Source: Patescibacteria group bacterium
GTDB lineage: Bacteria; Patescibacteriota; Microgenomatia; UBA1406
Length of the DNA stretch: 64,000 nucleotides
NCBI GenBank assembly: GCA_041665145.1
Contig: JBAYJK010000002.1
Span: forward strand, 40,339 to 104,338
Direction: 5' to 3'
In this document: positions 1 through 64,000 of the stretch, piece after piece
Numbering within the stretch: position 1 is the stretch's first letter
Layout: every line of letters begins with the position of its first letter
Notes under the pieces: model-generated
Told to the model about the DNA's origin: nothing
The model's database searches: none
What the model saw: the letters and a program-made list of their open reading frames with translations, nothing else
Translations under genes and position numbers: made by a program

Positions 1-590
1 GTAAAAAAGTGAAAGGCACCCCAGGAAATAAGAAGAGCGGGTATATGAATAATACCGAACGATCGCGTAAGACTGATATAATAGAGTACAAAACCAAAAA
101 TAACTCCCGAAAGCACAATCTGCCATTTGGAGCGCAAATCGTCCCGCACCATCTCTCTGAACATAACCACTGCCCCGAACAATAACAAAGTATAAGCGGT
201 TTCCGAAAGTATGCTTGATGAGTAAACAAACAATGGCGGATAGAAAGATGTCAGAAGCGCAACAGTAAGACTTCCTGTCATAATATATGCACAAACCGGA
301 ACCAGTGACGACAAAACCATTGTAACAATCAGAGCCGCTTTGTATTGCACGTTCGGGTCGTGGAAATAACCGACAAAAGTAGTAAGGATTAACGGCCAAC
401 CTCCCGGATACAGTTGATCACGATTGAAAACCGAAGTGAAATTTCCGCGAATAATCTGCCGGGCTGTATCAAGATACGTGAATTCGTCATACACAATCCA
501 GGGGATTTTGATAAAACCGTACGTGAACAAGCGAATCAATATCCCCAACAACACGATACCGACAAGCCAGACCCACGGTTTCTTAAACAT
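1..590 (-). CDS. GT-C fold membrane glycosyltransferase (PMT/ArnT, GT39/83-like), N-terminal part; the gene runs off the window edge
   Basis: Absent from the ORF track because it has no stop in the window. My reverse-complement translation from the ATG at 590-588 stays open to position 1: MFKKPWVWLVGIVLLGILIRLFTYGFIKIPWIVYDEFTYLDTARQI... It has several hydrophobic helices and a DE motif in the first loop, as in GT-C enzymes. It resembles the start of 44587..46278. Confidence 0.55.
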   Translation of the reverse strand, partial: MFKKPWVWLVGIVLLGILIRLFTYGFIKIPWIVYDEFTYLDTARQIIRGNFTSVFNRDQLYPGGWPLILTTFVGYFHDPNVQYKAALIVTMVLSSLVPVCAYIMTGSLTVALLTSFYPPLFVYSSSILSETAYTLLLFGAVVMFREMVRDDLRSKWQIVLSGVIFGFVLYYISLTRSFGIIHIPALLISWGAFHFF

Positions 591-604
591 ACAAGAATTA
601 TACT

Positions 605-691
605 AAATTCGAATCTCGAATTTCGAAGCTCGAAACAAAAACATACTAAATAAATCCTAAATTCGAATTTCGAGTTTCGGATTTCGAATTT
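605..691. repeat. TTCGAA-type word-repeat palindromic array (intergenic)
   Basis: aaattcgaatctcgaatttcgaagctcgaaac ... aaattcgaatttcgagtttcggatttcgaattt. It shares the 19-nt string tttcgagtttcggatttcg with the array at 20952-20984. Confidence 0.8.
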
Positions 692-705
692 ACTATAATA
701 TAGAT

Positions 706-1635
706 ATGTCTCTTCACGAAGCCGTACTGCAGTTTCTGGAATACTGCGAACTTGATCGGAATCTTTCCCAACGGACAATCCGGATGTATGGATACTACCT
801 GAACTTTTTTTCTGAATGGGCGCAAAAGAATTTTCCGGATGACGTGACGGACGTGACAAAGATCTCTGACCAACATTTGAGACGCTTTCGATTATATCTC
901 TCTCAAGTGTATAAAAATCAGTACAAGGGTCCGCTCAAGCGACAGTCGCAAAACTATTTTCTGATAGCGTTGCGGTCATTGCTGCGGTTTCTTATTCGTG
1001 AAGAGGTTTCGGTTATGTCACCGGACAAGATTGATCTCGGAAAAACACGTGATCGGGACATTAAATTCTTAACTCCGGAAGACCTTAACCGCTTATTCCA
1101 AACACCGAACGTCAAACGTGTTCAAGGACTCCGCGATCGCACTATTCTTGAGGTTCTGTTCTCAACCGGTTTGCGTGTCAGTGAGCTTGCCGGTTTGAAT
1201 CGCGATCAGGTAAATGTGGAACGGGGCGAATTCGGCGTTATCGGAAAAGGCGGAAAAGCCCGGGTTGTTTTTCTTTCCAAAAACGCTATCGAATGGCTGA
1301 ATCGCTATATGCAAACACGAAAAGATCCGTCACCTGCAGTGTTTATCCGTTATAAAGGGAAAACAGCGGAGTCACCCGAAAAACTTCGCCTTTCACCCCG
1401 ACAAATCGAGCGCCTGGTCGACAGATACCGCATCACTGCCGGAATTACTTCGCGGATCACCCCGCATGTATTGCGTCATTCGTTTGCAACCGACCTCCTG
1501 ATGCATGGCGCAGACCTCAGAAGCGTCCAGGAAATGCTGGGACACAAGAATATAGCGACAACCCAAATATATACCCACGTCACCAACCCTCATTTGAAAG
1601 AAGTTCATGAAAAGTTCCATAGCGGTAACAAGTAA
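706..1635 (+). CDS. xerC: tyrosine recombinase, XerC/XerD family
   Basis: 309 aa. The C-terminal catalytic region is HVLRHSFATDLLMHGADLRSVQEMLGHKNIATTQIYTHV, with an N-terminal core-binding domain. TATAAT at 694-699 lies 6 nt before the ATG. Confidence 0.9.
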   Translation: MSLHEAVLQFLEYCELDRNLSQRTIRMYGYYLNFFSEWAQKNFPDDVTDVTKISDQHLRRFRLYLSQVYKNQYKGPLKRQSQNYFLIALRSLLRFLIREEVSVMSPDKIDLGKTRDRDIKFLTPEDLNRLFQTPNVKRVQGLRDRTILEVLFSTGLRVSELAGLNRDQVNVERGEFGVIGKGGKARVVFLSKNAIEWLNRYMQTRKDPSPAVFIRYKGKTAESPEKLRLSPRQIERLVDRYRITAGITSRITPHVLRHSFATDLLMHGADLRSVQEMLGHKNIATTQIYTHVTNPHLKEVHEKFHSGNK

Positions 1636-1640
1636 ATCAT

Positions 1641-2318
1641 ATGCCCAAAGAAAACTTGGACTATCGAGTGCTCACTGACATTGATTTCGCATACGTTTAC
1701 GCCCCGGTTGCATGGGGTACTATTTGGGCGCTCCTTTCAGGGAGTTTGTCGTCCCCTGGACGGTACGACCAGATTGAGCCGAAACAGCTATCTCCCGTAA
1801 AAAAGGCCCTCGCACAGGTGATGGCATTTACTCACACTCAGGTGCTGCGTCCCGAAAAACCTAAAGCCGTTGCAGCACTCCAAGTTTTGAAAGCTCAATT
1901 TGAGCAAGCCCAACTACAAGCTCAATTCGGTGTCTTATCAGGAAGAACTCCAGAAACACACAAAATGACGCGGAAATTACTTGACCCGAGAATAGGAACA
2001 TTATTCAGTCCTGACCTTATCTTCCTCAATCCGGGGTTCAAATCGGCTGAATTTAAAATAAAGACTATTGTTGAGCTTGTCCGCCAGGGTTTGCGGGTAC
2101 TCATGATTGAGGACGACTTTAAAACAGGATGGCAGCTGACTACACACCCGGATATTCCCCGAGACATGCTGGACGTCTACCTTATCAAAAACCTGTCGAC
2201 CAGCCGAGCTTTGCGTTACCACAGCATTTACGATAATACTGCGTTACCGTGGAATTTACACATCATGCCCTCACATGAAGCTATCAAAAACGACATAGCA
2301 CTGCATTACCTTCCATAG
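1641..2318 (+). CDS. hypothetical protein, 5 nt downstream of the Xer gene (same operon likely)
   Basis: 225-aa ORF with no motif I recognise and no TM segment. A hairpin ttcccgc-aaaatga-gcgggaa follows at about 2351-2371. Confidence 0.55.
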   Translation: MPKENLDYRVLTDIDFAYVYAPVAWGTIWALLSGSLSSPGRYDQIEPKQLSPVKKALAQVMAFTHTQVLRPEKPKAVAALQVLKAQFEQAQLQAQFGVLSGRTPETHKMTRKLLDPRIGTLFSPDLIFLNPGFKSAEFKIKTIVELVRQGLRVLMIEDDFKTGWQLTTHPDIPRDMLDVYLIKNLSTSRALRYHSIYDNTALPWNLHIMPSHEAIKNDIALHYLP

Positions 2319-2528
2319 ATACTGTTAATTATACATTTTAGAGCATTCCAGCAACATAATTCCCGCAAAATGAGCGGGAATCGGTCATTGGACAAATCCG
2401 AGCAGCATACCCATATAAATAGAGAATTAATAACCCCGATATAACGGAGCAGAAAAGTTATTTCCGAGAAATAATTAATGAAAAATAAATCCAGTATCAG
2501 GCACTTCTCCGAACCATTGAACTTGTAT

Positions 2529-2556
2529 ATGTCGTAAAAGATATATTATACGACAT
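2529..2556. other. candidate dif-like Xer recombination site (11-6-11 palindrome)
   Basis: atgtcgtaaaa-gatata-ttatacgacat. The two 11-nt arms are inverted copies with one mismatch around a 6-nt AT-rich spacer. The site is about 900 bp from the Xer gene. Confidence 0.3.
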
Positions 2557-3319
2557 TACATAGTACCCTCGTTTGCGGGAAATCTGGCAATAAATATGTC
2601 AGGATGCCGGTTGGCTCATATATCTATTTATCAGTGTAGTAACCAAGCTCTCTTCCTCCCTCTGTCTGGATTTAAATGTATTTTTCACCTTACTTACACC
2701 TTTATACTTTTGACTTTCTACTTCTCTTCATACAAGTACTAGCTCCTCCCCATAGAACCCGTGAAAAAGGCCTTTTAGTTTAGACTTTTATATCAATCCA
2801 AATTTCGAATTTTGAGTTCAAATTTATTCAAACACGCGTGTCATAATGGTGTCAAGTTTGGATTGTTATTTCAATCTATATTTTATAACGGACTGCTATA
2901 TCGCTCCCCACCGAGCAGTGCCATAAGTGCACGTTTTGCACACGGTGCTTAGTTTAGGTTGTTCTGTTAACCCGATTTTTAGATTAGATTGATACATCAA
3001 TCCGAGTTTGCCACCGTTGATTAGTATGCATACCAAGAGAGTGCTTAGTTTGGAACGTTATAGCAATATAACAATTTAGCAATGCTGTTCTACCGCTCAA
3101 AACATAGCACTCTCCCCAGAGTTATCCACAATCTGAGGTCAGACGGCTAAAATATTATAGGATAGTGAAAACTATAGGATATTACTATAGGATACAGAAT
3201 TGCTCACGTTCGTGAATTCTCTATTCCCTCTTCCCTGTCTCCTCGACCTCGAACTCCGCCACACAGACCTGCAATTGAAATTAGAAATTTTGAATTAAAA
3301 ATTATCAGCCACAGGCTGA

Positions 3320-4120
3320 TCAGCTCCATTGAGCGCTTAAAAATACGAGGACAGTCATAACCGCAAGCACAACAATATACCCTCGAATTCGCTCATGGAA
3401 GACAGTGTCCTGCACGGTTTCCTGTACTATTCCAAGAAGCGCATACGCGATGCTGACGGTAAATATCGCGAACACACTGGGAGCAATAGGCATGAAATTA
3501 AGGATAAGTATGGCAAGACTTAACATCACACTGACGATAGTAGCAAATTTATATACCCGTTCCTCAAGCACAGCCTTGGGACTTGCTATCCATATACCCT
3601 GGAATACTAACGGCCATGCAAATACCCCGCCGAAAAACGCGTTGAGCAGAAAGTGGAGCCGGAAGGAGAAGATAACCGTAAACATGAAAAAGAGTACCAA
3701 CAGAGTCATGAAATTGGCCACCGAATAAGCAGCACGATATAAGGGGAGAGACTTCTCTACTCCGACGTTAAAAATATTCTCACATAAAAGTATGGCGTAC
3801 AACACAATAGAAAGTACCAACATATAAGGTATACGGGTAAGCCATCGTGTCGGGAGCAGGTAAAAAAACAGCAGAAAAACCATAACGAAATAGACGGGAA
3901 GTACAAATAGTGTAATGAACTCGATATGTTCCACATCTTCAAGCAGGGCAACATACGTAGCAATATAAACCAGAATACCCATCAGTGGAATAAACCAAAT
4001 CACCTGCCCGAACGGATACAGCGTCATAATCATCTGTGAAACGAGAGTAATACCGACGGCAGCGACCATCCGCTGACGCTTGTCAATTTTGATCAAAAAT
4101 GCAAGAAGTCGTTTAGGCAT
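3320..4120 (-). CDS. polytopic integral membrane protein, function unknown
   Basis: 266 aa, about 8 hydrophobic segments, no catalytic motif recognised. Confidence 0.6.
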   Translation of the reverse strand: MPKRLLAFLIKIDKRQRMVAAVGITLVSQMIMTLYPFGQVIWFIPLMGILVYIATYVALLEDVEHIEFITLFVLPVYFVMVFLLFFYLLPTRWLTRIPYMLVLSIVLYAILLCENIFNVGVEKSLPLYRAAYSVANFMTLLVLFFMFTVIFSFRLHFLLNAFFGGVFAWPLVFQGIWIASPKAVLEERVYKFATIVSVMLSLAILILNFMPIAPSVFAIFTVSIAYALLGIVQETVQDTVFHERIRGYIVVLAVMTVLVFLSAQWS

Positions 4121-4844
4121 TGTGCTCTTCTCTACTAAATTCTACGTTGGTGAATAGTTCTTGAACATCGTCCTGTTCTTCCAATTTTTCAAGCAGCGTA
4201 ATTACTTTTTCCCGGGCACCGGCATCGATTTCAACCGTTGATTTCGGCTTGTAAATCAGTTCCGGGGCTTTGGAAATACCCGCTGATTGAGCTTTTTGCA
4301 AAGCCTCAGATAATAACTCGTATGCTAAAACCACATAGTACACACCGTCGTGTTTCTCGATATCAAGCCCCCCGATGGTTTCCGCAATTTGTAAAGCTTC
4401 TTCTTCTGTTTTACCTTCCAGCTTCATGGTTCCCAACAGATCGAACATATACAAAACCGCGCCTTTTTCTACAAGCTTACCTCCGTTTCGGTTCATGATC
4501 TGGCTCAGTTCCCCATGCGTTCTATTCGGATTATCGGTAACCGTCTTGATGACCACATATACGCCCGCAGGGCCTACTGCCTCATAAACCACTTCGGTCA
4601 TTGACTCGGTTCGTTCTTTGATGCGGTCAATAAGTCGGTTAACATTCTCCTTGGGCATATTAACCTCCCGGGCCTTATCAATAGCCATACGTAGGCGGAG
4701 ATTAGCATTCGGATCCGTGTCTCCTCCACCCATCTGGATAGCAAGAATAATCTCCCGGGAAATCTTTGAAAATTCTTTGCCCCGCGCCGCATCATTTGCC
4801 TCTTTCTTTCCTTTGATGTTGGCCCAGTGCGAATGTCCTGACAT
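4113..4844 (-). CDS. yebC: YebC/PmpR family DNA-binding transcriptional regulator
   Basis: Canonical N-terminus MSGHSHWANIKGKK...RGKEFSK...LRLRMAIDKAREVNMPKENV. I start at the ATG at 4844 rather than the track start at 5024. TGcTATACT lies 6 nt upstream. Confidence 0.9.
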   Translation of the reverse strand: MSGHSHWANIKGKKEANDAARGKEFSKISREIILAIQMGGGDTDPNANLRLRMAIDKAREVNMPKENVNRLIDRIKERTESMTEVVYEAVGPAGVYVVIKTVTDNPNRTHGELSQIMNRNGGKLVEKGAVLYMFDLLGTMKLEGKTEEEALQIAETIGGLDIEKHDGVYYVVLAYELLSEALQKAQSAGISKAPELIYKPKSTVEIDAGAREKVITLLEKLEEQDDVQELFTNVEFSREEHNA

Positions 4845-4863
4845 GGGGTTAGTATAGCACACC

Positions 4864-4891
4864 TTGACATTTTTCGTTTTGCCTTTATACT
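4864..4891 (+). promoter_or_regulatory. sigma70-like promoter TTGACA-N16-TATACT, 8 nt before the ATG at 4900
   Basis: TTGACA at 4864-4869 and TATACT at 4886-4891. It is back to back with the yebC -10 box (reverse complement of 4851-4859). Confidence 0.5.
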
Positions 4892-4899
4892 GTACTCCT

Positions 4900-5715
4900 A
4901 TGGAAAAATTAGAACTTGACCGCCTGAAAAACATGGCAGTTGAAAAGGCTATTGAGGGTAATTTCGAGGAAGCCGTGAAGGTGAATCTTGAGGTACTCAA
5001 AGTCGAGCCGGAAGATACCGACACTCTTATGCAACTTGCACATGCCTATTGGCAGATGGGCAACATTAAATCAGCAAAATTATATTATCGGAAAACTCTC
5101 GACATTGACCCCAATAACATACTGGCACGAAAGCGCACCACACTTCTAAAAACACTTTCAAGCGACAAAGCGCTGAACGTGAACAGAAAAAAAGGAAGAA
5201 TCGTACCAATTACTGATTTGATTGAGGAACCCGGTAAAACTAAAACCGTCCGTTTATCGTATATCGGGAAGCCGGAACACCTCTCATTACTTACTGTCGG
5301 TGAAGAAGTTTCGCTTTCGATCAGAAAACGAAAGATTGAAGTCCGCGATTTATCGGCCAATTTTATCGGATACCTACCCGATGATATTTCAAAACGACTG
5401 ATCGAATTTATGAACAACGACTGCGTGTACCAGGCGTTTATTTTCTCAATAGAAAAAAATGAAGTTCGGGTGTTTATCAAGGAAATCAGCAAAGGTAAGA
5501 AGTTCCGTAACAAACCGAGTTTTACCTATGAGGACATTTTGGAACAGAAACTCGATGATGATGCGGAAGACGCTTCGGAGTCTGGAGAGGAAGACACTTC
5601 TGATATTGATGATGACGAATCACTGTTGGTTACCCCGGAAGAGCATCACGCGAAGCATGAAGTCGAAGAAGAAAGCAGCGATGATGAAGAAGAAGATCAC
5701 GAATATGAAGAATAG
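4900..5715 (+). CDS. TPR-repeat protein with a strongly acidic C-terminal tail
   Basis: N-terminal TPR-like helices (AIEGNFEEAVKVNLEVLKVEPEDTDTLMQLAHAYWQMGNIKSAKLYYRKTLDIDPNN). C-terminal D/E/S-rich tail. Start moved to the MEKLELD ATG at 4900. Confidence 0.65.
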   Translation: MEKLELDRLKNMAVEKAIEGNFEEAVKVNLEVLKVEPEDTDTLMQLAHAYWQMGNIKSAKLYYRKTLDIDPNNILARKRTTLLKTLSSDKALNVNRKKGRIVPITDLIEEPGKTKTVRLSYIGKPEHLSLLTVGEEVSLSIRKRKIEVRDLSANFIGYLPDDISKRLIEFMNNDCVYQAFIFSIEKNEVRVFIKEISKGKKFRNKPSFTYEDILEQKLDDDAEDASESGEEDTSDIDDDESLLVTPEEHHAKHEVEEESSDDEEEDHEYEE

Positions 5716-5885
5716 TGCGTACCTCTTTTCTCGCCGTTCTGAGGCAGTATGATTGTTCCTTTGATACGTGCCTTATGCAGTTCCTCAGTTATTTTCTGAA
5801 CACGTTCACTCCCTTTGTAATCTCTCATGGAAAATGCCGCGAGGATTAACGAGCAGGTGAAAATACCGACAAATACAACAATCAT
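5697..5885 (-). CDS. small membrane protein (one N-terminal TM), hypothetical
   Basis: 62 aa. The start overlaps the stop of the upstream gene (ATGA at 5882-5885), suggesting translational coupling. Hydrophobic N-terminus MIVVFVGIFTCSLILAAF. Confidence 0.3.
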   Translation of the reverse strand: MIVVFVGIFTCSLILAAFSMRDYKGSERVQKITEELHKARIKGTIILPQNGEKRGTHYSSYS

Positions 5886-6844
5886 AAGTACAGTTTAGCA
5901 AGATCTTCGCTTAATTGAAAATCGATGACTATTCCCTGGTCCGGAGAATATATCAATGTGCAGGGAAAGTAATTATGTAATTGCTCTGCTACCTTTTTAT
6001 TCTCCTTGCTGTGTCGAATACTACACTCTTTCTGTCCGTTCAAATCAGCTTCAACCGACAGAACTTTAATTCCCATTCCCTCAATAAGCCGTGAAATCTC
6101 AAGTCCTGCAACATATTGTTTGCGCGGTACGTTAAGGCGGACTTTAACGCTGTTTTCCGAAAAAGTTTTTTGGTAAAAATAACCTTTATTCTGACTATCC
6201 AAACGCTCAGGGGTGTAATAGAGTTTCGAGCCTCTCTGTATATAATCATTCTCCGCATTAACAACAATAAGGCGGTCAGGACTTGCATTTAGGGCTCTGT
6301 TGATGAGAAATCTGTCAATCAGATTCCCGGAAGAAAGTGCATACTTTTTGGAAAATAATGTCTTGAGTCCCCTATTCGACATAAAGTATTCGAGAAAATC
6401 CGTATCTCTGCCGTATATTACCTCGGTTGACGTTTTGTACAGTGCCAGATCGACAGGAGCTCCGATAAGTTGCGAAAATGTTTGGGTAAGCAAAAAATTT
6501 GTTTTATGCTCAATGGTCGCCAAAAGCTGCACACTTCCCAAGCGGTACCAGCTATAGCCTCCCGGGACGGTAACAAGTACGTCCGGATTGAAGTAGATTA
6601 CCGTACCAAGTCGGGCGGCTTTATCATATGAAAACACATACGGAATATCATCATACACACCGACCGTTATCCGCTCTCTCTTTGAAAGAAATTTAGAGGT
6701 CACCACTTCATGCACAACCCACATACCGACACCGATCAAAAATATTCCGACAAGAAGCATAAGCGGCCGGAAATTGCTCTTAGGATGCCATCCCGTGTTC
6801 GATCTTGAGATAGTGAATGTGTTTTTTAATTTCATCTTTATCAC
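5882..6844 (-). CDS. membrane-anchored protein with a LytR_C-like C-terminal domain (LCP-like, divergent)
   Basis: One N-terminal TM (LMLLVGIFLIGVGMWVV). The C-terminal VKVRLNVPRKQYVAGLEISRLIEGMGIKVLSVEAD resembles the LytR C-terminal domain. The true start may be internal (6835 or 6760), because 6844 overlaps the antiporter gene by 65 nt. Confidence 0.45.
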   Translation of the reverse strand: MIKMKLKNTFTISRSNTGWHPKSNFRPLMLLVGIFLIGVGMWVVHEVVTSKFLSKRERITVGVYDDIPYVFSYDKAARLGTVIYFNPDVLVTVPGGYSWYRLGSVQLLATIEHKTNFLLTQTFSQLIGAPVDLALYKTSTEVIYGRDTDFLEYFMSNRGLKTLFSKKYALSSGNLIDRFLINRALNASPDRLIVVNAENDYIQRGSKLYYTPERLDSQNKGYFYQKTFSENSVKVRLNVPRKQYVAGLEISRLIEGMGIKVLSVEADLNGQKECSIRHSKENKKVAEQLHNYFPCTLIYSPDQGIVIDFQLSEDLAKLYL

Positions 6845-8486
6845 GTTTGTATATTTTTAATAGACTTTTCAAAATAGTAACTGCTGCCTCAAACTCCGGT
6901 TGAAACAGATACTCCACCCCAAGCGCCTTCAAATGCCGCATATGACTTGTTAAATGGGAACGCGTAATGATGCGTATTTTAGGGTTTAAGTGTTTTGCGG
7001 TAAGAATAATCTTTTCCTGTTCTATTGGATCAGGCAACGCTATAATCAAAAACTGTGCACGTTCCGCTTGTGCGTAGGACAACAAATCAGGCTCTGTCGC
7101 ATCACCATACAAAACTTTCACACCCTTCTCTTTCAATTTGTGAACCGTTTCTTTGTTAGTGTCGATAACTACAACCGGTATATTACTTAAAAGCAGACCA
7201 TGACCGACATACGCGCCAACTCTCCCGTATCCGCAGATGATTATATGGTCAATTGCTTCGGGAGACACCGATTTGAGATTTTCTTGCTCCGTGACTGCCA
7301 TTCCCGGTGAGGGGAGAAACTTAAGCAACTTCTTATCAATCAGATCATACAGTCGGTGTTTATATTGGTACAACAGAGAGAATATCAACAGTGACCAAAT
7401 AACCACCATCAGAAAAAACTGGTATTCATAGGGCTTTAGCCACGCGCTTGTCCCCAAAAGTGACAGAATGACAAACGAAAACTCGCCCACCTGCATTAAA
7501 TCAAAACTTACCCAGAATGCGGTTTTTTTATGATATCCCATGAAGAAAATAATCCCTGAAAGCACAGTAAACTTGATTAGCATAATCACCACTGCAAACA
7601 AAAAAGAAAAAACGAGTAGCGGCAAGGTAATGATAGTAATGTATGTGCCGAGGAAAAAGAAAAATAGCACCAAGAGAATATCACGAAATACGCGCACCTG
7701 GGAAAATATCTCATGCTGCTCTATCCGGTGTGCAAGTATGGCGCCGACCAAAAAACCTGCTGTTGTTTCCGGGATGGAAAGCCGGGTAAAAAGCCACAAT
7801 GAAAAAAAGAGTAGAGCAAACGTGAAAAGCGCCAACTCTTCCCTATTGAAATGGCTCAACACGAATAGTTTATCCATAGCAACAATACTGACGAAATATA
7901 CGACACCCAATACCAGGATACTTATCCCGCTATTGATAATAGGAGTCGTAATTGAGCCGCCGCCGTTACTGATAAACGCAGTCAATACCGTAATGACCAG
8001 GACGGACACAAGATCTTGAATAATAAGTATTCCCAAAGTCGTGCTTCCGGTCCGTGACGTACCTTCGCCCTGTTCATTGAGCATCTTTCCCACAATAGCC
8101 GTAGATGAAAGTGCAAGCGTAACAGACAATACAAGTGCAAGAAAAAGATTGTGAAATAGAACCACAATGAACACAAATATCCCCAGAGAGGTCCCCGCCA
8201 TCTGCAGTGCGGCAATCTTGTATACGTTTGCCCCTTTGCGGATTATCGCATACAGCGGTGATTCGAGTCCGACTGTAAAGAGGAGAAGCACGACACCGAG
8301 CGTTGCAAGCGGCTGAAGAAATTGTTGGGTCAGAAGCGGTGTCTTGACTACGTTGCTTACAATCACCCCAAGTAATATGAAGGAGAGCAGCGTCGGTTTA
8401 TTGAGTTTTTTGGATAAATATGCACCACATAACGCAAGAAATAAAATAAAGGAAAGCGGTAAGAATGTTTCTGTCCACCCGATCAT
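6780..8486 (-). CDS. CPA2-type cation:proton antiporter with a C-terminal TrkA-N/RCK domain (Kef-like)
   Basis: 568 aa. About 12 TM segments of the Na+/H+ exchanger type, followed by a Rossmann motif HIIICGYGRVGAYVG. Confidence 0.85.
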   Translation of the reverse strand: MIGWTETFLPLSFILFLALCGAYLSKKLNKPTLLSFILLGVIVSNVVKTPLLTQQFLQPLATLGVVLLLFTVGLESPLYAIIRKGANVYKIAALQMAGTSLGIFVFIVVLFHNLFLALVLSVTLALSSTAIVGKMLNEQGEGTSRTGSTTLGILIIQDLVSVLVITVLTAFISNGGGSITTPIINSGISILVLGVVYFVSIVAMDKLFVLSHFNREELALFTFALLFFSLWLFTRLSIPETTAGFLVGAILAHRIEQHEIFSQVRVFRDILLVLFFFFLGTYITIITLPLLVFSFLFAVVIMLIKFTVLSGIIFFMGYHKKTAFWVSFDLMQVGEFSFVILSLLGTSAWLKPYEYQFFLMVVIWSLLIFSLLYQYKHRLYDLIDKKLLKFLPSPGMAVTEQENLKSVSPEAIDHIIICGYGRVGAYVGHGLLLSNIPVVVIDTNKETVHKLKEKGVKVLYGDATEPDLLSYAQAERAQFLIIALPDPIEQEKIILTAKHLNPKIRIITRSHLTSHMRHLKALGVEYLFQPEFEAAVTILKSLLKIYKRDKDEIKKHIHYLKIEHGMAS

Positions 8487-8504
8487 ACAACCATTATAGT
8501 TGTT

Positions 8505-8864
8505 TTACTTTTTTGCGCAATCTATACACAGCACTGCAAGCGGATTTGTGGTTAGTCTGTCTGTGTTGATCATTTTTCCGCACTTCTTACAATATCCGTA
8601 CGAACCGTTGGCGATGCGCTTTAAAACTTCATCGATCTCCGTTATACGTTTTTTTAAGGATTCGCGATTTGCCTCGGTCTGTTCATGTGCCATCTCTTCC
8701 CTAACCTCGTTAATCACGTCCGCATTATCATTCGCGTGATCAGGGTCCTTAAATGGATCGCCTTCATCAAGCTGTTTAATTCGTTTGGCAATATGGGCAC
8801 GTTCTTTTTTAAAAAATTCCTCAACCTCGCTCAGCACTTTTTTAGGATACCCTGCGTCGTTCAT
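8505..8864 (-). CDS. DksA/TraR family C4-type zinc-finger protein
   Basis: 119 aa. The C-terminal CKKCGKMINTDRLTTNPLAVLCIDCAKK follows an acidic helical region. Confidence 0.8.
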   Translation of the reverse strand: MNDAGYPKKVLSEVEEFFKKERAHIAKRIKQLDEGDPFKDPDHANDNADVINEVREEMAHEQTEANRESLKKRITEIDEVLKRIANGSYGYCKKCGKMINTDRLTTNPLAVLCIDCAKK

Positions 8865-9568
8865 TTAGATATCTTGTGTGAACTAATAATAACTACCGCT
8901 GACCAGATCACTACATAAGCCAGAACTGCGAGCATAATCATTTGCTCAATTCCGATGAGTCGAAAGCCAAGTAAGTATACCGTGTCGCGTTTAAAAAAGT
9001 CAATAATGAAAAGTGTCAACGCTTCAAAGCCGACAAAGCAGTTGAACAGCAATGCCGATGGCAATTTGTTCTGCTTGGAAATCCGGAGAATATAGTATGC
9101 ACACCCCGCTCCCACAAACATGATGACAAATCCGTACAGGTAGAAAGGTGCAAATGAAGTAATGAAAGACAATACGAGTAACATCAGTTTGGCAACAAAC
9201 AAAGGCATAATAAGCAGCTTAATAATCAGCAGGTAGTCGAGTTTATTCTTGTGAGAGTAAATCCATAAACTTCCCAAGAAACCGAGAAGAAATGCGCTTT
9301 CAGTAACTCCGGGATACACAAAGAGCAAAACAGTTTTTATCCACGCACTGCTGAAATCTGAGAGATGCAATAAAATAAACGCTACCCTGCCGAGCAATAA
9401 CCCGATCACACTCGAAGCGAAAAGAATGTCGATCATCTTTTCTTCCTGTAAGGCGCTGCGCTTTAATTCTCTCCAGAATAAAAAGAGAACAACGGTCAAC
9501 ATGACAACGACGCCGACACCATATACATATAAGTGCAAACCGAGATACGTCGCCAAGACTTGTTTCAT
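8861..9568 (-). CDS. polytopic membrane protein, Lgt-like N-terminal region (divergent)
   Basis: 235 aa. The N-terminal pattern LHLYVYGVGVVVMLTVVLFLFWRELKR...IGLLLGRVAFIL resembles prolipoprotein diacylglyceryl transferase. I cannot see the later Lgt G-rich motifs. Confidence 0.35.
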   Translation of the reverse strand: MKQVLATYLGLHLYVYGVGVVVMLTVVLFLFWRELKRSALQEEKMIDILFASSVIGLLLGRVAFILLHLSDFSSAWIKTVLLFVYPGVTESAFLLGFLGSLWIYSHKNKLDYLLIIKLLIMPLFVAKLMLLVLSFITSFAPFYLYGFVIMFVGAGCAYYILRISKQNKLPSALLFNCFVGFEALTLFIIDFFKRDTVYLLGFRLIGIEQMIMLAVLAYVVIWSAVVIISSHKISK

Positions 9569-9594
9569 AGGTTATAATTATACAGGAAAAACAA

Positions 9595-9689
9595 GACTTA
9601 AGCCCAAATAATTAAGATTAAATAAAGCTTGAATATTTAAGCTTAAGGCTTTATTAAATATTTTTACTTAAGTATTTAGCCTTAATCTT
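9595..9689. repeat. CTTAAG/GCTTAA-type word-repeat array
   Basis: cttaagcccaaataattaagattaaataaagcttgaatatttaagcttaaggctttattaaat... The same word family occurs at 35095-35165. Confidence 0.7.
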
Positions 9690-9759
9690 GCCGGGGTGGT
9701 GAAACCCATGTACCACGTTGGGTACAGGGCCGTGAACCCCAGTGGTTCACGGTGGTATA
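9690..9759 (+). pseudogene. 5' fragment of tRNA-Leu (positions 1-22) split by a 48-nt structured insert in the D-loop
   Basis: gccggggtggtgaaa (15/15 identical to 10025-10039), then cccatGTACCacgttGGTACagggCCGTGAACCccagtGGTTCACGG, then tggtata (7/7 identical to the tRNA). Confidence 0.6.
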
Positions 9760-9764
9760 GCAAT

Positions 9765-10022
9765 ATGTATTATGTATACGTTTTGAAATCTGTTGTAGAT
9801 GACAGAATCTATATAGGACAGACAGGAGACCTTAGAAGAAGGTTTAAGGAGCACCAAGCGGGCCGTGACTATACGACCAAAAAATATGGTGGTGTCTGTC
9901 TTATATTTTACGAAGCCTTTTACAGTAAAATTGATAGTATACGCAGAGAAAAGTACTTTAAAACAAGTAAAGGAAAAGTAAGCTTGAGATTGATTACACG
10001 AGAGTCAATGATACACAAGTAA
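9765..10022 (+). CDS. small GIY-YIG (URI-domain) nuclease family protein
   Basis: MYYVYVLKSVVDDRIYIGQTGDLRRRFKEHQAG... carries the GIY-YIG signature. I start at the ATG at 9765, because the track start at 9696 would read through the tRNA fragment. Confidence 0.8.
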   Translation: MYYVYVLKSVVDDRIYIGQTGDLRRRFKEHQAGRDYTTKKYGGVCLIFYEAFYSKIDSIRREKYFKTSKGKVSLRLITRESMIHK

Positions 10023-10024
10023 TT

Positions 10025-10108
10025 GCCGGGGTGGTGAAATGGTATACACGCAGGTTTTAGGAACCTGTGACTGCTAAAGTCGTGCGGGTTCAAGTCCCGC
10101 TCCCGGCA
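10025..10108 (+). tRNA. tRNA-Leu (anticodon TAG), type II with a long variable arm; CCA not encoded
   Basis: Acceptor gccgggg/tcccggc, anticodon arm caggt-ttTAGga-acctg, variable arm tgactgctaaagtcgt, T arm gcggg-ttcaagt-cccgc. Confidence 0.9.
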
Positions 10109-10123
10109 CAGAAGTAACTATCT

Positions 10124-10184
10124 GGTTCAAGCCTGCCCGCAACGCCGCAGCGTAGCGAGGCGAGCGGGTCCTCTCCCCGGCACA
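10124..10184 (+). pseudogene. 3' fragment of tRNA-Leu (T-loop plus acceptor end) split by a GC-rich palindromic insert (family B)
   Basis: ggttcaagcc, then tgcccgcaacgccgcagcgtagcgaggcgagcggg, then tcctctccccggcaca. The end matches the tRNA 3' end ctcccggcaca, and ccccggc is a perfect complement of the 5' gccgggg. Confidence 0.55.
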
Positions 10185-10218
10185 AGAAATGCTTAGTGAG
10201 TACTCGAGCTGGGTAGAA

Positions 10219-11562
10219 TTAAAAATTAGCTTCCCGTTCTTCCACTTCAAAGAATCGTAATTGATCACCTTTGAACATAAAGTCTACTTCACCTGTAGGT
10301 CCGTTCCGGTGCTTTGCAATTCCGACTTTGATAGTTTTTCTTCCTTCTGGCATCAGTTCGTCATCATCATCGGTCCGATACAAAAACATGACAATATCGG
10401 CATCCTGCTCTATTGCACCGGAATCACGAAGGTCGGAAAGTTGCGGTTTCTTCTCACCGCGTTGCTCAACAGACCGAGAGAGCTGAGAGAGAGCAATTAC
10501 CGGAACCTTCAATTCACGTGCAATATTTTTCAGCGATTGCGAAACATACGAAACTTCCTGCACACGGGAATCTGTTTTTTTACCCGGATCCGCAAGCTGA
10601 AGATAGTCCATGATAATAAGGTCAAGTTTTTTTTCAAATTGAAGTTTGCGGGCCTTTGTCCGCATTTCATGCACGGTAATGCCGGGAGTATCATCAATAT
10701 ACAGGTTCGCGTCAGCCAACCGTCCCAAAGCTTCCGTCACTCTTCCCATTTCATCAGGGTTGAGTTTCCCAGTCCGTAATCGCCATGCGTCAATTTGAGC
10801 TTCCATTACTAATAAACGATCAACAAGTTCTTCCTTACTCATTTCGAGAGAGAAAAACCCGACAGATTTCTTCTCCTCCAAACACAAATAATTCGCGATG
10901 TTGAGAGCAAATGTTGTTTTACCGATACTCGGGCGGGCGGCAATCACGATAAGGTTTGAGGGGTTTAACCCAGCCAGTTTATTGTCCAGCTTATGGAACC
11001 CCGTGGCAACACCCCGCATACCGGCACCGCTTTTGATTGCTTCTTCTAAACGCTCATAGCTCGATGTCAGAATGTCTTTTATAGGAATAAAATCCCGTTT
11101 AACATTTTCCTGGGTGAGAGAAAATATGGTTCCTTCAGCTTTGGACAACAATTCATTGACATTTCCTTCATCGTTGAACGCTGAACGGACAAGATCCGAT
11201 CCGACCGTAATAATCTGCCGCTTAAGTGCGGATTCACGTACTACCTTTGCATAGTTTTCAATGTTCGCGCTCGTCGGTACACTTTCAATAAGCTGGGAAA
11301 AATATTCTTTTCCACCGGTATCTTTCAGCGTTTTTTCTTTCTTCAATTCATTTGAAAGAGTAAGTATGTCTATGGGCTGATTTTCTCGGTACAAAGCGAG
11401 CATTCCTTCATAAATCAGCTGGTTCTCCCTAAAATAGAAATGAGCTGATTTCAAAATCTCAGATACTAACGAGATTGAGGATGGGTCAATAAGTACGGAG
11501 CCTAAAACCGATTGCTCGGCTTCCTGGTTGTGCGGTGGCAGTTGTGTGTTTTCGTTGGGCAT
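10219..11562 (-). CDS. dnaB: replicative DNA helicase DnaB
   Basis: 447 aa. PPHNQEAEQSVLGSVL N-terminus, Walker A ARPSIGKTTFALNIA, and IIMDYLQL, SQLSR motifs. Confidence 0.95.
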   Translation of the reverse strand: MPNENTQLPPHNQEAEQSVLGSVLIDPSSISLVSEILKSAHFYFRENQLIYEGMLALYRENQPIDILTLSNELKKEKTLKDTGGKEYFSQLIESVPTSANIENYAKVVRESALKRQIITVGSDLVRSAFNDEGNVNELLSKAEGTIFSLTQENVKRDFIPIKDILTSSYERLEEAIKSGAGMRGVATGFHKLDNKLAGLNPSNLIVIAARPSIGKTTFALNIANYLCLEEKKSVGFFSLEMSKEELVDRLLVMEAQIDAWRLRTGKLNPDEMGRVTEALGRLADANLYIDDTPGITVHEMRTKARKLQFEKKLDLIIMDYLQLADPGKKTDSRVQEVSYVSQSLKNIARELKVPVIALSQLSRSVEQRGEKKPQLSDLRDSGAIEQDADIVMFLYRTDDDDELMPEGRKTIKVGIAKHRNGPTGEVDFMFKGDQLRFFEVEEREANF

Positions 11563-11573
11563 GACGGAAGCAA

Positions 11574-11690
11574 TAGTTTCTAATTTCTAGTTTACAGTTT
11601 CTGTTAAGCTGTTTAATTCAAAATATCCGTCGGAGAAAACCCAGCAATTAGAAACTCAATGGAAACTAGTAATTATAAACTAGAAACTTA
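11574..11690. repeat. AGAAACT/AGTTTCT-type word-repeat palindromic array
   Basis: Left arm tagtttctaatttctagtttacagtttct, right arm ttagaaactcaatggaaactagtaattataaactagaaactta. It overlaps the stop codon of the MBL gene. Confidence 0.75.
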
Positions 11691-12327
11691 ATAGAACTAC
11701 TTCCTTCTCCGGCAACGTATCCGACTTTAGTTCAAGTTTGTCGACCGGTTGCAGACTTTCTACGCCCATGAGTGTCAAAAATTCTTTCACCGGTAGCAGA
11801 TCTTTAAACGCTTCCTGATTCAAACGTGGATCGTTGAAATGCATCGGAATGATAATTTCAGGATTTATGAGATTCACTATTTTCATTGCTTCTTTCGGAC
11901 CGATGGTATAAAAGCCACCGACAGGCAACATCAAAACGTCAGTATCTTTTAATGACTCCATAATTTCTTCGTTCGGAATATGCCCGAGATCTCCGCAGTG
12001 AGTAATGGTTATGCCTTCGAGAAGTATTTTGAAAATAATGTTCTCGCCGCGATCTGCACCGTTTTTATCGTCATGCGAAGTTGCATAACCGAAAACACGG
12101 ATTCCTTTGTGTTCATATTCCCCTGGAAAGTCAAAAACAAGCTTACCTTCCCCACCGACAACCGCAACATTATTATGATCTAGATGTTGGTGAGACACGG
12201 TAACCAAGTCTGCTTCCACCTTGGGAAATTTTAAACCGACATCTTTCGGTTCAAACGGGTCGGTTACAACAGTCCCGTTTTTTGACTTAATTAAAAAAGA
12301 CGAATGACCCAAGTACTGGATTTTCAT
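11680..12327 (-). CDS. MBL-fold metallo-hydrolase (UPF0173-like)
   Basis: 215 aa. MKIQYLGHSSFLI..., the HxHxDH motif SHQHLDHNN, and a later CGDLGH. Confidence 0.8.
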   Translation of the reverse strand: MKIQYLGHSSFLIKSKNGTVVTDPFEPKDVGLKFPKVEADLVTVSHQHLDHNNVAVVGGEGKLVFDFPGEYEHKGIRVFGYATSHDDKNGADRGENIIFKILLEGITITHCGDLGHIPNEEIMESLKDTDVLMLPVGGFYTIGPKEAMKIVNLINPEIIIPMHFNDPRLNQEAFKDLLPVKEFLTLMGVESLQPVDKLELKSDTLPEKEVVLLSF

Positions 12328-12405
12328 ATGGGGAGTGTACCAAAATTAAGCTAAAAGTCAAAAGATTAAAGTTGTAAGTTACGGCTTGTGCTAGAATTAC
12401 AAATA

Positions 12406-13815
12406 ATGAAGCGTGAAGCACATACAAAAAGTGTAACGGTATACCTCTATAACGCAATTGAAGATGAATGGCCATTTCTTCAGGCAACTTCAGATAAGAA
12501 AACACAGAAGATTGAAATAAATGATTGTTACGAGGGTGCAGAATGTTTTTTGTATTTCAATACCGAGCAGAATGACTTGATGTACGTTACCGGCAAGCCG
12601 ATCAGTAAAGAATATATTGAATATTACCAAACATTTGTCGGGAAGAAAAACGTCGAAATAATTGTTCCTCTCCCAAAAACAGGACAAATTTCCCTCGATC
12701 TCTTGGAAGACAAAAAAACTTTTAATCAGTTTATAGCACGATTAAAAAGTTACGACCTCATCACGATAAAAGTATACTCAGCGTCCCCACAGTTTTATCA
12801 ACTGCTGGACAGATTGTCGGAACTTAACCTTCCCCTATCCGCTCCCGAAGCACCGTTACCCAAGAACGCGTGGACAGTAAATTTTTTTGGCAGCAAAGTA
12901 GGGTTTCGTCAACTTTCACAAAAATATAGCGGAGCTGGCAACTTATTCCCTATGCCTCGGGGGTATATTTGTCCAAGCAGAGATGACGCTGCAAGGATAG
13001 CTGCAAAAATATTCACGGAAAAACGTGGTGTCGTCATAAAAACAAGCAAAGGAAATGAGGGAAACGGTGTTCTCATTTTTTTTGAGAATGATCTTCCCTA
13101 TTCATATGCTGCCTGTACGAAAAAAATCAGTGAAATACTGCGTATGAACGCATACTGGGAAAAATTCCCCATCGTCGTTGAAGAACTTATTGACGTTGAT
13201 AAAAACATCGGTGGTGGTTTCCCGAGTGCAGAAGGGCGGGTCACGAGCGGAGGAAAACCGGAATTTCTTTATTATTGCGTCATGAGGGTCACTAAAAAAG
13301 GGGCGTTTTACGGTGTAGAAATTCATAATTCGTTGCTTGATACTCATATCGGAAAGCAAGTTACGGACATTACGTTAAAGGTTGCCAAAGAATATGCCCA
13401 GGAGGGATACCGCGGACACTTTGATGTAGACTTTCTCGTTGATAAAAAAGGGAAAATCTTCGCGAATGAATCAAACACCAGAAATAACGGGTCATCTGAT
13501 GTCGCAAAACTTGCCGTAAAATTTTTCGGCCCCAACTTCCCGGACAAAACATATTTAATAAGTTCGTTCAGAAATATCACATTCACCGGCTCGCGCACAT
13601 CCGTACGTTTTGCAGAGATCGTTTCATTTTCAACACCCATTCTTTTCAGTCATACAACAAAGGAGGGTGTCATGTATAACGGCGCTTTTATTCTGAACAA
13701 CAAAGAACTTTTTTACACCGTATTCGCTCCGAACAAACAAGCGGCATATCGCTACGAAAAAAGAATGGCCGAGATTTTTTTGGGGCACGACATGATACTT
13801 ACTGATCCAGAATAG
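12406..13815 (+). CDS. ATP-grasp fold protein (peptide/carboxylate-amine ligase-like), specificity unknown
   Basis: GVVIKTSKGNEGNGVLIF, IVVEELIDV and GHFDVDFLVDKKGKIFANESNTRNNG match the ATP-grasp core pattern. Start moved to the ATG at 12406, 8 nt after TGcTAGAAT (12389-12397). Confidence 0.55.
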   Translation: MKREAHTKSVTVYLYNAIEDEWPFLQATSDKKTQKIEINDCYEGAECFLYFNTEQNDLMYVTGKPISKEYIEYYQTFVGKKNVEIIVPLPKTGQISLDLLEDKKTFNQFIARLKSYDLITIKVYSASPQFYQLLDRLSELNLPLSAPEAPLPKNAWTVNFFGSKVGFRQLSQKYSGAGNLFPMPRGYICPSRDDAARIAAKIFTEKRGVVIKTSKGNEGNGVLIFFENDLPYSYAACTKKISEILRMNAYWEKFPIVVEELIDVDKNIGGGFPSAEGRVTSGGKPEFLYYCVMRVTKKGAFYGVEIHNSLLDTHIGKQVTDITLKVAKEYAQEGYRGHFDVDFLVDKKGKIFANESNTRNNGSSDVAKLAVKFFGPNFPDKTYLISSFRNITFTGSRTSVRFAEIVSFSTPILFSHTTKEGVMYNGAFILNNKELFYTVFAPNKQAAYRYEKRMAEIFLGHDMILTDPE

Positions 13816-13901
13816 GCTTTCACAACACTCTGTTATTATTCCATAAATTGTCATTGACATTTACAGGTGCGATTGTTAATGTATATATCTTGTATAAAAA
13901 C

Positions 13902-14978
13902 ATGACAGACTCATCATACTCTTTGGACGACGAACCTTCAGGTACAAAGAAAATTAAAAGCAAGATAACGGTAGCCTTTTTATATAACACTACCCACATT
14001 ATTCCTACGGTAAATGATCCCCGTTCACAACTTCAAGCCGATTATGACGAACCTCAGGCAATAGATTTAATGGTTGGTCATTTGAAGAACAATGGATACG
14101 ATGTCATTCCTATCGAAGCAAATGAAAAAGCTTACTTGGAATTATATAAGAGAAAAAAAGATATTGATATTGTTTTCAACATCGCCGAAGGCCCCCATGG
14201 CCACGACCGGGAACTGCAGGTTCCTGCGATGCTTGAAATGTTGCAGATACCGTATACCGGATGCACTCCCCTTACCCAGGGAATTTTGTTGAACAAGGCA
14301 CGCACCAAAGAAATACTGGCCGCGTACAAGATTCGTACACTACCGTTCATGTTGATAAAAAACGGAACGATTGATTGGAATATGCCCAAGGAGTATCCGT
14401 TGTTCGTAAAGCCCAATTCCCAGGGCTGTTCGGGTGGGATAACACAAAACAGCATCGTGCATAATGAAACAGAATTAAAAGCGCAAATTAAGTACCTGAG
14501 AACAGAGCTGGGGCAAGATTCCATTGTGGAGCCACTGTTAACAGGTCGTGAGTTTACCGTTCCGATGCTTGGAAATCCTCCCCGCGTACTCCCGATTATT
14601 GAGACTAATTTTTCACGTCTTCCCAAGGGATACGCAGCAATTGATTCGTTGGAAGTTAAATGGGAACTTGATGTTGCACCCGGAAAAGGCCTTATGGATT
14701 GCCCGGCAGATATAAGTAAAAAATTGCACAGTGAGATTGAGGATTTGTGCTTGAGAACGTGGAGCGCACTTCGGGTTCTTGATTGGTGTCGGATTGATGT
14801 GAGGTGCGACAGCAAAGGAACACCGTATGTTTTGGAAGTCAATTCCCCACCGGGAATAACACCGCCGGAAAATGCAGTTTCCAATTTTCCCTTTAGTGCA
14901 AAAACCGCAGGACTCGATTACGAAGCAATGCAAAAAGCAATCATCGAAACTGCCCTCAAACGTTACGGAAAGATATAA
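13902..14978 (+). CDS. D-alanine--D-alanine ligase family ATP-grasp protein (not in a mur context)
   Basis: DIVFNIAEGPHGHDRELQVPAMLEMLQIPYTGC, LNKARTKEIL, YPLFVKPNSQGCSGG, IVEPLLTGREFTV, RIDVRCDSKGTPYVLEVNSPPG. Confidence 0.7.
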   Translation: MTDSSYSLDDEPSGTKKIKSKITVAFLYNTTHIIPTVNDPRSQLQADYDEPQAIDLMVGHLKNNGYDVIPIEANEKAYLELYKRKKDIDIVFNIAEGPHGHDRELQVPAMLEMLQIPYTGCTPLTQGILLNKARTKEILAAYKIRTLPFMLIKNGTIDWNMPKEYPLFVKPNSQGCSGGITQNSIVHNETELKAQIKYLRTELGQDSIVEPLLTGREFTVPMLGNPPRVLPIIETNFSRLPKGYAAIDSLEVKWELDVAPGKGLMDCPADISKKLHSEIEDLCLRTWSALRVLDWCRIDVRCDSKGTPYVLEVNSPPGITPPENAVSNFPFSAKTAGLDYEAMQKAIIETALKRYGKI

Positions 14979-14989
14979 CCACTTAAACC

Positions 14990-15514
14990 ATGACGAACGC
15001 ATACCCAGAACACACATGGTGGATTCCCTGCCTTTATGTTAAAAAATCTGCGCTTCACGGTAACGGGATATTTACCAAACAAAAAATCAAAAAAGGAGAG
15101 AAAATAATGGTTTGGGGTGGGCAGCTTTTCAAAAAGAACGATTACGAACGTGCTCGCCCACCAACTATCGTGCCCTTCGACCACAGGCATTACATCGGAT
15201 TACCCGTGTCTGATGACAGCGAGTCCATTGACGAGTACTTAAACCACTCTTGCGACCCCAATACGTGGATGACGGATCAGATAACCATGGTCGCCAGACG
15301 GGATATTGAACCCGACGAAGAAATTACACTGGATTGGGTTATGTGGAACAGTGATGAATGGGAAATAAGCAAAAGTGGGAAGTGTTTTTGCTCCAGCAAG
15401 AATTGCCGAAAATACATAACTCCAACCGATTGGAAAATTCCTGAATTACAAAAAAGATACGCGGGTCACTTCTCTCCTCTGGTTCAGGAAAAAATTGATG
15501 CCGATTCTAAATAA
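14990..15514 (+). CDS. SET-domain protein (putative protein lysine methyltransferase) with a Cys-rich post-SET region
   Basis: 174 aa. HGNGIFT..., NHSCDPN, EEITLDW, CFCSSKNCRKY. Confidence 0.8.
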   Translation: MTNAYPEHTWWIPCLYVKKSALHGNGIFTKQKIKKGEKIMVWGGQLFKKNDYERARPPTIVPFDHRHYIGLPVSDDSESIDEYLNHSCDPNTWMTDQITMVARRDIEPDEEITLDWVMWNSDEWEISKSGKCFCSSKNCRKYITPTDWKIPELQKRYAGHFSPLVQEKIDADSK

Positions 15515-15559
15515 AGGCAGATTCTTTGGTAATAACGAATGTTACCAACAAAGAACCTG

Positions 15560-15580
15560 CCCCCGCCTCTAACGGCGGGG
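15560..15580. terminator. GC hairpin between convergent genes (possible bidirectional terminator)
   Basis: cccccgcc-tctaac-ggcgggg. It is preceded by a second hairpin tctttggtaa...ttaccaacaaaga at 15523-15554. Confidence 0.45.
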
Positions 15581-15607
15581 ACAAGGCTACTACTGATTAA
15601 GTTTGGT

Positions 15608-17218
15608 TTACCGTCGCACCGCCGACAGATACATCTGATGCACCGGCGTGTTGTACCAGGTGAACGGGATATACCCGTTCGGGCCGATCGACGCTGCGAA
15701 CCAACCGGAGGGCCGGCAGACTGCCTGACCGCCGGCGATAATGGTCGTCCGGAACTGTGTGGTGACCGTGCCTTCAGGCGGCACAACCACATAGAGTTCC
15801 AGGAAGTGCGCCTGCCCGCATCCGTTCGGGCTCGGAGAGGCCGGCGGATCCAACAAAGTCACGCTGGTTGTAATCTCTGTCCGGTTGTACACAGTAGCCG
15901 TCATCGTGACAGTGCCCGAGTACCCCAAGCTTGGGGCCCCGAACACCGGGACATTGACGCCCACCAGTGGCCCGAGGGGCAGCGATTCAAATGTAACCAC
16001 CCACTGCCCTGCTTCCCTGGCCATGTACCCGAACTCGATCGTAGTCGCTGTCGTCGCACACGCGACATGCGCCGGCATTACCTCAGCGACCGTACTGGTG
16101 AATTCCCAGCCTGCCGCCACATGCGTGGCATCATGCAGGCTCCAATCTTCAAGCACTGGCCCTGCGGAACCAACTAGCGGCTCCCCGTTAGTGAAGAGCG
16201 CATACTGCCCACAAGCGCTCACATTGTAAGCCTCCCCACGTACTTGAGGCTTGTTTGTCAGTTCCAATTTCCACGCCTGACTCTTGAACTCTTCGGACAA
16301 CACCTTGTTCGGACCAATTTCACCGAACGTGCCCCACACACCACCTTGGCGGGTGGAAAGCCACAGCTTGCCGGCAAACGTAACAGAGATACAGCGCCCG
16401 AGTAGGCACTGGCCTTCTCCCAGCCCATCCGGCAAAGCCGGGACGGGCTGGACCATGTCCCGCGACTTGCCCGATTCGAGCATGTGGGAGATGTGGACGA
16501 CCTGCCGAGTGCTGATGTTGCTGACGTACGTCAGCCCCACTCCGAGCTCAGTCGTCTCTGCGAGCCGCGGCATGAGTTGCCCGGCGGGACCGGACGGGTC
16601 GGCAGCTTTCTCGGCCGACCAGCTTCCATCAAGCTCGCGGACACGGTATCGCACCGTTCCGTCCAAGGAGTACGCGACGACCACGCGGCCGTCGGTCAAC
16701 TGCAAAGCGCTCGTCCCTTCCGGCAGATTATCATTCATACTACCGGACAGTTTCGTGAGCAACCAACTTCCGTCGCCAATTTCGGCCGTCCAAAGACCGA
16801 TGTCCGGCGAGCTACCCTTCGCCAGCACGAACAAAATCGGCTGACAATTCTGGAAAGCAATTGCTTCGAGCGAAACATTGAACTCATAGTATAGGGGGGT
16901 AATTGGGGCCAACCCAAATTCTCCCTTGTGAAAAACGGCCGGAAATGTCCGGCCCGCCGTAACGTTCGTGACTCCGCCCCAAACGCCTGCGCAGGCGTCG
17001 GCGGCCAGGATCGGTTGCACTTGATCCCCTTCTTGGGCGTCCAGCCCGGGGGCCACAGGCAACTGCAACATGAGCGGCTTATTCGGCGCCGCCACAGCCG
17101 TCGCGACCGAAGCCGCAAGATTGCACAGCTTGAACCCGATAACTAACGCCAGCACCGCTGGCGCCGTGAGGATTAACCGCCCCCACCGCGTTCGAACAAG
17201 AAACCGTCCAAGTCCCAT
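15608..17218 (-). CDS. high-GC foreign-looking gene: N-terminally anchored/secreted protein with Asp-box-like (DGSW) motifs, possible beta-propeller
   Basis: 536 aa with a hydrophobic N-terminus GRLILTAPAVLALVIGF. IGDGSWLL and ELDGSWSAEK resemble BNR/Asp boxes. Hand counts of 60-nt samples inside gave 60%, 63% and 75% GC, against 38-52% in flanking genes. AGGAGG lies 4 nt upstream of the ATG. Confidence 0.75.
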   Translation of the reverse strand: MGLGRFLVRTRWGRLILTAPAVLALVIGFKLCNLAASVATAVAAPNKPLMLQLPVAPGLDAQEGDQVQPILAADACAGVWGGVTNVTAGRTFPAVFHKGEFGLAPITPLYYEFNVSLEAIAFQNCQPILFVLAKGSSPDIGLWTAEIGDGSWLLTKLSGSMNDNLPEGTSALQLTDGRVVVAYSLDGTVRYRVRELDGSWSAEKAADPSGPAGQLMPRLAETTELGVGLTYVSNISTRQVVHISHMLESGKSRDMVQPVPALPDGLGEGQCLLGRCISVTFAGKLWLSTRQGGVWGTFGEIGPNKVLSEEFKSQAWKLELTNKPQVRGEAYNVSACGQYALFTNGEPLVGSAGPVLEDWSLHDATHVAAGWEFTSTVAEVMPAHVACATTATTIEFGYMAREAGQWVVTFESLPLGPLVGVNVPVFGAPSLGYSGTVTMTATVYNRTEITTSVTLLDPPASPSPNGCGQAHFLELYVVVPPEGTVTTQFRTTIIAGGQAVCRPSGWFAASIGPNGYIPFTWYNTPVHQMYLSAVRR

Positions 17219-17294
17219 AGGACCTCCTGTATGTTGGCTCTAAACCTTAAAATCCGGTTTATGCCATTAAACAGAAAGAAATAACTATCCCTGG

Positions 17295-17335
17295 ATTCCC
17301 GCCTTCCTGCCTCGACGGCAGGCGGGCGCGGGAAT
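17295..17335. repeat. GC-rich nested palindrome (family B-like)
   Basis: attcccgc-c-ttc-cctgcc-tcgac-ggcagg-cgggc-gcgggaat. It begins with a T-loop-like gGATTCCCGCC. Confidence 0.6.
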
Positions 17336-17612
17336 GACAGCATTACAATATAGCAATACAGCAATTTCCTTCTCTTTATCGGCATAAACCGGTAATCAGT
17401 GTAGCCTGTTAAAGAACCACACATATCGCACAGCAATATCGCGCGATACATATTTGATATGTATATTATATCTAACTATAGGATGGGAAGCAAATTACGA
17501 CTGGATAAGTTGATTTGAGAAAAAAGGAGAAATATTGGGTCCCCTTTCGCAGGGCAACAAACCTAGCGGGCCGCCTATGGCGAGCCTCGCTCCAAAATTT
17601 GTTTACAAATTT

Positions 17613-17686
17613 TGGAGCGGGATGCGGGAGTCGAACCCGCCATATCACTTTGGAAAAGTGAAGTTATACCGATTAACTAATCCCGC
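17613..17686 (-). tRNA. tRNA-Gly (anticodon TCC), CCA encoded
   Basis: gcgggat-ta-gttaatcggtataac-t-tcact-ttTCCaa-agtga-tatg-gcggg-ttcgact-cccgc-atcccgc-t-cca. The 3' end is part of a perfect 13-bp palindrome (17589-17619). Confidence 0.9.
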
Positions 17687-17717
17687 GCTAATCTTAAGCC
17701 TGCTTTCCTACTGAGGG

Positions 17718-17775
17718 AAGTTATACCGACCTTGCCCGCCGAAGCTGAAAGCGAAGGTGGGTTAACTAATCCCGC
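17718..17775 (-). pseudogene. 5' fragment of tRNA-Gly(TCC) (positions 1-27) split by a 31-nt GC-rich insert in the D-loop
   Basis: Minus strand reads gcgggattagttaa, then ccaccttcgctttcagcttcggcgggcaagg, then tcggtataacttc. Both flanks are identical to the intact tRNA 32 nt downstream, and no T-arm follows. Confidence 0.6.
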
Positions 17776-17844
17776 GTTCAGAGATATATTCTAACAAAAT
17801 ATTCTTTGTAGACAAGCTATTTCTTTAAATTTAAGCCTATAGTA

Positions 17845-17853
17845 TGGTATAAT
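17845..17853 (+). promoter_or_regulatory. extended -10 box TGgTATAAT, 5 nt before the ATG at 17859
   Basis: Consensus match seen directly. No Shine-Dalgarno sequence fits in the 5-nt gap. Confidence 0.45.
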
Positions 17854-17858
17854 TACAC

Positions 17859-18743
17859 ATGAGTACTGAATTCGACTTTCTTACCACACCGCGTCGTAGC
17901 TATCCTCCTATTCCAGGAATGAAGTACCGCAGGGAACTCCAACCGTGTAAGGATGTTCTCTTGCAAGCAAAAGGAGCTGCTATTCACCGGGTATGGCTCG
18001 AGTATCTTCGCGGAGCAAAAGTGCAGGGAAACGAGCACCTTATTCCTCTGCTACAACGATTGCAGGAGTTCTACCAGATTGTTGAACACGCCCATATATT
18101 CTGCACACCGGATCAGTTACGAGATTCCGCGCAACGGATCCATCAATTTCTCAATTTCCAGGATCCTCCTCTCTCAACCCTCATTGATTCATTTCAGGAA
18201 CTCGTCGCATGGTACGCACAACAGATTCGAGAAGAATTATTTCGTGAGCCCAATCCTCCCCTCGACTACTACGGATTTTATCGCACAAAACGCGGATTGG
18301 TTAAAATCTGTCTATCAAATAAATTGTTAAGCGAAATCAGCGACCCGAAAGATTACGCACGATTAGGCAGCTGCATGGACGGATACAATCACTTTTCGGC
18401 AAATATCGACCTTCCCGACAATCCGACACCAAAACAACTGATGCGCTACCGTCGTCGTATAGCCGAATGGTTCCGCGAAGCTCAAGAGATTGTGCGACTG
18501 CATACAAACGACAGTTATTTATGGGTAAACCTCATAAATTATCATCAGCAACTGATGCATGAAATACGCAGGCAACCCAATCCTCTGTCATGGGTACAAA
18601 AACTGGGTATAGAGGAAATTCCGCTTGATGCACCGACACAAAGCGAGCTTCGCGAAGGAAAAGCCGAGGTACCCAGCCTTGACGATGAGCTTACGGAAAT
18701 ACTTCGCGAAACAGCAATTCACCTAGGTCGGAAGAAGAAATAA
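17859..18743 (+). CDS. hypothetical protein (orphan, cytosolic)
   Basis: 294-aa ORF, helical and R/Q/H-rich, no motif recognised. Confidence 0.55.
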   Translation: MSTEFDFLTTPRRSYPPIPGMKYRRELQPCKDVLLQAKGAAIHRVWLEYLRGAKVQGNEHLIPLLQRLQEFYQIVEHAHIFCTPDQLRDSAQRIHQFLNFQDPPLSTLIDSFQELVAWYAQQIREELFREPNPPLDYYGFYRTKRGLVKICLSNKLLSEISDPKDYARLGSCMDGYNHFSANIDLPDNPTPKQLMRYRRRIAEWFREAQEIVRLHTNDSYLWVNLINYHQQLMHEIRRQPNPLSWVQKLGIEEIPLDAPTQSELREGKAEVPSLDDELTEILRETAIHLGRKKK

Positions 18744-18847
18744 CCCTTCGCCCTTTGAGATTATTTGTCCTTTAACCCGCCTCATCTTCCCGTTCGAGTA
18801 TCGGATTATCAGTTTACCTGCTACAACTTAGTATTCGCCTTAGCATA

Positions 18848-18885
18848 TCCCCCTTCGTCTCGCCAGTAGGCGGACTTCGGTGGGA
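18848..18885 (-). repeat. 38-nt GC-rich hairpin element, family A, copy 1 (downstream of 5S rRNA)
   Basis: tcccccttcgtctcgccagtaggcggacttcggtggga. It is 36/38 identical to 55514-55551. Confidence 0.8.
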
Positions 18886-18936
18886 TTTGGCAGAGTAATC
18901 ACTCGTAAAAACTCGCGAACTCTGCCAAAAAAAAAT

Positions 18937-19057
18937 GCCCGGGCTATGACCTATTGTCCCAGTCAGTTGGACTGACGAGTATCGTTGGCGCTAACCTGTT
19001 TCACGGCCCTGTTCGGAATGGGAAGGGGTGGGTCCAAGTCGCACAAATAACCAAGGC
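18937..19057 (-). rRNA. rrf: 5S ribosomal RNA (ends approximate, +/-5 nt)
   Basis: The minus strand contains ...cccaccccttcccattccgaacagggccgtgaaac...gcgccaacgatac..., matching the universal 5S loop B/C region CCCAUxCCGAAC...GUGAAAC. Helix I pairs gccttgg with cccgggc. Confidence 0.8.
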
Positions 19058-19090
19058 AAGAAGTAGTATACAGGAGACTACCTTAATTTT

Positions 19091-19214
19091 CAAGTTCTAA
19101 TTATTAGTTTCTATTGAGTTGCTAGTTGCTATTTTCTATATACGCCAAACGTTTAGAAATTAGTACCTGAAAACTGGAACTTCAATAGAAACTGTAAATT
19201 AGAAAATAGAAATT
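19091..19214. repeat. AGAAACT/AGTTTCT-type word-repeat palindromic array
   Basis: ...taattattagtttctattgag...cttcaatagaaactgtaaattagaaaatagaaatttta. The right arm is about 30 nt similar to 21731-21760. Confidence 0.75.
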
Positions 19215-20843
19215 TTATTTAATGATAGACAGTATCACCGGATTACGTTGTATCTGACTGTAGATAAAGCCGCCAAGCTGGTTCTCAATTGCCTTCTTCA
19301 ACTCTTCCCTATTCTGATACTTTTTTAGAAGATCCAAAACCATGCTCTCGATTTTCTTGAATAACGTTTTTTCGTAGAAGATAAATCCGCGCGACTCCAA
19401 CGATACCGCACTACCATCAATGACAACAAGCAGTACCCCTTCTTTTCCGAGGCTTCTGCGTTCGTTGATAATTGTCGTTCCGACGTCACCGATGGAGCTT
19501 CCGTCGACAAGCATTTCTTTCAACGGAATTTTATTTTCGCGGGATACTTTACCTTTTTCAAGTACAAGCGGTTCTCCATCATGCATCATATGTATATCTT
19601 CATCACGATACCCCAACTGATTCATAATATTGGCATAAGCTCTGCTGTGCTTTATAGTTGTCCCGATTGGCATAACATAGCGCGGTTTCACGAGCCGGGT
19701 AAGCAGCTTGTGATCTTCCTGAGAACCGTGACCGGAGGCATGAAGTTGGTCACGAATTGCCGTATATATCACCTCGGCACCTTGTTCAATTATCGTTTCG
19801 ATAAGTTCCTGCACATGGATTTCATTTCCCGGAATCGGGTCGGAGGAAAAGAAAACTCTGTCCGACTTCTCTATTCTCACAAACGCGTGTCTGCGACTTG
19901 CTACCTTGTCCAACGCCGCTCCGAATTCACCCTGCGAGCCGGTAAGAATAACACAAACCTTGTTTGGCGGGTAGCGCTTCACTTCTTTTTCGTCAATAAT
20001 CAGGTTATTGTACTTCGGAATATATCCTTCCGTAAAAGCTATTTCCATATTCCGTTTCATCGAACGACCTAAAAAGCACACTTTTCTCCCGTGCAATAGT
20101 GCCGCGTCCACACATTGTCGAACCCGAGAAATATTGCTCGCAAACGTCGTCATAAAGAACCTGCCTTTTGTCTGCTGCATTTCGTCCTGAAATGTCTTAC
20201 CGACAATCCGTTCAGACAACGTAAACCCTTCACGTTCGGCTCCCAACGCGTCCGATAACATAAGGTCAACACCGAGCGTACTTGCACGCGAGATTTCCTG
20301 GAAATCAGGCGGCGTAGTATATAAGGGAGTAAGATCAAATTTAAAATCCGATCCATGATATACATTCCCCACCGGGGATTGTATAAAGATGTGTGTCGTA
20401 TCCGGTATCGAGTGCGTCATATGAATCCAGCGCACTTTGAATGCCCCGAACGTATAGTCGGTACGATACTCTATCTGCTTAATATTTACTCCCCTCATTT
20501 CCAGCTCCGAAAGTTTTGATTCGATAAGCAACGCAGCAAGTTTTGGTGCGTAAATCGGCGGAAATTTCAGTTGCGGAATAATATAGGGAACTGCCCCGAT
20601 ATGATCATCGTGCCCGTGGGTAATTAAAAGAGCACGGATGAGATTTGTTTTGTCCTTGAAGTAGGTGACATCAGGGATCACAAAATCAACCCCGAGTGTC
20701 TCAAGTTCCGAAAGGAACCCGACACCACAATCTACGATGAGAATGTCTTTCAAAACACCCTCTTCCCAGTACTCGTAGGCGTACATATTTTTTGTAACAT
20801 TACTAAGGCCTCCCATAGGGATGACCCGAATCTTTTGATTCAT
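19215..20843 (-). CDS. rnj: ribonuclease J
   Basis: 542 aa. MBL motif ITHGHDDHIGAVPY, beta-CASP region, HASGHGSQEDH. Confidence 0.9.
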   Translation of the reverse strand: MNQKIRVIPMGGLSNVTKNMYAYEYWEEGVLKDILIVDCGVGFLSELETLGVDFVIPDVTYFKDKTNLIRALLITHGHDDHIGAVPYIIPQLKFPPIYAPKLAALLIESKLSELEMRGVNIKQIEYRTDYTFGAFKVRWIHMTHSIPDTTHIFIQSPVGNVYHGSDFKFDLTPLYTTPPDFQEISRASTLGVDLMLSDALGAEREGFTLSERIVGKTFQDEMQQTKGRFFMTTFASNISRVRQCVDAALLHGRKVCFLGRSMKRNMEIAFTEGYIPKYNNLIIDEKEVKRYPPNKVCVILTGSQGEFGAALDKVASRRHAFVRIEKSDRVFFSSDPIPGNEIHVQELIETIIEQGAEVIYTAIRDQLHASGHGSQEDHKLLTRLVKPRYVMPIGTTIKHSRAYANIMNQLGYRDEDIHMMHDGEPLVLEKGKVSRENKIPLKEMLVDGSSIGDVGTTIINERRSLGKEGVLLVVIDGSAVSLESRGFIFYEKTLFKKIESMVLDLLKKYQNREELKKAIENQLGGFIYSQIQRNPVILSIIK

Positions 20844-20865
20844 ATAAAAAGTATAAACTATTATT

Positions 20866-20985
20866 TAATAAAAATTCGAAATCCGAATATCGAAAATCGA
20901 AACAAATTCAAAATACAAATTTTCCTAAAAAAAGCTTTGGTAATTCGTGCTTGTTTCGAGTTTCGGATTTCGTACTTCGAATTTA
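20866..20985. repeat. TTCGAA-type word-repeat palindromic array
   Basis: Left arm aattcgaaatccgaatatcgaaaatcgaaac, right arm gtttcgagtttcggatttcgtacttcgaatt. They are imperfect inverted copies around a loop of about 50 nt. Confidence 0.8.
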
Positions 20986-21675
20986 TTTTAGTGTCAGCAA
21001 CGACTGAAGCATTTTGTCAATGTCCCCAACCATGATCCGCTCAATATTATGAAAACTCTTGTTAATCCGGTGATCCGTCACCCGATCCTGGGGAAAATTA
21101 TACGTCCTAATTTTCTCCGACCGTTCCCCGCTTCCCGCATTTGCTGCAAATGCTGATTGAACACCTTTGCGTTTATCCGCTTCCAATTGTTGCAGTCTTC
21201 CGTTCAAAAGCGACAACGCAATCAGTCTGTTCTGTTGCTGATAACGTTCTCTGGAGCATGTGACTACAAGCCCTGTCGGTTTATGGGTAAGACGTACCGC
21301 TGTGGAAACTTTGTTAACGTTCTGACCCCCGTGACCGCCACTGCGATAAAACTGCCATTCCAATTCACTTGGGTTAATATGCACATCATGCTCGACAAGC
21401 TCGGGAGTGACCAGAACTGTGGCGGCTGAAGTATGAATCCGGCCGTAGCGTTCAGTCGTCGGAACGCGTTGGACACGGTGAACGCCCGTTTCATTTTTCA
21501 TAAGATCAAAGGCGCCGTCACCCTTTAAACGCATCAGATTCTCTTCCAACATTTCGGCTTTCCAACCTCTTTTTTGGGCATACTTCATATACATAGACAT
21601 CAGGTCATTTTGCCAAATCTTGGATTCATCGCCACCTACGCCGGGGTTTACTTCAATAAAACAAGCAGATTCCAT
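20983..21675 (-). CDS. prfA: peptide chain release factor 1-like, lacking N-terminal domain 1
   Basis: 230 aa. GVHRVQRVPTTERYGRIHTSAATV (PxT-type), SGGHGGQNVNK (GGQ), RTYNFPQDRVTDHRI. The alignment to RF1 starts at about residue 105. An in-frame TAA lies 8 codons upstream, and only 92 nt separate it from rpmE. Confidence 0.8.
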   Translation of the reverse strand: MESACFIEVNPGVGGDESKIWQNDLMSMYMKYAQKRGWKAEMLEENLMRLKGDGAFDLMKNETGVHRVQRVPTTERYGRIHTSAATVLVTPELVEHDVHINPSELEWQFYRSGGHGGQNVNKVSTAVRLTHKPTGLVVTCSRERYQQQNRLIALSLLNGRLQQLEADKRKGVQSAFAANAGSGERSEKIRTYNFPQDRVTDHRINKSFHNIERIMVGDIDKMLQSLLTLK

Positions 21676-21680
21676 AATAC

Positions 21681-21760
21681 AGTTTTTAATTATTAGTTTT
21701 TAATTTCTATTTGATGAATAACACACATTTAATAGAAACTAGAAATTAGAAAATAAAAAC
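21681..21760. repeat. AGAAACT/AGTTTCT-type word-repeat palindromic array
   Basis: ttttaattattagtttttaatttctatt ... aatagaaactagaaattagaaaataaaaac. Confidence 0.75.
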
Positions 21761-21767
21761 TTGGATT

Positions 21768-22058
21768 CTATGCCATCGAAAGCAAATCTTTCAGGGACTT
21801 TCCTTCTTTCCGACCGGCTTTTTTATCAGCTTTTTTGGGTCGGGCTGCATACTCTTTAGCAACTGCCATTTTTGCTCTGAATTTCTCTACTTGTCCCTTT
21901 ATATCAACCAATTTCTCTTCTCCGGTAAACAACGGATGGCACTTATAGCACACCTCGACATTAATGCTTTTTTTGGTAGAACCGGTCGTGAATGTGTTGC
22001 CACATGCACATGATACTGCCGCATCTGTGTAATATTTCGGGTGTCCGGTAGTTTTCAT
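21768..22058 (-). CDS. rpmE: 50S ribosomal protein L31 (Zn-ribbon type)
   Basis: [10 protein letters not shown]...CACGNTF...[13 protein letters not shown]. Confidence 0.9.
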
Positions 22059-22099
22059 AGAGGGTAATTATAATATAAAATCAATAAGAAAACAAGGAG

Positions 22100-22239
22100 A
22101 TTAAGTTGTAAGCTGAAAGATGTAAGTCGAAATAAAGTTGAAAACATAAAGCTTTAAGTTGTATTGAGATTTCATTAAAACTTACAACTTAACTAATTAC
22201 AACTTGATTACAACTTACAACTTAAACCTTACGACTTAT
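22100..22239. repeat. TTACAAC/AAGTTGTAA-type word-repeat palindromic array
   Basis: taagttgtaagctgaaagatgtaagtcgaaataaagttg ... cttacaacttaaaccttacgactta. Confidence 0.8.
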
Positions 22240-23382
22240 CTATTTGGCTTCCCCCAACACTACGTCCTTCTGCAGTGTCTGCTTGTCTCTCCAAATTTGT
22301 AGCGCAAGGCGGTCTCCTACCTTTTTAGTTCTAACGATATTGGAAATATCATCCTCTTTACCTATTTGTACGCCATCTATTTTTACAATAACATCACCTT
22401 TTTGCAAACCAGCAGAATCTGCAGAACTTCCCTGCACAACCTCGAGTATGTATGCACCTGCCGGGAGATCATTCAGTACTGCGCTTTCTTTATCCAGCAC
22501 CTTATAACGAATACCAAGGAATGGACGGGATATTTTGCCTCCCGAACTCTTATAGTTATTAATAAGCTCTTTAATAACATTTACCGGTATGGCGAACCCG
22601 ATATTCTGACCTTCTTGGGACACGGCAGTATTAATGCCGATTACCTGCCCTGCCGAACTGACAAGAGGCCCGCCGGAGTTTCCCGGGCTAATCGCGGCAT
22701 CTGTTTGAATAACATTATCAAGCCGCTCCACCGAACCCTCAAACGGAGAGCCGGCAGTTATTCCTCTTCCTAAACCGGAGACAATACCTTGGGTAACCGT
22801 GTTTCGAAATTCCCCCAGCGGCGTTCCGAATGCGATTGCCAGTTGACCGAGCTGCAATTTATCGGAGTCACCCAGTGGCAAAGGAAGCAACCCACGTGCA
22901 TCAACTTTAATGATTGCCAAGTCATTCAAAGGATCCCTGAACACCTGCACTGCCGGATACGTTTTGTTTTCTTGCGTAATAACTTTGTACGTCGCTGTCG
23001 TGTCGCTTACTACATGCTTGTTGGTAATAATCAATCCGTCCTCAGAAACAATGAATCCGCTGCCGATATTCTGTTCGATTTTCCTTGATTCACCCGGAAT
23101 TGTATTAAACGGATTTGTCGGATTAAACGGGTCAAATTGGATTGAATCCGGGTTTTGTTGTGTCGTAGAAATCGAGACGGTAACGACGGAAGGCTGTGCG
23201 TTTTTGACTACCTTAATAATTACGGATTCTTCAGAAACGACTACGACTTTTTCCGGCGTCGTGGAAGTTGTAGCGGTCTGAAAAGAAAGTTTTTTCAGTT
23301 CCGCAAACTTAATATATCCGGCTTTTACTCCGAAGACGGTCAACAGAGCTATTAATACAACAAGAATGATAATCTTTTTCAT
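22240..23382 (-). CDS. HtrA/DegP-family trypsin-like serine protease with a PDZ domain
   Basis: N-terminal TM, GSGFIVSEDGLIITNKHVV, DLAIIKV, GNSGGPL, and C-terminal PDZ (AGLQKGDVIVKIDG). Confidence 0.9.
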   Translation of the reverse strand: MKKIIILVVLIALLTVFGVKAGYIKFAELKKLSFQTATTSTTPEKVVVVSEESVIIKVVKNAQPSVVTVSISTTQQNPDSIQFDPFNPTNPFNTIPGESRKIEQNIGSGFIVSEDGLIITNKHVVSDTTATYKVITQENKTYPAVQVFRDPLNDLAIIKVDARGLLPLPLGDSDKLQLGQLAIAFGTPLGEFRNTVTQGIVSGLGRGITAGSPFEGSVERLDNVIQTDAAISPGNSGGPLVSSAGQVIGINTAVSQEGQNIGFAIPVNVIKELINNYKSSGGKISRPFLGIRYKVLDKESAVLNDLPAGAYILEVVQGSSADSAGLQKGDVIVKIDGVQIGKEDDISNIVRTKKVGDRLALQIWRDKQTLQKDVVLGEAK

Positions 23383-23437
23383 ATTCGAAAACTCAACTTA
23401 TAATCATTCAGGTCATAATAATTATGAAACAGAAAGC

Positions 23438-24751
23438 TTAATTTTTGCTGAATTCTTCAAGCGCGCGTTGCAATTGTGCGTCGGTTGCTTCAGTGATTGT
23501 ATTGCCTTCTGATATTTTATTCTCAACCTTGATTTGAGGCTGGATACCTTTTCCGTTAATCCAGTCACCTTTGGGAAGAATCCATTTGGCGACAGTCACA
23601 TGGAGTCCAGCGCCACTTCCCAAATCAAGAGCTTCCTGCACCGAACCCTTGCCGAAAGATTTCATGCCGACAATTTTCGCACGGCTATAATCCCGGAGCG
23701 CTCCGGCAAATATTTCCGCGGCGGATGCAGATCCCTCATTGATAAGCACGACAGTTGGAATTGTTTGCAAATTACCTACGCGTTCGACCACGTAGTCTTT
23801 TCCGGATTTGTCGGCATATTCCTGACGCACCACCCGCTTACCAAGCGGAATAAAGTCTGACGACAAATACACAGCACTCTCCAAATAACCGCCCGGGTTG
23901 CTTCTCATGTCCACTACGAGACCGGAGATACTTTTGCTTTCCCATTTCTTCCCGACTTCTGTAACTGCCCTATCCCACCCCGCCATAGTATCATCCCCGA
24001 ATTGCGAGACTTTTATATATGCAACATCACGACATGACGCGCTGCACGATTCGGCTTTTTTGTAGGAAAGCTCGACTGATTGAACTTTGATTTGCTCTCG
24101 GGTAAGTGTCAGCGTCAACTCTTCCGTCCCACGCAGCAGTCCGAGTGTTACTTTCGTTCCGTGAACTCCGCGGATTTTTGCAACGGCAGTCGTCAATGTC
24201 ATACCTTCTGTTGTTACTTTATCGATCGTAAGAATTTTATCTCCCGATTTGATTCCTGCCTTCTCAGCAGGAGAACCTTTCAGAGGAGCTACAATGGTAA
24301 TGACATTATCCTGCATACCCAACTGTGCACCTATACCCTCATACTTACCTCCCAAGTCATCTTTTGCGGCTTTGTTTTCGGTGGGTGTCAGAAAAAAAGT
24401 ATACGGGTCATCGATTGACGCAACCATGCCCTTGATTGCACCAAAAACCATTTTCTTTGTATCAACTTTGTGCTGATCAACATATTTGGTTTTGAGACTA
24501 TTCCACACTGTCCAAAAAAGTGTTAAATCAGGTGTTGTGTCTGCTTTAGAATTTGTTGTTGCTTGTTGACTATTAACTCTTGACCCCTCGCCTCGCTGCG
24601 AAGCGGGTTGACCATCAACCATCAACAGTTGTTTCTGTCGATACTGCCCCAAACGATATCCGCTGCCGAATATAAACAGTACTATTGCGGCCAGCAGAAT
24701 AATGTTCGTAAAACGTTGTAGTTTTTGTTGTTTTTGTAAATCTACTTCCAT
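23438..24751 (-). CDS. S41 family C-terminal processing peptidase
   Basis: N-terminal TM, PDZ (PAEKAGIKSGDKILTID), LVVDMRSNPGGYL, VLINEGSASAAEIFAGAL. Confidence 0.9.
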   Translation of the reverse strand: MEVDLQKQQKLQRFTNIILLAAIVLFIFGSGYRLGQYRQKQLLMVDGQPASQRGEGSRVNSQQATTNSKADTTPDLTLFWTVWNSLKTKYVDQHKVDTKKMVFGAIKGMVASIDDPYTFFLTPTENKAAKDDLGGKYEGIGAQLGMQDNVITIVAPLKGSPAEKAGIKSGDKILTIDKVTTEGMTLTTAVAKIRGVHGTKVTLGLLRGTEELTLTLTREQIKVQSVELSYKKAESCSASCRDVAYIKVSQFGDDTMAGWDRAVTEVGKKWESKSISGLVVDMRSNPGGYLESAVYLSSDFIPLGKRVVRQEYADKSGKDYVVERVGNLQTIPTVVLINEGSASAAEIFAGALRDYSRAKIVGMKSFGKGSVQEALDLGSGAGLHVTVAKWILPKGDWINGKGIQPQIKVENKISEGNTITEATDAQLQRALEEFSKN

Positions 24752-24772
24752 AAAACCTCAATAATTAGTAAT

Positions 24773-25513
24773 TCATACACGATAAAAGTATACAGATTTG
24801 CTTCCTTCTATGTAGAGCGAATACGGCCACTTGTGTTTGATAAGATCAAACCAATCCGGCTTATGCTTCACGGAAAGAGAAACAGATTCCACACTACCAT
24901 ACAATGCGTTAAAACTAACCACAGCGACAGGACCGAGAGCAGCAATTTTTGAGAGCGCCATAGTATCATGCAGCTCGGTTACAATAACCTTGTGTTCGCA
25001 CATACTTAACGTGATTTCTTCAGCTTTTTCAATATACGCGGTTTTACCGCCGAACGTTTTGGGAATGCTCGAAAGAACCTCGTATTCGACACCTTCCGGA
25101 ACCGAAAAAACCAAGTCCAACTTATCTATTTTCGTGAATGTTCCCTGAAACGCAAAATGCGCCTCGGATGACTCCCGCACTGATAATGAAACTGTCCCCG
25201 CATCATGGTCTATTGCCCGAACTTCTGCACGCGCTGGGGCGACGAGTGTGGTCTTCGAAAGTACCGTCTTTTTTTCGGCAATTACCGCATCCTTTTCCAG
25301 AGTCTCTCCCAACGATACACGCAAGTATTTAAAAATATCTCGGGGTTGTATTTTCAGTTCCTGAGCAACTTCTACCACAACGCTGGATTCGTTTTTTTCG
25401 TAAATTGGTTGTTCTCCCCAGACTACGGCAGTTCCCTCTTTCAGTTTTTTCTCCAACGGAACAATGTGTTGTGGAATTCGGACATTCATTGACATGGGTT
25501 TAATTATATACAA
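24773..25513 (-). CDS. hypothetical protein
   Basis: 246-aa ORF in the radA-to-htrA co-directional string, no motif recognised. Confidence 0.5.
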   Translation of the reverse strand: MYIIKPMSMNVRIPQHIVPLEKKLKEGTAVVWGEQPIYEKNESSVVVEVAQELKIQPRDIFKYLRVSLGETLEKDAVIAEKKTVLSKTTLVAPARAEVRAIDHDAGTVSLSVRESSEAHFAFQGTFTKIDKLDLVFSVPEGVEYEVLSSIPKTFGGKTAYIEKAEEITLSMCEHKVIVTELHDTMALSKIAALGPVAVVSFNALYGSVESVSLSVKHKPDWFDLIKHKWPYSLYIEGSKSVYFYRV

Positions 25514-25529
25514 ATCGGAAAAGTATGTG

Positions 25530-26534
25530 TTACTTTCGATTTACCACGAGATAGTGATCTATTGCATACGTGTCATCGGGATTCGAGTTAAGAACAGCAA
25601 AGATATCGTCGCCTATTTTCAGCTTGGAAAACCCATATTTTTCTGTTTCGCCGGTAGGTAATAAATATGATGATTGTGCAGTAGAAGACTCGACATCCGC
25701 TTTTACTGTTGTCTTGTCGTAATTGACAAGCGTGACTTCAAACCCTGTTTCTGCGACGTTGGATATTTTTCCGGCTACCAATAGCGAATCCGGTTCGTGA
25801 TAAACGGTATAGCTCTTCATTTCACCTGCTATATCACTCAGAAAAACCGTCACCAGACTGCCCTTTTCGATGTTTTCAACATCCTCGTTTTCAAGTTCCA
25901 ACCCTGTTGAATTATAGAACTTCGTTACTTCAGGTTCGAGAATCACTTTCAAGCTGTCGTTGTCGTTTTTCAATACCATTTCCTTCGTGTTCACGGATTG
26001 AACGACACCGTAGAAAGCTTGCTTGATGTTCTCCCGCAATTCAAGCACCTTCTTTTCAAGTTTATCTTTCAGAAGTTCTGCTTCACTCGTTGCCTGCGGT
26101 TCCTTCGGGGCAGATGTCAGCTCTATGTTTTTCTGAAAATAGAAAAGCTTGAGAACCTTTACCTGGTCGTTTGTCTTTTTATGAGTGCTGATAACGATCT
26201 CGTTGTATCCGGGCTTCAGTGAAACTTCACTTGAAAAAGCGCCCTTCTTAACAACAAGCGGAGTGGTTTCCGATAATGTCTGGACAAAAATCGTTGTTCC
26301 GTCCTCGGCAGTTCCCTGAACAGTAATCTTGCCCGTCGTATTAATCTCATTGGGCTTCGGGAGATTCTTAAATACCGTCTGTTTACCCGCAAGCGCTTTC
26401 GGGGTCAAGGTAATTCGCGCTGTGCTCGTTTGCATGGTCGTTCCCTTCGATGAGGGAACGTTGTTGAAATATACCGCTACACCCAATCCGAGAAGCGCTC
26501 CGATACCAATGGCAACAAGTAACTCCTTATTCAT
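25530..26534 (-). CDS. membrane-anchored hypothetical protein (N-terminal TM, extracytoplasmic beta-rich and coiled region)
   Basis: 334 aa. N-terminal LLVAIGIGALLGLGVAVYF. No catalytic motif. Confidence 0.55.
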   Translation of the reverse strand: MNKELLVAIGIGALLGLGVAVYFNNVPSSKGTTMQTSTARITLTPKALAGKQTVFKNLPKPNEINTTGKITVQGTAEDGTTIFVQTLSETTPLVVKKGAFSSEVSLKPGYNEIVISTHKKTNDQVKVLKLFYFQKNIELTSAPKEPQATSEAELLKDKLEKKVLELRENIKQAFYGVVQSVNTKEMVLKNDNDSLKVILEPEVTKFYNSTGLELENEDVENIEKGSLVTVFLSDIAGEMKSYTVYHEPDSLLVAGKISNVAETGFEVTLVNYDKTTVKADVESSTAQSSYLLPTGETEKYGFSKLKIGDDIFAVLNSNPDDTYAIDHYLVVNRK

Positions 26535-26579
26535 AATTACCAGTAGTATAGCATAAAAATAAACATTCCTCCTCGGCTG

Positions 26580-28007
26580 TTACTTCTTTTTTACTCCCGA
26601 AATATGGTTGATAGACGCTCCTGAGTGAATTGTAACAAAACCCAACCGCTGGGCTTCTTTCTGGATTGTTGCAAATATGTTAGTCTTCCTGACAGTTCCC
26701 AAAAGTCCAACTTCACCGACATACAGTTCTCGGCTGTTCAACACCGTACCGGTGAGACTGGAATAAATAGCAGCTGCAACTCCCAAATCAGCAAGCGTAT
26801 CCGAAACGGTAAGACCGCCTGAGACATTTACATAGACATCATACGAATCAACCGACAGTCTCAGATACTTCTTAAGTATCGCGAGAATAAGTTCCAATCG
26901 CTTTGAATCTATTCCTTTTGCAACGCGTTTCGGGTACGGCAAAGAAGTGGTTACAACCAGCGTTTCCACTGTTGCAAAAATGATGCGCACTCCCTGTCGA
27001 ACGGCAATCGAGGCTTTCCCCACCGCTTCATGCTCAAGATCAAGGAAATACTGGCTGGGATTCGGAACTTCATGAATACCTGTTTCTTTTATTTCGAAGA
27101 AGCCAACTTCATCCGTCGGACCGAAGCGGTTTTTAAAAGCCCGCAACATGCGGATATTCGTAACCCTCTCACCTTCCATAAACAATACGCAATCAACCAT
27201 GTGCTCCAAAAATTTTGGTCCGGCGATATCACCCTCTTTCGTAATATGACCGACAACCAATGAGACGATTCCTTTTTCTTTCGTGAAATTGACGATACGC
27301 ATCAAAACCTCTTTCGACTGTGCAAGCGACCCCGGAAGGCTGTCGTGATCTGACGTATACAACCCTTGAAGGGAATCAAATACGACAAGTTTGATTTGAC
27401 TCGTGACTCGTGACTCGTGACCAGAGATACGCGATGCGTGATTCGAGATGAGTTCATCAAGACCTTTTAATACATTATCTATATTTTTTTCTGAAGAAAA
27501 TAGAATCTTGTCTGCCGGTACATGCAGGCGTTCTGCCCGATGTTCCAATTGCCTTCCCTCTTCTTCACTGGAAACATAGACAACCTGTCCGATACTTTCA
27601 GTCAATTTACCGAGAATTCCGAGGAGCAGTGTCGATTTACCGACACCCGGTTCACCTGCAATCAGAACAACTTCGTCGGAAACAAATCCACCACCCAACA
27701 CGCGGTCGACTTCGCCAAAGCCCGTCACGATTCTCGCAGATTGTAGTTTGGAGTTTGGAGATTGTTTCAAACTGGCAAACTGTGCCGGCTCCCCCGCGGC
27801 CGAGAATAACTCGCCCCTACCCCTCCGTCCTGATTCTTTACTTTCGACTTTCGACTTTAGACTTTCTACTTCCCGTAGGGTCTTCCATTCCCCGCATTCC
27901 GGACATTTGCCATACCAACTTGCAAAAACATTTCCACAATTACTGCATACAAAACTGGTTTGGGATTTCACAAGGAAAATTCTCTCACATCTCACTACCA
28001 AATGCAA
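26580..28007 (-). CDS. radA: DNA repair protein RadA/Sms
   Basis: C4 zinc finger CSNCG...CPECG, Walker A GEPGVGKSTLL, KNRFG, Lon-like C-terminus. The real start is probably the GTG at 27971 (VKSQTSFVCSNCG). Confidence 0.9.
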   Translation of the reverse strand: MHLVVRCERIFLVKSQTSFVCSNCGNVFASWYGKCPECGEWKTLREVESLKSKVESKESGRRGRGELFSAAGEPAQFASLKQSPNSKLQSARIVTGFGEVDRVLGGGFVSDEVVLIAGEPGVGKSTLLLGILGKLTESIGQVVYVSSEEEGRQLEHRAERLHVPADKILFSSEKNIDNVLKGLDELISNHASRISGHESRVTSQIKLVVFDSLQGLYTSDHDSLPGSLAQSKEVLMRIVNFTKEKGIVSLVVGHITKEGDIAGPKFLEHMVDCVLFMEGERVTNIRMLRAFKNRFGPTDEVGFFEIKETGIHEVPNPSQYFLDLEHEAVGKASIAVRQGVRIIFATVETLVVTTSLPYPKRVAKGIDSKRLELILAILKKYLRLSVDSYDVYVNVSGGLTVSDTLADLGVAAAIYSSLTGTVLNSRELYVGEVGLLGTVRKTNIFATIQKEAQRLGFVTIHSGASINHISGVKKK

Positions 28008-28019
28008 AGTGCATGAGCA

Positions 28020-28051
28020 GTAAGGGTTAAACCCTGTAAGGGTTTAACCCT
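28020..28051. repeat. tandem palindromic 16-mers gtaagggtt(a/t)aa(a)ccct x2
   Basis: gtaagggttaaaccct and gtaagggtttaaccct. The second unit's core is the reverse complement of the first. It overlaps the CBS-gene stop codon. Confidence 0.7.
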
Positions 28052-28862
28052 GATAGAAGTACCTAAGCAAATCGCTCGTCGTGATGATATTCTCCGGAGA
28101 GAATTTATCCTTCATTACCATAATGCTTCCGATCGAACGATCGAGAATATTGTTTATTACCGTTTGAAATGTCGTCGTCAATGTAACTTGGATCGTTTCT
28201 TTTTTCATGAAATTCGTAACCCGATATTTTTTAAATAAAGAGTTATCTTTCTTTGCATCATAAAAACCGCTCTTCTCTTTCCTGTCCTTGGGTTGCATCA
28301 GAAGCGGTATCAGATCAAAAAACGGCAGTACGCCAACTAGGTGATTTGCTTTATTGACCACAACCAATTTCATGCGTTTCGAACGTTCAAAATAACGTAT
28401 CGCCTCTTCGAGTGACGATGTTTCATTAACTGTTTCAAGATAGGCTTTTTTCGCAACAATTTCACTCACCGAGTGCTTTGATGATGTAAATCCAAGAGCC
28501 GTTCGGAGCAAACGACGTGCAGTAACTATGCCCACCATAGTTCCCGTATCATCGACAACCGGTAAATAGTGAACTTTGCTTTCGAGCATAAGTCGGGCTA
28601 CTTCCTCAAGCGGTGTGTCGAGTGAGATCTTTGACGGGTGAAACAGGCAGTTTTTTAACTTTGTGCTTACCGGATATGTTCGTTTAATAAACAGATGGTG
28701 CGGCGTAACCGACCCTAACAGTTTTTGATTTTCATCTACGATAAAAGCCGCATCGTGACTACTTTTGAATTTGCCGGAGACTTCGCCGATAGTATTCTCG
28801 GCCTGGGCATATATCACCCCATCTTGTTTGAGTATTGTTGCAGCTGTCTGATTATTCTTCAT
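28044..28862 (-). CDS. CBS-domain protein (two CBS pairs)
   Basis: 272 aa with repeated CBS-like blocks (VHYLPVVDDTGTMVGIVT; KLVVVNKANHLVGVL; IGSIMVMKD...ENIITTSDLL). Confidence 0.75.
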   Translation of the reverse strand: MKNNQTAATILKQDGVIYAQAENTIGEVSGKFKSSHDAAFIVDENQKLLGSVTPHHLFIKRTYPVSTKLKNCLFHPSKISLDTPLEEVARLMLESKVHYLPVVDDTGTMVGIVTARRLLRTALGFTSSKHSVSEIVAKKAYLETVNETSSLEEAIRYFERSKRMKLVVVNKANHLVGVLPFFDLIPLLMQPKDRKEKSGFYDAKKDNSLFKKYRVTNFMKKETIQVTLTTTFQTVINNILDRSIGSIMVMKDKFSPENIITTSDLLRYFYQG

Positions 28863-29055
28863 ACACGACGTATGGCAATAACATCAAAGATCGTGCTTTC
28901 TTTATTTCAGTTGAAAGCTTTCGCTGATGCCATTGACAAACTCGGCTTTTTTCCCGGGAAACTATTTTTCCACGAATAGTCAAAAATTTACGCATGGTAT
29001 CCGACTCTTTGTACGTCGGCTCTGTTTTCTTTTCGCAAAAGTAACATCCAGTCAT
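28852..29055 (-). CDS. rpsR: 30S ribosomal protein S18
   Basis: CYFCEKK...RKFLTIRGKI.SREKSRVCQWHQRKLSTEIKKARSLMLLPY. Confidence 0.9.
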   Translation of the reverse strand: MTGCYFCEKKTEPTYKESDTMRKFLTIRGKIVSREKSRVCQWHQRKLSTEIKKARSLMLLPYVVYEE

Positions 29056-29125
29056 TTTGTTTGTTTTACTTAATAATTTGTACTTACAACTTTATTACAA
29101 CTTACACCTTACGACTTACAACTTC

Positions 29126-29677
29126 TTAAAACGGAATATCTTCATCATTTATTCTATCATTTCCACCACCGTCAGGCGTATTTCCTGCAGATTCTTCGTC
29201 GTTGCCTGCCTTTGTCGGTTTCTTCACACTCTTTTTCTCTTCATGCGCTGCCATTTCACTCATATTTACGGATTCATCTTTTTTTTCTTCGGAATCGTCT
29301 TGAGCTCTACCCGGGGCATTTTTTCCGCCTCCTAAGAATATCATGTTATCGACAACTATTTCGGTTACATTCTTTTGAGTACCGTCTTTACCTTCAAAGT
29401 TTCGGTAAACAATCCTGCCTTCGACATACACTTTGCTTCCCTTTGACAATAGTTGACTGCATAACTCTGCAAGTTTGCTCCATGCGACAATTCGATGATA
29501 CTGAACGTCTTCCTTTTTTTCACCTCCTGAAGTTACCCAATCCCTGTTTGTGGCAAGTCCGAATTGTGCTACGGCAGTTCCTTGGGGAGTATACCTCAGT
29601 TCGGGGTCGCGGGTCAGATTACCAATCAACGTCACTTTATTAAGAGATCGTGCAGACATACGTTTATTTTTCGTCAA
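29126..29677 (-). CDS. ssb: single-stranded DNA-binding protein
   Basis: OB fold LNKVTLIGNLTRDPELRYTPQGTAVAQFGLATNR, acidic tail DEDIPF. An alternative start at 29659 is possible. Confidence 0.9.
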   Translation of the reverse strand: MTKNKRMSARSLNKVTLIGNLTRDPELRYTPQGTAVAQFGLATNRDWVTSGGEKKEDVQYHRIVAWSKLAELCSQLLSKGSKVYVEGRIVYRNFEGKDGTQKNVTEIVVDNMIFLGGGKNAPGRAQDDSEEKKDESVNMSEMAAHEEKKSVKKPTKAGNDEESAGNTPDGGGNDRINDEDIPF

Positions 29678-29954
29678 CTTTTAATAAAAGGTAACGCAAA
29701 AGTTCTGTTTCAAAATTGAGAAGTCTTCGAAGTTCACGGATAGCGTTGGTAGCAATTTCAATATCCCAGATAAAATAATGACCGTTTGTTTCGTGTTTAA
29801 CCGGATATGCCAGATGTTTTACACCCCAATCGGTTTCCTTCACAATTGTGGCACCAGCCGTAGCAACGGTCTTTTTGATCTTCTGGGAAAGTTTGTCCGA
29901 GTTGTCTTTCTCGAGGTTTCCCGGTAATACAATTACAAGTTCGTACTTAGTCAT
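29664..29954 (-). CDS. rpsF: 30S ribosomal protein S6
   Basis: MTKYELVIVLPGNLE...WGVKHLAYPV, in the conserved rpsF-ssb-rpsR order. Confidence 0.9.
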   Translation of the reverse strand: MTKYELVIVLPGNLEKDNSDKLSQKIKKTVATAGATIVKETDWGVKHLAYPVKHETNGHYFIWDIEIATNAIRELRRLLNFETELLRYLLLKVDEK

Positions 29955-30001
29955 ATCTAGTACCGAGTATAGCAGTCGTTTTTCTTTTTTGCAATCGGAA
30001 T

Positions 30002-31393
30002 CTATTTACTCATTGATGAACCACCGCCATGTAATGCCGCAATATAGTCAGCAATTAACTTGTCGGGAGAAAAACCGGCGGTTTTCCCAAATACAGACAA
30101 AAGTCTTTTCTTCAACAAAGCAATTCCCCCTTCTCCGCATAATACTGTTCCTAAATATTCCGGTGTTACTTCTGCCTTAGCTGCGTCCTGTTGCAACAAA
30201 GCTTCCCGCACCTGATCGAAATTCCCCCTATATTCGCTTGCCGTCGCAAAACTTTCGCATTGTGCGGTTGTTGTAGAATGACCGTTTAATCGCACGTCGC
30301 CCTGGTGGGCCATTTCGTGCTGAATAACTTTAAGTATTTTGGATGCATCAATAGTTATTCCCCGATCATCCCATGTCCGTGAGTATTGATACGGATAGAT
30401 AACAATCAACCTTTGGCGGTTGCATAAACCATCATGGCGTGCTTTACGGGATAATGCCGAGATGTTCAATTCGTTACCCCCAACAGCCCCTGGAGGAAGT
30501 TCTTGGTCATCGGCGATAATCAGTACAGTCACATCCTTTCGTTGTCGTGACATGCCCAATTCTTTGTGCTGAGCATGTATTGCTGCCACAGCTTGTCGCA
30601 AAGCAAGCCACTCATCTGCTCCTTCTTGAAACTTGCCGATAACCATCCCTTTTATTTCTGTTTCCCATTCAGGTATGGAAAGTGTTAAGTATGCAATTTC
30701 TTGTTTTTGATGCGCTTCCCAATCGGTGAGTAGCTTTTGTGTTTCTTGCAGGCAAGTTGCCCAAACACTATCTAGCTCGGATTCACGCATAGCTCTGTTC
30801 AATCCGCCGGAAATATCAGATATCGCCGGTCGCCGAGCAACAACATCCCTGTGGGCGATTTGCTTAAGAACGGCAATCCCGGAACGAATATCTGCCGGAA
30901 GCATCTTCAAATTTGCAACAAACATTTCTCGTACCGACTGTCCTGGTTTGGTCAGTTCATCATAAAACCGTGACATCGCCTTTCCGCCCAATTTATCCCA
31001 CACGTATGCTAAAAATGATCCGCCGAGTAAATAATTATCGACGTACGTGTTGCTGATAGCTTCCGGACTCATTGTCCTTTCTTGATAAAATTCTTCCGTA
31101 ATGAGCTGCATCGTTGATGATCTCCACTGTTGATAAGATACTCGAGCTTCACGAACTTCTCTGTCAATGGGAGTTGCAGCATTGATTAAAGACTGAGGGC
31201 TAATTTTTATTTTTTTGGCAACTACCTTAATTTTCTCCCCATCAGGCAATAACACTGCTTGGGGAATGCCTTTTTCTGTGCTTGTATATCTAATCCCGTC
31301 GTCGGTTGCAGCCCTGCTGTCAACAAGTATTGACGGATCTTTTACCGGTACCGTAGGTTCGGCTTTTGATACTTGCGCAACAAACTCATACAT
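30002..31393 (-). CDS. hypothetical protein with a single HExxH motif (possible zinc metallopeptidase-like orphan)
   Basis: 463 aa with no TM or signal peptide. KVIQHEMAHQGDVRLNGH is the only motif seen. Confidence 0.5.
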   Translation of the reverse strand: MYEFVAQVSKAEPTVPVKDPSILVDSRAATDDGIRYTSTEKGIPQAVLLPDGEKIKVVAKKIKISPQSLINAATPIDREVREARVSYQQWRSSTMQLITEEFYQERTMSPEAISNTYVDNYLLGGSFLAYVWDKLGGKAMSRFYDELTKPGQSVREMFVANLKMLPADIRSGIAVLKQIAHRDVVARRPAISDISGGLNRAMRESELDSVWATCLQETQKLLTDWEAHQKQEIAYLTLSIPEWETEIKGMVIGKFQEGADEWLALRQAVAAIHAQHKELGMSRQRKDVTVLIIADDQELPPGAVGGNELNISALSRKARHDGLCNRQRLIVIYPYQYSRTWDDRGITIDASKILKVIQHEMAHQGDVRLNGHSTTTAQCESFATASEYRGNFDQVREALLQQDAAKAEVTPEYLGTVLCGEGGIALLKKRLLSVFGKTAGFSPDKLIADYIAALHGGGSSMSK

Positions 31394-31401
31394 ACTGCAT
31401 T

Positions 31402-32229
31402 TTAGAACTTTTTGAGGATCGGTATCTTTTTTTCAAAATCATTCGGGAAAAACCACAGCTGAGTCTTTGTTACCAGTTCTTTAGTCTGATGACGATATAT
31501 AATCGCAAGTTGCAGTTTCATGAGCACGGCTTCTACAACGAGACTCAGCAAATTTAAAATTTGGAATTTTGAATTTGAAATTGATTTTGAATTTGAAATT
31601 TTAAATTTTAAATTGACATTTGGGAACAACCTCTCCACCCACCTATTCGCCTCCAAGAATTTCCGGTACGTCCCCTCTTTATCCACCACCGACATAACCT
31701 GTAATACTTCATGCCCTACATATATATTCTGCTTATTCTTCGAAATCGATAAGCTGTCTTCTGTAAAAAATAAGTTGAAGCATAGTTTATCTTTGAATTG
31801 CTGATCATTTCGTCCCCTTCTCTTTCCCATAAGAATTGATATAACGGTCAAAAAGAATCGCGCGGTCCATAACCTGTTTTTCGAAGTTATAACAAAGAGG
31901 TCGATATCATCCTTCTCTTCCGCGTTCATTGCCGCCACACTACCCGAAATACCGATAAACTTCACCCACGGCAGCGTACCTAAGAACTTGATTATGGTTG
32001 TCATTTTGCTAATTTTTTCTTTTGATATTTTCTCTCGTTTTATCGACTCGGCTATCCACCTTCTATTATTTATGAGAGCAACTCGATCATTTTTCACTAT
32101 TATTTGTTTGCCCATTGTCAACTGCCGCAGTTGCCGTGGGGTTGCCAGGAACTTCCACACCTCATAAATAGTGGGAGCGTAGTGAAAAAACGAATAATAT
32201 TCTAAAACTTGCAGAATTTCCTTATCCAT
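31402..32229 (-). CDS. nucleotidyltransferase (Pol-beta/MNT superfamily) domain protein
   Basis: GISGSVAAMNAEEKDDIDLFVIT fits the GS...D.D pattern. Start set to the ATG at 32229 (8-nt overlap with the cysS end). It contains an in-frame word-repeat block at 31545-31615. Confidence 0.5.
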   Translation of the reverse strand: MDKEILQVLEYYSFFHYAPTIYEVWKFLATPRQLRQLTMGKQIIVKNDRVALINNRRWIAESIKREKISKEKISKMTTIIKFLGTLPWVKFIGISGSVAAMNAEEKDDIDLFVITSKNRLWTARFFLTVISILMGKRRGRNDQQFKDKLCFNLFFTEDSLSISKNKQNIYVGHEVLQVMSVVDKEGTYRKFLEANRWVERLFPNVNLKFKISNSKSISNSKFQILNLLSLVVEAVLMKLQLAIIYRHQTKELVTKTQLWFFPNDFEKKIPILKKF

Positions 32230-33643
32230 TTCCAAGGAATCTTTTGGGCATAACAACTGTTTTCCCATTTGCATCTTCAAGGGTGAAACCCTGGTCTTCA
32301 ATTTGCGTGCGAACTTTATCCGCTTCCTGGAATTTCTTTTCCTGACGTAATTGTTCACGCACTCCAATTAATTGTTTAATTGGAGTAGGAATGGAAATTG
32401 CGGTGAGTTTGTCGAGATTTAACCCGAGAACTTTATCAAAATCAAAAACTATCACCATCTTGGTTTCTGCAGGCTCCTTGCTATTAAGTAATTCCCAGAG
32501 AACGGCAAGAGCAGCAGGAAGATTAAAATCGTCTTCCAAAAATGAAACAAATTTCTTTCTCCAAAGCGAATCGTGTGGAGCGACGAGGAGATCCGACGAG
32601 GAGCGACGAAGCGATTCGCGAAGTATAAAGATTGTTTTGAGCAAATTTTCAAGTCCATTATGAGAAGCTTCCAACCCTTCCCACGTAAAATTCTGTTGCG
32701 ATCGATAGTGAGCTTGTAAAAAGAAATACCGAAGTACAAGCGGATGAAACCCTTTTGCTTTTACTTCTTCCAATGAATACCCCGTTCCCTGGCTTTTAGC
32801 CATCTTTTCGTTATTCACCAAAAGGTGTTCGTTATGTAGCCAATAGTTGACAAATTTAACTCCGTTTGACGCCTCCGATTGCGCAATTTCATTCGTATGG
32901 TGTACGGGGATATGTTCCACTCCGCCCATATGAATATCTATCGTGTCACCTAAAAGCGCTTTGCTCATGGCTGAACACTCTATATGCCAACCTGGAAATC
33001 CTTCTCCCCACGGACTGCTCCAATGTTGCATCGCGTTTTTATGTTCGCCTTTCAGGAAAAACCATAGAGCAAAATCCTGTGAGTTTCTTTTTTCACTGTC
33101 TTCTACATCCGCATGTCCGGCACCTTTTACATTTTTCTCAAGTTTCTGTCCGGAAAGTTTTGTGTAACCATCAAATTTCGAAACATCGTAATAAACCGCA
33201 AGATCCGTTTTGTAGGCAAAGCCCTTTTCCATAAGTACAGAGACCATATCGATCATTTGCTGCACATATGCCGTTGCTCTCGGTTTGTGAGTAGGTTCAA
33301 GGATATTCAATGCGCGGGTATCTTGCTCAAAGATATCAATGTATTTTTTTGCAATTTCGTCCGGCGTCTTCCCTTCCCGCTTGGCTCCTTTTTCCATTTT
33401 ATCTTCGCCCTCATCTTCATCGGAAACCAAGTGCCCGACGTCTGTATAGTTTCGGGCATGCGTTACGGAGTAATCCAGATATTCAAGAGTTCGGCGGATA
33501 ACATCCCCCATGGTCATTGCCCGAAGATTGCCGATGTGCTGTGTCCAATACACCGTCGGACCACATTGATAAAAAGATATTGCACCTTTTTTCAAAGGCA
33601 CGAATTCCTCCTTTTTACGAACCAGCGTGTTGTACAATAGCAT
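32222..33643 (-). CDS. cysS: cysteine--tRNA ligase
   Basis: 473 aa. HIGNLRA (HIGH), KMAKSQG (KMSKS), GWHIECS. Confidence 0.95.
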   Translation of the reverse strand: MLLYNTLVRKKEEFVPLKKGAISFYQCGPTVYWTQHIGNLRAMTMGDVIRRTLEYLDYSVTHARNYTDVGHLVSDEDEGEDKMEKGAKREGKTPDEIAKKYIDIFEQDTRALNILEPTHKPRATAYVQQMIDMVSVLMEKGFAYKTDLAVYYDVSKFDGYTKLSGQKLEKNVKGAGHADVEDSEKRNSQDFALWFFLKGEHKNAMQHWSSPWGEGFPGWHIECSAMSKALLGDTIDIHMGGVEHIPVHHTNEIAQSEASNGVKFVNYWLHNEHLLVNNEKMAKSQGTGYSLEEVKAKGFHPLVLRYFFLQAHYRSQQNFTWEGLEASHNGLENLLKTIFILRESLRRSSSDLLVAPHDSLWRKKFVSFLEDDFNLPAALAVLWELLNSKEPAETKMVIVFDFDKVLGLNLDKLTAISIPTPIKQLIGVREQLRQEKKFQEADKVRTQIEDQGFTLEDANGKTVVMPKRFLGNG

Positions 33644-33651
33644 CCTTCAAT

Positions 33652-34434
33652 CTAAAAAATTTTAACGTCAGGGTCTGGTAATCGCTGTCTCGTCCTATTA
33701 ATAAGTTCTGAAGGGTTCCCCATCTTTCCACCAACCCATTGCGGTTCTTCAACAGGAATCACATTTAGCCGAATCTTAGGAGCTCCCACTCTCAGGTCTG
33801 AAACTGAAACCTCAAGCAACAAGTATGCATCTTTCTCTTTAGCCGGATCATGAATTTTGATTACATGATCTACAACGCGTGATTGATCTTTTGCATCTGA
33901 CCCAAGGGATTTGTCATCAATCTCCGATGTATTCCTACCGGTCTCATTAGGGATAGTCCATGCAAACGTATTTTGCCCGTCTTGTTTTCTATATTCCCTC
34001 ATTACGACCACGTTTGCTGAAGGTTCCCCGGTATTGCTGCTTTTTGAATTACTGATCGACACTTCCAAGAGCTTATGATCAAACCTGATGTGCACACCCA
34101 CACCTCGCAACGCGTCTAAATTTAATCCGGGAATACCACCTGAAACATCGGTTAAATATAGCGTGTCTTCTGTAGTTCCAGCTTGCGAAGTAATACGTTT
34201 TTCGGTCGAGCGAGATGCTCCTGCTGCTATCAACATTCTGTCTTGCAGCAGCAAAGGAATCTCAGTTTTTCCCATCGCTCCCTCTCTTCCTGATGGTGCA
34301 AGGGCATATGCATTAATAGCATCTATCTGATTAGGGCTTAGCGGGGTTGTTCTTTCAGATCTTTCTACAGATGTCGCAAAATTCGCGGCTTTCCTTCTAT
34401 ATCCTTCGGCAACATTACCAATTTCGTCAAGCAT
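33652..34434 (-). CDS. hypothetical protein (orphan)
   Basis: 260 aa with no TM and no motif. CATAAT lies 5 nt before the ATG. Confidence 0.5.
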   Translation of the reverse strand: MLDEIGNVAEGYRRKAANFATSVERSERTTPLSPNQIDAINAYALAPSGREGAMGKTEIPLLLQDRMLIAAGASRSTEKRITSQAGTTEDTLYLTDVSGGIPGLNLDALRGVGVHIRFDHKLLEVSISNSKSSNTGEPSANVVVMREYRKQDGQNTFAWTIPNETGRNTSEIDDKSLGSDAKDQSRVVDHVIKIHDPAKEKDAYLLLEVSVSDLRVGAPKIRLNVIPVEEPQWVGGKMGNPSELINRTRQRLPDPDVKIF

Positions 34435-34475
34435 GTTTGATTATGAACTACTAATAACAGACTATACTATACAAT

Positions 34476-35090
34476 TTATTTCCCCTTCGCGCCTCTGAAT
34501 TCTGCGCGGTTTAATTCCATCGGACTTGGCTGGTGTTTCTGTTTTCCCGGCCTACCCTTGGTCTTACCGCTTGGTGGCCCGACGGGTCCCGGCTGCTGCG
34601 CGGCAGCCTGTTGCTGTTGCTGTCTTTGTTGATCTGCTTCTCGCTGCAATCTCACGTGAATCGGCTCATGCTCCTGTTGATACTTTTGCGCTTGTTCTTT
34701 GCCATACTCCGAAGCAGAGGAAGCATGAGTGTATTGAGAATTCAGCGCGGACGCAATTCTATTGCGGGCCATCTGCAGTTTTTGTTCTTCCGACCCTTTC
34801 ATCATCTGAGCCGGATCAATCTTACTGTGTTGACCCTCTTTCTCACTGACCGGAGGGTTGTTCTTATCTTTGTCTTTCAACCACTCGTCTTCCCAACTCT
34901 TTTTGTCTGCACCCGGCTCACCGCCAAGCGCTCCCGTCAATAAATCCCGCGGAAGCATGGTGACGCCTCTAACAAGCTCTTTGCTTGTTACCTTTAGAGC
35001 TTCGATGCTTTCTTCACGAATGGCAGAACCGATTGACCGAAGACCTCCTCTAATTCCGGAATCATTTTTGGCTTTTTTGATTATTACCAC
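34476..35090 (-). CDS. hypothetical low-complexity Q/K/E-rich protein (GTG start)
   Basis: 204 aa, includes QQRQQQQQAAAQQPGPVGPP, likely disordered. TATACT lies 8 nt before the GTG. Confidence 0.4.
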   Translation of the reverse strand: MVIIKKAKNDSGIRGGLRSIGSAIREESIEALKVTSKELVRGVTMLPRDLLTGALGGEPGADKKSWEDEWLKDKDKNNPPVSEKEGQHSKIDPAQMMKGSEEQKLQMARNRIASALNSQYTHASSASEYGKEQAQKYQQEHEPIHVRLQREADQQRQQQQQAAAQQPGPVGPPSGKTKGRPGKQKHQPSPMELNRAEFRGAKGK

Positions 35091-35094
35091 TTGG

Positions 35095-35165
35095 TTTAAG
35101 TATAAATATTTAAGACTTAATATTTAATGAAGCTTTAAGCTTAAATTTCAAGCTTTATTAAGGCT
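35095..35165. repeat. CTTAAG/GCTTAA-type word-repeat array
   Basis: tttaagtataaatatttaagacttaatatttaatgaagctttaagcttaaatttcaagctttattaaggc. Confidence 0.7.
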
Positions 35166-35189
35166 TTTGGCTTCTCGCTTTGTCCTTGA

Positions 35190-35492
35190 CTATAAAATGC
35201 CCAATTTCAGCTTCGCATCTTCGCTGATCATATCCATGCTCCATGGCGGATCAAAAACAAGTTCCGTTTCGACTGCTTTTATTCCACTTACCTCACCCAC
35301 TTTGTTTTCAACCATTTTTTGAATAGTACCAAATAGCGGACAACCGATCGTCGTCAGCGTCATTTTGATTTTCGCTTTTTCATCTTTGACCTTAACTTCA
35401 TAGACGAGTCCAAGATCGACAATAGAGATATTTAATTCGGGGTCGGGTATTTCTTTCAGTCGTTCCCAAATTTCCGTTTCGAGTTTTGTCAT
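35190..35492 (-). CDS. DUF59/MIP18-family Fe-S cluster assembly protein (SufT-like)
   Basis: IWERLKEIPDPELNISIVDLGLVYEV...LTTIGCPL. Start moved to the ATG at 35492. Confidence 0.8.
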   Translation of the reverse strand: MTKLETEIWERLKEIPDPELNISIVDLGLVYEVKVKDEKAKIKMTLTTIGCPLFGTIQKMVENKVGEVSGIKAVETELVFDPPWSMDMISEDAKLKLGIL

Positions 35493-35537
35493 AACACTAT
35501 TGTACTCGGAAAATCTCGAGGAGTACAGAGCCAAGGA

Positions 35538-36428
35538 TTATTTAATAGTAAGGGATAGTAATGATGGGTCTGGAGGGAGCATACGGGTTGTCATAACTGC
35601 TCTTCTCGGAAAGGCACTCTCAAAAGCGTCAAGACGCATACCTTCAAAATTTTGTGGCCCTACCGGAATTATGTATGGCGACAAGCTCTCCATAGTAAAC
35701 ATAACATGACGCCCTACATCATCGAGTTCAGCAAGTTCCTTAGCAGTCGGCGAATGTTTCGCATCCCCGCGAAGCATGTGGTCACCATACAGTGTGAAAA
35801 CTCGTCCTTGGGTATAAATATACAGCACTGTATTTATCTCACCTGTTTCAATTTCGCGTGTGGTTTTATGTTCAACGATTGCTGCTTCCCCATTTGGTTC
35901 ATTGAAAACCCGTATGACTTTATCATTTTGTCGAGCCGCGCCGACAATGTTATATACAATATCGACAGCTGTGGGTGCAAAATTATCGGTTCTTGCAATC
36001 GGAAAACGGAGGTGGACAGCACGACGAAGACCACGACCAAATCCGCGGGATTCATCCACTTCACCTAACATATCGTTTGTTCTCGCAATTTCTTGCTTAA
36101 GTGTAATGACAGTCCCTATCTCAGGTTCTCCTTGTATTGTATGTGTAGACATTTGCCACTCGTGTCTCTCACGAAGTGCCAGGCCTTCTAGTAAGGTGTC
36201 GAGTTTCGATTTTCCAGGCTCAATAAAGACCGAATCAGGTAATTGTCCAGATTCACCAAGCTGAAGAAGTGCAACCATTTGCTCCAATTCTCTCGGAATT
36301 CTGTCGGATTGAAGAAGAGACGATGCAGTTTCAACTGTATGAGCCGGCGAAACCATGATACCCCGTCTTACATCGATATCTGGTAGTGTATATAACCCTT
36401 GCCTGTTATCTTGTGATTCGGTTCGCAT
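35538..36428 (-). CDS. hypothetical protein (orphan)
   Basis: 296 aa with no TM and no motif recognised. Confidence 0.5.
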   Translation of the reverse strand: MRTESQDNRQGLYTLPDIDVRRGIMVSPAHTVETASSLLQSDRIPRELEQMVALLQLGESGQLPDSVFIEPGKSKLDTLLEGLALRERHEWQMSTHTIQGEPEIGTVITLKQEIARTNDMLGEVDESRGFGRGLRRAVHLRFPIARTDNFAPTAVDIVYNIVGAARQNDKVIRVFNEPNGEAAIVEHKTTREIETGEINTVLYIYTQGRVFTLYGDHMLRGDAKHSPTAKELAELDDVGRHVMFTMESLSPYIIPVGPQNFEGMRLDAFESAFPRRAVMTTRMLPPDPSLLSLTIK

Positions 36429-36511
36429 ATAATTGACTCATAGTATAACTCCGAAAATTCGAGAATGCAATATCCTGCGCTTTGTATCAATAAATACGGT
36501 ATAATAAACCC

Positions 36512-37519
36512 ATGTTAACTGACAAAGCACGAATCACGGTTGTTGCAGGAAAAGGAGGCGACGGAAAAGTCTCTTTTTTGCATGAAAAATACCGGCCACA
36601 CGGCGGACCGGATGGTGGTAATGGCGGAAATGGTGGAGCCGTATATGTCACAGGAATCAATGACATCCGTTATCTGAAAAAATATAAAGAAAATCCCTAT
36701 ATTCATGGAAACGACGGAGTTCCCGGAGGATCGGATAAGTGCACCGGCGCAAATGGTGAAGACATAGTAATTAAAGTTCCGTTTGGAACCCGGGTCACAA
36801 ACCTCACAACTAAAGAGTTCGTGGAGATTTTTTCGGATACCGAAGAAGTACTTCTGGTAAAAGGTGGACGCGGAGGTAAAGGAAACTGGGAGTTCAGAAG
36901 TGCGATAAACCAGGTTCCCATGGAATTCGAACCGGGTAAACCGGGTGAAGAGAAAAAATACGAATTAGAACTTATGCTTATTGCCGACGTCGGGCTTATC
37001 GGAGTTCCAAATGTCGGAAAGTCCAGTTTACTGAATGCGCTTACGAAAGCAAATGCACAAGTTGCCGATTATAACTTCACAACACTCGAGCCCAATCTAG
37101 GCACGCTCAGCGTGCCTGGAAACCCGCTCAGCGGGTTCGGCACTGAAAATAAGATAGTTCTCGCAGACATTCCCGGTCTTATTGAAGGGGCATCACAGGG
37201 CCGCGGACTAGGATTCCACTTTCTGAAGCACATCGAGCGCACTCACCTCTTAGTTCACTGCGTATCATGTACGAGCGACGACCCAGTAAAAGATTACGAA
37301 ACTGTTCGCAACGAATTAGGTGCGTTTGATAAACGGCTTTTGGATATTCCTGAAATACTTTTATTTACCAAAGCAGATGAGTTAGATGATAAACAGAAGA
37401 AAGAATTTGCCAAAAAAGTTAAAAAGATCAGTAAAAAACCTGAGTTTATTTCAATAATCGATGACAAGAGTCTGGAAAAATTGAAAGACCAACTAATAAG
37501 AAACTACTCGACTGACTAA
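36512..37519 (+). CDS. obg: GTPase Obg/CgtA
   Basis: Gly-rich Obg fold (GGDGKVSF, GGPDGGNGGNGG), G1 GVPNVGKSS, DIPGLIEGA, TKAD. TATAAT at 36500-36505 lies 6 nt before the ATG. Confidence 0.95.
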   Translation: MLTDKARITVVAGKGGDGKVSFLHEKYRPHGGPDGGNGGNGGAVYVTGINDIRYLKKYKENPYIHGNDGVPGGSDKCTGANGEDIVIKVPFGTRVTNLTTKEFVEIFSDTEEVLLVKGGRGGKGNWEFRSAINQVPMEFEPGKPGEEKKYELELMLIADVGLIGVPNVGKSSLLNALTKANAQVADYNFTTLEPNLGTLSVPGNPLSGFGTENKIVLADIPGLIEGASQGRGLGFHFLKHIERTHLLVHCVSCTSDDPVKDYETVRNELGAFDKRLLDIPEILLFTKADELDDKQKKEFAKKVKKISKKPEFISIIDDKSLEKLKDQLIRNYSTD

Positions 37520-38505
37520 TTGTTTAAAAAGAATTCAACCGAATGGATTTCTGCTTGGGCATTTTTGTACACTGCCCTGAGTTTTGGCGTACACGGAATC
37601 CGTCCAATTGCAATAAGCCGTGCTTCATATGGTATTAACCCGCTTTTTTTAAGATCAGCTTCGTCAGGATACACATCTCCACTGTTTCGCAAAAGCCTGC
37701 CAAGCCTACTAGCAACCCAGTCAAATTCTGCAACAACACTTTCTACATCAGAGCTACCATGTCCTACATTCGCACCGATCGAAGCTCCAAAACGACCCCG
37801 CAAACTTTCCGGATGTGCCGCTTTGGGGTCCGTTGCCCCCAACTGTCTTCTCCACTCTTCCACTGCGCCTACCCCATCATGCAGAACGAGAAATGTTACA
37901 GGCCCGCTTGTCATATAATCTACAAAATCATCCCAGCGAGTTTGCTTCCCAGGAAATGCAAGAGACGCTTTTTCGATTAATGCTTTGTAAACATTCGGAT
38001 AAAATTCCATCAAGTCTTCGCGCGAAAGATTAAAAGATACGCGGGCAATTACTTGTAGTGGTAGTTTAATTTCTCTGTTAACAAGATAATATTCTGCAGC
38101 AACGTCAGTATTTGTGACCAACTCGCTATCATCCAAATCGCCTACTTTCGTTCTGTTCGCCCACGGCTTAATAGCGGCGATAGTTATTCTCCCACTTGCG
38201 ACTTCTTCTCGAATTGCGGGGTCTTTTAACATTCTAACCATCCGTAATAGTCGAAGTGTCTCAATGTCTCCCAACGCCACATGCTGTAAATCCGAAATGA
38301 GATGGGTTACTTCACGAGTAAGATCATTTGCGAATGGAGAAAGCTGAGGGTTTACTCTCGACGCTTGCCAATCCCAATCCAGAGAGCCGTCTCCGCTGCT
38401 CGGATATCTCTGTTCAAGACGTTTACCTAGTGTTTTTGCTTCTGAAATTACAACCATGTTTTGTTTTTTAACTACATATTTTTTATGTATTGGTTGCTGT
38501 AACAA
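37516..38505 (-). CDS. nucleoside-diphosphate-kinase-like protein with N- and C-terminal extensions
   Basis: ITIAAIKPWA..., FVDYMTSGPVTFLVL, LGATDPKAAHPESLRGRFG and NVGHGSSDVESV parallel the canonical NDK blocks (IKPD, SGPVVAMV, TNP...PGTIRGDF, NxxHGSDS). The track start is a TTG; an ATG alternative exists at 38457. Confidence 0.6.
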   Translation of the reverse strand: MLQQPIHKKYVVKKQNMVVISEAKTLGKRLEQRYPSSGDGSLDWDWQASRVNPQLSPFANDLTREVTHLISDLQHVALGDIETLRLLRMVRMLKDPAIREEVASGRITIAAIKPWANRTKVGDLDDSELVTNTDVAAEYYLVNREIKLPLQVIARVSFNLSREDLMEFYPNVYKALIEKASLAFPGKQTRWDDFVDYMTSGPVTFLVLHDGVGAVEEWRRQLGATDPKAAHPESLRGRFGASIGANVGHGSSDVESVVAEFDWVASRLGRLLRNSGDVYPDEADLKKSGLIPYEARLIAIGRIPCTPKLRAVYKNAQAEIHSVEFFLNN

Positions 38506-38629
38506 CCCGTAGTCACTTTTTTGACCTGGTGAATTATATCACAACACATACGTAAACTGAAGTAAGTGTGATCACTGAATTATAATGAATAGAAAGTCGA
38601 GTTGAAGAATGGCTTATTGAGTTGCTATA

Positions 38630-39388
38630 ATGCGACAAATTAAGCCAGACATAAATATGAGTTCAGTTGCAGAATTCCAAGTCTTTGATCAGGATGAGCA
38701 TTTGCGACTTAATATTCCCGAAGAACCGTTTAATACACAGATCTTGCTTCCCTGGGCTCGTCGTTTACCTACGCCAGGAAGGATATTAGATTTGACAGCA
38801 GGCCAAGGTATTGAAGCACATACACTACGCGGGTTAGGATACCCGACAGTTGCTGCAGATCTTTCTTTTTTCATGCTACAAAATGCATATGCGGACCGCA
38901 GAGTTCTCCATGAAGTAACAAGCCTACCGTTTGCTCCGTATTCATTTGAAGGAGCTCTAACTAAAGATGCGCTCGTATTCATAAGCCCGACCGATCGCGT
39001 TGCCATGTTCCGCGGGCTAAAACGATTAATACGGCCACATGGTTCCCTTCTCGTTAATTCCCAAATCTCGACCCACATGAAAATTTATTACCGTCCTAAA
39101 GACTCTAATCTTGCTACAAGTGAAATCGTTGCAAACACTCAACAGTTATTTCCTGCTTCGAAAACCGGGCATGGTCCGTGGATAGATCAAATAGCTCAAA
39201 TTACAAACGCCGGAGGACATATTTTTATGGTCGAGTACCCTGCAACACCTGAACTTATATTAGGCCAAGCACAGGAGTTCGGCTTTACGCCGGTAGATAT
39301 GCAACTATACAATCCACATACAATCGATACCCAATCTAATCGGTGGTCACCTTTGGGCAGATTCATTCTTGAACTTAAAAAACAATAG
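38630..39388 (+). CDS. class I SAM-dependent methyltransferase
   Basis: ILDLTAGQGIEAHTL (motif I), then AADLS and LIRPHGSLLV. The first ATG overlaps a TATAAT box (38626-38631), so the real start may be the ATG at 38657. Confidence 0.65.
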   Translation: MRQIKPDINMSSVAEFQVFDQDEHLRLNIPEEPFNTQILLPWARRLPTPGRILDLTAGQGIEAHTLRGLGYPTVAADLSFFMLQNAYADRRVLHEVTSLPFAPYSFEGALTKDALVFISPTDRVAMFRGLKRLIRPHGSLLVNSQISTHMKIYYRPKDSNLATSEIVANTQQLFPASKTGHGPWIDQIAQITNAGGHIFMVEYPATPELILGQAQEFGFTPVDMQLYNPHTIDTQSNRWSPLGRFILELKKQ

Positions 39389-39423
39389 TACGCGCAAAAC
39401 ATATTCGTACTATTTACTATAGG

Positions 39424-39452
39424 TTGACAGCAGCCGCAACCCCTGATATAAT
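39424..39452 (+). promoter_or_regulatory. perfect sigma70 consensus promoter TTGACA-N17-(TGa)TATAAT, 5 nt before the ATG at 39458
   Basis: TTGACA at 39424-39429 and TATAAT at 39447-39452, with TG at 39444-39445. Confidence 0.6.
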
Positions 39453-39457
39453 TCGGC

Positions 39458-40075
39458 ATGCCAAAAAAGGAAGGTTATTTAGAACTGATTAAGCCTGAAA
39501 ACGATCCAATTCGACGTCGAGAGGCAAAAGTTCAGTTTCGTCAAGCCGTTGAATTTTATAGAAGCCGTATCAACGACTTTCAAAATGATGCCTCCCTCGC
39601 AATGCGGGCGCTCGAAAGCCTTCGTTCTCTTCCCTTAATGACCGATACGCGGTTTGCAGACGAAGTGACGCGTGAGAATATGGCTCTACTTGACCAAATA
39701 TTTGGTGAGCACAATGCTGTAGGTTTTGTACTAAGCTCAATTAAAGGTAATCTTGCTCACCCTGTTAAAATTGATCGAGTGGTACTTGACGTAGACAAGC
39801 TTCCCACATTCCCGAGTAGAGTTAATGAGGTGCTCGATGCGGCCCAAGTTTTTGACCAAACAACTCAGACGACTATACTTAACTATATTTTCCTCAATTT
39901 AGAAAGATATATTGCACGCTTTAATAGAGTTAATACAGTAAGACCGCAAGACTCATTTTATCCTTTGTTCCGCTGGATATCCCAAAATTATCAATCGATG
40001 TGCCAAAGAATTCCTGTTCAAACAGTTAACTCAGTATTAACAGCACGATACGGAAAACTTGTCTTAAACCCGTAA
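39458..40075 (+). CDS. hypothetical protein (orphan)
   Basis: 205 aa, helical, no motif. Confidence 0.55.
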   Translation: MPKKEGYLELIKPENDPIRRREAKVQFRQAVEFYRSRINDFQNDASLAMRALESLRSLPLMTDTRFADEVTRENMALLDQIFGEHNAVGFVLSSIKGNLAHPVKIDRVVLDVDKLPTFPSRVNEVLDAAQVFDQTTQTTILNYIFLNLERYIARFNRVNTVRPQDSFYPLFRWISQNYQSMCQRIPVQTVNSVLTARYGKLVLNP

Positions 40076-40100
40076 AGAGTCGAGTACGTGAGCGGGATAC

Positions 40101-40153
40101 GGCCTGCCCGCCATCGCTACGCTCAGGCGTTAGCGGGCGGGGAATCGAACCCT
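40101..40153 (-). repeat. GC-rich palindromic element, family B, embedded in a tRNA 3'-fragment-like sequence
   Basis: Minus strand reads gggttcgattcc, then ccgcccgctaacgcctgagcgtagcgatggcgggcagg, then ccgtatcccgctca. The core aacgccNNagcgtagcgaNggcg is shared with 10141-10164. Confidence 0.6.
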
Positions 40154-40156
40154 TTG

Positions 40157-40229
40157 AGCGGCGGACGGGATTTGAACCCGCGACCTCCTGCTTGGGAAGC
40201 AGGCATTCTACCAACTGAACTACCGCCGC
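40157..40229 (-). tRNA. tRNA-Gly (anticodon CCC), CCA not encoded
   Basis: gcggcgg-ta-gttcagttggtagaat-g-cctgc-ttCCCaa-gcagg-aggtc-gcggg-ttcaaat-cccgt-ccgccgc-t. Confidence 0.9.
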
Positions 40230-40232
40230 GGT

Positions 40233-41222
40233 CTACAAAATAAACCCTATTTTTTCTTTCACTTCCCTCACCTTCTTCTCTGCGACTGCAATTGACTTTG
40301 CCGCACCCTCTTTCATCAGACGGTCAAGCGCCGGCTTGTCATTTATCAGTTCGTGGTATGTGCTTTGTATTGGCTTAACCAAGCCCCATACTGCTTCAGA
40401 CACTGCCTCTTTGAACTCGCGATATCCCATACCCTTAAACTCATTTTCTATAACCGACTCGTCTTTTCCTGTTACGCTCTTGTATATGGACAGCAAGTTA
40501 TACAGTCCTTTGCGATTCTTATCAAAAACAATCGTACGTTCTGAATCCGTAACTGCGGAACCGATTTTCTTAGCAATTTGCTCCTTGGTATCAAGCAAGA
40601 ATAACGTTGCATTCTGATTCTCGTCACTCTTACTCATTTTCTTTGTGGGGTCTTGCAAACTCATAATCCGCGCCACGTCTTTAACAATCTTAACCTGTGG
40701 CAAAATAAATGTTTCGCCGTACTTGCCGTTAAAACGAGTCGCAATATCCCGTGTTATCTCCACATGTTGTGTCTGATCCTCTCCAACAGGCACCGTGGAA
40801 ACGTCATACAACAGAATGTCTGCAGCCATAAGAACCGGATAATCGAATAATCCGACGGAAACATATTCTTTTTGCTTCTCCGATTTTTCCTTAAATTGAG
40901 TCATCCGCGACAAACTACCCATGGGTGTAAAACAATTCAAAATCCAACTTAATTCACTATGATATGGATTTTGTGATTGCACAAATATAGTGGACGATTT
41001 GGGATCCATACCTACTGACAGCAACATTGCATAACTCGCATAAATTGCTTCTTTAAACGCCTTCGGGTCCTGAGGAATGGTAATAGCATGTAAGTCTGCA
41101 ATAAAGTAATAGGAATTATATTCCTTGTGCATTTCCCTATTGGGAAGAAGTGCCCCCAAGTAGTTTCCTATATGAGGAGCTTGAGCTGTCGGTTGCATTC
41201 CTGAAAAAATAGTTTGTTTCAT
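40233..41222 (-). CDS. trpS: tryptophan--tRNA ligase
   Basis: 329 aa. PHIGNYLGAL (HIGH), KKMSKSD (KMSKS). Confidence 0.95.
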   Translation of the reverse strand: MKQTIFSGMQPTAQAPHIGNYLGALLPNREMHKEYNSYYFIADLHAITIPQDPKAFKEAIYASYAMLLSVGMDPKSSTIFVQSQNPYHSELSWILNCFTPMGSLSRMTQFKEKSEKQKEYVSVGLFDYPVLMAADILLYDVSTVPVGEDQTQHVEITRDIATRFNGKYGETFILPQVKIVKDVARIMSLQDPTKKMSKSDENQNATLFLLDTKEQIAKKIGSAVTDSERTIVFDKNRKGLYNLLSIYKSVTGKDESVIENEFKGMGYREFKEAVSEAVWGLVKPIQSTYHELINDKPALDRLMKEGAAKSIAVAEKKVREVKEKIGFIL

Positions 41223-41288
41223 GTGTAAATCATACTATAGAACAGCAATAAAATAAACTAGATAGTAATTTAAGAGTCTAGACTGTTG

Positions 41289-41297
41289 TGATATAAT
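41289..41297 (+). promoter_or_regulatory. extended -10 box TGaTATAAT, 5 nt before the ATG at 41303
   Basis: Seen directly. There is no room for a Shine-Dalgarno sequence. Confidence 0.45.
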
Positions 41298-41302
41298 AAA
41301 GT

Positions 41303-41839
41303 ATGCTTTTACTTGATAGGCCCCACACTTATGTTAGTGATTATAGAGAGCTGTTACGAATTTCTGCGAAAGATCATAGCTTGACGAGAACTCTCGGAAT
41401 GGTAGTCAGCGCACTCATAGCTGAAGGATATCAAGGAACTCTGGTTGAAAGACTTAAGCAATTTCACGAAAATGTTCCACGTCATGCGCAATACATCAGA
41501 GTCTATATTGATGATGCGCGAGCACACCCTGATTACGCTCCAGGACGTTCCGTTTTGCCTCGTGGTGTTGAAGTTGTTATGGACGAAGGGTATGTACTAC
41601 TTGCAAGCCAGGAATTAGCTCCATCAATGATAATTGAGGGAGACCCAGCCTTCGGGTTATATACCGGGATGACTCAAAATTCTCAAGACAGGATTCTTGA
41701 TATTCCTCGATCCTTTATGATTAAAACGAATGAGGGTTGGAAAATTAATTCACAAGTTGCCGCACTTTGTTTAGTAAACGGACAATATCAGGTATTACCT
41801 ATTGAGTTGATACCACCAAGCAGCCAGCGTGGTTTTTAA
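41303..41839 (+). CDS. hypothetical protein (orphan)
   Basis: 178 aa, no motif recognised. Confidence 0.5.
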   Translation: MLLLDRPHTYVSDYRELLRISAKDHSLTRTLGMVVSALIAEGYQGTLVERLKQFHENVPRHAQYIRVYIDDARAHPDYAPGRSVLPRGVEVVMDEGYVLLASQELAPSMIIEGDPAFGLYTGMTQNSQDRILDIPRSFMIKTNEGWKINSQVAALCLVNGQYQVLPIELIPPSSQRGF

Positions 41840-42456
41840 AACCCATTCCTGTTTTCCAGTGCTCTACCTAGTGTTCCGTAGTCTGCATACTCGATACTTG
41901 CCCCGATGGGTAAGCCGTATGCTAGTCGGGTGATTTTGAATGAAGTGCCCATATTTTTTTGAAGTTCTTCGAGTTTGTTTTTCATATACATTGCTGTCGT
42001 CTCCCCTTCCATATTGGGATTTGTTGCCAATATTACCTCCTTCAGCTCCTTTCCCTCCTTCTTTATCCTTTCAAGAAGCTGAGGAAACAAAATATCGTCC
42101 GGACCGAGATTATTCAGGGGATCAATCCGGCCAAATAAAACATGATACACGCCGGAAAACTTCTTAGTCTGTTCTATCCCGATGAGATCAAGCACTTCTT
42201 CCACCACACAGATTGTATGCTGATCACGATTCGGATCCGAGCATACGGCACACTGAGTTTCTTCGGTAAGATTAAAACAAACCGAACACCGTTTCGTTTT
42301 CAGTTTCAAGTCGGTAAGTGCCCCTGCAAAACGCGCAAGCCGGTCTTGTGGAACGTTCAGAAGGTAAAACGCCAACCTACTTGCTGTTTTATGACCAATA
42401 CCCGGAAGGGCTTCAAACTGATCGACTATTTCCTGTAACGGTTTCGGTAAATTCAT
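41836..42456 (-). CDS. recR: recombination protein RecR
   Basis: HhH N-terminus (LPGIGHKTASRLAF), C4 finger CSVCFNLTEETQCAVC, Toprim region. Confidence 0.9.
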   Translation of the reverse strand: MNLPKPLQEIVDQFEALPGIGHKTASRLAFYLLNVPQDRLARFAGALTDLKLKTKRCSVCFNLTEETQCAVCSDPNRDQHTICVVEEVLDLIGIEQTKKFSGVYHVLFGRIDPLNNLGPDDILFPQLLERIKKEGKELKEVILATNPNMEGETTAMYMKNKLEELQKNMGTSFKITRLAYGLPIGASIEYADYGTLGRALENRNGF

Positions 42457-42488
42457 AACTAGTATTTTACACGTTTACAAGCTGTGAA

Positions 42489-42572
42489 GTTACTTGTTTC
42501 TGCCGACTTGAAGATTCTACTACAACACGATTAATCGTGAATCTTCACGGAGTGCCAAAGAAACAATGTAAC
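42489..42572. promoter_or_regulatory. 84-nt three-tier nested palindrome between prs and recR
   Basis: Outer gttacttgtttct/agaaacaatgtaac (one bulge), middle tgaagattc/gaatcttca, apical perfect palindrome acgattaatcgt. Confidence 0.5.
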
Positions 42573-42589
42573 GAGCAGCTTAGTAACGA

Positions 42590-43519
42590 CTAAACCTTGA
42601 GTACTTCGGATATATCGATCACCTCAATCTTAGAGTACGGCTTCAGGTCTTCCACAGTTTTTTCGATCGTATTTGTGGTAAAAAAACGCGTAAGAGTCGA
42701 TACTTGAATCTTTTCGGGAATACCGGGACCAAAGTCAGGGTGCACCACCGCCGCATACACTTCTTTTGCCCCTTTAGACAATGCAAGCTCTGATGCATGG
42801 ATAATAGTACCGCCGCTTGTTGCAATATCATCGACGAAAATCACCGTTTTTCCCTGCACATCACCATACAGCTCCATAGCTTTCGAGTCATGAATATTGG
42901 CCAGATTCCGTTTCTTTTCAACGGTTACTAAATCATAACCTTTCAGATTTTTGTAGAAAGCTTCTGCAAATTTTCGCGCCCGTTCTATTCCCCCCTGGTC
43001 CGGTGACGCGATAACAACTGAAGACTCTGTGTAGGCAGTAATCCCAAGATTTTCGTAAATCCGCGATGCGAGGTATGGCAATACACTGATACTTCTAAAG
43101 GGTATAGAAAATACTCCCGCTGTTCCTTCGTCATGCAAATCAACAACAATCACCTTATTGACTTTCAGACTTTCCAATAAACGGATAACAACGTGTGCCG
43201 AGACACATTCTCCCGGAAGATGCTGAATATTTTGCCGTGCATACCCAAAATACGGGATGACACACGTGATTTCTCCTGCGCCTTCACGTTTAAGCGCATC
43301 CACAGTAAACGCAAGTTCCATAACATGCATGTCTGTCGGATTGGAAGTAGACAAGACGATAAAACAGTCTACGTCATGAACATTTTGCTCTACAGTTACC
43401 TTGACTTCGGAATTTGCAAACCTCACCACCTTATGCGACCCAATAGCAAAATTGTTGAGACCAGCAAACCGTGCCGCAAGCTCTGGAGAAGATGATCCAG
43501 AAAAAACCAGTGGTTGCAT
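42590..43519 (-). CDS. prs: ribose-phosphate diphosphokinase
   Basis: FSGSSSPELA..., VVDLHD, and the PRPP loop VDDIATSGGT. Start at the ATG at 43519 (MQPLVF). Confidence 0.9.
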   Translation of the reverse strand: MQPLVFSGSSSPELAARFAGLNNFAIGSHKVVRFANSEVKVTVEQNVHDVDCFIVLSTSNPTDMHVMELAFTVDALKREGAGEITCVIPYFGYARQNIQHLPGECVSAHVVIRLLESLKVNKVIVVDLHDEGTAGVFSIPFRSISVLPYLASRIYENLGITAYTESSVVIASPDQGGIERARKFAEAFYKNLKGYDLVTVEKKRNLANIHDSKAMELYGDVQGKTVIFVDDIATSGGTIIHASELALSKGAKEVYAAVVHPDFGPGIPEKIQVSTLTRFFTTNTIEKTVEDLKPYSKIEVIDISEVLKV

Positions 43520-43628
43520 GATTATGATTTTAGTAGAATACACAAAAGATAGCAAGATATATTGTTAAACTTGCCTCGCCATTAGGAGGGTTGCGATATT
43601 GCTAAACTGTTAAATTGTTAAACAATAC

Positions 43629-44195
43629 ATGGTCAAACGAAAAATAAGAGTTGGTTTTGATTTTGACGGAGTCCTCTTTTATAACCCGGCTCGCGTCATA
43701 CGCCCGTTCATCTATTTTTTTAAGCGACATGTATTGGGTATAAAAAAAACTAAATTCTACGTTCCCAAAAACGGTTTTTCGCAAACAATAGCGGCTTTGC
43801 TACACAAATCAAGTTTGATGCCCAATAAGGGATTTGATGATTTTCTCAGACTCGTGAACCACCCCGATTATGAAGTGTATATAATCACAGCCCGCTTAAG
43901 CTTTTTGAAAAATGATCTGGACAAGCTTCTGAAAAAATTTGACGTCACGAACATTAAAAAAATCATACAGAATATCGGTGACGAACAACCTCACACGTTT
44001 AAAGAACGCCTGATCAAAGAGCTTAAATTGGATTATTACGTTGAAGACAATTGGGATATTGTGAAACACCTGACGGAAAAAACAAATGCGACGGTCATTT
44101 GGATTCATAACCTGGTTGATTTGTTATTTATCAAACATCCTCACCACGGAGGAAACCTGAGGGAAGCGATCGATATTATCAAAAAGAAGTTGTAA
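43629..44195 (+). CDS. HAD-superfamily hydrolase-like protein
   Basis: N-terminal motif I VGFDFDGVL; 188 aa. Confidence 0.55.
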   Translation: MVKRKIRVGFDFDGVLFYNPARVIRPFIYFFKRHVLGIKKTKFYVPKNGFSQTIAALLHKSSLMPNKGFDDFLRLVNHPDYEVYIITARLSFLKNDLDKLLKKFDVTNIKKIIQNIGDEQPHTFKERLIKELKLDYYVEDNWDIVKHLTEKTNATVIWIHNLVDLLFIKHPHHGGNLREAIDIIKKKL

Positions 44196-44302
44196 GTCGT
44201 AAGGCGTAAGTTGTAATCAAGTTGCAACTGATGAAGTTGCAAGACTTACGGCTTTCAACTTTAGACTTTACTTCAACTTTCAGCTTACACCTTACGACTA
44301 AG
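44187..44302. repeat. TTACAAC/AAGTTGTAA-type word-repeat palindromic array
   Basis: agtcgtaaggcgtaag (44197-44212) pairs with cttacaccttacgact (44284-44299). The left arm is near-identical to 55639-55680. Confidence 0.8.
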
Positions 44303-44304
44303 TT

Positions 44305-44565
44305 TTATCCCTGGTCCTGCATTTGAAGAAGTTTTCGTGCGGCAATTTCCTGTGTTTTTTTGATAGCCTCGGCGAATGCTTCTGCAATACGGTTCTCTAA
44401 AACTCCGTCTACTTCAATCGATCGGACTTTCTGATCTCCGCTCATGACAATCTTAACGCCGTTACGTTCAATAGTAACTTCTTCCTGTGCGAGTGCATGT
44501 TGCATTGCCTGTGCTTTTTGCTGAAAATCTTTCAAATCACCCATTGCCTTAAAGGGATTAAACAT
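44305..44565 (-). CDS. ybaB: YbaB/EbfC family nucleoid-associated protein
   Basis: MFNPFKAMGDLKDFQQKAQAMQHALAQEEVTIERNGVKIVMSGDQKVRSIEVD. Start at the ATG at 44565. Confidence 0.85.
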   Translation of the reverse strand: MFNPFKAMGDLKDFQQKAQAMQHALAQEEVTIERNGVKIVMSGDQKVRSIEVDGVLENRIAEAFAEAIKKTQEIAARKLLQMQDQG

Positions 44566-44586
44566 GTGATACAATTTAAACTTGTA

Positions 44587-46278
44587 ATGAATAAGACGAT
44601 AAAAAGTATAACACATCACGCAAAAAAATGGTGGGTCGGTTTGCTTGCGGTTATCGCCATTGCACTCGTGTTACGCCTCATCGGACTTGATTGGGATGAG
44701 GGTCACTACCTCCACCCTGACGAACGGTTTTTGGTCATGGTCACCACTGCCTTATCCTGGCCGAAAACTTTGCTTTCATACTTTGATCCGCAAACTTCCC
44801 CACTGAATCCTTATAATCAGAATTACAGTTTTTTTGTATACGGACGATTCCCGTTGATTTTTACAAAGTTTGTCGCCACACTCGTCAACTTGGATAGCTA
44901 CTCCTATCTTCGATTTGTCGGCCGACCGTTAAGTGCACTTTTTGATACTTCAGTTGTACTTGCAATTTATTTTGCAGTAAAAAAGTTTTTGCAGCATTCA
45001 CCAAAGAAACATAAGGTGGCTCTCTACGGAGCACTCATGTATGCCGTGTTCGTCCTTCCCATCCAACAATCTCATTTTTATACGACAGACACCTTTGTCA
45101 CCGCATTTTTTGCATGGTCAATAACAGCGTTAATTTACAACCTTTGGGTTCCCGCCGGTGTGCTGTTCGGATTCGCAATGGCAAGCAAAATTAATGTTGT
45201 ATACGGTCTGCCGCTCATACTTGTCATGATTCTGTTGCAGGTGAAAAAAATCGGTTGGCAAAAAGCAATCTATAACTTGGTTATTTTTCTTGGGACCGCA
45301 TATACCACTTTACGATTTGCTGATCCGTATTTCTTCCAATCTGCCAACCTTTTACTCCCGTTTGTCAATAAACAGGTTCTGGCAAATATAAAAGAACTTC
45401 AGGCTTCGGCATCGCGGGAAGGATTCTATCCACCCGGAATACAATGGCAAACAAAGCAATTTTGGTTCGGCCTGCAAAACATGTTTTTCTTCGGTATCGG
45501 TCCGGTTTTTTTTCTGTTGGCGACTCTCTCACTTTCAAAATTGCGACGTCGCTTCAGATTTACCCACGACAATTTCATTATAACCGCGGTCGTCATCTGG
45601 GTTGCCGGGATGTTTTTGTATCAAAGCTTTCAAATCGTCAATTCGATGCGTTATTTTTTCCTCTTGTATCCCTTTTTTGCTGTCGGTGCAGGATATACTC
45701 TTTCACTGATTACGAGTCGAAGAATACGAGCCGGAATATTTTTTATCGGCTTCATATGGACTGCCGCATTCGTTCATATCTACACCGTTCCCCATTCACG
45801 GGTTACAGCGTCTGTGTGGATGCACCACAACTTCCCTGACCTCAGTACTTTCGCATGGGAAAACTGGGATGACCCGTTGCCGTTACAGCTTCCGAATTCG
45901 ACAAAAACATTCCGTGGTATAGCGCTGGATGTTTTTTGGCCGGAAAGCAAACTCAAGTGGGAAACAATCGCAAAGAAACTTGAGTATTCAGATTACCTCG
46001 TGTTATCCAGTAACCGCGCATGGGGCAGTATTCCCACTTCCCCACACTATCCGGTAGGAAAACGGTATTATGAATTGCTTTTCGCCGGAAAATTGGGATA
46101 TAAAAAAATCGCGGAATTTACCAGTTATCCGACTCTTGACTTCGGAATATTCAGCATTAAATTTCCTGACGACTGGTCGGAAGAAGCGTTTACCGTCTAT
46201 GATCACCCCAAGGTTATCGTTTTCCAAAAAGAACCAAATTTTACCGCTCGACAATTCATACTGAAACTAGAACAATGA
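44587..46278 (+). CDS. GT-C fold membrane glycosyltransferase (GT39/ArnT-like)
   Basis: About 560 aa with more than 10 TM segments and a first-loop motif YLHPDERFLV. Start at the ATG at 44587. Confidence 0.65.
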   Translation: MNKTIKSITHHAKKWWVGLLAVIAIALVLRLIGLDWDEGHYLHPDERFLVMVTTALSWPKTLLSYFDPQTSPLNPYNQNYSFFVYGRFPLIFTKFVATLVNLDSYSYLRFVGRPLSALFDTSVVLAIYFAVKKFLQHSPKKHKVALYGALMYAVFVLPIQQSHFYTTDTFVTAFFAWSITALIYNLWVPAGVLFGFAMASKINVVYGLPLILVMILLQVKKIGWQKAIYNLVIFLGTAYTTLRFADPYFFQSANLLLPFVNKQVLANIKELQASASREGFYPPGIQWQTKQFWFGLQNMFFFGIGPVFFLLATLSLSKLRRRFRFTHDNFIITAVVIWVAGMFLYQSFQIVNSMRYFFLLYPFFAVGAGYTLSLITSRRIRAGIFFIGFIWTAAFVHIYTVPHSRVTASVWMHHNFPDLSTFAWENWDDPLPLQLPNSTKTFRGIALDVFWPESKLKWETIAKKLEYSDYLVLSSNRAWGSIPTSPHYPVGKRYYELLFAGKLGYKKIAEFTSYPTLDFGIFSIKFPDDWSEEAFTVYDHPKVIVFQKEPNFTARQFILKLEQ

Positions 46279-46946
46279 AACTTAAATCCGCTATTCCCTA
46301 CTATATTTCGTCGGTTGTGACGCTTTTAAAAGAAATCAGAAACCGGCACATGATCCCGTTTTTGCTGTTTAAAAAACCGGTCCGTATTATGTTACATAAT
46401 GGCATGAGGTTTGATCTGTTTTCATTTGCCGATTTGTGGACACTTAAAGAGGTTGCTATCGACAAGTGTTACGAACAATACAGGGGCATCGGTAAGAATT
46501 GGATTATTGTTGATATGGGGGCTGGCTTCGGTGATTTCTCCATTATGAACAGCTTTAAATCCAAAAAAATTGTTTCCTGCGAAATTAATCCGCAGACTGT
46601 GCAGCGTTTACGAAACAACATTGCGATTAATCGGGCACCAAACATTGAGATTGCGCCCGTCGGTGCTCATAAGTTACAGGAGCTTTTCCAAACATACAAA
46701 ATCAACTCCTGCGACTTATTGAAAATTGATTGTGAGGGGTGCGAGTATCCGTTACTGTTTACTGCCTCCTCCGACGTACTTAAAAAAGTTAGGACAATTG
46801 TTATGGAATACCATACCTTTGATGAGAGCATGCGAAAACAATTTACGAAGATGATTGCACTACTCAAAAAAGAACATTTCACGGTCACCTATCAAGAGAA
46901 CCCGGTACACACCACATTTGGCATTTTGTTCGCTACCCGAAAATAA
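46275..46946 (+). CDS. FkbM-family methyltransferase
   Basis: IVDMGAGFGDFSI, CEINPQTVQRLRNNI, LLKIDCEGCEYPLL. 4-nt overlap with the upstream GT-C gene. Confidence 0.8.
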   Translation: MKLKSAIPYYISSVVTLLKEIRNRHMIPFLLFKKPVRIMLHNGMRFDLFSFADLWTLKEVAIDKCYEQYRGIGKNWIIVDMGAGFGDFSIMNSFKSKKIVSCEINPQTVQRLRNNIAINRAPNIEIAPVGAHKLQELFQTYKINSCDLLKIDCEGCEYPLLFTASSDVLKKVRTIVMEYHTFDESMRKQFTKMIALLKKEHFTVTYQENPVHTTFGILFATRK

Positions 46947-46961
46947 GCCCAACTCGCTCCA

Positions 46962-48650
46962 TTATTTGATGAACCACACCAAATCATGCAAAGTCCACCT
47001 ACCGTTTTTATCCCAGTCAACCGGCCATAAAGTTTTCATTTTCACTGAATTTATTTTTTGCCCTGCAACCACAAATTCCTGTCTCGGCAGATTAAATTGC
47101 TTTAATAAAACAATGCGATATTTCTCACCCACCGCAAGATTCTTGACTTTTTTGAGAAGAATCTCCCCATTATCGCCGGTTATCCCTGATTTTTTGTAAA
47201 CCAAGTGTTCTTGCGGATCGTATATCTCAACCTGAAAACCTGTTTTGCTTTGCAGCACGCCCAACCCCAATGAATAGTGAATTGCGATATCAATGTTTGG
47301 AATTACTTTCATTTGCCATTCCCATGTGCTTTGTGCTTTGCCGTTGTGCAGTAGGGCTATCTGCATCGGATACGATCCGATTGTTTCAGGGGTCTGAATC
47401 GTAAATGAAACATCCTTTTGGACGCCGGGTTCCGTTTCCAAAATTACCGGGAAAAAGTACTTGAATTCATAATCAGATACAAGCGCAAACTCATCGCCCT
47501 GTTCGATATCCCAAATAGTTTGCCCGGTATTTCTGATTTTAAGCAACATATTGAATCGTGAATCCGCACCGAGTTGAGTTGGAAGAAAACTCGTTATTTC
47601 GAATTTAGATACACGCTCCGGTTCTCCGCTGACTTTCGGAATATCTGCAACGGTTTCAAAAGATTTATAGTACTCGGAGCTTTCAAACTTCCGTAGCGAG
47701 AAACCCAGAAACGGATGACCCTGATAATTAAGAATAAACGGAGTAACCACTACAACGCGCTTATCTGGTAACCAAACCGATTCGTATGCTATTCTATAAT
47801 TTTCTGCGACTCTCTCTTCATCCATACTGCCCTTTCTATCCCACCCGGTTTCAGTTATAAATACGGGAAGTTTTTTGGAGACCCCTAATTCTGAAAGATA
47901 CGAAAGCTCCCATTCATAACCCCGGATTGTCCCTTTTCCCTCGTCGTAGGGACTACCGACAAATCCCGGATTCGGATAACTGTGGGAGGACCACCCGTCA
48001 ACGAGAGCAAACAGGTCCTTTTCGTTGTCTGCAAGATGGCGTGACATGCGGGAAAGAAAACTCCGTTCATCAAAATATTGAGGAGGTGCAAGCGGTGCCG
48101 CCTGATCAAAACCCGCAAGCATAATATAGAAATCCGGGTGCGCTTTTTTTAGTGCAGATGCGAATGAGTAAGCGACATCGGCATATTCTTCAGGATTTGC
48201 TTCTCCGCCCCATTCCGTCGCATGGTTCGGCTCGTTAAATAAAATAACATATCTGTTTTTGACTACCCAGTTGAGCTTATTGAGAAATTCTGCCCACCCA
48301 GCCGCTTGTTCCATAGTCGGTTTCCGCCAATTTCCCCCATCAGGTTCAGTTGCAATACGGATGATGGGGATGAGACGCAGCTTGCGCATCTTGTTAAAAA
48401 CATCCTGCCATTTTCCGATTTCCCTGTCGTTTTGTTGAATGGTGACGGTAACATACCCCCAATTACCGCCTGACGAGTTCACAAGCTTCGCGGCATCAGT
48501 TATATCCTGCTCATCGGCTGTCGCGATATGAATGCCGAATTTATTATTAGAAACTGCTGTTGGGTCGGAAATAGCATATGCTTGTAGACTGTAGACTGTA
48601 GCCAGGAGGCTGTAAAAAATAAGCACAAAAAACAATGGGTAAATTCTCAT
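46962..48650 (-). CDS. secreted glycoside-hydrolase-like protein (TIM-barrel, GH5/GH39-like NEP motif) with C-terminal beta-rich domains
   Basis: Signal peptide MRIYPLFFVLIFYSLLATVYSLQAYA. YVILFNEPNHATEWGG. Confidence 0.55.
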   Translation of the reverse strand: MRIYPLFFVLIFYSLLATVYSLQAYAISDPTAVSNNKFGIHIATADEQDITDAAKLVNSSGGNWGYVTVTIQQNDREIGKWQDVFNKMRKLRLIPIIRIATEPDGGNWRKPTMEQAAGWAEFLNKLNWVVKNRYVILFNEPNHATEWGGEANPEEYADVAYSFASALKKAHPDFYIMLAGFDQAAPLAPPQYFDERSFLSRMSRHLADNEKDLFALVDGWSSHSYPNPGFVGSPYDEGKGTIRGYEWELSYLSELGVSKKLPVFITETGWDRKGSMDEERVAENYRIAYESVWLPDKRVVVVTPFILNYQGHPFLGFSLRKFESSEYYKSFETVADIPKVSGEPERVSKFEITSFLPTQLGADSRFNMLLKIRNTGQTIWDIEQGDEFALVSDYEFKYFFPVILETEPGVQKDVSFTIQTPETIGSYPMQIALLHNGKAQSTWEWQMKVIPNIDIAIHYSLGLGVLQSKTGFQVEIYDPQEHLVYKKSGITGDNGEILLKKVKNLAVGEKYRIVLLKQFNLPRQEFVVAGQKINSVKMKTLWPVDWDKNGRWTLHDLVWFIK

Positions 48651-48851
48651 GGAGGTATTGTACCGAAATCTAGCGAAATTGTTAGATTGTTAAATTGCTA
48701 TATTGCCAAATACCGGGTTGCGAAGGCAATTGTTTTCGGCGACTTGGGAGGGAGCCGTTCTCGGGAGGGGTCCCACGGAGCGTAGAAAACAAGTTGACGA
48801 GCAACACAGTAAAAATACTACATATGATCGAGAAGCGTGTAGAATACGAAT

Positions 48852-49223
48852 ATGAAATATGAAATTGCCCCGGAAATAAAGAAACAAGTTGATATTTTAA
48901 TCGACAAACTCGGATTTGACCATGTTATACCCGAACGCATTTATTGCATCCGCAGTTTCGACGCTCAAACCCGCGCAATTGCCCGCATCTGGGGCATGGC
49001 CAAACTGTTTACCGAGGTCGTAGGCATTCCTCCCCACTACATTATCGAAGTAAATTCCAAGCGGTTCGACAAGCTTCATCCCCGCGACAAAATGAAAACA
49101 CTGGTGCACGAATTAATGCATATCCCCAAGACATTCTCGGGCGCGCTCCTGTCACATCGTGGCCCCCATCACAGGATTAATGACAAAGAGGTGGAAAAAA
49201 TTCTCAGAGAGATCGAGAAATAA
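48852..49223 (+). CDS. small putative zinc metallopeptidase (HExxH)
   Basis: 123 aa. LVHELMHIPKTFSG...HRGPHH. TAGAAT lies 6 nt before the ATG. Confidence 0.55.
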   Translation: MKYEIAPEIKKQVDILIDKLGFDHVIPERIYCIRSFDAQTRAIARIWGMAKLFTEVVGIPPHYIIEVNSKRFDKLHPRDKMKTLVHELMHIPKTFSGALLSHRGPHHRINDKEVEKILREIEK

Positions 49224-49246
49224 GCACATTTTGTTATACTGTTTTT

Positions 49247-51910
49247 ATGGAAGAAACAGTAGATCTGGAAACAGTTTCTCAACACAAGAAAGAACTTCCT
49301 ACTTACCTTCATACTCCGGTAGTAGATAAACCGCAGGTTCGTGATTTCAAAATTTCGCAGGAGCTCGGGCCGGTCGATTGGAATGCGCTTTTTGGAACAA
49401 AAGCTCGTTTCGAAGAAGTCTCGCGGCACGTAGAACGCATCAGACGGGTGCGGGCCTCAGAAGGTGTCGATGTTAATTTTCTTGATCGGGCATTCGAATC
49501 TCCACAGGAACGGAAAGTTCCGGGTACCGAAACAGTTTATTACTACTATAAAATGCCCCTTGAAACGTTAATGCAAATACTCGGTAAAGAGACAGACAAA
49601 CTTGCTGCATTTGCCCAATACCGGCTCAAAGAATACAACGTAGAGCCTCCGGTTATTGCTTTTGCCGTCCGTTCACAAGAAGTAACCGCGGACGAGCATC
49701 GGAAACCATTTCAAGATTTTGGATCGGTAGCGGTCACTGCTGGGTGGACCGGTAATACTTTTGAAATGGTTGATATACATAAAAACGGGAACGGTACAAC
49801 AATGCTGGATGATCTTATTGAATCAAGCGGACGTGGTCATGGATCTGTATTTGTACTTCCTTCACTCCATTTTGAAGGAGCATACAATTCCAAAAAAATC
49901 ACCGATCTACCGAATAAGGAATTGTTTAACAGCGGGCGCGCAGCTATGTTTTACGAAGACATGCTTTCGATACTCGGAATCAATAATTTTATCGGACACT
50001 CGCGAGGGGGAGATGTGGCTGCACTACTTCAAGCAAAATACCCCTCTCTTAACTGCCTAGCCCTCATGCCTGCATCAGATATGGAAGCACGAAGTCATAT
50101 GAGCAACGGGTTCGGCGGACTTAAACTGTTGACCACGCTGGGGCAAATTCCCCTCATTGGTGACAGGACTCCGGATTTCAATGCGCTTCTTGGAAAGACA
50201 CTGACTGAATTACTTGTCAGGGACGGAGTTCTCAGTCAAGATATTGTAGATAAGCTTGCACATGCACATCGGGAAGTTATTGTAAGAGCCGCAAACGACG
50301 CGATAACCGATGTTATTGGTTTATTGGGCGAAGGTTACCGGGACGGGTGGAAAGATATTGAATACAGCTCCGGATTGCCTCCAGTAATTGCGTTAGGAAA
50401 AGCAGACGCTTTGTCTATTTATGCAACAGTAAAACAACATTTTGACAATCGTTTCGCATATCTTAAAAACCGTATTCAGGCATCGTGTATGCCGATGACC
50501 GCAGATGAAGTGATACAGGAATTACAGAGTCAGTTAGTAATTGAATTTGAGAACGCCGGACATTATTCGTTTGAGGACCCTAACGAACGGAAAGAAATAC
50601 TCAACCGCTGGTGGAATACGCTTGAGAAAACCAAGATAACACATGAGGATTTAGCTCTTGTTCATGACATACGACAACGCATTATGGGTAGTTCTCCACA
50701 ATCTAAACTTACATTCCGCATAGTTCCTGAAAGTCATATACCCCGTAATCACTCACTTAATATGCGATTTGATAAGTCAGACGGAAGCAAAACAACCGTT
50801 GTAACGGTTACCGCATATGAGTATGAGAAAATACGCCGCGTCGCAGAACAATTCGGATTTGATACCCTGCTCACACAAACTCAGGTAAACGAGAAACAAT
50901 TTGCAACCGCGAGTGGATTTACTGAAGAACTTACAGACATGAGTTCGGACCTATTCAAGCAAGGAACTACTGAGACAGTACTTGAACACGAATGGCACAC
51001 ATCAACCGCTGGCGCGGAGTTCAGTCAAAGACATACGGATCTTACAACCAAACTCCTTCAGCCCGCAGAAGTGCTCTATATGCAATTAGGAGAAATTATG
51101 CCGGAAACCGTTCGCAGGCGTTTGGCAACAATTGCCTATGTGCACATGCACGAAAAACACATTATTAACATAATTGCAGAAAACTCCAGCAAACAATTTC
51201 CCACCTACACCGAAGCATATACAGATCAAAAACAAGCGATAACTACCCTCCTCCAATCACATTTTCCGGCTATGCAACAAACACTCATTGCTTCATTGCA
51301 AAAAAGAGACATTACGTATTTCGAATCACAGGCTTCACGATGGTTCGAGCGATTTGAAAAGGAACTTGCAGACGGAAAAACAACGTACGAAGACGTTGTT
51401 CACCTTATGACTGGAGAGTTTGTACATTTTGTTCATACTCCGCTTCGGTCCCGCGCTGCAGGCCTACCGCCTTTGGTAGCAGATCAAGCAGCAGCATTTG
51501 TAAGCAACAAAATAACCGGCGGCTTACTGCTGAACGAATTCTTCAAACTATCTGATATTTCCGAAGTTGGCCGCTTTGTTGATAGGAAACGAATATTAGC
51601 ATTCAGTTCACGGTATACGCCATATCAACCTGTTGACGTTCACACAGCATTGCTTACAAAGCTTGCTCCGTTTGCTGAAAATCTGATGAACCGAATGATG
51701 TACGAAAAAATGTCGCTTCCTGTTCCGGAAAACAACGGGCAAATCCTGAATCCCGATTGGAAAAAGATTATCGTTGAGATTTCGCAAAATGATCCGCGAC
51801 TACAGCAAGCGCTGGCTGACACGGACCTTTCACACGTCCTTCTGGGAAAGCTTTCCGATCTCACCAACGAGTTAGTAACTCAATACGCCCGGTCGGTCGA
51901 ACTTATTTAA
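49247..51910 (+). CDS. large orphan protein with an alpha/beta-hydrolase-like nucleophile elbow (GHSRGG) and a long helical C-terminal half
   Basis: 887 aa with no TM. FIGHSRGGDVAALL fits GxSxG. TGtTATACT lies 6 nt before the ATG. Confidence 0.55.
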   Translation: MEETVDLETVSQHKKELPTYLHTPVVDKPQVRDFKISQELGPVDWNALFGTKARFEEVSRHVERIRRVRASEGVDVNFLDRAFESPQERKVPGTETVYYYYKMPLETLMQILGKETDKLAAFAQYRLKEYNVEPPVIAFAVRSQEVTADEHRKPFQDFGSVAVTAGWTGNTFEMVDIHKNGNGTTMLDDLIESSGRGHGSVFVLPSLHFEGAYNSKKITDLPNKELFNSGRAAMFYEDMLSILGINNFIGHSRGGDVAALLQAKYPSLNCLALMPASDMEARSHMSNGFGGLKLLTTLGQIPLIGDRTPDFNALLGKTLTELLVRDGVLSQDIVDKLAHAHREVIVRAANDAITDVIGLLGEGYRDGWKDIEYSSGLPPVIALGKADALSIYATVKQHFDNRFAYLKNRIQASCMPMTADEVIQELQSQLVIEFENAGHYSFEDPNERKEILNRWWNTLEKTKITHEDLALVHDIRQRIMGSSPQSKLTFRIVPESHIPRNHSLNMRFDKSDGSKTTVVTVTAYEYEKIRRVAEQFGFDTLLTQTQVNEKQFATASGFTEELTDMSSDLFKQGTTETVLEHEWHTSTAGAEFSQRHTDLTTKLLQPAEVLYMQLGEIMPETVRRRLATIAYVHMHEKHIINIIAENSSKQFPTYTEAYTDQKQAITTLLQSHFPAMQQTLIASLQKRDITYFESQASRWFERFEKELADGKTTYEDVVHLMTGEFVHFVHTPLRSRAAGLPPLVADQAAAFVSNKITGGLLLNEFFKLSDISEVGRFVDRKRILAFSSRYTPYQPVDVHTALLTKLAPFAENLMNRMMYEKMSLPVPENNGQILNPDWKKIIVEISQNDPRLQQALADTDLSHVLLGKLSDLTNELVTQYARSVELI

Positions 51911-51912
51911 CC

Positions 51913-53328
51913 TTACTGTTCCTTTCGTTCAATTTCAACAGAAAATACCGAGTTCGGTGGCATGATTAAATTCCGGGAAAGCTGATTATTCTGAACGGTT
52001 ACTGCCTCAGTTACCGCATCATTTAGCAAATCCGTAGTGGTGACACTGTACGACCCATTGTCTAAATTGGTCACCTGAAACGGGACGTTTTCTGTATTCG
52101 CTTGCTGGGTATCGTAGTTCACCAGAACGAGTGAAACAACGTTTGGTGCTGTGGAAGCTATTGCTTTCACATAGGTACCCTCGCCGTTTACTGCTAACCG
52201 GTACTTGCTCAGTTTATTGAGCAGTAACAATGCATAATACCGAGGCTTTCTTACTCCATCATGCGTTAACACTCCCCAACTGGGGTTCAAGCCGTCCTTT
52301 ACTTCAAAGGTAAACGCGTGTTCAACTTGCTGTTCAATGAGACTGCGGATCGCCGCAATAGTATGTGCAGCTCCCACGTTCGTGTCTGCAATACTATTGA
52401 CATCCGAGTCGTATCCCCATTCCGAAATAACCTTCGGCAACGTTCGGAAACGTGCGAATTCCGCTCCCCGCATCCATGAGTCAACATTAATGACATCCTG
52501 AGAGAAATCGTCCGGATTTTTGGAATAATGATGCCAGGAAATAAAATCAAGCCGCAAGTTTTGTTGGTTGACGTACCGCAATAACCCCTGAAGCCACGAT
52601 GCGTACGGTCGCGTCGTGGTCGGACCACCGAGAAAAAAATTATTTACTTCGGCGGCTCGAGTCGCTCCTTGAGACGAGTAAAAGTATAATAGTTTATAAT
52701 CTTTGCCGCCGTAAATATTCCACTTTCCGAATCCCTCAAGATCCGGTTCATTCCACACTTCGTAATAAATATCCTTCAGCCAATCTCCATAAATTCCCCC
52801 GCATAAACGGGTATTTTTTCCGGAGTATCGCTCAACAGTTTTTTGCACCAACAACGACCATTCGTTCCAATCTTTGGGAACACCGATGAGCGAACCGTCT
52901 GCAGCCATGGTGGGAGGCATATATCCGAGTGAAAAATAAGGCCTCGCTCCGGTCCGGTAAATATCGCAGACCGTCATATCCAGTTTGCTCCAATCAAATT
53001 GCACGGCTCCGGCGGAGTTGCGCGATACAACTTCATAGAAGTCATACATATGATCAATTCGGATGTAACGGGGAGCAAGCAAGCGGACATCCCCAACAAC
53101 AGCATCAAACATTCGGACACCCGATTCTTCTCCACCCTGTGCGAGATCCTTCCAATTTTTCGGCATGAGACCGATATACTTTTTGGCATCTACAACAAGA
53201 TTTGCTTTAACAGCAGCGGCTTTGGGACTAAATGAAATTAATTTTCCAGAAGAAAGTGTCAGTACTAAAATCAGGATTCCGACCAATACGAGTGGAACGA
53301 GAGTCTTGACTCCAATGTGTTTCCCCAT
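51913..53328 (-). CDS. membrane-anchored glycoside hydrolase-like protein (GH39/GH5-like)
   Basis: N-terminal anchor LVPLVLVGILILVLTL. YYEVWNEPDLEGFGKW, ISEWGYD. Confidence 0.6.
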   Translation of the reverse strand: MGKHIGVKTLVPLVLVGILILVLTLSSGKLISFSPKAAAVKANLVVDAKKYIGLMPKNWKDLAQGGEESGVRMFDAVVGDVRLLAPRYIRIDHMYDFYEVVSRNSAGAVQFDWSKLDMTVCDIYRTGARPYFSLGYMPPTMAADGSLIGVPKDWNEWSLLVQKTVERYSGKNTRLCGGIYGDWLKDIYYEVWNEPDLEGFGKWNIYGGKDYKLLYFYSSQGATRAAEVNNFFLGGPTTTRPYASWLQGLLRYVNQQNLRLDFISWHHYSKNPDDFSQDVINVDSWMRGAEFARFRTLPKVISEWGYDSDVNSIADTNVGAAHTIAAIRSLIEQQVEHAFTFEVKDGLNPSWGVLTHDGVRKPRYYALLLLNKLSKYRLAVNGEGTYVKAIASTAPNVVSLVLVNYDTQQANTENVPFQVTNLDNGSYSVTTTDLLNDAVTEAVTVQNNQLSRNLIMPPNSVFSVEIERKEQ

Positions 53329-53354
53329 ATACGGTCATTCTAGCATACACTTCA

Positions 53355-54509
53355 TCAGTCCATAAGACGACTTAATTTTGGAACTGTCCGATGTGCACGA
53401 TTGACAATCGCTTCTAGTTCTTTAATACTCGTCCCCAGTGACATCAGTCGTAAATCCGTATGTTTCCAATTGCTGTGTCCGAAAGGTAGAAATCTAAATT
53501 CCAGGCCGGCTTCGTCTTTCGGATAGAAGTATATTTGGGCTCTATCCCTCCTTTGCAAATCAGGATCATTACCAAGTGTTGCATCATAAAACTCAACTGG
53601 ATTATTGTAGACAGCCGTGGCTATAATATCTGCCTGTATCCAAGGGGTTGGATTGTACTGTTTCTCTACAGGATCCCAATGGTAGCCGCTTATTACATTA
53701 AACAAGGCATTTCCTAAAAGATACGTTCCTAACGAAGAGTATTCCCACATCCCTACATCATCAAAATCTACGGGTGTCAGATCTTCACGAGAGCGTACCA
53801 TACGTAGATTCTTATTTGCATATGGTCTTACGTATTTTTTGTCGCCGGTTCTCGCCTCCAAAAGCATATTCAGCTGTTGTGTCTGGTCCATGAGAGTTGG
53901 TATTCTGTCAGGTTTTATCCACCCAAGTGCGGAAAATGGCTCAACAAGCGGAGATACCTCGTCTGTTAATGCAGTATTGCGCGCCATTTCATCAAGGGAA
54001 GCAAGAATATCATCTTTCCTGACTTCTACTCCATGTTGATGAAGCCAAACAAAATACGTTTGTTCAAGTAGATGTGCGATTAAGCCAATGGTCAGCAGAT
54101 CCTCAGATAAGTCAGGATTAGAAGTAACATCTATTCGTTCTTCGCTGCGAAATTCGCCAAGACCATCCCGTTGCAGTTGTCCTCGAGTCATCATAGGAGC
54201 TGCGTTATGTATTGCCCTTCCAAGTCGGACTGTCCATACTGGATCCTTCTGCATTTCCTGAATTGATGGTAAACGATTAATTCGAGCTCGTTTTAGAAGA
54301 TTCAGAAGCTGTCTCGCATGTGGAGCAAGAATAAGTCTTACATCATTATTTACAAGAGCCGTGTTTAACATGTCGACTAACTGAGCATATTGCTCAACTC
54401 TTCCATTAACTGTCTCTAAATTCTCACGTGCATGCCAAGTGACACGAAAATTGTTTTTCAAATCCAATGTCTGATTTGCAACATGTAGAATAAGTCTCTC
54501 TTCTATCAT
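53355..54509 (-). CDS. hypothetical protein, translationally coupled to the TrmB regulator
   Basis: 384 aa with no motif. The start overlaps the trmB-like stop by 4 nt. Confidence 0.5.
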   Translation of the reverse strand: MIEERLILHVANQTLDLKNNFRVTWHARENLETVNGRVEQYAQLVDMLNTALVNNDVRLILAPHARQLLNLLKRARINRLPSIQEMQKDPVWTVRLGRAIHNAAPMMTRGQLQRDGLGEFRSEERIDVTSNPDLSEDLLTIGLIAHLLEQTYFVWLHQHGVEVRKDDILASLDEMARNTALTDEVSPLVEPFSALGWIKPDRIPTLMDQTQQLNMLLEARTGDKKYVRPYANKNLRMVRSREDLTPVDFDDVGMWEYSSLGTYLLGNALFNVISGYHWDPVEKQYNPTPWIQADIIATAVYNNPVEFYDATLGNDPDLQRRDRAQIYFYPKDEAGLEFRFLPFGHSNWKHTDLRLMSLGTSIKELEAIVNRAHRTVPKLSRLMD

Positions 54510-55297
54510 GACTGTGTAGTGTAACTTTCAGCACGGTTCCATATAAAATCAAACATCATCTTCATTGACTGTGCGACAAACTTATCATTAATGGTTACGA
54601 CGATATAATCCTTTTCCTTATCAAAGCTGATAATGGTCACAAGGTCTCCTGCAATACGCAGTCCGTCAAAATCTTTTTTCATGTCTTCCGGCATAAGACG
54701 GATTTCTTTCAAAAGACTTTTGTCCGTTTTCATAATAGGTGCAAAGTGATCTTTTCCGGCAAAGTCGACAATCTGTTGAATTGCAACTCCTGCCTTAATT
54801 CTTTGTTGGGCAAACTTATTTACGAAATCCCGGTGATCCTGTCGTTCGAAGTACGGAAAATCAAGACGGTATTTCTCTTTAATAAGCTTGTCCCCTTTTT
54901 TGGCGGATTCTAGTGTCCGAAGCATTGACTGCTGAACAGCGGCGAGACCTGTTTCTACCAATATGTACGTATCTCTTCCCTCAGTTGCCTGCTTCTTTAA
55001 ATTCTTTATATATTCTTTAAGCTGTTCCTGTTGCAATGATAGCTGGCGTTGCTTACCTTCAAGAATAGCGTTTAGTGCTTCGGGGTTGGTGGCTGTGTAG
55101 GTAGTTCCCCGCTTCTTAAAATTAGAGATTAAGAGATCTTTCTTGATGAGTGTTTCAACTGCGCGATAGGTAGAAGACTTGTCCATGCGAAGTTGACGTG
55201 AAATGGTTGCGGCCATTGTCTCCCCTTTTTTCAAAAATGCAAGATACACACGTGCTTCATTTTCCGTAAGTCCGAGTTCTTTTAGTACTTTTTCCAT
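54506..55297 (-). CDS. TrmB-family transcriptional regulator
   Basis: LGLTENEARVYLAFLKKGETMAATISRQLRMDKSSTYRAVETLIKKDLL (winged HTH), plus a C-terminal TrmB-like domain. Confidence 0.8.
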   Translation of the reverse strand: MEKVLKELGLTENEARVYLAFLKKGETMAATISRQLRMDKSSTYRAVETLIKKDLLISNFKKRGTTYTATNPEALNAILEGKQRQLSLQQEQLKEYIKNLKKQATEGRDTYILVETGLAAVQQSMLRTLESAKKGDKLIKEKYRLDFPYFERQDHRDFVNKFAQQRIKAGVAIQQIVDFAGKDHFAPIMKTDKSLLKEIRLMPEDMKKDFDGLRIAGDLVTIISFDKEKDYIVVTINDKFVAQSMKMMFDFIWNRAESYTTQS

Positions 55298-55513
55298 GTT
55301 AGTTGCAGGTATTTAGACTAATAACAATGCCTATAATATATCATTTCGAGCTTATCTTGTCAATACTATAAGATGTTGGTAGTGGCATGTGCAACTAACA
55401 TATCAGTCTATTAATAAAGTGTGGGTAGGAAAACCTGGCAAAAAAAGAAAAAAGGGACTTGCCACCCTTCACTACAAGCAAAGCGAAGTCGGGAAACCGG
55501 AAAGATTGAAATG

Positions 55514-55551
55514 TCCCCCTTCGTCTCGCCATTAGGCGGACTTCGGAGGGA
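55514..55551 (-). repeat. 38-nt GC-rich hairpin element, family A, copy 2 (5 nt downstream of tRNA-Pro)
   Basis: tcccccttcgtctcgccattaggcggacttcggaggga. Confidence 0.8.
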
Positions 55552-55556
55552 CGCGG

Positions 55557-55630
55557 TCGGAGTGGGCGGACTTGAACCGCCGACCTCTACGTCCCGAACG
55601 TAGCGTTCTAGCCATCTGAACTACACTCCG
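55557..55630 (-). tRNA. tRNA-Pro (anticodon CGG), CCA not encoded
   Basis: cggagtg-ta-gttcagatggctagaac-g-ctacg-ttCGGga-cgtag-aggtc-ggcgg-ttcaagt-ccgcc-cactccg-a. Confidence 0.9.
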
Positions 55631-55750
55631 AAAATTAAGTTGTAAGGCGTAAGTTGCAAGTTGTAATCAAGCTGTAACTGATTAAGTTGTATATGATTAC
55701 AACTTTCAGCTTTGTACTTTATTACAACTTATACCTTACAGCTTCAGACT
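55631..55750. repeat. TTACAAC/AAGTTGTAA-type word-repeat palindromic array
   Basis: taagttgtaaggcgtaagttgcaagttgtaatcaagctgtaactg ... attacaacttataccttacagctt. Confidence 0.8.
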
Positions 55751-55769
55751 TTATTATATAATATCCGTT

Positions 55770-56738
55770 ATGAAATTGTTGATAACAGGTGGCGCGGGTT
55801 TTATCGGAGTTAACACTGCGCTTCACTTTCTCAACCGCGCTTCAAGCATTACAATTTTTGATAACTTCTTCAGACCGACTTCATCCGTCAATGCGCAATT
55901 TCTGAAAAAGAAGTCATCCAAAATCAAAATCGTCGAGGGCGATGTCCGGGACGAAAAAAAGATCGCCGATGAAGTCAAGCAGGCAGACGCAATTATTCAC
56001 CTTGCAGGTCAGGTAGCCGTTACAACTTCGCTCACCGATCCCGCAACTGATTTTTCCATTAACGTACTCGGCTCATTCAATGTACTTGAGAGTGCACGAA
56101 AATATAATCCGCATGCTACTCTTCTCTACAGTTCTACAAACAAGGTGTATGGTGACCTTTCCAAAGTTGACATCGACAAGCATACCGGGATTGACGAAAA
56201 CACACCGATAGATTTATATAGCCCCTACGGCTGTTCAAAAGGTTCTGCCGATCTTTATTTTTTGGATTACGCGCGTTCGTTCGGAATGAACACGATAGTT
56301 TTCAGACAATCCTGTATTTACGGGCCACACCAATATGGTGTCGAAGACCAAGGTTGGCTGGCTTTTTTTGCTTTGCAATTTTTACGGCATAAACCGATAA
56401 CCGTTTATGGTACCGGCGAACAAGTGCGGGATCTCCTGTTTGTCGAGGATCTGGCGGAAGGCTACGAAAAAGCCCTACAACAAGGACCAAAAATTGCAGG
56501 TCAGGTTTTTAATTTCGGCGGCGGGCCTCAAAATTCTGTGAGTATTAATGAAGCGATTAATCATCTTGCTCAGATTTTCGGGTACACCGTCCCGCTTACT
56601 TACGACAAAAAACGCCTTGGAGATCAGGACTATTTTGTTGCAGACACCCGGAAAGCTGAACGTACATTAGGATGGAAAGCAAAAACCGGTTATCAGTCCG
56701 GTCTGAAGACCATGATTGATTGGTGCAAACAACATTGA
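55770..56738 (+). CDS. NAD-dependent sugar epimerase/dehydratase (SDR family)
   Basis: LITGGAGFIGVN, YSPYGCSKG (YxxxK). Confidence 0.85.
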   Translation: MKLLITGGAGFIGVNTALHFLNRASSITIFDNFFRPTSSVNAQFLKKKSSKIKIVEGDVRDEKKIADEVKQADAIIHLAGQVAVTTSLTDPATDFSINVLGSFNVLESARKYNPHATLLYSSTNKVYGDLSKVDIDKHTGIDENTPIDLYSPYGCSKGSADLYFLDYARSFGMNTIVFRQSCIYGPHQYGVEDQGWLAFFALQFLRHKPITVYGTGEQVRDLLFVEDLAEGYEKALQQGPKIAGQVFNFGGGPQNSVSINEAINHLAQIFGYTVPLTYDKKRLGDQDYFVADTRKAERTLGWKAKTGYQSGLKTMIDWCKQH

Positions 56739-56762
56739 GTATTGAAAATTGAGAACTGAAAA

Positions 56763-57896
56763 TTGAAAATTCTATTCACCTCCACCTATTTTCACCCATA
56801 TCTTTCTGGTCTTACCGACTATCCGCTGAAAATCGGCACGTATCTTTCAAAAAACCACGAGGTGTCTGTATTGACTTTTAAACACACCACTTCCCTCCCA
56901 ACAAACGAGCAATATAGCAATTTAGCAATTGCGCGTTGTACTCCCCATTTTCGTATCTCAAAGGGTTTAATTAACATTTTCTACCCTCTCATTTCCTTTC
57001 TTCATGTTCTAAAAAATGACGTCGTATTCGTAAACCTCCCGCAATTTGAGGGCTTCTTCCCTGCGTTCTGGGGAAAAATCATGGGTAAGAAAACGTATGC
57101 TATTTATCATTGTGAACTGTTTTTTGAAAAAGGGGTTCTGTCGAAACTGATAGAATACGTGGCAAATTTTTCCGCATATCTCACCTGTATGTTGGCGACA
57201 AAAGTAATTGCGTACACAGAAGATTATGCGACCAACAGCCCCATTTTGAGGCATTTTCTACACAAGGTTATATATACGCTCCCCCCTGTCGAGCGAATTT
57301 CTCCTGATCCCGCTTACTCCAAACTGTTAACTAATAACTATAAACTATCCACTCCAATAATCGGTTTCTCGGGTCGTGTTTCAAAAGAAAAAGGGATTAC
57401 ATACCTTCTTGAAGCACTTGCGTTACTCCAAGAGAAGTATCCTTCGATTACGTTGTTATGTATTGGGCCGTTCGGTAAAGATGTCGTCGGTGAGGAACCG
57501 TATTTTGAAGAGTTACAGCATCAAATTCAAAGAAAGAAGCTTACCGTGCGGTTTCTGGGATCACGCACACACGAAGAACTCGCCTCTTTTTATAAAGCGG
57601 TTGACGTTATTGTACTGCCGTCCACAAACAAAACCGAAGCCTTTGGAATGGTGCAAGTTGAAGCTTTGCTCGCCGGAACACCCGTAGTTGCATCGGATCT
57701 GCCGGGGGTGCGCGTACCGATCAAACTATCCGGAATGGGGCTCATATGTAAACTAAAAGATGTCCGCGATCTTGCAACCACAATGGAGACGGTCATAGAA
57801 AACAGAAAAAAATATATTCAATTACCTAAAAAAATTGCTACAATCTTTGACATCAAAAAAACTTATCAATTTTACGATCAACTATTGTCTTCGTGA
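56763..57896 (+). CDS. glycosyltransferase family 4 (TTG start)
   Basis: MKILFTSTYFHPY..., C-terminal EAFGMVQVEALLAGTPVVASD (E-x7-E region). Confidence 0.8.
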   Translation: MKILFTSTYFHPYLSGLTDYPLKIGTYLSKNHEVSVLTFKHTTSLPTNEQYSNLAIARCTPHFRISKGLINIFYPLISFLHVLKNDVVFVNLPQFEGFFPAFWGKIMGKKTYAIYHCELFFEKGVLSKLIEYVANFSAYLTCMLATKVIAYTEDYATNSPILRHFLHKVIYTLPPVERISPDPAYSKLLTNNYKLSTPIIGFSGRVSKEKGITYLLEALALLQEKYPSITLLCIGPFGKDVVGEEPYFEELQHQIQRKKLTVRFLGSRTHEELASFYKAVDVIVLPSTNKTEAFGMVQVEALLAGTPVVASDLPGVRVPIKLSGMGLICKLKDVRDLATTMETVIENRKKYIQLPKKIATIFDIKKTYQFYDQLLSS

Positions 57897-57935
57897 CAAT
57901 TTAGCCATATAGCAATTTAACAAATAAGCATTATT

Positions 57936-58718
57936 ATGAACCCGTCAGTCTTTAAATACTTTTTGAGATACCGTCCACTTTTTCTCGCACTGATTCGCTC
58001 CCGCGAAATCGAGCTTTACCAACAAAACATGACACTATCAAAAAAAGTGCTTGATTTCGGAAGCGGTGACGGATTCTTTCTGGACACGTTACAGAGATTC
58101 TACCCAAAAGTTTTTAAAAATGCCCACATTGTCGGAATTGATGTTAACAAGACGTCTCTGGAAGAATCGCGCACATATGACTTGTATGACCAATTAGTCT
58201 CATATGATGGGAAAAAATTGCCTTTTGCGTCTCAATCTTTCGATACCGTATTCAGCAACTGTGTATTCGAGCATCTTCCGGATTTGGCATTGAATCTGAA
58301 AGAAATGCACCGGGTCCTCAAACCGGGCGGCAAGCTTTATACAACTGTTATGGCAAAACCGTGGGATTGGTACGTTGTTTTACCTGCGTCATTCTGGCGC
58401 AAGAAACAGGTACACATTAATTTATTATCGCAGACCGGGTGGGAACAGGCATTTGCACATGCCGGTTTCAAGGTAAAAAAATCGGTCGGGTACTTGTCAA
58501 AGCAACAATCCCGCATTATTGAACTAGCACATTTTCTATCGATCCCTTATCTGCTCTCGTATATACTGACTAAAAAGTGGTCCTTAGTCGGTCCGCTTTT
58601 CACAAAAATTGTGCCGGTGGAAAAACTGCAGCAAATGTTCGCGGAAAATGTTAAGGTCAAAAAAGCAGCCGCACTATACTTTACTCTTGAGAAGCCTCGA
58701 TCGTCGCCGCCACGATAA
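57936..58718 (+). CDS. class I SAM-dependent methyltransferase
   Basis: VLDFGSGDGFF (motif I), FDTVFSNCVFEHL, LKPGGKLY. Confidence 0.8.
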   Translation: MNPSVFKYFLRYRPLFLALIRSREIELYQQNMTLSKKVLDFGSGDGFFLDTLQRFYPKVFKNAHIVGIDVNKTSLEESRTYDLYDQLVSYDGKKLPFASQSFDTVFSNCVFEHLPDLALNLKEMHRVLKPGGKLYTTVMAKPWDWYVVLPASFWRKKQVHINLLSQTGWEQAFAHAGFKVKKSVGYLSKQQSRIIELAHFLSIPYLLSYILTKKWSLVGPLFTKIVPVEKLQQMFAENVKVKKAAALYFTLEKPRSSPPR

Positions 58719-59751
58719 GTAACGGAAGACTGTCGATCGGCGCATATTTTAGTTGCTGATACGCTTCAAGAAGCAACTTCATCTGATGAGTAATCTCGCC
58801 TAACTTATATATACTTATCTCTTGGGCACCATTCGATTCTGAATTCTCCAGTGATACACCCTTTTTAACCAATAAGCCATCATGTAGTAATTTGAGGAGT
58901 TCCGACAGTAGCCATTCAGAAGAACCGCCTGACCTATCAAAAGCATATATCCATGAAATCGCAGCCGAGCTGTCGTGTTTCAGCAATAAATGAAGAAGCT
59001 CGATTGGTTTTTTTTCGCTATTATTTGACAAAGCAAGACGAACTTTTTCCAAGGATAAATCCGTCATACGGACAACAAGCTCTAAAAGCTTTGCTCCATC
59101 CCGAAATGACCCGCCAGCCTTATCGGCAATAAGTTCAAGTACCGGACGCTTAAGAACGAGTTTCTCTCCCACCACCACTCGTTCAAGCGAGTGCACAAGC
59201 TCGTCCGGCGTTGCTTTGTTAAAAACAACATTGATGCAGCGTGAAACGACCGTTTCCGGAAGTTTATTTGGTTCTGTTGTTGCCAGAATAAATACAACAA
59301 AAGCCGGCGGTTCTTCAAGCGTTTTCAGCAATGCATTGAAGGCCTCCTTGGTAAGCATGTGAACCTCGTCGATTATGTACACCTTAAACTTCCCTTTGAC
59401 CGGAGAGTACCCCACTCCGTCTCTCAAAGCACGGATATCATCTATTCCCCGATTTGATGCGGCGTCCAATTCGTTAACGTCAAAAAAACGGTTTTTGGCA
59501 AAATCCATACAATTATCACAGACTCCACAGGGCTCCGGACTTGTACCCTTGCCCCCAAACATATTATTCTGACAATTCAGCAGTTTAGCAATGATCCGAG
59601 CAGTTGAAGTCTTTCCCGTTCCTTTCGGGCCAACCAGTAGGAAAGCGTGTGGAATGTCGTTTTTTTTAGAAAAAACGTCAAGAAGCAGCTGGCGACGTTC
59701 TTTATGATCGATATCGGCTATTTTTTGCGGGCGGTATTTTAGATAGTACAT
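58681..59751 (-). CDS. dnaX: DNA polymerase III gamma/tau subunit (short form)
   Basis: YRPQKIADI, GPKGTGKTS, CGVCDNC, IIDEVHMLT, LKTLEEPP, VSRC. Confidence 0.9.
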   Translation of the reverse strand: MYYLKYRPQKIADIDHKERRQLLLDVFSKKNDIPHAFLLVGPKGTGKTSTARIIAKLLNCQNNMFGGKGTSPEPCGVCDNCMDFAKNRFFDVNELDAASNRGIDDIRALRDGVGYSPVKGKFKVYIIDEVHMLTKEAFNALLKTLEEPPAFVVFILATTEPNKLPETVVSRCINVVFNKATPDELVHSLERVVVGEKLVLKRPVLELIADKAGGSFRDGAKLLELVVRMTDLSLEKVRLALSNNSEKKPIELLHLLLKHDSSAAISWIYAFDRSGGSSEWLLSELLKLLHDGLLVKKGVSLENSESNGAQEISIYKLGEITHQMKLLLEAYQQLKYAPIDSLPLLIVAATIEASQE

Positions 59752-59754
59752 GTT

Positions 59755-59880
59755 AGATGGTTAGTTTTCAGTTCTTAATTCTCAGTTTTTAAAGAGTTCT
59801 CAATTCTTAAGTACTAAACAGCAATTGTTTGAGAACCAATACTTAAGAACTCTTTGAGAACTGCGAACTGAGAACTAAGA
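59755..59880. repeat. GAGAACT/AGTTCTTAAG-type word-repeat palindromic array
   Basis: tagttttcagttcttaattctcag...cttaagaactctttgagaactgcgaactgagaactaagaacta. The end is shared with 63970-64000. Confidence 0.8.
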
Positions 59881-60267
59881 ACTATGTTTAACAAACTCCT
59901 GCGCCAAAATATTTATCGCATGATCCAGAAATTGCATGATGACTTTATTGATTTCTTTATCCTGCTCTGCAGCGTACAGTGTGACTTGCGGGTAGCACAC
60001 CACAATCTCTCCGAGCAATACACCTTCATTGTCACTTTGCGGAAACGTTTGTTCGTGGGCAATATACGGAAACGTCAAAACCGGATGTTCCTGGTCTTCT
60101 TTAAGATATTCCTTTGCGAGAGCCCGCGCTTTACGACTCCCCACAAAAACAATACTCAAAACACCGCTCGGCAGTTCGCGGTTTGTCCATAAATCAGACA
60201 CATACCGACGAACCATCTTCCGGTCGACGCGGTATCGAGAATCACTCGAGCAATATATTGTCAGCAT
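59875..60267 (-). CDS. YbeY-like rRNA maturation factor homolog lacking the H-x3-H-x5-H zinc motif
   Basis: 130 aa. LSIVFVGSRKARALAKEYLKEDQEHPVLTFPY and LGEIVVCYPQV follow the YbeY pattern, but the expected HGxLHLxGxDH region reads FLDHAINILAQ. Confidence 0.45.
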   Translation of the reverse strand: MLTIYCSSDSRYRVDRKMVRRYVSDLWTNRELPSGVLSIVFVGSRKARALAKEYLKEDQEHPVLTFPYIAHEQTFPQSDNEGVLLGEIVVCYPQVTLYAAEQDKEINKVIMQFLDHAINILAQEFVKHSS

Positions 60268-60275
60268 ATGATTAA

Positions 60276-60461
60276 TTAGTCATGGTGACTACGTCTTCGT
60301 TTCGCAAGCTCCTTGGATTGCTCTTTTTTTATCAATGAAGGACTTTTATAGAACATACGATCACGCACCTCTTCTACAATACCCTCCTCCAAAACCAATT
60401 TGGTAAATTTACGGAAGCTTGAATCTTTGCTTTGGCCTTTTGCGATTTTTACTGAAACCAT
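60276..60461 (-). CDS. rpsU: 30S ribosomal protein S21
   Basis: MVSVKIAKGQSKDSSFRKFTKLVLEEGIVEEVRDRMFYKSPS...KRRR. GGAG lies about 11 nt upstream. Confidence 0.85.
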   Translation of the reverse strand: MVSVKIAKGQSKDSSFRKFTKLVLEEGIVEEVRDRMFYKSPSLIKKEQSKELAKRRRSHHD

Positions 60462-60499
60462 TAACAGACATCTCCAAACTAAAAAAATAATTGTTAAAT

Positions 60500-60580
60500 T
60501 GTTGAATTGTCATATTGCTAAATCTAGTCACTGATAACCAGCACAATATAGCAATTTAACAATTTAGCAAGAACATCCAT
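60500..60580. repeat. TAGCAAT/TTGCTAA-type word-repeat palindromic array
   Basis: ttgttaaattgttgaattgtcatattgctaaat ... atatagcaatttaacaatttagcaa. Related words occur at 3075-3100, 17340-17375, 43590-43620, 48670-48712 and 57897-57925. Confidence 0.75.
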
Positions 60581-60601
60581 CTCAAGACGCTATCTACCAT
60601 T

Positions 60602-61441
60602 TTACAATTTCTCTTTCACAACCGCAACAACTTCGTCGAGTGTGAGCTTGGTTGGCTCAATGTGTGGAGTATGAGAAGAACCGTTCAGAACCATTTTCCC
60701 CGATTTGTGATAAAACCATTTTTCGACACTATCTTTTGCTATCAGGGCCTCATAAACCGGCCTCAGTTCGATTGTAAGACCCGGACGTGCCTTAATACGG
60801 ACCCTCCCGTCAATTGGGTCACGACGTACAACAATCGCATAACCGATTTTTTGAGCAATATGAACGGAAACTTCATTATGAGTTTCTATCGCTAGACATT
60901 TGAATGTACCGACCTTAAATTCTTCTCCCTTTTTAAGCTCTTTCTCAGCCTGAACCTTCTGAAAAAGTTCTTTGAAATACGATTCAAGCATGGCGCATGC
61001 AAAATCAAAAACTGTTCTGTCTTCTTTTTCCAGATGTTTATAGCCCTCTAACAACTCGTGAATCATACAATCATAGTAATCTGCATTCGGGTTCGTAAAG
61101 TTTACTTCCTCGAAATTATCAAATAACGTAACTACTTCAACCAAACGTTCCAATGCTTCCCGTTCAGCGCCACGCACCAGCTTTTTCTCTTCAAGGTACT
61201 CAAATACACGCCTCGCGGCACTTGAGCGCTCACGTAAGTGATGATGATCAAATTTACCGAACCCCGTATCCGTGTGCAGTATATTTGGGTCTGTATCCGC
61301 AGGACCGCCGTCTATAGTTTTGCCCGAAGGGACAAATATAAGTTCAGCATTTCCCCAGTCTGGCATATATTTACGTATCAGCCACGGGGCTGCACAAGCG
61401 TCAAGATCGGGTCGAATGTGGGTGACAATTGTTTTGGACAT
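60602..61441 (-). CDS. DHH-family-like metal-dependent phosphoesterase (tentative)
   Basis: VTHIRPDLDACAAPWL and GKFDHHH resemble DHH motifs I and III. TGcTATAAT lies 8 nt before the ATG. Confidence 0.45.
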   Translation of the reverse strand: MSKTIVTHIRPDLDACAAPWLIRKYMPDWGNAELIFVPSGKTIDGGPADTDPNILHTDTGFGKFDHHHLRERSSAARRVFEYLEEKKLVRGAEREALERLVEVVTLFDNFEEVNFTNPNADYYDCMIHELLEGYKHLEKEDRTVFDFACAMLESYFKELFQKVQAEKELKKGEEFKVGTFKCLAIETHNEVSVHIAQKIGYAIVVRRDPIDGRVRIKARPGLTIELRPVYEALIAKDSVEKWFYHKSGKMVLNGSSHTPHIEPTKLTLDEVVAVVKEKL

Positions 61442-61470
61442 ATAGTATGATTATAGCAGAAAATACGTAG

Positions 61471-61490
61471 GGGCGATTTTTAAATCGCCC
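61471..61490. promoter_or_regulatory. 20-bp perfect palindrome in a divergent promoter region (candidate operator)
   Basis: gggcgattt-tt-aaatcgccc. It overlaps the predicted -35 positions of both divergent -10 boxes (61450-61455 on the minus strand, 61493-61498 on the plus strand). Confidence 0.4.
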
Positions 61491-61506
61491 GTTATAACAA
61501 TAAAAA

Positions 61507-62049
61507 ATGATTGTTTATCTGGTGGTCGCAGTGGTTGTTTTATTTGTCGTAGTTAACTTCTTGCTTGCTTTGAGCAGTAAGTTTTCTCCTATACCATACT
61601 TCCCGACTCAATCCACCGACATGGGGCTCATTCTTAAGGCGCTTGGGCTTAAAAAAGCCGATACGTTGTATGACCTTGGTGCTGGAGATGGGAAAATAAT
61701 TCTGGCTGCTGTTCAAGATAGCCCTTGCACGGTAAAAGGAGTCGAAATACACCCACTTCTCATAGCCATCATGCATATCCGTAGACTCTTAAGTCCACAA
61801 CGGGAACAGATCCATATTATCTGGAGAAGCCTGTTTCGCCTTAATATTTCTGACGCAACAGTAATTTACCTTTATGTTGGCCCGTTTTTTATGAAGCAAA
61901 TTATGGATAAAATACGCAAGGATCGACCCCCCCATTTACGTCGGATAGTTTCTTATTGGTACGACTTTCAACTGGAGAAACCATTCGAGTGGCTACCCAA
62001 ACGAAGAAAGATACAAGGTAAGAACGCTATTCACATCCTGGAAAAATAG
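61507..62049 (+). CDS. membrane-anchored class I SAM-dependent methyltransferase
   Basis: N-terminal TM, LYDLGAGDGKIILAA (motif I). Confidence 0.7.
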   Translation: MIVYLVVAVVVLFVVVNFLLALSSKFSPIPYFPTQSTDMGLILKALGLKKADTLYDLGAGDGKIILAAVQDSPCTVKGVEIHPLLIAIMHIRRLLSPQREQIHIIWRSLFRLNISDATVIYLYVGPFFMKQIMDKIRKDRPPHLRRIVSYWYDFQLEKPFEWLPKRRKIQGKNAIHILEK

Positions 62050-62109
62050 TCACCCTTGTACACTATAATTATACAGAATGCATTTTACGATTATTCTTTT
62101 TATAGGATA

Positions 62110-63195
62110 TTACTGCATGAACAGTTTCCGAATATCATTCAGTGAAATTGCTGCTATCAGGAATAACAGGAACATGAATCCTACCGCATTTATCTTTGCT
62201 TTTATCTGATCATTGATCTTCCTCCTCGTTACGAGCTCGTACATAACAAACGCGAATTGACCTCCATCAAGGGCGGGAAACGGGATAATATTAATGAGCG
62301 CGAGGTTCAGTGACAACAGACCAAGAAGCTGCAACACTGAGTCAAATCCGTCTTTTACTGCTTGCCCGGTAAGCTGTGCTATTCCCACTGGCCCACTCAC
62401 GTCTACTTGCTGCTTTTGCAGAGTGACAAGCTTGCCTACCATCCCAACCAGCTGCTGATAAAACTGAGCACTGATCGATAAAGATTCTTTCAAGCCCGCA
62501 AAAGGAGCCTCGACCCATGAATAGCTCTTCTTCATTACATCAGTAATGACAAGCCCGAGCATTCCCTGTCCTGCCGGAGGGTCTTTCCGCGGAGTGAGTG
62601 ACACGCTCATATTTTTACCATCGCGCTTGTAGTGCAGCGTAATTAGCATACCGGCGTTTTTCTTAGCTGTAGAGATTAATTCCTGAACCGTAGTTACCGG
62701 AAAGGCTTTCTCGCCGGGTTTTTCGATACTTACGACTATGTCGTTTTTACGCAAATTCGCTTCCGCAGCAGGAGAGTTTTTCTCGACTGAGACCACCGTT
62801 ACTTTGTGCGCAGGGACATATACTCCCTTTGTAAAAAGGTACGAGATCACCACAACCGCCAGCATAAAATTCATAAACGGGCCGGCAACTATCACGAGCG
62901 CCCTCTGCCACCATGGTTTCTGATAGAACGCTCTTCCCTTTAGGCTTTTGTCTTTAGACTTGTTACTTACCTCCGTGGGATCTTCTCCATAAATTTTGAC
63001 AAATCCTCCAAAGGGCAAAAGGTTAATCGAATACAGGGTATCGCCGATTTTTATTCCCCACACGCGCGGCGGTAACCCGAGACCGAATTCCTGGACAAGC
63101 ATGCCGCTTTTCTTGGCTACAAAGAAATGTCCAAATTCATGGATTACGACAAGAATAGAAAGAACAAGGAAAAATACAAGAAGGGTGACAATCAT
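62110..63195 (-). CDS. rseP: RIP site-2 metalloprotease RseP
   Basis: VIHEFGHFFVAK (HExxH), central PDZ, NLALINIIPFPALDGG. Confidence 0.9.
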   Translation of the reverse strand: MIVTLLVFFLVLSILVVIHEFGHFFVAKKSGMLVQEFGLGLPPRVWGIKIGDTLYSINLLPFGGFVKIYGEDPTEVSNKSKDKSLKGRAFYQKPWWQRALVIVAGPFMNFMLAVVVISYLFTKGVYVPAHKVTVVSVEKNSPAAEANLRKNDIVVSIEKPGEKAFPVTTVQELISTAKKNAGMLITLHYKRDGKNMSVSLTPRKDPPAGQGMLGLVITDVMKKSYSWVEAPFAGLKESLSISAQFYQQLVGMVGKLVTLQKQQVDVSGPVGIAQLTGQAVKDGFDSVLQLLGLLSLNLALINIIPFPALDGGQFAFVMYELVTRRKINDQIKAKINAVGFMFLLFLIAAISLNDIRKLFMQ

Positions 63196-63285
63196 TTAAT
63201 TTGCAATTCTTAATTTTTAATTTTTATTCAATTAACAATTTCCTAATTTATATTGAAAACTGAAAATTGAAAACTGAAAATTTAT

Positions 63286-63867
63286 TTATACGGTCATTAC
63301 TTCCTGTTCTTTACGACCCTTCATTTCATCGATCTTATCAGTATACTCTTTCGCGACTTTATCTATATCGGTTTCCGCTCGTCTTTTTTCATCTTCGGAC
63401 AGTTCCTTAGCTTCAAACGTAGTTTTCACTTTTTTCCGGATCTCGTCCCGCTCATGCCGCAGTGTTTCACGACCTTCTTCGGCAAATTGGGTAACCAATT
63501 TGACGTACTTCTCGCGCTGCTCTTGTGAAAGTGGAGGAGTTTTTGCGCGGATTTGAGTTCCTGAAACACTGACACTGAAACCGAGACTTGAATCCCTGAT
63601 CGCTTTCTCAATGTCCTGCAGTGTCGACTGGTCAAACGGACTGACAAGAATTTCCTGAGGTCCGGAAGTTGTTATGGTTGCGAGCTCGATCACTTTTAGC
63701 GTCGCCTGACCCCCATATGTTGTAACCGAGATGTTCTCGACTAACGCGGGAGAAGCACGGCCGGTACGAATGGACGCCAGATTATCCCGTGTATAGGTTA
63801 AGACGTCCTCGAGTGATGACCTGAATTCCTGTAAAGATATCATGGAAATATTATACATAATTGTCAA
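63286..63867 (-). CDS. frr: ribosome recycling factor
   Basis: IRTGRASPALVENI, IRAKTPPLSQEQREK, RHERDEIRKK. The start may be the ATG at 63843. Confidence 0.9.
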   Translation of the reverse strand: MTIMYNISMISLQEFRSSLEDVLTYTRDNLASIRTGRASPALVENISVTTYGGQATLKVIELATITTSGPQEILVSPFDQSTLQDIEKAIRDSSLGFSVSVSGTQIRAKTPPLSQEQREKYVKLVTQFAEEGRETLRHERDEIRKKVKTTFEAKELSEDEKRRAETDIDKVAKEYTDKIDEMKGRKEQEVMTV

Positions 63868-64000
63868 AAACTGTATAGTTCTTATTTCTTAGTTCTAAGT
63901 TCTCAAAGAGTTCTTAAGTCACAGTTCTTAAACAATAGTTGTTTAGTACTTAAGAACTTATCAGTTTCTTTAAGAACTGAGAAATGAGAACTAAGAACTC
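63868..64000. repeat. GAGAACT/AGTTCTTAAG-type word-repeat palindromic array (runs to the window edge)
   Basis: tagttcttatttcttagttctaagttctcaaagagttcttaag...cttaagaacttatcagtttctttaagaactgagaaatgagaactaagaactc. Confidence 0.8.

Follow-up and report, generated by a model that had tools for sequence, protein, structure and literature searches.

In-frame heptanucleotide repeat arrays in conserved genes of a Patescibacteria genome and their probable origin as simple-sequence repeats of the kind that fills its spacers

The DNA analysed here is a 64,000-nucleotide stretch, referred to throughout as the window, of a tiny genome from an uncultured, Roizmanbacteria-related member of the Patescibacteria. 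Tandem arrays of short words lie inside its genes for RadA (radA), an S41 peptidase, a nucleotidyltransferase (NTase), CysS (cysS) and a GT4 protein. A reading made from the sequence only had proposed that such arrays occur in frame within coding sequences, and every array that it quoted was recovered in place and encodes the peptide given for it. The features concerned are:

24606 to 24630, minus strand: S41 peptidase array, TTGATGG x2.3 (sense), within a 9-codon insertion; gene at 23438-24751
26580 to 27971, minus strand: radA gene, 463 aa from a GTG start that matches the start of NCBI protein P0001
27393 to 27425, minus strand: radA insertion, 33 nt (11 codons), lineage-specific according to protein and codon alignments and 5LKM
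27741 to 27782, minus strand: radA linker array, TTGGAGT x3.4 (27741-27764) with an inverted partner, caaactggcaaact (27769-27782)
27840 to 27871, minus strand: radA linker array, ACTTTCG x4.6 (sense units AAGTCGA), TRF score 50
31550 to 31622, minus strand: NTase array, AATTTNA-type heptamers, ~9.7 copies, score 53; predicted gene at 31402-32229
32577 to 32609, minus strand: cysS array, GGAGCGACGA x3 with a 3-nt indel, 33 nt, encoding RRSSSDLLVAP
56908 to 56932, plus strand: GT4 octamer array, AGCAATAT/AGCAATTT/AGCAATTG, encoding EQYSNLAIA

Our census of tandem repeats (TRF) across the window showed 24 period-7 arrays in comparison to 1.15 expected from order-3 Markov shuffles (~20-fold), together with 8 period-8 arrays where 1.4 were expected from the same shuffles; exact heptamer repeats numbered 10 against 0.2 expected. 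The enrichment extended to coding sequence, as the 57.6 kb of CDS contained seven period-7 arrays (1.0 expected, ~7-fold) and ten arrays when periods 7 and 8 were pooled (2.2–2.3 expected; maximum of 6–7 in 40 codon-order/synonymous shuffles), and counts for other periods, including 9–12, were near expectation. No array scoring at least 50 was seen in 100 codon shuffles, in which the best period-7/8 score was 38. Scores for the radA and NTase arrays were 50–53 and that for GT4 was 39, and several small coding arrays with 2.0–2.7 copies scored 32–34, inside the null range. Of the seven period-7 arrays in coding sequence, three were in radA, a gene that makes up 2.4% of that sequence. The same proteins, with identical sequence, are present in two assemblies, and the 90% protein clusters of RadA, GT4, CysS and NTase contained this sequence alone, under various start calls (including P0244). 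P0001, from a Patescibacteria MAG, is 100% identical to the RadA described here and is annotated as ‘DNA repair protein RadA’.

By location, 22 of the period-7/8 arrays were found in ~7 kb of spacer and 10 in the CDS. The heptamer arrays are therefore mainly intergenic, where they adjoin ORF ends at both start and stop codons, and the TTG start of GT4 itself sits within an array. The longest perfect tract comprised 3.6 units (25 nt) and the remaining arrays were 72–93% matched, with the intragenic pieces spanning 25–73 nt and mostly lacking palindromy. Stop codons divided the arrays further: every coding array of at least three units was stop-free on the sense strand, all coding arrays with stop-containing words had fewer than three units, and words with stops in both orientations accounted for 10 of 22 intergenic arrays compared with 11% of random 7-mers from the window.

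The segment at 27393–27425 in radA is a clean, in-frame, lineage-specific insertion. Its sense-strand sequence is tctgg + (tcacgag)x3 + tcaaatc, which encodes (R)ISGHESRVTSQ(I), of which GHESRVTSQ corresponds to a perfect TGACTCG x3.6 array (27397–27421, minus strand). The suggestion that this gactcgt segment is an extra piece of RadA was borne out, as RISGHESRVTS was missing in 18 of 18 aligned orthologues, including those that are 75–80% identical, and in S. pneumoniae RadA (5LKM); the codon alignment with contigs L001–L003 likewise showed the insertion to be specific to the window. Placement of the insertion is uncertain by 3 nt because ‘atc’ stands on both sides. In the AF2 model the segment falls in a low-confidence loop (pLDDT <50, residues 184–190) between helix 164–183 and the Walker-B strand. 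Its word had no second copy within the window and the insertion showed no hairpin (fold z +0.56).

The remaining radA arrays lie in the disordered linker between the zinc finger and the ATPase (residues 37–78, pLDDT <50 in AF2), where 27741–27782 encodes FASLKQSPNSKLQS and 27840–27871 encodes EVESLKSKVESKES immediately after the zinc finger. Their description as inserted segments held in part: arrays are indeed present after the zinc finger, but they occupy a hypervariable, unconserved stretch that is similar, shorter or longer in orthologues and are not clean insertions. The first array had no above-chance similarity to other sites in the window and gave a weak hairpin (27735–27790, z -1.87). 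The second gave no stable hairpin (27830–27880, z -0.31) and resembled intergenic positions 2705–2723 (2 mismatches in 19) as well as the arms of a palindromic spacer family, A3, described below. At the site of this array, L003 has a homologous array whose units are AATTCGA at corresponding codons, four of the five units showing a G to T difference; at the linker site L002 has no array and L001 has different words. We also considered the whole linker (27735–27880) as one decayed palindromic element and rejected this, since it did not fold as such (z 0.02) and its GC-rich middle, common to relatives, is ancestral sequence.

Variable loops were also the setting of the NTase and cysS arrays, which in part rewrite or modestly lengthen the loop rather than forming clean insertions, the corresponding segments being similar, shorter or longer across orthologues. 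The NTase array, which encodes LKFKISNSKSISNSKFQILN and includes a perfect 18-nt in-frame duplication within its period-7 stretch (31550–31614), is real by its score, and its unconserved loop is 5–7 aa longer than in loci L005 and L024 and shorter than in L004. It is self-complementary (fold z -3.26), a trivial consequence of the word AAATTT being itself palindromic. The cysS array, with a 10-mer as repeat unit, lies in a length-variable loop before the anticodon-binding domain, and in the solved CysRS structure 8QHP the segment at this position is equal or longer. Its sequence was confirmed, but the array is not individually significant because a period-10-type array as good arose in 34 of 100 shuffles; it showed no hairpin (z +0.44) and no similar copies beyond chance in the window. 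The S41 peptidase insertion, a further case that the earlier reading did not name, lies near the N-terminus and makes the protein 9 aa longer in the window than in L002, and its array likewise had no similar copies beyond chance in the window. At this position L001 carries an independent array, CAACAAT/CAACGGT/CAACAGT x3.3, and CAACGGT-type units occur in both the radA and the S41 gene of that contig.

The GT4 array (AGCAATTT x2.9 at 56908–56930) indeed encodes EQYSNLAIA, but its interpretation as an insertion was ruled out. Alignment with 14 orthologues places EQYSNLAIAR opposite EQLNNITIYR and equivalent stretches with no gap, and R58 is invariant; the orthologous DNA is of equal length and non-repetitive; and the segment forms a confident beta-hairpin (pLDDT 92–95), unlike the radA insertion and linker, which lie at structurally tolerant positions. 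The GT4 word resembles three intergenic copies, with an exact 15-mer also present at intergenic positions 48691–48705 (minus strand) and 60544–60558 (plus strand) and 22 hits where 3.3 were expected; a spacer copy also lies at 57897–57935. Its fold signal is weak (z -1.76). The proposal that coding and spacer repeats are of the same kind applies in periodicity; at the sequence level it applies to GT4, weakly to radA 27840–27871, and to none of the others. The description of the host genes as essential was loose, since model bacteria can live without radA and neither the NTase nor the GT4 gene has been characterised.

In addition to arrays, the spacers hold dispersed palindromic families of 115–145 nt whose arms are heptamer arrays. 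Family A3 (44185, 55630 and 22095) shows 74% column identity and family A4 lies at 59752 and 63865. These palindromes fold at -20 to -47 kcal/mol (z -3.8 to -5.2), and the window spacers are 85–138 nt longer than those of L001 and L002 exactly where they sit. Comparison of fold energies between the two strands, with respect to hairpins acting as RNA-level terminators, gave no consistent difference, and an Rfam gathering scan of the window returned tRNAs and 5S rRNA only.

Close comparisons rest on the three short contigs L001–L003, and a contig search with CysS returned no relative above 62% identity. When the syntenic genes were compared with those of L001 and L002, internal indels of four codons or more appeared in radA and the S41 peptidase alone, and these indels bear arrays. 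Across 80 other Patescibacteria loci (1.28 Mb), period 7 was the modal tandem period, with 13 such arrays per 64 kb; long ORFs held 0.91 per 10 kb and the sequence outside them 7.1 per 10 kb. In 80 CysS genes of other Patescibacteria, 8 of 15 period-7 arrays lay in one variable loop (aa ~339–371), the loop that also holds the cysS array of the window, and they included perfect ccaattt x4.9 and attacgg x4.7. Heptamer arrays recur in this loop in about seven species of 80. Of the 80 loci, L005 alone contained radA, and its linker carries a period-9 array. Variation in copy number or sequence at the same locus was seen between species for the radA linker, the S41 site and the CysS loop. Our literature search found no description of heptamer or SSR repeats in Patescibacteria/CPR.

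We consider it probable that the intragenic segments are heptanucleotide (sometimes 8–10-nt) simple-sequence repeats that arose by slippage or local duplication and were then filtered in genes, and the odds similarly favour their being short tandem arrays of one class with those of the spacers, here and in Patescibacteria generally. Arrays would arise and turn over in place through replication slippage or microhomology-mediated tandem duplication, by a process that would intrinsically prefer 7-nt units and may be accompanied by occasional copying of a short patch between similar arrays. Between genes they would accumulate freely, typically to ~4 units and often as inverted pairs forming hairpins of 90–145 nt. 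Within genes three filters are expected to act: net gains or losses must be divisible by 3 and would come in 3-unit steps (21 nt, 7 aa); the word must be stop-free in any sense-strand frame, or the array shorter than three units; and the position must be one where a low-complexity peptide is tolerated. The outcome would be either insertions confined to the lineage (11 aa in radA, 9 aa in the S41 peptidase) or fast-evolving, repeat-encoded linkers and loops, such as the radA zinc-finger linker, the NTase loop and the CysS loop hotspot. The radA arrays of the window and L003, which differ concertedly unit by unit at equal length, fit such turnover rather than separate insertions.

Several observations are less easily accommodated. 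Pure slippage by three units would need a seed of only 0.6 units in the radA insertion, so that its origin is not explained in detail. The 3-unit step is a poor fit to this insert, which consists of 3.6 perfect units plus ~8–12 nt outside the array. Words shared between unlinked sites are not predicted by local slippage and point to some copying or dispersal, or to a sequence-specific process. In addition, the GT4 array, which lies in a conserved, ordered beta-hairpin and entailed no length change, indicates that slippage alone is insufficient; short-patch copying may account for it.

A broader interpretation, which we offer tentatively, is that a lineage-wide heptamer-array process in Patescibacteria is the main builder of spacer DNA and hairpins and the dominant source of multi-codon insertions in conserved housekeeping proteins. 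Such a process would repeatedly and independently strike permissive loops (the CysRS loop, the RadA linker and the S41 N-terminus) and would now and then replace conserved coding sequence through the copying of short patches, with GT4 as an example. Candidate causes of a lineage-wide process are a property of the replication/repair machinery or a small dispersing repeat system.

The parallel originally drawn was with the Rickettsia palindromic elements (RPEs), in which case mobile palindromes of the RPE or MITE type, whole or as single arms, would have transposed in frame into genes. The A3 and A4 families and the longer spacers at their sites lend this some appeal, as do the self-complementarity of the NTase array, the GT4 15-mer held in common with intergenic copies, the similarity of radA 27840–27871 to an A3-family arm and the repeated ‘atc’ around the radA insert. 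RPEs and the present arrays are also alike in that in-frame repeat DNA in housekeeping genes adds peptide at structurally tolerant positions, and in that the same genome carries dispersed palindromic repeats in its spacers. However, RPEs are conserved palindromic families of ~150 bp, each encoding a conserved peptide (PMC10969869), whereas the intragenic pieces here are short tandem arrays, mostly non-palindromic, the sole clean insertion is a unique word in the window without a hairpin, and GT4 lacks any insertion. Taken with the trivial NTase hairpin, the failure of the radA linker to fold as one element and the equal-length differences between window and L003, this makes transposition unlikely and leaves the parallel as an analogy.

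Selection for function was assigned a lower probability still, and we regard it as quite improbable that the arrays are frame-shifting phase-variation switches, RNA regulatory sites or selected linker peptides with a 7-aa period. Since the unit length is not a multiple of 3, a one-unit change would switch genes on or off; intergenic arrays abut start and stop codons, including the array around the GT4 start, in a manner resembling the TAACTGA repeats proposed as translational regulators; and arrays persist at the radA linker position in two species. Yet the arrays are short, none but the degenerate NTase array exceeding 4.6 units, and most are imperfect, which sets them apart from known phase-variable tracts. 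The peptides that they encode lack conservation and have predicted disorder, the two assemblies are identical in sequence, and words at the same site differ between species. Phase-variable contingency loci of Haemophilus, Neisseria and Helicobacter similarly hold intragenic tandem repeats with a unit that is not a multiple of three, but the tracts here lie in internal loops of housekeeping genes and are fixed in frame, and no on/off variants were seen in the protein collection. Low-complexity sequence arising by chance in an AT-rich genome, or an error of assembly, is highly improbable overall and was ruled out for radA, NTase and GT4, for although the cysS array and several of the small coding arrays fall within the null range, the CDS enrichment and top scores exceed it, the proteins recur in two assemblies and independent assemblies of relatives have arrays at the same sites.

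The arrays described here, which we read as slippage-type simple-sequence repeats, are a fairly ordinary by-product of a known bacterial repeat kind and not a Rickettsia-style mobile element. Cyanobacterial STRR heptamers were reportedly described by Mazel in 1990 (as cited in PMC4692102). Like TAACTGA and STRR heptamers, the arrays in the window stand directly upstream of start codons or overlap stop codons, with a minority within ORFs tolerated at the protein periphery and the stop-codon content of the word restricting its orientation within an ORF. They differ in having no single conserved word and in extending beyond termini and hypothetical proteins to loops inside conserved enzymes (RadA, CysRS, S41 peptidase). 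TAACTGA direct repeats are known from Beggiatoaceae, Cyanobacteria and Bacteroidetes, and heptamer repeats do occur inside ORFs at protein peripheries (MacGregor 2015, PMC4679880). In many bacteria heptameric SSRs are over-represented, and polymerase slippage has been proposed as their origin (PMC4692102); and examples include GGGAATC of Xanthomonas and GGGGAYT of Nostoc (Mrazek et al. 2007, as cited in Rehm et al. 2015, PMC4692102). They are likewise tandem 7-nt units, mostly intergenic near ORF ends, with about four units preferred, some inverted pairs able to form stem-loops, and length and sequence varying among related genomes (PMC4692102). The words here are AT-rich, diverse and of several families in comparison to one G-rich, quadruplex-forming word there, and the present host is a member of the Patescibacteria with in-frame cases in housekeeping genes at recurrent loops.

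In summary, the arrays reveal neither a new kind of mobile element nor a new function. They indicate that one simple mutational process, the formation of 7-nt tandem arrays, leaves its mark on the spacers and on the lengths of core proteins alike in a very reduced lineage, and they offer a concrete source for lineage-specific loops in CPR proteins. For annotation, low-complexity segments with a 7-aa period are to be read as repeat by-products and not as functional domains, and as fast-evolving markers the arrays could distinguish close strains.

The host genome of the window is a member of the Patescibacteria (CPR) near Candidatus Roizmanbacteria, and the RadA, GT4 glycosyltransferase, CysS and nucleotidyltransferase encoded there were each 100% identical to 'Patescibacteria group bacterium' MAG proteins at NCBI, on two long contigs. 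Every repeat and peptide quoted in the sequence-only reading was recovered in place and translated as described. Tandem Repeats Finder detected 24 period-7 arrays in the window (64 kb) in comparison to 1.15 in order-3 Markov shuffles, and 8 period-8 arrays in comparison to 1.4, with exact heptamer repeats numbering 10 against 0.2 expected. The majority of arrays were intergenic (22 in ~7 kb of spacer). The observation that such word arrays also occur in frame within coding sequences was confirmed, and the excess extended into them, with seven period-7 arrays (1.0 expected), three of them in radA. Periods 7 and 8 jointly gave 10 coding arrays against 2.2–2.3 in codon-order and synonymous-codon shuffles alike, and other periods were close to their expected number. 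Array scores were 50–53 in radA and the nucleotidyltransferase gene and 39 in GT4, the best period-7/8 score among 100 codon shuffles being 38.

A heptamer or octamer array traverses all three reading frames in every three units. Of the 22 intergenic period-7/8 arrays, ten (45%) were built on words with a stop codon in both orientations; among random 7-mers of the window the share was 11%. No stop occurred on the sense strand of any coding array with three or more units; arrays of stop-containing words within genes (GT4, S41 peptidase and position 48849) had fewer than three units, and the third GT4 junction, a would-be in-frame TAG, is the diverged one. The explanation that we favour with moderate confidence is one of heptanucleotide simple sequence repeat (SSR) arrays, with frame, stop codons and structure acting as filters. 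The proposal that the arrays represent in-frame insertions was partly supported, being true in radA, reduced to variable-loop occupancy in the nucleotidyltransferase and CysS, and refuted in GT4.

26580-27971, minus strand: radA

The extra RadA segment proposed between Walker A and B is a true in-frame insertion that is specific to the lineage and sits in a tolerant loop. RISGHESRVTS was unique to the window protein in an alignment of 19 RadA sequences, absent even from the 75–80% identical proteins of relatives (P0002-P0004), and likewise from S. pneumoniae RadA (5LKM). In the codon alignment, window radA corresponded to the sequence type of the relative L002 (cac gca tcg cgt atc, then aaa ctt) plus 33 nt, tctgg (tcacgag)x3 tcaaatc, flanked by atc on either side. 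The AlphaFold model (mean pLDDT 78.7) placed residues 184-190 (pLDDT <50) after helix 164-183 and before the Walker-B strand (195-199). The unit TGACTCG had no second occurrence elsewhere in the window and the segment showed no secondary structure (z +0.56).

The two radA arrays after the zinc finger are in frame as described and both fall within residues 37-78, which are unconserved with pLDDT <50; the relatives' linkers are of similar length, so these arrays rewrite the linker with no net insertion. In L003, whose RadA is 80% identical, the codons that carry AAGTCGA-type units in the window held a heptamer array of AATTCGA-type units, the same G/T difference recurring in four of five units; L002 lacked an array there and L001 had other heptamer words. 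Such concerted differences are the pattern expected from turnover of units within an array. In L001, a CAACGGT/CAACAGT word family occurred in frame in two genes (1677-1701 and 4839-4861; radA linker and S41 peptidase N-terminus), which hints at genome-specific preferred words, and its radA linker also held a 20-nt duplicate encoding STASGQR twice. Separately, a 16-nt unit GTAAGGGTTAAACCCT (x2.1; 28020-28052), which includes the palindrome GGGTTAAACCC, is repeated in the gap separating the radA start from the upstream CBS-domain gene, and the repeat overlaps the stop codon of that gene.

Among genes syntenic with L001 and L002, internal indels of at least four codons were found only in radA and the S41 peptidase gene, the latter with a 9-codon insertion containing ttgatgg x2.3 where L001 had its own array (caacaat/caacggt/caacagt). 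The nucleotidyltransferase array occupies a non-conserved, variable-length loop but is no clean insertion, as the window loop was 5–7 aa longer than in two of three orthologues adjoining cysS (L004, L005 and L024; 44–45% identity) and shorter than in the third. This array includes a perfect 18-nt in-frame duplication and is self-complementary (z -3.26) because its word AAATTT is palindromic. The cysS segment similarly sits in a loop ranging from almost nothing to >40 residues in 80 Patescibacteria orthologues; a solved CysRS structure has a segment of equal or greater length there, and the array (period 10 with an indel) was not significant alone, with a comparable array in 34/100 shuffles. 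In four other orthologues (L009, L021, L032 and L004) this loop carries long insertions encoding PTGQAGRAG- or PAGRQGR-type peptides that look like translated GC-rich palindromes, not heptamer arrays.

In GT4, EQYSNLAIAR aligned gap-free to 14 orthologues including the invariant R58, the nearest orthologue DNA was of equal length, 16/30 identical and non-repetitive, and the array residues formed two confident beta-strands in the AlphaFold model (pLDDT 92–95; model mean 91.2). The array carries an exact 15-mer, CAATATAGCAATTTA, common to spacer repeats at 48691-48705 and 60544-60558, and similar sites numbered 22 at ≤3 mismatches against 3.3 expected. Slippage alone does not explain this match. 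It may have been produced by copying of a short patch from a spacer repeat, such as the copy directly downstream of the gene (57897-57935), and dispersal or patch copying could be a second ingredient beside SSR arrays. The GT4 TTG start codon (56763) lies inside a further array (attgaaa/attgaga/actgaaa; 56739-56771) with no obvious Shine-Dalgarno sequence before it; the nearest orthologue (L084) has a 6-nt spacer and an ATG start. Elsewhere, the GCAATATA/GCAATTTA family is represented by an octamer array at 17346-17368, within a minus-strand ORF of 92 aa (17173-17451). This ORF overlaps the gene next to it and is perhaps not a genuine gene.

Intergenic arrays were mostly paired into imperfect hairpins of 90–145 nt (-20 to -47 kcal/mol; z -3.8 to -5.2), with no strand preference when fold energies of both strands were compared. 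Two dispersed families were recognized:

22095-22239, 44185-44305 and 55630-55765: palindrome family 1 (74% column identity)
59752-59890 and 63865-64000: palindrome family 2

These are 115–145-nt imperfect palindromes with tandem-heptamer arms (AAGTTGT/ACAACTT and TAAGAAC/GTTCTTA words; -33 to -47 kcal/mol) and look like MITE-, REP- or RPE-like elements. Window spacers were 85–138 nt longer than those of L001/L002 precisely at these elements, the corresponding spacers being 7–48 nt. Comparison of intragenic with intergenic copies was positive for GT4 and weakly so for radA 27840-27871 (to 2705-2723 and family-1 arms); the other intragenic pieces are not copies of spacer palindromes. The suggested parallel to Rickettsia palindromic elements (RPEs) is an analogy only: RPE families are conserved palindromes of ~150 bp that each encode a conserved peptide (PMC10969869), and the intragenic segments differ from them in size, family and hairpin formation. 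A GC-rich hairpin motif of 32 nt, CCCCCTTCGTCTCGCCAnTAGGCGGACTTCGG, was also noted in identical form at 18849-18880 and 55515-55546, directly 3' of the 5S rRNA gene (18938-19055, minus) and tRNA-Pro (55557-55630, minus), and could serve stable RNA genes as a common terminator or processing signal.

One report (PMC4692102) describes heptameric SSRs as over-represented in many bacteria, chiefly intergenic, with ~4 units preferred and some inverted pairs, and proposes polymerase slippage as their origin. Copy number in the 22 intergenic period-7/8 arrays of the window clustered at ~4.0–4.5 units, echoing the four-unit preference reported for G-rich heptamers of Xanthomonas and Nostoc. TAACTGA heptamer repeats of Beggiatoaceae and cyanobacteria are likewise found inside ORFs, mainly at protein peripheries (PMC4679880). 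Our literature search found no description of heptamer arrays in Patescibacteria. Across 80 other Patescibacteria loci (1.28 Mb), period 7 was the commonest tandem period (13 arrays per 64 kb); outside long ORFs the density was 7.1 per 10 kb, in comparison to 0.91 per 10 kb within them. Eight of the 15 period-7 arrays in CysS genes (n=80) fell in the one variable loop, including perfect ccaattt x4.9 (L045), perfect attacgg x4.7 (L067) and aatctca x4.6 (L030), and this recurrence indicates that permissive loops with heptamer arrays in frame are a general feature of Patescibacteria.

What the first reader, a model, noticed from the sequence alone, without database searches (positions are those of the whole stretch)
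44187..44302. Dispersed families of 'word-repeat' palindromic arrays occupy almost every intergenic spacer
Spacers are built from degenerate tandem 7-9-nt words arranged as two inverted arms that can form hairpins of about 100 nt. Families recur at distant loci with long near-identical stretches.
- TTACAAC/AAGTTGTAA family: 22100-22239, 29075-29125, 44187-44302 and 55631-55750. gtaaggcgtaagttg...taatcaag is shared by the 44.2-kb and 55.6-kb copies.
- AGAAACT family: 11574-11690, 19091-19214 and 21681-21760. aatagaaactNNaaattagaaaata is shared.
- TTCGAA family: 605-691 and 20866-20985, sharing a 19-nt identity.
- GAGAACT/TTAAGAAC family: 59755-59880 and 63868-64000.
- TAGCAAT family: 3075-3100, 17340-17375, 43590-43620, 48670-48712, 57897-57925 and 60500-60580.
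- CTTAAG family: 9595-9689 and 35095-35165.
- TGAAAAYTGA family: 56739-56765 and 63240-63285.
The arrays often overlap stop codons, for example at 11680, 28044 and 44195. They behave like a REP/BIME-type system of terminators or mobile palindromes, but with an unusual modular 'word' construction.
Basis: seen in the sequence. Interest (0 to 1): 0.6.

Follow-up and report, generated by a model that had tools for sequence, protein, structure and literature searches.

The report
Heptamer-built palindromic repeats in CPR spacers
A tiny-genome candidate-phyla-radiation bacterium related to Roizmanbacteria carries about one 90-150-nt AT-rich palindrome per 4.6 kb, each arm a run of 7-nt words; they form dispersed families that close relatives lack at the same sites, so they look like recently spread selfish foldback DNA and not like dedicated terminators.

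Summary
In 82.5 kb (the window plus 18 kb of flanks), 18 of 88 spacers hold a long imperfect palindrome. Six more hold one-armed arrays.

- **Word length:** the period is 7 nt in 16 of 17 hairpins.
- **Families:** Copies align end to end at 80-90% identity, loops included, far above shuffled controls.
- **Source:** an uncultured Patescibacteria genome related to Roizmanbacteria, assembled identically from four datasets.
- **Relatives:** genomes at 59-81% protein identity have spacers of 2-43 nt, or no word hairpin, at six orthologous sites. One relative carries a family-G copy at a different locus.
- **Context:** occupancy is the same in co-directional (19%), convergent (20%) and divergent (29%) spacers.
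- **RNA-level tests:** there is no sense-strand stability bias, 0-1 compensatory pairs, and a U-tract in only 2 of 17 cases.

Best reading: a lineage-specific superfamily of non-autonomous foldback repeats, with arms that evolve by heptamer slippage. How they move is unknown, and no transposase lies nearby. A terminator or RNA-stabiliser role is not excluded but is unsupported. This is a new variant of known kinds (REP/MITE-like palindromes crossed with STRR-like heptamer repeats).

The parts
44187..44302 (.). Family A (GTAAGTT/AACTTAC) foldback element, the finding itself. It lies between the convergent genes 43629-44195 (+) and ybaB 44305-44565 (-). Its first word supplies the last codons and the TAA stop of the upstream ORF.
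55633..55755 (.). Family A element in the divergent spacer between tRNA-Pro (-) and the epimerase gene (+). It is 80% identical to the 44.2-kb copy over 112 nt.
22093..22246 (.). Family A element between the HtrA stop and the conserved L31 promoter. It is absent from relatives L006 (43-nt spacer) and L007.
29056..29125 (.). Family A solo arm (direct heptamer array only) between SSB and S18.
12345..12387 (.). Short family A fragment (AAAGTTGTAAGTTACGG) upstream of gene 12388.
11575..11688 (.). Family B (AGTTTCT/AGAAACT) element between a metallo-beta-lactamase-fold gene and dnaB. It overlaps the stop codon at 11680.
19085..19214 (.). Family B element between RNase J and the lone 5S rRNA. Relative L006 has a family G element at this site instead.
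21676..21767 (.). Family B element filling the L31-to-release-factor spacer, which is 7 nt in L006.
605..691 (.). Family C (TCGAAAT) element between two outward-facing -10 boxes of divergent leaderless genes.
20866..20990 (.). Family C element between the release factor and RNase J. There is no word hairpin at this site in L006 or L007.
59751..59893 (.). Family D (AGTTCTN/NAGAACT) element between ybeY and holB-like genes, which are 2 nt apart in L016.
63877..63999 (.). Family D element between the polysaccharide deacetylase gene and RRF. It is 87% identical to the 59.7-kb copy, loop included. The spacer is 41 nt in L015.
60491..60570 (.). Family E (AATTGTTA/TAACAATT, period 8) hairpin upstream of S21.
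43590..43623 (+). Family E direct array immediately upstream of the start of gene 43629.
48670..48712 (-). Family E direct array upstream of gene 46962-48650. The word TAACAA sits at the -35 position.
57897..57935 (+). Family E direct array upstream of gene 57936.
9592..9690 (.). Family F (CTTAAGC/TAAGCTT) element in a divergent spacer.
35095..35185 (.). Family F element between co-directional genes. It is 80% identical to a copy 3.1 kb upstream of the window.
63197..63288 (.). Family G (TTTTCAR/YTGAAAA) element between RRF and the M50 protease (15 nt in L015, 12 nt in L016). It is homologous to the L006 element downstream of RNase J.
56734..56771 (+). Family G direct array overlapping the start of gene 56763.
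31551..31614 (.). Palindromic heptamer array (AATTTGA-type words, family H-like) lying in frame in the hypervariable linker of a 275-aa nucleotidyltransferase-like ORF.

Best explanation
These are a lineage-specific superfamily of short, non-coding interspersed repeats. Each is a 90-150-nt AT-rich foldback palindrome whose two arms are degenerate tandem arrays of one 7-nt word.

The families are A (GTAAGTT), B (AGAAACT), C (TCGAAAT), D (AAGAACT), E (TAACAAT), F (CTTAAGC), G (TGAAAAY) and H (TCAAAAT).

**Shown**
- They are dispersed homologous copies.
- They were gained in this lineage at sites where relatives have tiny spacers.
- They land in any unconstrained DNA: after stop codons, between divergent promoters, between convergent genes, and in variable protein linkers.
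- After dispersal they decay without compensatory changes, and they change length in 7-nt steps.

**Inferred**
- They behave as selfish or neutral DNA-level elements that are copied to new sites.
- The most plausible vehicle is a single-stranded hairpin intermediate, as for REP/REPIN-RAYT or IS200/IS605 elements, or replication template-switching.
- Replication slippage and palindrome-correcting template switches then keep each arm repetitive and the two arms complementary.
- Any terminator, RNA-stabilising or promoter (-35/UP-like) effect is a by-product or a local co-option, not the reason they exist.
For: 1. Inverted repeats are far above chance: 20 score above the shuffled maximum of 32.
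2. Family structure is real. More than 20 pairs score >=40 against a shuffled maximum of 32. Copies align end to end at 80-90% identity, including loops and irregular word order.
3. Relatives lack word hairpins at six orthologous sites. The spacer sizes, relative versus window:
   - HtrA-L31: 43 vs 181 nt
   - L31-RF: 7 vs 92 nt
   - RF-RNase J: 153 nt without a word hairpin in L006 and 27 nt in L007, vs 139 nt
   - RRF-M50: 15 or 12 vs 90 nt
   - deacetylase-RRF: 41 vs 137 nt
   - YbeY-HolB: 2 vs 123 nt
   At HtrA-L31 the element sits exactly between the stop codon and a promoter block conserved in both genomes.
4. The L006 element downstream of RNase J is homologous to the window's family G copy downstream of RRF (score 82). 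It is not homologous to the window's element at the orthologous site.
5. Occupancy is independent of transcriptional context: 11 of 59 co-directional, 3 of 15 convergent and 4 of 14 divergent spacers.
6. There is no sense-strand stability bias (5 vs 6 hairpins). Compensatory pairs number 0 of 42 and 1 of 38, and many pairs are broken.
7. The period is 7 nt. Nine of 22 indels >=5 nt between copies are 7, 14 or 21 nt long.
8. Heptamer arrays also occur in frame in variable protein linkers.
9. Rare hairpins using the same words occur in more distant relatives, so the families are older than this genome's expansion.
Against: - No transposase, RAYT or other dedicated recombinase lies in the 82.5 kb examined. 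The only recombinase is a XerC-like integrase at 706-1635.
- No target-site duplication or conserved target was seen in the one alignable junction.
- Most copies are only 80-90% identical, so there is no proof of ongoing movement. The exception is the 93% pair just outside the window.
- Four assemblies of the strain are identical, so no insertion polymorphism within the population was observed.
- Heptamer arrays in coding linkers and one-armed arrays show that part of the pattern can arise in place, without any transposition.
- Many elements start 0-8 nt after a stop codon. This genome region has no canonical terminators in its spacers, so a co-opted 3'-end function remains possible.
Confidence: 0.6

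Rival explanations
1. The hairpins are functional RNA elements. They could be unconventional, U-tract-independent terminators, or 3'-end stabilising or processing hairpins, selected downstream of genes in a genome that lacks canonical intrinsic terminators. On this view they work like REP sequences that protect upstream mRNA in E. coli operons.
For: - Many elements begin 0-8 nt after, or overlap, the upstream stop codon.
- Three sit between convergent genes, including the finding itself.
- Canonical terminator-like sites are not enriched and none lies in a spacer (16 found vs 20 expected).
- Most promoters are leaderless and abut the start codon, so a hairpin just upstream of the -10 box would insulate transcription units.
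Against: - The elements are as common in divergent spacers, where no transcript ends (4 of 14, against 11 of 59 co-directional).
- Only 2 of 17 have a U-tract.
- There is no sense-strand stability or G-U bias.
- Divergence between copies breaks pairs without compensation.
- The elements are absent from relatives at the same gene junctions.
- One lies between L31 and the release-factor gene. These are 7 nt apart in a relative, and there is no leaderless-type promoter after the hairpin.
Confidence: 0.17
2. There is no mobility at all. A genome-wide mutational bias (heptamer slippage plus template-switch palindrome formation) builds each hairpin in place, and families merely reflect a few favoured heptamers.
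For: - Heptamer arrays occur in frame in the variable linkers of RadA and of a 275-aa ORF.
- One-armed arrays exist.
- Indels between copies come in 7-nt steps.
- The same words recur in distant relatives and even in cyanobacteria. An example is TTTTGAA/TTCAAAA in Nostoc (bioRxiv 10.1101/2022.06.06.494920).
Against: - Copies share non-periodic detail. Examples are conserved word order, irregular junctions such as GTAATCAAG, and loop sequences such as TTCTTAAGTACTAAACA...ATTGTTT, at 80-93% identity over 110-170 nt.
- A family G copy in L006 matches a window copy at another locus from its first base.
- Elements appear as discrete blocks next to conserved flanks.
Confidence: 0.13
3. The arrays are binding sites for a heptamer-reading nucleic-acid-binding protein, such as a cold-shock, S1-like or nucleoid protein. 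They would form a regulatory or chromatin system, as proposed for the TAACTGA and STRR heptamer repeats.
For: - The period is a strict 7 nt across all families.
- One-armed arrays of families E and G lie in sense orientation just upstream of start codons or at -35 positions.
- This resembles the repeats in Beggiatoaceae and Nostoc (PMC4679880; 10.1101/2022.06.06.494920).
Against: - At least eight unrelated words share no common core, so no single sequence-specific reader fits.
- Most mRNAs appear leaderless, so arrays upstream of the -10 box are not in 5' UTRs.
- Relatives lack the arrays at the same genes.
Confidence: 0.1

Closest known systems
REP/BIME and REPIN elements of Proteobacteria, mobilised by RAYT transposases
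   Same: Both are extragenic, palindromic, dispersed in families and often lie just after stop codons. Neither leaves a target-site duplication, and both are non-autonomous.
   Different: REPs are ~20-40-nt GC-rich imperfect palindromes with a conserved GTAG head, usually one or two sequence types per genome, linked to a RAYT gene. The elements here are 90-150 nt and 17-39% GC, with arms made of tandem heptamers. There are at least eight word families and no RAYT in 82.5 kb.
Bacterial MITEs and palindromic elements: Correia, RUP, BOX, Nezha and the Rickettsia palindromic elements
   Same: They are about 100-150 nt, fold into a long hairpin, are lineage-specific expansions, and tolerate insertion at gene ends. 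A palindromic array also lies in frame within a protein linker, as with RPEs.
   Different: MITEs have defined terminal inverted repeats, a target-site duplication and a non-repetitive interior. Here the whole element is a palindrome of 7-nt units, and no TSD was seen in the one alignable junction.
Heptamer tandem repeats: cyanobacterial STRR-type repeats, TAACTGA repeats of Beggiatoaceae/Cyanobacteria/Bacteroidetes (PMC4679880), and TTTTGAA/TTCAAAA repeats of Nostoc (10.1101/2022.06.06.494920)
   Same: They share the 7-nt period, an intergenic location, several word types and arrays abutting start codons. Some words are the same (TTCAAAA). Their function is unknown, and indels come in unit steps.
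   Different: Known heptamer repeats are direct arrays. MacGregor found 169 direct sets and a single inverted one. Here the typical form is two inverted arrays that make a ~100-nt hairpin, and whole elements recur as dispersed copies. The host is a CPR bacterium.
Eukaryotic Foldback (FB) transposons (comparison from my own knowledge, not tested here)
   Same: They have long inverted arms built from short tandem repeats, so the arms can pair in several registers.
   Different: FB elements are kilobase-sized and eukaryotic, and are sometimes associated with coding sequences. There is no evidence of any evolutionary relationship.
TIGR arrays of CPR bacteria and phages (PMC12045711)
   Same: Both are repetitive non-coding arrays found in Patescibacteria, and some variants have palindromic parts.
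   Different: TIGR units are 36 nt with two spacers, lie in one array next to a Nop-domain tas gene, and are processed into guide RNAs. Here the period is 7 nt, there are about 20 dispersed sites, and no tas gene is present.

Membership tests
REP/BIME (REPIN) | Short (~20-40 nt) GC-rich imperfect palindrome with a conserved 5' tetranucleotide (GTAG-like) | tested here: not met
   The elements are 80-154 nt and 17-39% GC, and the families share no head motif.
REP/BIME (REPIN) | A cognate RAYT (IS200/IS605-type Y1 transposase) in the genome, often flanked by REPs | tested here: inconclusive
   None was found among the roughly 85 genes in 82.5 kb. The rest of the genome (the source contig alone is 480 kb) could not be searched.
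REP/BIME (REPIN) | Extragenic, dispersed, many related copies | tested here: met
   There are 18 spacer elements in eight families.
MITE | Terminal inverted repeats bounding a non-palindromic interior, plus a target-site duplication | tested here: not met
   The whole element is palindromic. The filled-versus-empty comparison at HtrA-L31 shows no duplication. Only one junction could be aligned.
MITE | Presence/absence at orthologous sites, and the same family at different loci in related genomes | tested here: met
Heptamer tandem repeats (STRR / TAACTGA type) | Tandem repetition of a 7-nt unit in non-coding DNA | tested here: met
   Lag-7 autocorrelation is 0.55 against 0.33 for shuffled arms. 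The best lag is 7 in 16 of 17 hairpins, and TRF periods are 7 or 14.
Heptamer tandem repeats (STRR / TAACTGA type) | Direct (head-to-tail) arrays, typically one orientation upstream of start codons | tested here: inconclusive
   This holds for six one-armed arrays, but the 18 main elements are paired inverted arrays.
Intrinsic (Rho-independent) terminator | GC-rich stem followed by a U-tract, located downstream of a gene on the sense strand | tested here: not met
   Stems are AT-rich. Two of 17 have >=5 T in the 8 nt after the stem. Four of 18 are in divergent spacers. There is no sense-strand bias.
Structured RNA family (Rfam) | A match at gathering score, or covariation supporting the helix | tested here: not met
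   There were no Rfam hits at gathering score. Only sub-threshold generic-hairpin hits appeared: MIR7807 at 34.9 vs 90 bits and WsnRNA46 at 29.2 vs 65.3 bits. Compensatory pairs number 0-1.
TIGR array | 36-nt units with edge and loop repeats and two spacers, adjacent to a tas (Nop-domain) gene | tested here: not met
   The period is 7 nt. No Nop-domain gene appears in the gene tables. The family definition is taken from PMC12045711.

The most novel reading that the evidence does not exclude
These may be a previously undescribed class of prokaryotic foldback element that spreads and renews itself without a dedicated transposase. Replication slippage would extend arms in 7-nt steps, hairpin-templated switching would keep the arms complementary, and ectopic template switches would seed new sites. 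The host would then use them as sequence-independent insulators between leaderless transcription units. If so, the 7-nt rule would link them mechanistically to the long-unexplained STRR/TAACTGA heptamer repeats of cyanobacteria, Beggiatoaceae and Bacteroidetes.
Probability: 0.15. Interest if true: 0.8.

Novelty: new variant of a known kind. Interest (0 to 1): 0.5.

Why it matters
CPR/Patescibacteria genomes are regarded as streamlined, with very short spacers. Here about a quarter of all intergenic DNA is recently acquired palindromic repeat, so selfish or self-generating DNA can expand even in such genomes.

The elements combine two phenomena usually treated separately: interspersed palindromes (REP/MITE) and heptamer tandem repeats (STRR/TAACTGA). 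They therefore offer a compact natural system for asking why 7 nt is the favoured unit and how such arrays arise.

There are practical consequences too:
- The elements overlap stop codons and sit in variable protein linkers, which affects gene calling.
- They can confuse terminator and small-RNA prediction in metagenome-assembled genomes.
- They could serve as strain-level markers.

Tried and rejected
1. **Cyanobacterial origin.** I suspected STRR repeats in a Nostocales genome. The HIP1 motif GCGATCGC occurs once against 0.8 expected, and protein relatives are Roizmanbacteria/Patescibacteria.
2. **MFE-based detection.** A sliding-window MFE scan and an unbranched-stem count did not discriminate, because coding DNA gives many weak stems. 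I replaced them with a gapped inverted-repeat DP scan with Markov controls.
3. **Self-BLAST for inverted repeats** returned almost nothing.
4. **Simple lag autocorrelation over the whole window** missed the degenerate arrays. It worked once restricted to the arms.
5. **Metagenome scan** with the family A pattern AAGTTGTAATCAAGYTGNAAYT gave two chance hits that are not hairpins. Two viral-contig scans with family D and composite-element cores gave nothing.
6. **Microdiversity between assemblies.** All four assemblies are 100% identical, so no insertion or copy-number polymorphism could be scored.
7. **Pfam scan of unannotated neighbouring ORFs** for a mobilising enzyme gave no hits.
8. **TIGR arrays** were considered and rejected on unit length and the absence of a tas gene.
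9. **The in-frame array at 31551-31614 as an RPE-like insertion.** Homologues have an equally long hypervariable linker there, so an insertion cannot be shown.
10. **The outer stem of the 597-699 palindrome.** It turned out to be the two outward -10 boxes of divergent leaderless genes, so the element core is 605-691.

Full report
**Source and gene map**

The window is part of a 480-kb metagenome contig (ENA ERZ27249449, k141_479163). Other assemblies match it at 100% identity over every overlapping stretch: one from JGI/NCBI and two from Logan. The sequence, hairpins included, is therefore not an assembly artefact. It also means no within-population variation was available.

The closest genomes by RNase J and M50 protease are Candidatus Roizmanbacteria and unnamed Patescibacteria, at 59-81% identity.

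I joined the flanks to the window to obtain 82.5 kb. Coordinates below 1 or above 64000 refer to these flanks. I assembled a map of 89 genes and RNAs from the precomputed gene calls.

**The observation**

- The finding at 44187-44302 is a ~105-nt imperfect hairpin between the convergent genes 43629-44195 (+) and ybaB (-). Folding z-scores are -4.9 on the + strand and -3.9 on the - strand.
- A gapped inverted-repeat scan found 24 non-overlapping inverted repeats scoring >=29. Twenty of them score above the maximum of 32 seen in a Markov-shuffled control.
- Most of the 24 are AT-rich (17-39% GC) palindromes of 80-154 nt. Two composite copies outside the window reach 174-202 nt.
- Within the arms, base identity at lag 7 is 0.55 and at lag 14 is 0.49, against about 0.33 for shuffled arms. 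Lag 7 is the best lag in both arms of 15 hairpins and in one arm of a sixteenth; the seventeenth has period 8. Tandem Repeats Finder agrees.
- The words are therefore heptamers, not 7-9-mers.

**Families**

- All-against-all local alignment of 26 elements and arrays gives more than 20 pairs scoring >=40. Shuffled versions reach at most 32.
An eighth family (TCAAAAT) appears in the downstream flank.
- The similarity goes beyond shared words. Copies align end to end at 80-93% identity over 64-173 nt, including loops and irregular junctions. Examples are the D pair at 59751/63877 and the A copies at 22093/44195/55633.
- Of the 22 indels >=5 nt between copies, nine are 7, 14 or 21 nt long. This points to unit-wise slippage after the copies separated.

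**Where the elements sit**

| Spacer type | With full hairpin | Total |
|---|---|---|
| Co-directional | 11 | 59 |
| Convergent | 3 | 15 |
| Divergent | 4 | 14 |
| All | 18 | 88 |

Six more spacers carry one-armed arrays. Hairpins account for 2190 of 9393 spacer nucleotides. "Almost every spacer" is therefore an overstatement. More importantly, occupancy does not depend on whether a transcript ends in the spacer.

**Comparison with relatives**

| Junction | Relative(s) | Window |
|---|---|---|
| HtrA-L31 | 43 nt (L006), 51 nt (L007) | 181 nt |
| L31-RF | 7 nt (L006), 28 nt (L007) | 92 nt |
| RF-RNase J | 153 nt without a word hairpin (L006), 27 nt (L007) | 139 nt |
| RRF-M50 | 15 nt (L015), 12 nt (L016) | 90 nt |
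| deacetylase-RRF | 41 nt (L015) | 137 nt |
| YbeY-HolB | 2 nt (L016) | 123 nt |

- Locus L006 (RNase J 81% identical) is syntenic with window 19-30 kb. L015 (74%) and L016 (59%) are syntenic with the RRF-M50-S21-YbeY-HolB region.
- At HtrA-L31 the element lies exactly between the stop codon and a promoter block (CCTTGTTTTCT...TATATTATAAT) that is conserved in both genomes. No target duplication is visible.
- Gain in the window's lineage is the parsimonious reading.
- At the RNase J-5S junction both genomes have a hairpin. The L006 element is homologous from its first base to the window's family G copy downstream of RRF (score 82). It is not homologous to the family B copy at the orthologous site. 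The same family thus occupies different loci in different genomes.
- More distant relatives carry rare heptamer hairpins or arrays with the same words: L004 at 9865-9969 (GGTAAGG), and the 920-nt spacer of L007 (TCGAAAT, TTAGCAAT). L016 has none in 21 kb.
- The families are therefore old, and the high density is specific to this genome.

**Tests of an RNA-level function**

- Among the 11 hairpins with a known sense strand, the sense RNA is the more stable in five and the antisense in six.
- RNAalifold on family A finds 0 of 42 pairs with compensatory change and 14 pairs broken in one copy. Family D has 1 of 38.
- Only 2 of 17 stem ends facing an upstream gene are followed by a T-tract.
- Canonical terminator-like sites are not enriched (16 found vs 20 expected), and none lies in a spacer.
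- Rfam gives no hit at gathering score. Relaxed thresholds give only generic long-hairpin hits far below threshold.
- One element separates L31 from the release-factor gene, with no leaderless-type promoter after it. It cannot be a strong terminator.

Together these results argue against dedicated terminators or conserved structured RNAs. They do not exclude weak or co-opted effects.

**Heptamers outside the hairpins**

- RadA carries (CACGAGT)x3 as an insertion of about 11-13 residues that two orthologues lack. It also carries (AAGTCGA)x3 in its variable N-terminal linker.
- A palindromic heptamer array lies in frame in the hypervariable linker of a 275-aa ORF.
- One-armed arrays of families E and G abut start codons or sit at -35 positions.

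This shows a genome-wide tendency to build heptamer arrays in any unconstrained DNA. It supports a slippage component and keeps a purely in-place origin alive as a minority rival.

**Interpretation**

The best-supported reading is a lineage-specific superfamily of non-autonomous foldback interspersed repeats.

- *Shown:* dispersed homologous copies; gain relative to relatives; indifference to transcriptional context; DNA-level symmetry; decay without compensation; length change in 7-nt steps.
- *Inferred:* copying to new sites through a hairpin or single-strand intermediate, or through template switching, with slippage and palindrome correction maintaining the architecture.
- *Missing:* a mobilising enzyme. 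No transposase lies in the 82.5 kb. There is also no target-site signature and no population polymorphism.

**Comparison with known systems**

- The elements work most like REP/REPIN or MITE-type palindromes, but they fail the defining features of both: size, composition and head motif for REP, and TIR plus TSD for MITEs.
- They share the 7-nt unit, and even some words, with the heptamer repeats of cyanobacteria, Beggiatoaceae and Bacteroidetes (PMC4679880; bioRxiv 10.1101/2022.06.06.494920). Those are direct arrays.
- TIGR arrays of CPR bacteria (PMC12045711) are unrelated in unit size and genomic context.
- Four full-text literature searches found no description of such elements in Patescibacteria. 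That is absence of evidence within the searched library only.
- I therefore rate the finding as a new variant of known kinds, of moderate interest.

Noticed in passing
window-wide; e.g. 693-705, 20844-20856, 22059-22075, 55757-55769: Transcripts look predominantly leaderless. A -10-like hexamer (TAnAAT or TATAnT) ends 5-8 nt before the start codon in 26 of 83 genes. Only 9 of 83 have a Shine-Dalgarno-like motif.
   Followed up: partly
27397-27421 and 27840-27871 (radA, minus strand): RadA contains in-frame heptamer triplets. (CACGAGT)x3 lies within an insertion of about 11-13 residues (ASRISGHESRVTS) that the L006 and L007 orthologues lack. (AAGTCGA)x3 lies in the variable N-terminal linker.
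   Followed up: yes
31551-31614: A 64-nt palindromic heptamer array lies in frame inside a 275-aa nucleotidyltransferase-like ORF and encodes NLKFKISNSKSISNSKFQILN. It falls in a linker that is hypervariable in length and sequence among homologues.
   Followed up: yes
18938-19055 (-): A lone 5S rRNA gene lies directly downstream of RNase J, with no 23S or 16S nearby. The arrangement is conserved in relative L006.
   Followed up: partly
2319-3319: A 1-kb stretch has no called gene. It contains several nested inverted repeats (2845-3018, 3037-3114) and a TAGCAAT array. Rfam gives nothing above noise.
   Followed up: partly
17290-17340; also 10110-10218 and 40076-40155: GC-rich hairpins lie beside or near tRNA genes. 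The one at 17290-17340 has the frame GGATTCCCG...CGGGAATGAC, which recurs inside the composite elements downstream of the window. This may be a second, GC-rich repeat family.
   Followed up: partly
downstream flank, window numbering 66978-67179 and 67851-68024 (L011 reversed): Two composite palindromes of about 180-200 nt are 93% identical. Their outer arms are family H heptamers and their cores are GC-rich hairpins. They flank a 214-aa ORF with no Pfam match, in direct orientation, like a small composite unit.
   Followed up: partly
L007 4753-5672: A 920-nt spacer in a 66%-identity relative is packed with heptamer arrays using the same words (TCGAAAT, TTAGCAAT/TTAACAAT, CTCCTAA). The complementary TCGAAAT arms are about 640 nt apart, which suggests nested insertions.
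   Followed up: no
L004 9865-9969: A G-rich heptamer hairpin (GGGTAAG/CTTACCC) lies upstream of RNase J in a MAG labelled Gammaproteobacteria. Its RNase J is 67% identical to this Patescibacteria gene, so the label is probably wrong.
   Followed up: no
44193-44195, 11680-11682, 63286-63288: Elements overlap or directly abut stop codons. At 44195 the last codons and the TAA stop of the 188-aa ORF are formed by the element's first word, AAGTTGTAAG.
   Followed up: partly
42466-42594: A 129-nt hairpin between the PRPP synthetase gene and recR has no heptamer periodicity (39% GC). It is a different kind of structure in the same type of position.
   Followed up: no
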